The notes: a model not told the origin generated them from the sequence alone. 18,123 nt of DNA from Bacteriovoracaceae bacterium (GCA_041586955.1 JBFGZE010000071.1:1-18123), one strand, 5' to 3'. Positions 1 to 18,123 are shown, numbered from the stretch's first letter. Made by a program: numbers and translations.

Positions 1-30
1 AGTGAATAAGGCGACCCAAAAGATTTTCAT
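1..30 (-). CDS. 5' end of a gene running off the left edge (MKIFWVALFT...), possibly an exported protein
   Basis: Minus-strand ATG at 30 is preceded by purine-rich AGAGAGAGGT (complement of 31-40). The frame is open to the window edge, and Lys followed by a hydrophobic run resembles a signal peptide start. Only 10 codons are visible. Confidence 0.5.
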   Translation of the reverse strand, partial: MKIFWVALFT

Positions 31-224
31 ACCTCTCTCTTCGTGACTTTTTAATAAAGACTAGGGCCCATTGGAGGCAGACGGAATTATTTGCTAGGTT
101 GAAGTGTAGTACTCGGTCTTTAAGGTAAATTTGGCCTTGAACCTATCTTAGGAATAAAGCCTTTTAAGGCCGACTAATTTTCTTGAGGCAAACAAGTGTT
201 TGGGCCTTGGAACTAAGGTATCTG

Positions 225-252
225 TTGCCTACGAATGTTAGAGTGCTAGGAT
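225..252 (+). promoter_or_regulatory. Candidate sigma70-type promoter for the bacterioferritin-like gene
   Basis: TTGCCT (225-230), 16-nt spacer, and TG-n-TAGGAT extended -10 (244-252). SD GGAGG lies at 287-291 before ATG 296. Confidence 0.4.
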
Positions 253-295
253 AGGCGCGCCATCATGATTTGAATTAAAAGAATAGGGAGGATCT

Positions 296-751
296 ATGAG
301 CATTAATGAAAAAACATATCAAAACCCAGAGGTGATTCAACTTCTTGGTGAAATTTATTGCGCTGAAATATCAGGCCTGAATCGTTATCTTCACTATTCT
401 TTTATGGTGATGGGCCATAATCGTATCCCTATTCAAAAATGGTTTCGCAATAATGCTATGGAAAGCATGAACCATGCTATTACGATGGGCGAGAAGATTA
501 CCTCTCTTGGTGGGCATCCTCCAATGGTACCGATAAGTATTCAGGAGAATAACCTCCATAATATTCAGCAATTATTAGAAGAATCCCTCCGTCATGAACA
601 AAATGCCATCAAACTTTATAAAGGTTTAAGTGTTATGGCCGCAAGTTTGGGCGATATTGCACTAGAGGAATTGGCACGTGATTTAGTTCGAGAAGAGATC
701 GAGCATGCCGATGAAGTGCGAAAGATGTTAAGAAAACCAGATTCGCCCTGA
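296..751 (+). CDS. bfr: Bacterioferritin-like protein (ferritin superfamily four-helix bundle)
   Basis: 151 aa with E24-x6-Y31, ESMNH60, LGGHP loop, HEQNAIKLY and EEIEH ferroxidase-type motifs. Good SD upstream. Confidence 0.85.
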   Translation: MSINEKTYQNPEVIQLLGEIYCAEISGLNRYLHYSFMVMGHNRIPIQKWFRNNAMESMNHAITMGEKITSLGGHPPMVPISIQENNLHNIQQLLEESLRHEQNAIKLYKGLSVMAASLGDIALEELARDLVREEIEHADEVRKMLRKPDSP

Positions 752-757
752 TTAACT

Positions 758-805
758 GGAGGTTACCTCCTGGAAGGCCGAGGCCTCGCTTCGGCAATTC
801 ACATT
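758..805 (+). terminator. Tandem hairpins after bfr; possible weak terminator or mRNA-stabilising structure
   Basis: GGAGG-TTA-CCTCC (758-770) and GCCGAGGC-CTC-GCTTCGGC (777-795, one G:U pair). There is no strong U-tract immediately after. Confidence 0.35.
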
Positions 806-894
806 TTCATGACTTGGATCGGTCATGGTTAGGTCATATTCCCCTCGAGTTTTTAAGAAATCTTAATAATTCACTAATCTTCTCAAGTTAAAGA

Positions 895-2376
895 ATGGAT
901 TTAACGATAAGGAGGTATAGTTTCTTAAACATAAGTGAGGAAGATATGAAAAAAGCGCAAAAGTTGCAGCATGAAGACTTTCTAATTGAGGGTGAAAAAC
1001 GCCTCCATTTTGTCAGGCAAGACCGCCATGAGACTAAAACCGGTGAGTACTTCCTTGAATATAATAATAAAAAATACCCCATCTTAGACTATAGTTATTT
1101 TGGTATAAGCTTTGAATCAGATGTTGATATCGATCAAGAGAAAAAATTAGATAAGGTAATCTTCTCTAATGCCAATAAAACCTTTGGCGAATTTCACGCT
1201 ACTGTCAAGCGAAGTGAAAAGAGGGGGGGGAAATATAAAATTGCTCTGGAACTGAATGAAGGATTTCTTCCGGTTGATTCATTGATCGCAGATCAAGAAG
1301 CGCAAGATATTCTCGATGACCATAGTCAATACCGACAATTTATTGGTGATATTCCTGTTGAACTTAAGTCTGCCGTCTATGAAATTAAGGATGTCATTAC
1401 AAATCTCAAAGATAAAATCGATAATTTAGAAAAAAATAAAATGTTTTACTCTGAAGATGATATGAAAGCATTTGAGGAGTCGGTAAGTTGTAAAATACAA
1501 TCTTATTTAAGTGAATATTTCGATCCTTTCTATGATCAATTGGTTGCCTTTTCACAAAAGATACCCAAAGATGCTCAAGAGAAAATGTATCAATTTTTTA
1601 GAGATCAATTAAAACCAATACTTTATTTATCACCTTTTGCCCATCGCTCTTATTATAAGCCATCTGGTTATGCCGGCGATTATGAGATGATGAATATTCT
1701 TTATAATGATGAGGCGGTGGGAACATCATTATTTGCTAAAGGGATTAACAAATATTTTGTGAATCATCCTAACGCAAAGGCGGTTCGCAATCGCTCCCAA
1801 TACCTCTACCGTTTCTTAACAAACCATATTGAAAAGAACCCGGGAAAAACGTTGAGCTTCTTATCTGTCGCCTCAGGCCCGGCGAAAGAAATTCAATTAA
1901 TTCTCTCCCAATTGCCCGTTGAGCTTTGCAATACTTTAGAGATTAATTTATTAGATCAAGACCTGAATTCTTTAAAGTTTGCCCAAAAAGAAATTAACCG
2001 TATTATTCGTGAAAGAAACCTTAAAACTAAGGTAAATTATCTCAATCAATCCATTAAAAATGTGATTATTGAGGGACTTTCCGGTTCTTATGATGTTGTC
2101 TATTCTGCTGGGCTTTTTGATTATTTCTCTGACGATGTAGCGAGAGAAGCGGCCATGCGTATGTATGCGGCGGTTAAATCTGGTGGTGAATTAAATATTG
2201 GGAACTTTTGTTTACAACCGTCATCAGCAGCTTTGATGATGTATACACTCGATTGGTATTTAATCTATCGCTCCGAAGAAAGACTCACTAATATTTATTC
2301 TCCTATTTGTTCTCAATTGCGTATCGATAGCGAAGAAATGGGCGTTAATCTTTTTGTGGTCTTCCAAAAGGATTAG
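895..2376 (+). CDS. PhcB-like class I SAM-dependent methyltransferase (3-hydroxy fatty acid methyl ester signal-synthase-like) with N-terminal PilZ-like domain; probable true start ATG 946
   Basis: Motifs SPFAHRSYYKPSGYAGDYEMMNILY, AVRNR, motif I SVASGPAKE, LLDQD, YDVVYSAGLFDY, GGELNIGNF and LDWYLIYRS match my recollection of the PhcB family. The N-terminus has RQDR and DYSYFG (DxSxxG). GAGG lies 5 nt before ATG 946. The methyltransferase fold is secure; the subfamily is less so. Confidence 0.75.
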   Translation: MDLTIRRYSFLNISEEDMKKAQKLQHEDFLIEGEKRLHFVRQDRHETKTGEYFLEYNNKKYPILDYSYFGISFESDVDIDQEKKLDKVIFSNANKTFGEFHATVKRSEKRGGKYKIALELNEGFLPVDSLIADQEAQDILDDHSQYRQFIGDIPVELKSAVYEIKDVITNLKDKIDNLEKNKMFYSEDDMKAFEESVSCKIQSYLSEYFDPFYDQLVAFSQKIPKDAQEKMYQFFRDQLKPILYLSPFAHRSYYKPSGYAGDYEMMNILYNDEAVGTSLFAKGINKYFVNHPNAKAVRNRSQYLYRFLTNHIEKNPGKTLSFLSVASGPAKEIQLILSQLPVELCNTLEINLLDQDLNSLKFAQKEINRIIRERNLKTKVNYLNQSIKNVIIEGLSGSYDVVYSAGLFDYFSDDVAREAAMRMYAAVKSGGELNIGNFCLQPSSAALMMYTLDWYLIYRSEERLTNIYSPICSQLRIDSEEMGVNLFVVFQKD

Positions 2377-2382
2377 ATCACC

Positions 2383-3840
2383 ATGAGTGATGAGGCCTTG
2401 GCCACTTCGGTCGCTGATATTCGCCATAGGGAACGTCTTAACGAATTAAAGACTTTCCTGCGCATTTGTAGCGGTGGGTTGTCGATGCCTCTTTTCCTGT
2501 TGTTTTTTATTGCCGACATCTTCTATGCTCCAGAACAAAAGTGGACTTTCCTTGGATTAAGGCTTTTGATGATTCCGGTCTGCCTTTTGACCTCTACCAT
2601 GGTGAAAAAAAGCAAAGACGATCAACATATTCAGAAAGTGGGAACTTTTTATACCGCCTTTAATAGTTTTATTATTACCTATATGATTTTTGCAACAGAG
2701 GGGGTGAGCTCTCCTTATTATGCAGGTCTTAATCTTGTTTCGGGGATTTTATCTTTTGTCCCTTGGACCAAAAAATTTCTCGCCATTAATTCAGCTATCG
2801 TTTATGGACCTTACTTTTTAATTGGTGCCTTTACCTTTCATATGGATCAATTGCGTCCTGCTATTATCAATTTATTTTTTATGGCGGGGACATTTATTGT
2901 CTGTTTTGTCATACGGCATTTTTCAGAAAAATTACGTGAACAAGATGCCTCGAGTAAATTCTTATTACAGCAAGAAATGCAAAATCGCGGCAAGATTATC
3001 GAAAGACAGACTCAAGAGGCGGTGCAATTAAAAGACCTAACGAAACAATTTAGCCCGCAGATCGTCCATGCCATTCAAAATGGTAATTTAGACATTTGGA
3101 AACCAATTCAAGAGACCCATATTTGTGCCATCTTTATTGATATCGTTAACTCAACTGAAAAAGTGGTGAATATTGATAAGGTTAAATTACAAAAAGTGAT
3201 TTCTCTTTTTATCCACGATACCATGTCCATTCTTTTAAAATACGACATCACTCTCGATAAATTTATGGGGGATGGGATCTTGGCCTTCTCCAATAATCCA
3301 ATGAAGCAATCCAATTATATTACTCGTGTGCTACGGGCCGCGACTGAGATTATCGATAGAATTGAGGAAAATCGCAGTCATTATTTAGAGCATTGGGGCA
3401 GTGAATTTCAAATTAAAATTGGTGTCGCTGAGGGAATTGCGAATGTCGGTTTTTATGGGGAAGATAAAACGCTGAAAAGTTATACCGCTATTGGCAAAGT
3501 GATTAATTTGGCCTGTCGTCTCTGTAGTGCTGCCGAAGATAATGGTATTTTTATTTCGGAGAGTGTTCAGGAAAAAATGGACCATAAAATTTTTATGTCT
3601 CGCTCAATGGGGAAAACGCAGTTGAAAGGTTTTGCCGAGGATGGTGTTAATGTTTTTCAAATCGTGAAAGATAATAGCACCCGCAGTGAAACCACGGTTC
3701 ATAATTGTCCTGATGGCCATGGTATTTTGCATTTGGACGTCAGCGATGCGGGGATTTTCATTTTTAAATGCCGCTCCTGTGATTACATCCTTAATAATTC
3801 CTCAGACAATGATGATAATAACTCATCTCTCGCGGCCTAG
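2383..3840 (+). CDS. Membrane-bound class III adenylyl cyclase: 6-TM sensor/anchor, helical linker, catalytic domain, C-terminal Zn-ribbon-like tail
   Basis: Six hydrophobic segments lie in aa ~25-180. Catalytic motifs are FIDIVNST (metal Asp), DKFMGDG (substrate Lys, second Asp), IKIGV, YTAIGKVINLACRL (Thr specifier, Asn-x3-Arg) and LKGF. The tail carries CPDGH...CRSC. The gene starts 6 nt after the upstream stop. Confidence 0.9.
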   Translation: MSDEALATSVADIRHRERLNELKTFLRICSGGLSMPLFLLFFIADIFYAPEQKWTFLGLRLLMIPVCLLTSTMVKKSKDDQHIQKVGTFYTAFNSFIITYMIFATEGVSSPYYAGLNLVSGILSFVPWTKKFLAINSAIVYGPYFLIGAFTFHMDQLRPAIINLFFMAGTFIVCFVIRHFSEKLREQDASSKFLLQQEMQNRGKIIERQTQEAVQLKDLTKQFSPQIVHAIQNGNLDIWKPIQETHICAIFIDIVNSTEKVVNIDKVKLQKVISLFIHDTMSILLKYDITLDKFMGDGILAFSNNPMKQSNYITRVLRAATEIIDRIEENRSHYLEHWGSEFQIKIGVAEGIANVGFYGEDKTLKSYTAIGKVINLACRLCSAAEDNGIFISESVQEKMDHKIFMSRSMGKTQLKGFAEDGVNVFQIVKDNSTRSETTVHNCPDGHGILHLDVSDAGIFIFKCRSCDYILNNSSDNDDNNSSLAA

Positions 3841-3906
3841 CTCCTTAGCGCCGTTATTAGACCTATCGGAAATGCCAGACTAAAATGGAGATAAGTTTTC
3901 TTGGAC

Positions 3907-4671
3907 TTAATCACTGAACTCTTGTGCCAATTGATGATAATTGCGGAAAGATTCTTTCTCATTGGTGAAAAAATTAAATTTGAAGATACACCAAAAGGCC
4001 GAGACACCGTCTTTCCAGCCAATTTTTTTACCTTCCTGGTAACTCCGGCCATCGTAGCTAATAGGAACTTCATAGATTCTAACTCCCGGCATTTTTGCGA
4101 GCTTGGCAGTCATTTCTGGTTCAATACCAAAGCGTTTAGATGTCAGGAGCATATTGCGAATCAGATTACCGTTAAAAACTTTATAGCAAGTTTCCATATC
4201 GGTCAGATTTAAATTGGTCGCCATATTTGATAATAATGTCAAAACTTTATTTCCAATCATATGCCAGAAATAAAGGACGCGGACAACTTCACCCTTAAAG
4301 CGAGAGCCGTAAACCACATCAGCATTATTTTCAAAAAAGGGACTCAGTAGTTTATGATAGTCCTGAGGATCATATTCTAAATCGGCATCTTGAATGAGAA
4401 CAATATCTCCAGTGGAAATACTAAAACCAGCGGTAATCGCGGCACCCTTGCCCATATTTTTTTCTTGGTAATGAACGACATAATTCTTTTTGTTTTCATA
4501 ATCGGCTTGAATGAGGTTTTTACTTTGATCTGTCGAGCCGTCTTCAATGAGAATGATTTCATGATCGGTGATCTGGCCAGGAAGACTTGTGAGTGAATTC
4601 TCAACTTTTTCAGTAATCGCCTTAAGAGTTCTTTCTTCATTATAGACTGGAATGATAATACTTAATTTCAT
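3907..4671 (-). CDS. GT2 glycosyltransferase, DPM1/polyprenol-phosphate sugar synthase-like
   Basis: LSIIIPVYNEE, EDGSTD, NMGKGAA, QDADLEYDP, VVYGSRF, TDMETCYK, RFGIEPE, EVPISY and GKKIGWKDG motifs. ATG 4671 is preferred to TTG 4674. Confidence 0.9.
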   Translation of the reverse strand: MKLSIIIPVYNEERTLKAITEKVENSLTSLPGQITDHEIILIEDGSTDQSKNLIQADYENKKNYVVHYQEKNMGKGAAITAGFSISTGDIVLIQDADLEYDPQDYHKLLSPFFENNADVVYGSRFKGEVVRVLYFWHMIGNKVLTLLSNMATNLNLTDMETCYKVFNGNLIRNMLLTSKRFGIEPEMTAKLAKMPGVRIYEVPISYDGRSYQEGKKIGWKDGVSAFWCIFKFNFFTNEKESFRNYHQLAQEFSD

Positions 4672-4674
4672 CAA

Positions 4675-5358
4675 TTAATCCTTTTTAATGGCCAATGCTT
4701 CGACATTTTTACCAAAAAATGGTGAGAAAATTTTGTCGCAAATTAAAGAAATAGGGAAAATAAAGCGGTCGAATATTTTAACCGTCACCGGATTAAAGGA
4801 GCCCTGTTTATCAAGTAATTTAAAAAGATAAGCGGCGAGAAATCCCATGGAGTCGACATAGCGGCAAAAATTAATTTGAAAACCGGCCTTTTTTAATTTC
4901 TGAATGATCTCTTCTTTATGGTAGCGGCGATAATGGCCCACTGATTTATCAAAAGAGCTATAAAGAATATTAAACGCTGGTAGGAATAAATAAATCTTGC
5001 CTTCCTTCGGCAAAAAATTATAGAGGTCCTTTAGTACCTGCTGATCGTCTTCAATATGCTCAAGGACGTTGAGAGAATATATTTGGGAATGTCCGCTTTC
5101 ATCGAGCTCATTGATACTTTGATAAACCCGATATCCTTTTTCCTTAAGGGCGCTCGATAAAGTTTGATCAATCTCAATGCAGTCAATATTAAAGCCCTGG
5201 CCTTTGAGGGAGTCGGCAAAAGTGCCAATTCCTGCACCAAAGTCGAGCAATTGATTGTTCTGTGAGAAGGTGTTGCCAACTCTTTGGGTGAGATGTCGGT
5301 TATAATTTTTTGCATACTTGAGAATTTCTAACTCATTGATGCCCGAGTAATGATCCAT
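4675..5358 (-). CDS. Class I SAM-dependent methyltransferase, co-transcribed with the DPM1-like GT2
   Basis: LLDFGAGIG motif I, CIEID, SLNVLEHIEDD and FDKSVGHYRRY motifs. Its stop lies 3 nt before the GT2 ATG. Confidence 0.88.
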   Translation of the reverse strand: MDHYSGINELEILKYAKNYNRHLTQRVGNTFSQNNQLLDFGAGIGTFADSLKGQGFNIDCIEIDQTLSSALKEKGYRVYQSINELDESGHSQIYSLNVLEHIEDDQQVLKDLYNFLPKEGKIYLFLPAFNILYSSFDKSVGHYRRYHKEEIIQKLKKAGFQINFCRYVDSMGFLAAYLFKLLDKQGSFNPVTVKIFDRFIFPISLICDKIFSPFFGKNVEALAIKKD

Positions 5359-5534
5359 ATTAAGCCTATTTTTCAGAGTGATAGCATTTTACTGAAAAGA
5401 AGAGATGTTTACAATTGATTCGGGTTTCTTGTGCCGTGCGTTTGCTTAATAAGAGATGAAAAATGAGATTTATTTCTCCTCAGTTTTAAATTTTTTCCTT
5501 AAAATAGAGAGTCGCTATTAAAGAAGGAATATAA

Positions 5535-6785
5535 ATGAGTCAAACTCAGGCCAAGGCCCTAGGCCTTTTCATTATTTTTATTGGTATTATTGCTCGCTTG
5601 ATTTGGCCACAGGATATGCCTTGGATGGGTGATCAGATCCATAATTTCCAATTGGGAATGGAAATTAAGTCCACTGGTCATTGGCCTTTAGTCGGTATTA
5701 TGAGCGGTTCAGGCATTTCTAACCCCGGCCTTAGTGCCTGGATTTTTGGAATTTTGGCCTTTTTCTCGAATACTCCTTTAGAAATGGTTCGTCTCATTCA
5801 GATTTTAAATGTTGTCACTCTTCTTTCTATCTTTGCTTTTGTGACTAAATTTGTGAAAAGTGAGGAACGTGAAAATTGGTATTTTGGCCTCTTACTCTAT
5901 GCAATTAGTCCTCTTGCCGTATTATTTTCAAAGGGGATTTGGTCTGTTGATATGTACTCTCTTTTTAGCTTTTGCCTAATCTTTTCCTTTTGGTTTCGGG
6001 ATAATAAATGGGGTGCATTTTTATGGGGACTTTTTGGTGCTTTGAGTGGTCAAGTTCATCTGAGTGGTTTCTTTTTTGCTTTTGGATTTGTCTTTTTTGC
6101 ACTGGTTTCGGATTTTTTATCGAAAAAATATCATCATTGGCAATGGTGGGTTGGTGGCAGCATTTTAGGGACATTGCCAATGCTTCCGTGGATTAAGTTT
6201 GCCTTTTTAAATCAATTATCAAAGGGGGAGTCAGCTTCCTGGGTTCTCCTTAAAAATATCTATCGGTTTCGTTTTCAAAAATACTTCCTGAAAGATGGCT
6301 TCGGTTTTAATTTAGATTTCCAATTTGGACGTCTGATGAATGAATTTTTAGAAGGGCCGATTATATTGGGACAAAAAACTCATCTCAACTTCATTTCTCA
6401 TTATTTTCTTTATGGAATTTGTTTCGTATCCATTGGCCTTTTTCTCTACAATCATAGACAGGGATTCGCTGGAAAGCTTAAAAAGATTCTTCTCAATTGG
6501 AAATCTCTAGATTTCCTTTTACTCTCTTCATTTTTATGTGCCGGTATTGTGATGGTGGCGACGGGCATGAATATTTACTCGCATTATTTAATTGTATGGT
6601 ATCCCTTACAATTCCTTCTAGTTATGCGTTTGGCACGCGCAAGGTGGATGCGTTATGGGATTCTTGTTGGTAATATCATTCTTCTTTTAGGCACCTTATC
6701 TTTCATCCACGAAAGAGATCATGCAGGTGGGCATTATGGTAAAACCTATCGCTCAGAGTATCGTCAGCAAAATGGTGCGCAATAA
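5535..6785 (+). CDS. Polytopic membrane protein, GT-C (ArnT/PMT-like) glycosyltransferase
   Basis: One N-terminal TM helix is followed by a loop with an acidic residue (WMGDQ, WPLVG..NPG), then many TM segments (AISPLAVLFSKGIW, QVHLSG). SD AAGGA upstream. Confidence 0.65.
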   Translation: MSQTQAKALGLFIIFIGIIARLIWPQDMPWMGDQIHNFQLGMEIKSTGHWPLVGIMSGSGISNPGLSAWIFGILAFFSNTPLEMVRLIQILNVVTLLSIFAFVTKFVKSEERENWYFGLLLYAISPLAVLFSKGIWSVDMYSLFSFCLIFSFWFRDNKWGAFLWGLFGALSGQVHLSGFFFAFGFVFFALVSDFLSKKYHHWQWWVGGSILGTLPMLPWIKFAFLNQLSKGESASWVLLKNIYRFRFQKYFLKDGFGFNLDFQFGRLMNEFLEGPIILGQKTHLNFISHYFLYGICFVSIGLFLYNHRQGFAGKLKKILLNWKSLDFLLLSSFLCAGIVMVATGMNIYSHYLIVWYPLQFLLVMRLARARWMRYGILVGNIILLLGTLSFIHERDHAGGHYGKTYRSEYRQQNGAQ

Positions 6786-6797
6786 GTAGAATTGAGT

Positions 6798-8228
6798 TTA
6801 ATTGATTTTAAAATTGCGCCAATGATGCCCGTATTGCAAATAGCAGGATTTGGGAAAAGGCCCCTTGGCGAAAAAATAATCGTCATTTTCAAAAAGTAAT
6901 TCTTGAACAAAGGGGCGGCATTGGTCGATGATTTTAAGGCTTTGTTCCACTGTGAGTGGGTAAATATTGCTATTGCGGGTTTTTCCAAAGATTAAATAAT
7001 CAAAATGTTCCTGGATTTTACTATAATCACCATATTGATAATAATAGGCTCCAGGTTTCATTAGGGTGGTAATAAGGCCAGGTGTCCCCATAATATGAGG
7101 GTAGGAATTATTATCACTTTCCTGAATAATTAATTTCTGGAGATCTTTTAAGTTATCTCTATTTTTTTCTTTCTGATCCCAAGAGGCAATATGATTTTTA
7201 ATGGCCTTAAGGGGCTTGGTGAAACGGCCCATTCCCGCTAGCAGAATAAGGACAAGGGTCATGTATTTGGCCTTTAGAGGCATTTCCTTAATATAACGGT
7301 CTTTTAAAATGACAAAGTAAATGAGAATAGGGGCACCAATAAAGACGCCGTAATGATAATAGGATTTACCGGCCAAGATATGAATGCCGAGCAGCGGCAA
7401 GTAAATACTAAGAATATGGCAAAGCTCAGACACTTTTTTATCGCGTAAAAGACCTTTGGTGCAATAGAACAAAAGAAAGACTGAGGGGTAGCAAATCTTG
7501 AGAAAGTCTTTCACATTAAAATGTTGATAGGCGGTAAAAATATCTGGGAAATGGCTATAGGATGGCCCAAAGAAATAAGAGCGGTATTTAAAATTAAATA
7601 AAAGAAAGGCGAGGTGAATAATCATTAGGACCCCTCCCCATTTGCGCTCTTTTTGAAAAATAAAATAGGACAGGCCTAAAAAGAAACCACAAAAAGGAAA
7701 GATCTCCTTAAAGGTATTAAGAATAATAGTACTGATAAGAATATGCTTAATATCGTTTTTGCGAATGGCCCATAAAACATAAAGCATTGGCACTAAGGAC
7801 CAAGTCGAAGGATGAATTTGGTAGCCAATGGCAGAAACAATCCCTCGGTTAAAAGTCACTAATAAAAGTAAAAGAGAAAAATCAATAAGAGAGAGGTTCT
7901 TTATCTGGCCAAAAATAAGCGCTAGGAAAAATAAATAGAAGAGGACTTCAATACTAAGAGACCAGGCATAGGAATAATCAAAAAAGGGTGAGAGCAGGGC
8001 AAAAGGGATAATGATCGGGTCTACATGGTCACTGAAAATTTTAACGTCACGAAAGCCAATATAAGGGTTCCAGTTTTTTTTGGTACCAATTTCAATGATA
8101 GCATTATGATAAACGCCAAAATCCATAGTGTATTGTTGTGAATGATGGAGATTGAGGTAAGTATTAATGCTGGGCGCTAGAGATAAAATGACAATAAGTC
8201 CGAAAAGAATGTATTTAATTTTATTCAT
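6798..8228 (-). CDS. DUF2079-like polytopic membrane protein (putative GT-C glycosyltransferase); start probably ATG 8228 (longest ORF 8264)
   Basis: MDFGVYHNAI, FSDHVDPII, QIHP, TFKE and YYHY motifs, with many TM helices and a soluble C-terminal domain. Confidence 0.7.
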   Translation of the reverse strand: MNKIKYILFGLIVILSLAPSINTYLNLHHSQQYTMDFGVYHNAIIEIGTKKNWNPYIGFRDVKIFSDHVDPIIIPFALLSPFFDYSYAWSLSIEVLFYLFFLALIFGQIKNLSLIDFSLLLLLVTFNRGIVSAIGYQIHPSTWSLVPMLYVLWAIRKNDIKHILISTIILNTFKEIFPFCGFFLGLSYFIFQKERKWGGVLMIIHLAFLLFNFKYRSYFFGPSYSHFPDIFTAYQHFNVKDFLKICYPSVFLLFYCTKGLLRDKKVSELCHILSIYLPLLGIHILAGKSYYHYGVFIGAPILIYFVILKDRYIKEMPLKAKYMTLVLILLAGMGRFTKPLKAIKNHIASWDQKEKNRDNLKDLQKLIIQESDNNSYPHIMGTPGLITTLMKPGAYYYQYGDYSKIQEHFDYLIFGKTRNSNIYPLTVEQSLKIIDQCRPFVQELLFENDDYFFAKGPFPKSCYLQYGHHWRNFKIN

Positions 8229-8305
8229 AGCTGACAAAAAGTTTTCAAATTGAAAGGTTATCATTATATTTAATGAATATTTATACTAATTATCAAGAGA
8301 ATATT
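8229..8305. promoter_or_regulatory. Short AT-rich divergent promoter region
   Basis: TATAAT on the minus strand (8263-8268) and TATACT on the plus strand (8282-8287) lie between divergent starts 8228 and 8306. No convincing -35 boxes. Confidence 0.35.
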
Positions 8306-9073
8306 ATGGCCGATTTTGATTACAATACGATTCCCCTGGGTTACTACGACGATATTTTGGAAAATGGCCCTGCTATTAGACGATTTTGGCATTGGCTGAA
8401 ATTTAATCGCGTATTAGCGGCACTACCTAAAGGTGAAAATCAATCAATCATGGATGTCGGTTGCTTTGCTGGTTCTTTTTTAAAGCAAGTACCCGAAGGC
8501 CAATTTTCGCGCCAATTAGGGATTGATATTCTAGAAAAACAAATTGCATACGCTAACGAGCACCATGGTACGCAGGCCCGGAGCTTTAAGTATATTACCG
8601 ATCTTCAGGCCTTAACCAAAAAACCTGTTACGGATGAAAAGTTCGATGTTATTACGGTTATTGAAGTGATCGAACATTTACACTTTGCTGAGATCCGTGA
8701 TTTGATGGAAATTTGCCGTCAAAACCTTAAGCCTGGTGGGGAGCTTATTTTAACGACTCCCAATTACACCAGTATTTGGCCAGCTCTTGAGTTTTATCTC
8801 AATCATTTTGCTGATATCACGTATGAAGAGCAGCACATTACGAAGTTTAATTTCTTCAACTTTCACCGCAAATTACAAGCGATCTACCCACCACTTAAAA
8901 ATGATTTTATGCTGCAGTATAAGACCACTACTCATTTTATCACACCATTTTTAGCGCCTCTAAACTTCAAAAAATCACAGGATCTATCAAAAGCGATTAC
9001 GCCTAAGCAATGGCCATTTCCTTTAGGCCCATTGATTTTGGCCAAGTATCGTTATCATCCAAAAGAAGATTAA
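8306..9073 (+). CDS. Class I SAM-dependent methyltransferase (UbiG/Methyltransf_23-like); start probably ATG 8306 (longest ORF 8273)
   Basis: IMDVGCFAG motif I, LGIDI, FDVITVIEVIEHL and LKPGGELILTTPN motifs. Confidence 0.88.
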   Translation: MADFDYNTIPLGYYDDILENGPAIRRFWHWLKFNRVLAALPKGENQSIMDVGCFAGSFLKQVPEGQFSRQLGIDILEKQIAYANEHHGTQARSFKYITDLQALTKKPVTDEKFDVITVIEVIEHLHFAEIRDLMEICRQNLKPGGELILTTPNYTSIWPALEFYLNHFADITYEEQHITKFNFFNFHRKLQAIYPPLKNDFMLQYKTTTHFITPFLAPLNFKKSQDLSKAITPKQWPFPLGPLILAKYRYHPKED

Positions 9074-10464
9074 GGGCCAATTAGAAAAACGCGCCCTTTT
9101 TCCTTGAGAAGGAGGCGCATGGACTGGAGGGTCTCTGTTTTTTGATAATAATCCTCATTCGCTATAATGAGAATTTTACCGTCGACCATTTCGATTTCAT
9201 TTTTCTGCTCGACTTCTAGATTCAAACGAAATTGCATATAGCTGACCAGGCTCCAATAGGGATAGGCACTCGCGAGATTGATAACTTTCTTTACAGGCAG
9301 CTTTTCTCTTTCAATTATTTCTGACACTAAATTCAAAGACGGGTCTCGTCGTACTTTGCTACCGATGGGGAAAATAATAAAGGCCAAGGCCAAGGCCAGA
9401 GCAAAAACTTGGAGCTTCAAAAGGATCTTAGGGGCCCAAACTGCGGATTGCCGGAGGCAGGTCATCGCTGCGGTAAGGGCAAAAAAGGGCATGAGGGGAA
9501 TGAGATAATTGGAGTATTTAAACTTCATTAAAGATAATGGAATCAGCATACCCAGGAAACATAAGAGGGAAAAGCGGAAAAAGGAATTGGATCTCAATTC
9601 TTTTTGGCCGATACCAAAAATAATAAGGAGAGTCCAAACAGGGTTCGCTTTGAAAAGGTCCATGAGATATTGAAAATAATTAACGGCCTGCTGAGTATCG
9701 CGACCAGTTATAATTGTGCGGAAAACTTGAGCTTCCATATAATTGGTAAAAATGATGAAATCACCTTTGAGAAAGAGTGCCAAAGGCCAAAGTGCAAAGA
9801 GTGATAATCCCAAAATGAGGCCTAGCCAAGGCCTAGGAGTGAGGAGCACTTTAACATTTTTGGTTAACAAAAGGTGGAGGGCCATTAAAAATGGCAATAT
9901 GAGAGCAAAAGGCCCTTTAATGAGAAGGCCAAGTCCAAAGAGTAGGCCAATGAGAAGGAACGGTTTTTTCTCGCAGAATTTATTTTGATAATGGCGGAAA
10001 TAAATCAAAAGTCCCCACATTAAACAAAGGGTCAAAGGAATATCTAAATTGGGAAAACGCACCTTTTTAAAGAAAAATGGGATAAGTAATAAAAAAAGAG
10101 ACGCTATGAAAGCAAATTGACGGTGAACGATGGCGGCAATAGAGCGATAGAAGACCGTCAAGATTCCTATACCCCAAAGTCCAGCGAAAAGTCGCGCCTG
10201 TAAAAAGTCACTCCCAAAAATTTTAAAAAATAAACCCTCTAAAATGAAGAGAAAGGGGGGGTGTTGATCAAAACGGGGATATTGTAATTGAGAGAGGTGC
10301 GGGATGAGCCAATGGCCTTTTTCCGCTGCATTTTTACCAAAGCTCGAGTAAAGAAGGCCATCGTGAAAAAATCCTGGGACCCAGGCATTTTGGAGAAAGA
10401 TAATAAATCCGAGAAAGAGAATCACGTAAAAAGAAAGGTCTCTTTTATCGTTATTAACCATCAT
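9070..10464 (-). CDS. ArnT/PMT_2-family GT-C membrane glycosyltransferase
   Basis: FHDGLLY, HWLIP, FDQHPP, ARL, NLDIPL, LLIKGP and KYSNYLIPLMP motifs across multiple TM helices. Its start overlaps the upstream stop (TAATG). Confidence 0.85.
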   Translation of the reverse strand: MMVNNDKRDLSFYVILFLGFIIFLQNAWVPGFFHDGLLYSSFGKNAAEKGHWLIPHLSQLQYPRFDQHPPFLFILEGLFFKIFGSDFLQARLFAGLWGIGILTVFYRSIAAIVHRQFAFIASLFLLLIPFFFKKVRFPNLDIPLTLCLMWGLLIYFRHYQNKFCEKKPFLLIGLLFGLGLLIKGPFALILPFLMALHLLLTKNVKVLLTPRPWLGLILGLSLFALWPLALFLKGDFIIFTNYMEAQVFRTIITGRDTQQAVNYFQYLMDLFKANPVWTLLIIFGIGQKELRSNSFFRFSLLCFLGMLIPLSLMKFKYSNYLIPLMPFFALTAAMTCLRQSAVWAPKILLKLQVFALALALAFIIFPIGSKVRRDPSLNLVSEIIEREKLPVKKVINLASAYPYWSLVSYMQFRLNLEVEQKNEIEMVDGKILIIANEDYYQKTETLQSMRLLLKEKGRVFLIGP

Positions 10465-12074
10465 TAATCGATATCCTTATCTTTAAATTGATCGGCAATC
10501 AGTTTATTGGCAAATAAAGTGAAATGACCACGTTTGATTTCCTCATAACGAGAGGAGCCTCGCAATTGAATGATGATATCTTGCAATTGTCCGGCGGTAT
10601 AAGGGTAATGATTTATTGTGGGATTGATGATGATAAGGTCTTGCTCTTTTTGATAACAAAACTTCAATGTCTCAAGAGGATTATCATACCCGAGGTGGGG
10701 GTAGATTGAACCTTGTGCACATAGCCTCATTTGCGGCATGATCTGTGTTTTAATCTGATTGATTTGATGCCAATTATCCGTAATGGGATAATAGCGAAGA
10801 AATCCACTCCCCACTAAAGCGCCATAAAGAGTGAAGAAAATGAGGAGCGCTAATTGATGAGTTTTGGTGACAAAGATTTCGTTGACCAAGAAACGCTCAC
10901 CTTGGAGGAATTTAATAAGGCCGTAGAAAATGAAGGGGACATAGGGAGCACTATAGTAAAGCATTAATGTATGCATTAATGGCGCTCCCGCCGTTGAATG
11001 GATCAAGACAAAGGGTGCAATGCCAATGAGAAAAAAGGGCACCAAAATTTGCATGAAAAGAGAGGGGATGAGGAATTTAAGCCAACTGCCAGTGAGGATA
11101 TCCTTTGCCACCAAATGTGGGTTTTTGAGCATCCCCAGAAGGTTTTCCCCCATGGAGCTTCCATATTTAAGAGCGGTGGAGGCAATAATATAATCAGAGC
11201 TACCACGGTAATGAGGGATGACCCATTTTAAGCTGATAATTGTAATAATCGCAGAGATAATTGTCGTGAAAACTGTATGACGGCGATTTTCTTTCTGACA
11301 TAGAAAGTAAGCGGCACTCATGCCAATAAGGTAAAAGCCCGCGTCTTCTTTGACAGCAAGGGTGAGGAAAACCATTAAATAATATGAGCGCCATTTGCTC
11401 TGTTCAAAGAAGTAAAAAAGCCATAAAAAGAAGGGAACAAAGAAAACCTCCATATGGAAGCTATATTTCAGAATATGGGACGTCGCAAAGAAATTAAAAA
11501 AGGCAAAACAAATAATAACTTGAAAAATAGGCGTTAAATTGGCCTTGGTCATTAATTTTTTAAGAGGAATGATCGTGGACCAAAGCGTGACTCCATGGAG
11601 GAGCACTAAGAACCATGGCGAATTGAATAGTCGATGAAAGGGTGCCAAGAGATAAAAAATATAGGTGGAATGCACCCCAAAGTGATTACAATTACAGGCC
11701 GAAGAAAACCAATCTTTACCGCGCATGAAATTGGCAATCATCATATCAAAATAAGAGAAGTCAACATCAACGACCTTATAGGTCATGAAATTAAGGGCCG
11801 TGACTTTCAGAAAAACAAAAAGAAAAAAGGTACTAATGATAATGATCAACTGGTCAGCTCTCTTTGAAGAGAGTGCCAATTCTGGATCTTGAAATACCTT
11901 TTTAATTTGATTACGGGTTTGCTGGTGGCAGGTACTAAGAATGGCCAGGCCCGCCAAGATGAGAAAATAGACGTGACGAATGGGCCAAAGAAATTTGGGC
12001 ATAAAGGGGGCACCGCCAAAAAGAAAGTGCACCGCTAAGAGAATTCCGGCAAAGAGGCCATAACGTTTTAACAT
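10464..12074 (-). CDS. DUF2079-like polytopic membrane protein (putative GT-C glycosyltransferase)
   Basis: VDFSYFDMMIAN, HFGVHSTYI, FHMEVF, VKEDAG, YYSAP and CAQGSIYPHL motifs, with many TM helices. Confidence 0.78.
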   Translation of the reverse strand: MLKRYGLFAGILLAVHFLFGGAPFMPKFLWPIRHVYFLILAGLAILSTCHQQTRNQIKKVFQDPELALSSKRADQLIIIISTFFLFVFLKVTALNFMTYKVVDVDFSYFDMMIANFMRGKDWFSSACNCNHFGVHSTYIFYLLAPFHRLFNSPWFLVLLHGVTLWSTIIPLKKLMTKANLTPIFQVIICFAFFNFFATSHILKYSFHMEVFFVPFFLWLFYFFEQSKWRSYYLMVFLTLAVKEDAGFYLIGMSAAYFLCQKENRRHTVFTTIISAIITIISLKWVIPHYRGSSDYIIASTALKYGSSMGENLLGMLKNPHLVAKDILTGSWLKFLIPSLFMQILVPFFLIGIAPFVLIHSTAGAPLMHTLMLYYSAPYVPFIFYGLIKFLQGERFLVNEIFVTKTHQLALLIFFTLYGALVGSGFLRYYPITDNWHQINQIKTQIMPQMRLCAQGSIYPHLGYDNPLETLKFCYQKEQDLIIINPTINHYPYTAGQLQDIIIQLRGSSRYEEIKRGHFTLFANKLIADQFKDKDID

Positions 12075-12177
12075 GATCTATTTATCGCATATTTGCCATA
12101 GCTTTGTCTTTTATTTTGCGTAGTGTTGCGATAATAAAACTAAAAATTTAAAGTGAAGTTTGATAAATTAGGCGCAT

Positions 12178-13575
12178 ATGATCAATTGCAAAAAAATAAC
12201 AGAAAAGCAGCTATGGGGCGCCATAATCATCTTCCACTTATTAGCAGTGGTTTTTGGCCTAGGGTTTCTTCATTTCGATGAACATTTTCAAATTATTGAG
12301 TTCCTCAATTATAAATTGGGAGGCATTGAGGCGCATTTCTTACCTTGGGAGTTTCAAGAGAGAATTCGTCCATGGTTCCAGCCTTTCATTCTTTATTGTT
12401 TTGCCTTACCTCTCAAATCGATCGGAATATCGTCTCCATTTGTCCTCTCAGGGATTTTCCGTCTGATTTCTAGTGCGCTAGGGATTGCCTCGATTTATTA
12501 TTTTTGGCGCCAATTTAAAGATGAATTAACCGAGAATCGCCTATCTCTTCTTTTTTGGCTTGGACTTTTATGGTTTATTCCCTATCTCCATGCCAGACCT
12601 AGTAGTGAGTCTTGGTCTGCTAGCTTTTTTCTTTTAGGTCTTAGCTGTTTTATGGGAAAAAGGTCTAATTGGGGTGGTGTTTTTTTTGCTTTTAGTTTTC
12701 TTTGTCGCTACCAAATGGGTTTTATGATTGCCCCGGTTTATTTTTGGGCAGTCTTCAGGCGATGGCCTTGGCGAGCTGTCATAATGAGTTTTATCGTCTT
12801 ATGGTCAATGATCGCCCTAGGTAGCTTATGCGATTATTGGGGTTATGGTGAATGGAGCTTAGCACCTTGGAATTATTTAAAAGTCAATCTCATTGAGAAT
12901 AAGGCCGCTCATTTCGGTGTCGACCCCTTCTATTATTATATCACTAGAGGATTCAGTCGCGGTTACCCGCCAATTAGCCTTTTGATTATTGTCTCCAGTG
13001 TTTATTTTTGGTGGAAAAACCCCAAGCATATTTTGACCTGGGTAGGCCTGCCTTTCCTTGTGGTTCACTCTCTTATCGGCCATAAAGAATTACGGTTCAT
13101 TTTACCTTTTCTGGTTTTGACTCCTTATTTTATTGTTTACGCTTTTTCCCATTGCTCACTTTTGAAGGCGAATTGGATTCGCCGTCTTTGTTTTGGGGTC
13201 AATATCATTCTCTTAATTGTCGCTTCTCTTAAAATGGCAAACCCGGCAGTTGGCCTATATCGCTTCTTAGCGGGAACTTCAATAGAGACTCTCTATGTGG
13301 GGGGAGAAGACCCTTATAAGATGGTTGGTTTGCCTTTGCGTTTTTACCAGAAGCGAGCGCCAAAGATTGTTGAGCATCAAAAATTAACAGAAATCCCTTT
13401 TGATCAAGGGAAGTATATAATGACTCGTCATGGCCCTGATCTTTTTCCTTTTCTTGAAAATCCATCTTGTCAGCTTCTTTATCTGACTTACCCTCGTTTT
13501 CTTTTAAATTTTAATATTGGTAATTGGATTGCGCGCTCCCGCGTCTGGGGTGTCTTTTATTGCCAACACAAATAG
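12178..13575 (+). CDS. GT22-type (PIG-B/Alg9-like) GT-C mannosyltransferase-like protein
   Basis: HFDEHFQIIE, LPWEFQERIR, RPSSES, DYWGYG..PWNYLKVNL..HFGVDPFYYY and HSLIGHKELRFILP motifs are typical of PIG-B/Alg9-family enzymes. Confidence 0.85.
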   Translation: MINCKKITEKQLWGAIIIFHLLAVVFGLGFLHFDEHFQIIEFLNYKLGGIEAHFLPWEFQERIRPWFQPFILYCFALPLKSIGISSPFVLSGIFRLISSALGIASIYYFWRQFKDELTENRLSLLFWLGLLWFIPYLHARPSSESWSASFFLLGLSCFMGKRSNWGGVFFAFSFLCRYQMGFMIAPVYFWAVFRRWPWRAVIMSFIVLWSMIALGSLCDYWGYGEWSLAPWNYLKVNLIENKAAHFGVDPFYYYITRGFSRGYPPISLLIIVSSVYFWWKNPKHILTWVGLPFLVVHSLIGHKELRFILPFLVLTPYFIVYAFSHCSLLKANWIRRLCFGVNIILLIVASLKMANPAVGLYRFLAGTSIETLYVGGEDPYKMVGLPLRFYQKRAPKIVEHQKLTEIPFDQGKYIMTRHGPDLFPFLENPSCQLLYLTYPRFLLNFNIGNWIARSRVWGVFYCQHK

Positions 13576-13598
13576 AAAGGGCCCAATAGGCCCTTTTT
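13576..13598. terminator. Intrinsic terminator, probably bidirectional, between convergent genes
   Basis: AAAGGGCC-CAATA-GGCCCTTT inverted repeat with a T5 run on the plus strand and a shorter T run on the minus strand. It fills the 24-bp gap. Confidence 0.8.
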
Positions 13599-13599
13599 A

Positions 13600-14250
13600 T
13601 TAATAGCGACGCGGATTTATGGGAGGCTGAGGTGTCATTCGTAAATACGGCGTAATCGTATCAAAACCCAAAGGAAACTGAGTCCTAGCGTCCTCATCAT
13701 TGATACTGGGGACAATGACGCAATCATCACCATCTCGCCAATCCGCAGGTGTCGCCACGTGATGATATTCTGTTAATTGTAAGCTATCGATCACTCGAAG
13801 AATCTCGCCAAAGTTGCGGCCAGTGGAAGCCGGATAGGTAAGAGTGAGTCTCACTTTTTTATCAGGTCCAATCACAAAAACATTGCGAACAGTGAGAGTA
13901 TCATCGACATTGGGGTGAATCATGCCGTAGAGCTGAGCGATGCGATGATCCGGGTCGGCAATAATGGGAAAATTAACTTTGGTGTGTTGAGTGGCATTGA
14001 TATCTTCAATCCAGCGTAGGTGATCCTCAAGACTATCGACAGAAAGGGAAATAACCTTGCAATCCCTTTGGTCAAATTCATATTTAAGTTTGGCAACAGC
14101 GCCTAATTCAGTGGTGCATACTGGAGTAAAGTCTTTGGGATGGGAAAAAAGAACACACCAATGGTCACCAATCCATTTATGGAATTGGATTACGCCTTTG
14201 GTGGTTTCGGCCCGAAAGTCGGGAGCGACATCGCCTAATTGTACTCTCAT
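13600..14250 (-). CDS. 1-Cys peroxiredoxin (Prx6 subfamily)
   Basis: FSHPKDFTPVCTTE active site, TVRNVF, YPASTGRNF and ATPADW motifs. SD AAGGAGG upstream. Confidence 0.95.
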   Translation of the reverse strand: MRVQLGDVAPDFRAETTKGVIQFHKWIGDHWCVLFSHPKDFTPVCTTELGAVAKLKYEFDQRDCKVISLSVDSLEDHLRWIEDINATQHTKVNFPIIADPDHRIAQLYGMIHPNVDDTLTVRNVFVIGPDKKVRLTLTYPASTGRNFGEILRVIDSLQLTEYHHVATPADWRDGDDCVIVPSINDEDARTQFPLGFDTITPYLRMTPQPPINPRRY

Positions 14251-14320
14251 CGAATCCTCCTTAATGAAAAATGTTTAGACACAATAGAGAGTATTGCTGG
14301 AGAAAACTAGCTGCAAAGCA

Positions 14321-15337
14321 TTAGTCGCTGATCAATTCTTGAAGTTTACCGAACACGCTTTCCGCCGTGAAGTTTTTAAGGCATTCCATCTCCGGACAAG
14401 TGTGGAGGCCACAATAATGAGCATCCTTTGTTCGGCATAAAAGTGGCTCCAGGAAAAAATAAGGATGCATAATAGGGTTATAGGGGTGCCATTCTGTTGG
14501 TGGTTCTGGCCCAAAAAGAGTAACGGTGGGAATATTAAGAGCGGCGCAAATATGTTTGATACCAGTGTCATTGCCAACATAGAGCTTTGAGCCTTGAAGC
14601 TTAAGAGGGAGCTCGTTTAGGGGGGCCTCTACGAATTGGCAAATATTGGGAAAATTCAACTCATTTATTTTGGCCTTTATCTCCTGATCACCAGATGATG
14701 AAGAGAGGGGAATGAGAATTCTCATCTCCGTATCCCATTGTGCAATTAATTGGGCGAGCGCCTTAAAGTTTTTTAAATCCCATTTCTTTGTCTCTCGCGT
14801 GGCGACGACACCAAAAATAATATTATTATGGGAAATGCTATTTTTCCCTGTCATATGAGGTGGAAATTTCAAATAATGAGGAATCGGATGGCCCAGGGGT
14901 TTTCCTAGATAGGACCAGATACCATCAAGATCGCGTTGAATATTGGATTTGATTTCCCCTTGGTCGTGAACCAACCCATTTTTATGATGGTGGTTATGAG
15001 CGGTATAGGGAATACCCGTTAAAAGGGAGTAAAGCCTAAAAAACTTATGGGTGCGGCCACTTTGAAATAATTCGTGAATATGATCAAGGTGATAATTTTT
15101 AAGAGTTTTAAAAAACTGCAACCAATCGCGAATACTATTGAGCTTAAGAGGAATAATGCCATCAGCGGCAGTCTCCACCTTGGAAAACAAAGGGCAGATC
15201 CACTCCGGGACGGCGTAATAAACCTTACAATTGGGGTAAACTTGCTTGAGGTATTGAATGGTTGATAGCCCTATAACCGCATCGCCCATCGCCCTATTTT
15301 TGACAAGCAGAATATTTCCTGAAAAACTCTTATCCAT
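14321..15337 (-). CDS. GT9 glycosyltransferase (ADP-heptose:LPS heptosyltransferase-like)
   Basis: ILLVKNRAMGDAV, TKKW, YVGNDTGIKHICAALNIPTVTLFGP motifs and a Cys-rich C-terminus. Confidence 0.88.
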   Translation of the reverse strand: MDKSFSGNILLVKNRAMGDAVIGLSTIQYLKQVYPNCKVYYAVPEWICPLFSKVETAADGIIPLKLNSIRDWLQFFKTLKNYHLDHIHELFQSGRTHKFFRLYSLLTGIPYTAHNHHHKNGLVHDQGEIKSNIQRDLDGIWSYLGKPLGHPIPHYLKFPPHMTGKNSISHNNIIFGVVATRETKKWDLKNFKALAQLIAQWDTEMRILIPLSSSSGDQEIKAKINELNFPNICQFVEAPLNELPLKLQGSKLYVGNDTGIKHICAALNIPTVTLFGPEPPTEWHPYNPIMHPYFFLEPLLCRTKDAHYCGLHTCPEMECLKNFTAESVFGKLQELISD

Positions 15338-15375
15338 ACATAAACTGTATCGGAATTGCGGGTAATTGTCTCCCT

Positions 15376-16140
15376 ATGGTCAAATTAAGTATTGCTATTA
15401 TCACATTTAATGAAGAGCATAATATTGCTCGTTGCTTGGAATCGGTTAAGGACATTGCCGATGAAGTGATCGTGGTTGATTCTTTCTCTCAAGATAAAAC
15501 TGCGGCCATATGTCGGGAATATGGCGTACAATTGAGTCAGAGAGAATTTCCAGGCCATATCGAGCAAAAAAATCACGCTCTTTCTTTATGCACTCATCCC
15601 TATATTCTTTCTCTTGATGCTGATGAGGCCTTAAGTTCTGACTTGCGAGATTCCATTAAAAGAGTAAAAGAAAATTGGCAGGGAGCGGGATATTGCTTTA
15701 ATCGCTTAACAAATTATGCCGGTCATTGGGTACGTCATTGTGGTTGGTATCCCGATCGCAAATTGCGCTTAATCAAAAAAGATCAGGCGCAATGGCAGGG
15801 TGTGAATCCACATGATATTTTAAAATTGAAGGATGGACAAAAAGAGACATGGATTCCAGGGGATCTTTACCACTATAGTTATGACTCTATTTCAGACCAT
15901 ATCCGCCAAACAAATAAATTTACGACAATTGCGGCTAAGGCCTCATTTGAAAAAGGTGTGCGCTCTAGCCAATTTAAAATTATCACAAGACCAATTCTTA
16001 AATTTTTGCGCGATTATATTTTTAAGCTTGGATTTTTAGATGGCCGCTATGGTTTTATCATTTGTTATATCAACGCTCTAAGTGCCTTTTTGAAGTATGC
16101 CAAAATAAAAGAACTCGAGTTAAACAAACCAATTGATTAA
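15376..16140 (+). CDS. GT2 glycosyltransferase, WaaE/KdtX/LgtF-like LPS core glucosyltransferase
   Basis: LSIAIITFNEE, VVDSFSQDKT, QKNHAL, LSLDADE, GWYPD..LRL, H-YSY and GFLDGRYG motifs. Confidence 0.9.
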   Translation: MVKLSIAIITFNEEHNIARCLESVKDIADEVIVVDSFSQDKTAAICREYGVQLSQREFPGHIEQKNHALSLCTHPYILSLDADEALSSDLRDSIKRVKENWQGAGYCFNRLTNYAGHWVRHCGWYPDRKLRLIKKDQAQWQGVNPHDILKLKDGQKETWIPGDLYHYSYDSISDHIRQTNKFTTIAAKASFEKGVRSSQFKIITRPILKFLRDYIFKLGFLDGRYGFIICYINALSAFLKYAKIKELELNKPID

Positions 16141-17510
16141 AACTGAGGTTTTTCTTCTTTTTCAATATCTTTCAAAATACGGTAGAGAACAGATTTTGAA
16201 ACCTTCAATTTTCGTCCCACCTCATTAATTTTTCCATGATTCTCTTTTAGCGCCATGGTGATGGCCTCGGTTTCAATCGCCTTGACCAATGCGGGTAGGC
16301 CATATTCCATAAGGTAATTCTTTAATAATGGTGAAAATAAATTCTTTTTATCCTCAATATTACCAAAGGGATTTTCATTTTGCTGGATATGCTCGGGAAG
16401 TTGCTCGACTTGAATAAGCCCCTCCGAGGTCTCTAATAGGCCATCGATTAAACTTTTGAGCTCTCGAATATTCCCATACCACTTATAATTTTTCAAAACA
16501 TTAATAGTTGCTGTGTGAAAGGCCAATTTTTGAGGAGACTTTTGAAGAAAGTAGTGGATGAGAGGAACAATATCTTCTTTTCTCTCACTCAATGGCGGTA
16601 CATTTAATTCGACACCTTTGATGCGAAAATAGAAATCGAGACGGAACATATTTTTTTCAATTAAAGGGCCCATCTCATCACAGGAGGCCGAAATGAGTCG
16701 AAAGGAGGAGCGTCGCATTTCATTGCAGCCAAGAGGAGTGAAGCATTTTTCCTCAATCACGCGCAATAATTTCTTTTGAATGGTTAAAGGCATGACTCCA
16801 ATCTCATCGAGAAAAAGTGTTCCACCATTTGCCTGCTCTAAAAGACCTTTGCGGTCTTCGTGGGCGTCGGTAAAGGCACCTTTCTTATGGCCAAAGAGAG
16901 TTGACTCCAAAAGGTTTTCAGGGATTTCGTTGAGATTGATATGAACGAATGGACGATTTTCCTCGTGAGTTTGGTGGATGAATTTTGCAAATTGAGTTTT
17001 TCCAACACCTGTTGGCCCTGTTATGAGGACCCGCTGATTGGGATTTTTTGTGGCCTTCAGTATATGTAAGATATTATCTAAAAAGATTTTATTTTTAGTG
17101 GGGTATTGTTGCTGAATGAGCTCTAAATTGCGGTTATTGAGGCGACTTTCAATAAGAGGAATTATCTGAGTTTCTAAAACTTGGGAGACATTGGTTTTTG
17201 AAAAATAATAATGGCATCCCGCTTCGAAGCTCGATTGAATCGCCTCTTCACCTTGTTCTCCACTGAAAACAATGGGGGTAATCCCTTTAATTTTACATTC
17301 TTTAATGATTTTTAGGCCCTGGAGGACATCAGAATTTTCATCTAAATTAAGGTCAATAAGAGCGAGGTCAAAAGCGTGAGAGCTGATTAAAAGACGTGCT
17401 TGGGCATAATTTCGAGTATCGATAATAGACCCAAAAGAAGCGAGGGAGAGCTTTAAGGTTTCTCTTAGCGAGTCCTCATTCTCCACAATTAATATCCGTA
17501 AGTGTTTCAC
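16137..17510 (-). CDS. NtrC-family sigma54-interacting response regulator (REC + AAA+ + Fis-type HTH); probable GTG start at 17510
   Basis: REC motifs ILIVENE, ALIDLNL, VFSG. AAA+ motifs are Walker A GPTGVGKT, LFGHKKGAFTDA, Walker B TLFLDE, FRLDFYFRI and WYGNIREL. C-terminal HTH LKVSKSVLYR. GGAGG lies 7 nt before GTG 17510. Confidence 0.92.
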   Translation of the reverse strand: MKHLRILIVENEDSLRETLKLSLASFGSIIDTRNYAQARLLISSHAFDLALIDLNLDENSDVLQGLKIIKECKIKGITPIVFSGEQGEEAIQSSFEAGCHYYFSKTNVSQVLETQIIPLIESRLNNRNLELIQQQYPTKNKIFLDNILHILKATKNPNQRVLITGPTGVGKTQFAKFIHQTHEENRPFVHINLNEIPENLLESTLFGHKKGAFTDAHEDRKGLLEQANGGTLFLDEIGVMPLTIQKKLLRVIEEKCFTPLGCNEMRRSSFRLISASCDEMGPLIEKNMFRLDFYFRIKGVELNVPPLSERKEDIVPLIHYFLQKSPQKLAFHTATINVLKNYKWYGNIRELKSLIDGLLETSEGLIQVEQLPEHIQQNENPFGNIEDKKNLFSPLLKNYLMEYGLPALVKAIETEAITMALKENHGKINEVGRKLKVSKSVLYRILKDIEKEEKPQF

Positions 17511-17582
17511 TACTTCTCCTCCAATCAAACTAGTCGGTTCTATACCAAACCAGCATTGTAGGCAAGGTAGGAGGAATATATT

Positions 17583-18123
17583 CTAGTCAAGGTCCACTTT
17601 TTCAGTAGTTAGGATCACTCCGTGCTCTCTTTTGGCCTTAATATGGAATTCAAATGTGCCCAATTTTGAGCGTAAATTAGAAAGATGGGCATCGAGTGTT
17701 TTGGGTTTGACGTTGGTCCCGCCCCAAATGGAATTTAATAATTCATTACGGGGAATATAAGTATCAGGCCTTTCTAAAAGCTTGCCTAATAATTGGGTTT
17801 CTTTGGCGGTGAGCTCTATTAATTGTCCGTTTAACGTACAATAATTAAGCTCACGGTCTAAAGTAAGGGAGCCTAAGCTTAAGGTTTTTTCCTGCACTTT
17901 TTGGCGAATACGATTAGAGAGCACGGCCTTTAAGGCCTCTGGATCAACCGGTTTGTCTAGAATATCGTCAATACCCACTTCATGGGCATCGATATAATTA
18001 TAGTCTTTGTAACCAGTAATAAAAATGAGGGTCGATTTCTTATTTTTTCTTTTTATCGCGCCGAAAACGTGAAAGCCATCTTTGATAGGCATATGAATAT
18101 CGAGAATGATGGCGTCGTAATCA
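17583..18123 (-). CDS. OmpR/PhoB-family response regulator, 5'-truncated by the window edge
   Basis: The frame stays open upstream of the listed Met and reads DYDAIILDIHMP (phosphoacceptor Asp at 18099-18101). It also has FITG, KPVD and a winged helix LTAKE..LL...IWG...LDAHLSNLRSKL. Confidence 0.92.
   Translation of the reverse strand, partial: DYDAIILDIHMPIKDGFHVFGAIKRKNKKSTLIFITGYKDYNYIDAHEVGIDDILDKPVDPEALKAVLSNRIRQKVQEKTLSLGSLTLDRELNYCTLNGQLIELTAKETQLLGKLLERPDTYIPRNELLNSIWGGTNVKPKTLDAHLSNLRSKLGTFEFHIKAKREHGVILTTEKVDLD

Follow-up and report, generated by a model that had tools for sequence, protein, structure and literature searches.

Two described systems bear most closely on the locus presented in this work. 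In the Phc system of Ralstonia, PhcB makes 3-OH PAME or 3-OH MAME and PhcS senses the product; in the passages cited here the two proteins are said to have co-evolved, and direct binding of the ester by the PhcS membrane domain is deduced from genetics (PMC7694676). Among the papers matched, nearly all of the literature on phcBSR deals with Ralstonia or Cupriavidus. The other system, CqsS-Rv1625c, is an engineered chimera that fuses the six-helix domain of a quorum-sensing receptor directly with a class III adenylate cyclase (Beltz, Bassler & Schultz, eLife 2016, PMC4821796). What adenylate cyclases use their six-helix membrane domains for has been asked for decades, and the idea that these domains act as receptors is debated; as presented in the sections cited, a receptor role rests largely on engineered chimeras of Vibrio CqsS (PMC4821796; review PMC12414865), and natural cyclase anchors are described as resembling CqsS-type receptors only remotely and locally (PMC4821796).

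Here we describe a natural gene pair from a predatory-type bacterium of the Bacteriovoracaceae, located in a window of 18,123 nt (the whole stretch of DNA that was analysed; GCA_041586955.1, JBFGZE010000071.1:1-18123), in which a PhcB-family methyltransferase gene is followed by the gene for a cyclase with a PhcS-type membrane domain. We interpret the pair, with reasonable though far from complete confidence, as a self-contained two-gene module of the Phc type, in which a lipid ester would act on a receptor cyclase to control the synthesis of cAMP. The features of the pair are as follows.

895..2376, + strand: gene for a PhcB-family SAM-dependent methyltransferase (ORF; 493 aa at its longest, 476 aa if begun at ATG 946)
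1000..1272, + strand: PilZ-fold beta-barrel domain, residues 36-126, with RQDR and DYSYFG motifs (predicted; AF2 pLDDT 91.6, Foldseek)
1273..1836, + strand: all-helical middle domain, residues 127-314, with KPSGYAGDY (AF2 whole-protein model, pLDDT 88.1)
1852..2373, + strand: Rossmann-fold class I methyltransferase domain, residues 320-493, with SAGLFDY and WYLIYR (Pfam below cut-off, Foldseek)
2377..2382, no strand: spacer of 6 nt between the two genes (read from the sequence)
2383..3840, + strand: gene for a receptor-type class III adenylate cyclase (ORF, 485 aa)
2455..2925, + strand: PhcS-type sensor domain of six membrane helices, residues 25-181, with the conserved motif TEGVSSPYYAGLNL where helix 4 begins (six hydrophobic segments, BLASTP, hhalign)
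2926..3114, + strand: cytoplasmic helical linker, residues 182-244, with QFSPQ-V just ahead of the catalytic domain (conserved columns in 17 complete cyclase-type relatives)
3115..3663, + strand: class III cyclase catalytic domain, residues 245-427 (PF00211, alignment with CyaB 3r5g)
3700..3786, + strand: zinc-ribbon-like C-terminal motif, C442, H446, C463 and C466 (alignment of relatives)

The original prediction had described two co-oriented genes 6 nt apart, and both ORFs are indeed present at these positions on the + strand, a layout that makes co-transcription and translational coupling likely; across 39 adjacent methyltransferase-sensor pairs from the window's own phylum the spacers range from 6 to 172 nt. 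The predicted coordinates of the methyltransferase ORF, 895-2376, hold, but the true start is probably ATG 946 (M18), because a Shine-Dalgarno-like GAGGAAG stands ahead of this codon, the database copy of the protein (P0003, 476 aa) begins at M18, and relatives align from about M18 onward. Scans of positions 600-4300 for promoters and terminators returned 14 and 2 sites, respectively, no excess over shuffled sequences, and an NCBIfam search gave no useful match for either protein. No tie to the pair was found in the rest of the window, which encodes a ferritin-like protein, envelope glycosyltransferases, a peroxiredoxin and two response regulators.

The methyltransferase has 3950 representative relatives at E<=1e-3, and among the matches listed the JGI name '3-hydroxypalmitic acid methyl ester biosynthesis protein' is carried by 11 of 120. 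The motifs from which a PhcB-like enzyme had been proposed (KPxGYAGDY, SAGLFDY and WxLIYR) occur in the translation as KPSGYAGDY, SAGLFDY and WYLIYR, in columns that are invariant or nearly so in a 30-member family alignment (A1). The protein is 27% identical over residues 156-487 (E 3e-36) to the protein encoded at the phcB position in a Ralstonia pickettii operon that resembles phcBSRQ. Within the family-invariant set tested (KPxGYAGD, RNR, GPxxE, LxD, GLFDY and the W of WxLIYR), all 12 Burkholderiaceae orthologues share the residue in 10 of the 11 invariant columns from the helical and catalytic regions, among them K255, G261, D262 and R300, which are invariant in alignment A1; D356 is Ser in the 12 orthologues, and the N-terminal 150 residues do not align with them. 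These comparisons were made with R. pickettii and other species rather than with the characterised R. solanacearum proteins, the Burkholderiaceae set having been reached via a Paraburkholderia locus in a plasmid collection, a search of which gave no Ralstonia record. A published phcB primer, '-514' (PMC7694676), fits the R. pickettii phcB-position ORF at nt 511 with 6 mismatches in 26 positions, and the published reverse primer gave nothing beyond scattered chance matches in the R. pickettii and other Burkholderiaceae loci. Pfam matches of the Rossmann domain to class I methyltransferases are weak and all under cut-off; in Foldseek searches the whole model resembles small-molecule methyltransferases (best match 3ocj, E 2e-11). 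Taken together, the alignments and shared motifs indicate that the methyltransferase belongs to the PhcB family.

Ahead of the helical domain, the N-terminus of the methyltransferase is predicted to adopt a PilZ fold with near-canonical c-di-GMP-binding motifs. PilZ domains make up nearly all of its best ~25 Foldseek matches in the PDB (E 3e-3 to 2e-2, TMq 0.55-0.75), the structures matched being those of MotI, YcgR, VCA0042, BcsA, MrkH, PlzA and Alg44. R41 and R44 are invariant in the clade, and S67 and G70 are invariant or nearly so; DYSYFG fits the pattern (D/N)xSxxG, while RQDR departs from RxxxR in having two residues between the arginines instead of three. Pfam returned no PilZ match in the methyltransferase at E<=0.1, and the profile search against PDB sequences recovered PlzA alone for this region, weakly (E 0.84). 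The PilZ-type motif residues, kept by the window methyltransferase, are missing from Burkholderiaceae PhcB in 12/12 cases. Because such a domain heads the methyltransferase, c-di-GMP may gate signal production. In the literature consulted on PhcB together with PilZ, pilZ denotes the pilus gene. Both this domain and the zinc ribbon at the C-terminus of the cyclase had been overlooked in the original prediction.

The second protein had been described as six transmembrane helices fused to a class III cyclase with a complete catalytic set, and each part of this description is borne out. Six hydrophobic segments lie within residues 25-181, and PF00211 matches the cyclase with 50.4 bits (cut-off 21.9), or 53.7 bits at residues 245-427. 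Pseudomonas aeruginosa CyaB (PDB 3r5g) is the best solved relative of the cyclase domain (E 4e-18), and in comparison with it and with 16 relatives, D253, K293, D297, T368, N375 and R379 are all kept. From the class III literature we take D253 and D297 to be the metal-binding aspartates, K293 and T368 the substrate pair, and N375 and R379 the transition-state pair; the Lys/Thr substrate pair matches that of the adenylate cyclase CyaB. The transition-state Asn is missing in four relatives, including a Bdellovibrio bacteriovorus record, so the synthesis of cAMP may not be the whole function of this class of receptor. The linker between membrane and catalytic domains (residues 182-244) would serve as a signal-transmitting helix. 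In the C-terminal tail, three Cys columns of the zinc-ribbon-like motif are invariant in 17/17 complete relatives and the fourth ligand column is Cys or an adjacent His; one relative, P0252, matches a zinc-ribbon Pfam family at E 4.6e-4, under the cut-off.

For the membrane domain, MASE8 (PF20968) was considered and rejected at 11.1 bits against a cut-off of 26.2; precomputed MASE8 matches of four relatives were not recovered at E<=1 in the three that were rescanned, and no description of the domain was found in the literature mentioning MASE8. A BLASTP comparison with the kinase at the PhcS position in R. pickettii gave E 1e-9 and a common motif, TEGxxSPYYxGLNL. Profiles of 19 cyclase-type and 16 Burkholderiaceae sensor domains, the latter from PhcS-type kinases adjoining phcB in Ralstonia, Cupriavidus and Paraburkholderia, were aligned by hhalign over 188 columns at 99.4% (E 3.3e-21), compared with 0.1% for a reversed profile and at most 0.3% for four other multi-TM proteins of the window. 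These alignments indicate homology between the membrane domain of the cyclase and the sensor domains of PhcS-type kinases; from the topology deduced from the hydrophobic segments, the conserved motif is predicted to lie on the outer side of the membrane. The R. pickettii kinase continues into HisKA (233-294) and HATPase (341-452) domains; no such transmitter was found in the window cyclase, for which Pfam gives PF00211 alone after the membrane domain. The window protein thus shares a domain with PhcS and is not itself PhcS. Membership of the PhcB family, homology of the membrane domain and conservation of the pair, all at the level of sequence, support the proposal that a kinase has been swapped for a cyclase with the order of synthase and then receptor kept.

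A survey of 108 related loci for kinase and cyclase partners, suggested along with the original prediction, found the pair to be conserved and both kinds of output to occur. A homologue of the sensor TM domain lies directly downstream of the methyltransferase in 63 of these loci, and the adjacent sensors carry a kinase (37), a cyclase (18) or a PP2C domain (2) or are cut or have no output detected (6). Pfam, for 34 of 84 downstream ORFs, gave 25 kinases, 3 cyclases, 3 SpoIIE domains, one P450 with fatty-acid hydroxylase and, for two, nothing. Partner outputs thus vary among histidine kinase, hybrid kinase, PP2C phosphatase and cyclase, and the two genes stay adjacent under five or more phylum labels in spite of these changes; recurrence of the same adjacency across phyla argues that the pairing is beyond chance. 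Among 401 genomes of the window's own phylum, the sensor is directly downstream on the same strand at 39 of 56 methyltransferase places, lies within 1.5 kb at a further 2 and is not found nearby at 15, and 25 of 64 sensor places are without a methyltransferase at E<=1e-40. Of 100 further genomes from the family to which the window belongs, just 3 encode the methyltransferase. Across 21 cyclase-type loci no third conserved gene was found around the pair.

Phylogenies of the methyltransferase and of the sensor domain agree, and swaps of output occur within a clade. In the methyltransferase tree (FastTree, 114 rows) the window falls in a clade of 28 rows (support 98), 21 of which are cyclase-partnered; Burkholderiaceae and Verrucomicrobiota form a separate clade of 48 rows (support 100), and no receptor adjoins the 24 methyltransferases of a sister subfamily. 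A clade of 22 rows in the sensor-domain tree (support 96) holds 19 cyclases, 2 kinases and one row with no output detected, and the two kinase rows (L032 and L042) are loci whose methyltransferases fall in the cyclase clade. The window methyltransferase lies outside the Ralstonia/Cupriavidus PhcB clade in the FastTree phylogeny, an outcome named in advance as speaking against the original prediction. We take this placement to spare the logic of synthase and receptor, since the sensor domain co-diverges with the methyltransferase. The different clade, together with the unaligned N-terminal 150 residues, suggests that the product of the window methyltransferase may differ from that of Ralstonia.

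On the interpretation that we favour, the first gene product would be a cytoplasmic PhcB-family carboxyl methyltransferase that turns a lipid-like carboxylic acid, with a (hydroxy) fatty acid the likeliest candidate, into a membrane-permeant methyl ester. The second gene product would be the receptor, its PhcS-type six-helix domain binding the ester in the membrane or at the outer face, and the helical linker would relay the resulting change to a homodimeric class III cyclase, with cAMP synthesis going up or down. The genome encodes ten cNMP-binding proteins, through which cAMP could act, and the PilZ-fold domain of the methyltransferase may provide a point at which c-di-GMP gates the production of the signal.

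The same two genes could also form a circuit confined to one cell, in which the ester stays in the producer's membrane and either acts as a lipid second messenger or reports on the state of the membrane or of the fatty acids. Such a circuit would convert a cue from inside the cell, such as the supply of fatty acids or c-di-GMP at the PilZ-fold domain, to cAMP. This reading is rather unlikely in our judgement, and several observations speak for it: synthases of the window's clade are fused to a PilZ-fold domain with conserved motif residues, four GGDEF proteins are encoded in the genome, the two genes are tightly coupled and travel as a unit without further partners, and population-density sensing is not an obvious trait of predatory bacteria. 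The characterised relative, however, works between cells, since added 3-OH MAME restores phcB-mutant phenotypes (PMC7694676, in the experiments cited), the 25 sensor genes of the phylum sample that have no synthase close by would suit cells responding to a signal produced elsewhere, and the conserved sensor motif is predicted to lie on the outer side of the membrane.

Far less probable is a role for the methyltransferase in CheR-like adaptation, in which it would methylate cytoplasmic glutamates of the receptor and tune the output with no diffusible signal. CheR (5ftw, E 3.6e-7) is the best match of the family profile among PDB sequences and one plasmid-borne relative carries a CheR annotation, but the match is confined to the Rossmann core (profile positions 261-423 only), the whole model is structurally closest to small-molecule methyltransferases, and CheR is absent from the top Foldseek matches listed. 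Foldseek matches of the PilZ-fold model include 5y4r ('Structure of a methyltransferase complex'), which we take to be a PilZ protein bound to CheR1. A cytoplasmic methylation site is nevertheless hard to square with a membrane domain that co-varies with the methyltransferase while the cytoplasmic output is freely swapped between kinase, cyclase and phosphatase, and the characterised member of the family is reported to make a fatty-acid methyl ester (PMC7694676). That the two genes are unrelated neighbours with no joint function, the membrane domain being a mere anchor, we consider highly improbable: some copies of the methyltransferase occur without the sensor and some of the sensor without the methyltransferase, but adjacency holds across phylum labels through changes of output, the synthase and sensor trees are concordant, and motifs are conserved within the membrane domain.

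In the two-gene module that we favour, a natural cyclase has a membrane domain clearly akin to that of a known quorum-sensing receptor, and its neighbour is a candidate gene for making the ligand, so that two cloned genes would suffice for testing ligand, receptor and output. The module would extend Phc-type signalling from Ralstonia and Cupriavidus, the only genera in which the papers found had studied it, to the Bdellovibrionota and other phyla. Its sensor domain occurs with three kinds of output (kinase, phosphatase and cyclase), and the module raises c-di-GMP control of signal production as a possibility. The original prediction knew of no characterised natural example, and in the literature on PhcB and PhcS we likewise found none, nor any printed description of a cyclase-output form; literature searches for PhcB in Bdellovibrio and for PhcS with adenylate cyclase found no relevant paper. 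A bolder scenario, which we regard as doubtful, is a relay of three messengers in predatory bacteria, in which c-di-GMP, bound by the PilZ-fold domain, switches the synthase, a diffusible lipid methyl ester carries the signal, and the natural cyclase reads this ester directly with its PhcS-type membrane domain and answers with cAMP. If true, it would provide the first natural cyclase with a known ligand cognate to the six-helix 'anchor' and with a synthase dedicated to that ligand, and the sensor domain would be a portable module for kinase, phosphatase and cyclase outputs across phyla.

In comparison with known systems, the window resembles the Ralstonia Phc system in having a methyltransferase gene and then a membrane sensor gene, in the homologous helical and Rossmann parts of the methyltransferase with their common motifs, and in a homologous six-helix sensor domain with YYxGLNL. 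It differs in its output, a class III cyclase with a zinc ribbon in place of HisKA and HATPase, in having no PhcR or PhcQ genes, and in a methyltransferase that is only 27% identical to the R. pickettii orthologue and belongs to a different clade. Phc-type cassettes beyond the Burkholderiales (in Verrucomicrobiota, Myxococcota and others) contain the same pair of synthase and sensor as the window, and carry a histidine kinase or a protein of about 900 aa fusing PhcS-like and PhcR-like parts. P. aeruginosa CyaB has the same metal Asp pair, Lys/Thr substrate pair and Asn/Arg pair as the window cyclase, a likeness that covers the catalytic domain, which is all that the 3r5g chain contains. As in the CqsS-Rv1625c chimera, a lipophilic autoinducer should control the synthesis of cAMP; as described in the sections cited, that chimera was built by joining a Vibrio receptor to a class IIIa cyclase of mycobacterial origin (PMC4821796), whereas the window cyclase is natural, has a PhcS-type domain and adjoins the gene for a candidate synthase.

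The candidate signal synthase, a PhcB-family SAM methyltransferase, and the membrane-bound class III cyclase that follows it were recovered as predicted: two co-oriented genes with a spacer of 6 nt, the first carrying the motifs KPSGYAGDY, SAGLFDY and WYLIYR, and the second joining six membrane segments to a cyclase with a full catalytic set.

Features of the gene pair (window coordinates)
895-2376, co-oriented with the cyclase ORF: methyltransferase ORF, 493 aa (ORF and translation)
2383-3840, co-oriented with the methyltransferase ORF: cyclase ORF, 485 aa (ORF and translation)
3700-3786, in the cyclase: zinc-ribbon-like C/H/C/C tail (C442, H446, C463, C466)

The true start of the methyltransferase is likely ATG 946, because GAGGAAG stands upstream, the database copy begins there and relatives align from there; GAGGAAG looks like a working ribosome-binding site. 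A perfect AAGGAGGT also occurs at 910-917, within the annotated 5' end of this ORF, with no in-frame start codon usably spaced from it. Both genes are present in one copy each in the source genome, and no link to the pair was found among the remaining window genes, which encode a ferritin-like protein, envelope glycosyltransferases, a peroxiredoxin and two response regulators. An extended stretch of envelope-glycosylation genes (3907-16140) comprises two GT2, PMT_2, DUF2079, GT22 (Alg9-like), a GT9 heptosyltransferase and two class I methyltransferases, together with two large multi-TM proteins (5535-6785 and 6798-8264) without Pfam matches.

Pfam gave only sub-threshold class I methyltransferase matches to the first protein, and a whole-library search returned 3950 related representatives at E<=1e-3, of which 412 reach E<=1e-30; among the matches listed, 11 of 120 relatives carry the JGI name '3-hydroxypalmitic acid methyl ester biosynthesis protein', a source label only. 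A Paraburkholderia plasmid locus encodes a methyltransferase, a kinase and two response regulators, and this methyltransferase, used as query, yielded 80 loci from Paraburkholderia, Cupriavidus and Ralstonia. The four genes of L160, a Ralstonia pickettii locus, encode a methyltransferase, a TM-HisKA-HATPase kinase, a REC-HisKA-HATPase protein and a REC protein, which is the phcBSRQ layout given in the available text of PMC7694676; the published phcB primer '-514' matches the L160 methyltransferase at ORF nucleotide 511 with 6/26 mismatches. The characterised R. solanacearum phcB locus was not found with two published primers, so comparisons with PhcB were all made to orthologues in sister species. 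The window protein is 27% identical to that of L160 over residues 156-487 (E 3e-36), and 10 of the 11 invariant family columns in this part are identical in 12/12 added Burkholderiaceae sequences. In a FastTree phylogeny of 114 rows, which left out ORFs <420 aa and kept 12 of 81 Burkholderiaceae-type loci, the window falls in a clade of 28 rows (support 98), and the Burkholderiaceae methyltransferases group with Verrucomicrobiota in a separate clade of 48 rows (support 100). Given these separate clades and the 27% identity, the protein is, as judged from its sequence, a PhcB-family member but not one of the PhcB clade proper; the original prediction of a PhcB-like enzyme thus stands for family homology, but not for membership of the Ralstonia/Cupriavidus clade. 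A sister subfamily of about 485 aa (L007 and L009-L031, 24 loci in the tree), from Desulfomonilia, Thermodesulfobacteriota and some Bacteriovoracaceae records, lacks a downstream receptor gene, and the membrane domain has no match at any point of these loci. In the Myxococcaceae MAG locus L063, a fatty-acid hydroxylase fused to cytochrome P450 (5469-7502) comes after the methyltransferase, in keeping with a substrate that is a hydroxylated fatty acid.

In the second protein, six hydrophobic segments fall in residues 25-181 and a PF00211 domain at 245-427, and alignment to Pseudomonas CyaB (3r5g, E 4e-18) located D253, K293, D297, T368, N375 and R379; the Lys/Thr pair common to both proteins suggests an adenine-specific cyclase. 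Cyclase residues 1-200 align with the membrane domain at the N terminus of the L160 kinase (24% identity over 216 residues, E 1e-9), with a common motif TEGV(S/Q)SPYY(A/V)GLNL that the positive-inside rule, applied to the hydrophobic segments, would place at the outer end of helix 4. Profile-profile comparison of 19 cyclase-type membrane domains with 16 from Burkholderiaceae, hand-picked from 75, gave 99.4% probability (E 3.3e-21, 188 columns), against 0.1% for a reversed-target control and <=0.3% for four other multi-TM proteins of the window. No Pfam model covers this domain in either the window cyclase or the L160 kinase, and MASE8, considered as its identity, was rejected at 11 bits, under its cut-off. 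All 17 complete cyclase-type relatives retain the zinc-ribbon-like tail, with its three Cys columns invariant. Four relatives labelled Bdellovibrio (L038, L040, L043 and L045, one of them a B. bacteriovorus chromosome record) have APLPFASRL against KVINLACRL in the window, so that APLPF replaces VxNLA and its Asn, which we take to be the transition-state residue, is absent; these cyclases may be weak or non-catalytic, a point that counts against the signalling scheme proposed below. The L046 cyclase has Asn in place of the Lys that is presumably the substrate residue.

Surveyed for kinase versus cyclase partners with a custom tblastn script, the 108 loci related to the window methyltransferase fell into the following classes.

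Immediate same-strand neighbour downstream of the methyltransferase (loci of 108)
Membrane-domain homologue with kinase: 37
Membrane-domain homologue with cyclase: 18
Membrane-domain homologue with PP2C phosphatase: 2
Membrane-domain homologue, output domain truncated or not detected: 6
Cyclase whose membrane part tblastn could not match owing to divergence: 2
PP2C whose membrane part tblastn could not match owing to divergence: 1
Kinase without a detected membrane-domain match: 4
No recognised partner: 13
No downstream ORF on the methyltransferase strand: 25

A membrane-domain homologue therefore stands directly downstream in 63 loci, the first four classes summed, and 19 of the 25 loci without a downstream ORF belong to the 24-member sister subfamily. 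Pfam, run on 34 of 84 downstream ORFs, agreed with these classes and detected 25 HATPase, 3 cyclase and 3 SpoIIE proteins and one fatty-acid hydroxylase with P450, and nothing in two. Cyclase-type loci are labelled Bdellovibrio, Pseudobdellovibrionaceae, Bacteriovoracaceae, Oligoflexia, 'Acidobacteriota' MAGs and one 'Pseudomonadota' MAG, and no third gene is common to the 21 examined beyond close kin. Sensor and kinase were scored in 75 of 81 Burkholderiaceae-type loci; of the six others, at least one (L185) was missed through an ORF-picking artefact of the script. Many kinases are proteins of about 900 aa ordered HisKA-HATPase-REC-HATPase; in Verrucomicrobiota and Myxococcota records (L008, L060, L061, L064, L065, L068, L070, L072, L074, L079, L083, L087, L101 and L104) the downstream receptors of about 840-950 aa run membrane domain-HisKA-HATPase-REC-second HATPase, and look like PhcS and PhcR fused in one chain. 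The genes after the methyltransferase in L058 (5849-7297, Leptospira alstonii record), L099 (6073-7437, Calditrichota MAG) and L105 (5977-7371, 'delta proteobacterium' MAG) encode membrane proteins ending in a SpoIIE/PP2C phosphatase domain, by domain assignment a third output type besides kinase and cyclase; their methyltransferases form a clade of their own (support 100). Across 401 evenly chosen genomes of the window's own phylum, the methyltransferase (E<=1e-40) occurs at 56 places in 53 genomes. At 39 of these the next gene downstream on that strand carries the membrane domain (gaps 6-172 nt), at 2 the domain lies divergently within 1.5 kb, and at 15 it was not found alongside. The pair is conserved outside the window; of 100 other genomes from the window's family, only 3 carry the methyltransferase. 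Conversely, 25 of 64 membrane-domain places (in G084, G199, G376, G144 and other genomes) have no methyltransferase nearby at that threshold, and for most of the 25 there is none elsewhere in the genome either; such lone proteins may act as orphan 'listening' receptors, or may pair with synthases that have diverged further.

In a membrane-domain tree of 72 rows (9 from Burkholderiaceae, the others with a downstream ORF >=200 aa of recognised class), the window belongs to a clade of 22 (support 96): 19 cyclases, two kinases and one protein with no detected output. The methyltransferases of the two kinase loci, L032 and L042, also sit within the cyclase-partnered clade. Synthase and membrane domain thus move and diverge as a pair, and it is the cytoplasmic output that is swapped; both trees are FastTree reconstructions with long branches flagged, and any count of swaps drawn from them would be provisional. 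Together with the membrane-domain homology and conserved gene order, the concordant trees support the proposal that the synthase-then-receptor layout was retained and the kinase replaced by a cyclase. An enzyme that makes a ligand and the sensor matched to it would be expected to co-diverge in this way; a membrane domain that served only as an anchor would hardly account for it.

We consider it probable, though well short of assured, that a methyl ester from the methyltransferase is sensed by the PhcS-type domain of the cyclase, changing cAMP. The enzyme would make a lipophilic methyl ester, which would partition into membranes and become the ligand of the PhcS-type domain in the cyclase dimer; through the helical linker the alignment of the catalytic domains would then change, and the altered cAMP output would be carried by the ten cNMP-binding proteins that the genome encodes. 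The identity of the ligand, the direction of regulation and action from cell to cell are parts of this scheme that we infer. The AlphaFold2 model of the methyltransferase (pLDDT 88; beta domain 45-120, helical 127-314, Rossmann 320-491) has small-molecule methyltransferases as structural neighbours. CheR is the best PDB sequence match of the family profile, which favours a CheR-like methylation of the receptor, but it is the membrane domain and not the cytoplasmic part that co-varies with the methyltransferase, and we hold this alternative to be improbable. A private lipid relay within the cell, perhaps from c-di-GMP to cAMP, is an unlikely but more serious contender. That the two genes are mere neighbours seems to us very improbable indeed.

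A private lipid relay within the cell, perhaps from c-di-GMP to cAMP, is an unlikely but more serious contender. Nearly all of the top ~25 matches listed for the beta domain alone (pLDDT 91.6) are PilZ domains, at modest E values (3e-3 to 2e-2) and TMq 0.55-0.75; the Pfam PilZ model does not match the methyltransferase. PilZ domains that bind c-di-GMP carry the motifs RxxxR and (D/N)xSxxG. In the window's clade R41, R44, S67 and G70 are conserved within RQDR and (D/N)xSxFG, close to but not identical with these motifs, and 12/12 Burkholderiaceae sequences have other residues at the four positions. The model points to a PilZ-fold domain, a putative c-di-GMP binder with near-canonical motifs, in a genome encoding four GGDEF proteins.

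Among known systems phcBSRQ stands closest to the pair, and among known protein designs the engineered CqsS-Rv1625c chimera stands closest to the cyclase. The paper on this chimera put forward the idea that the six-helix anchors of cyclases are orphan receptors, and it reported, in the available text, that CqsS-type receptors resemble natural cyclase anchors only remotely and locally (PMC4821796); a 2025 review, in its accessible part, still treats that receptor role as open (PMC12414865). Our literature search, which took in few subscription journals and articles without their supplements, found nothing connecting either PhcB or PhcS with cyclases, with Bdellovibrio or with PilZ domains.
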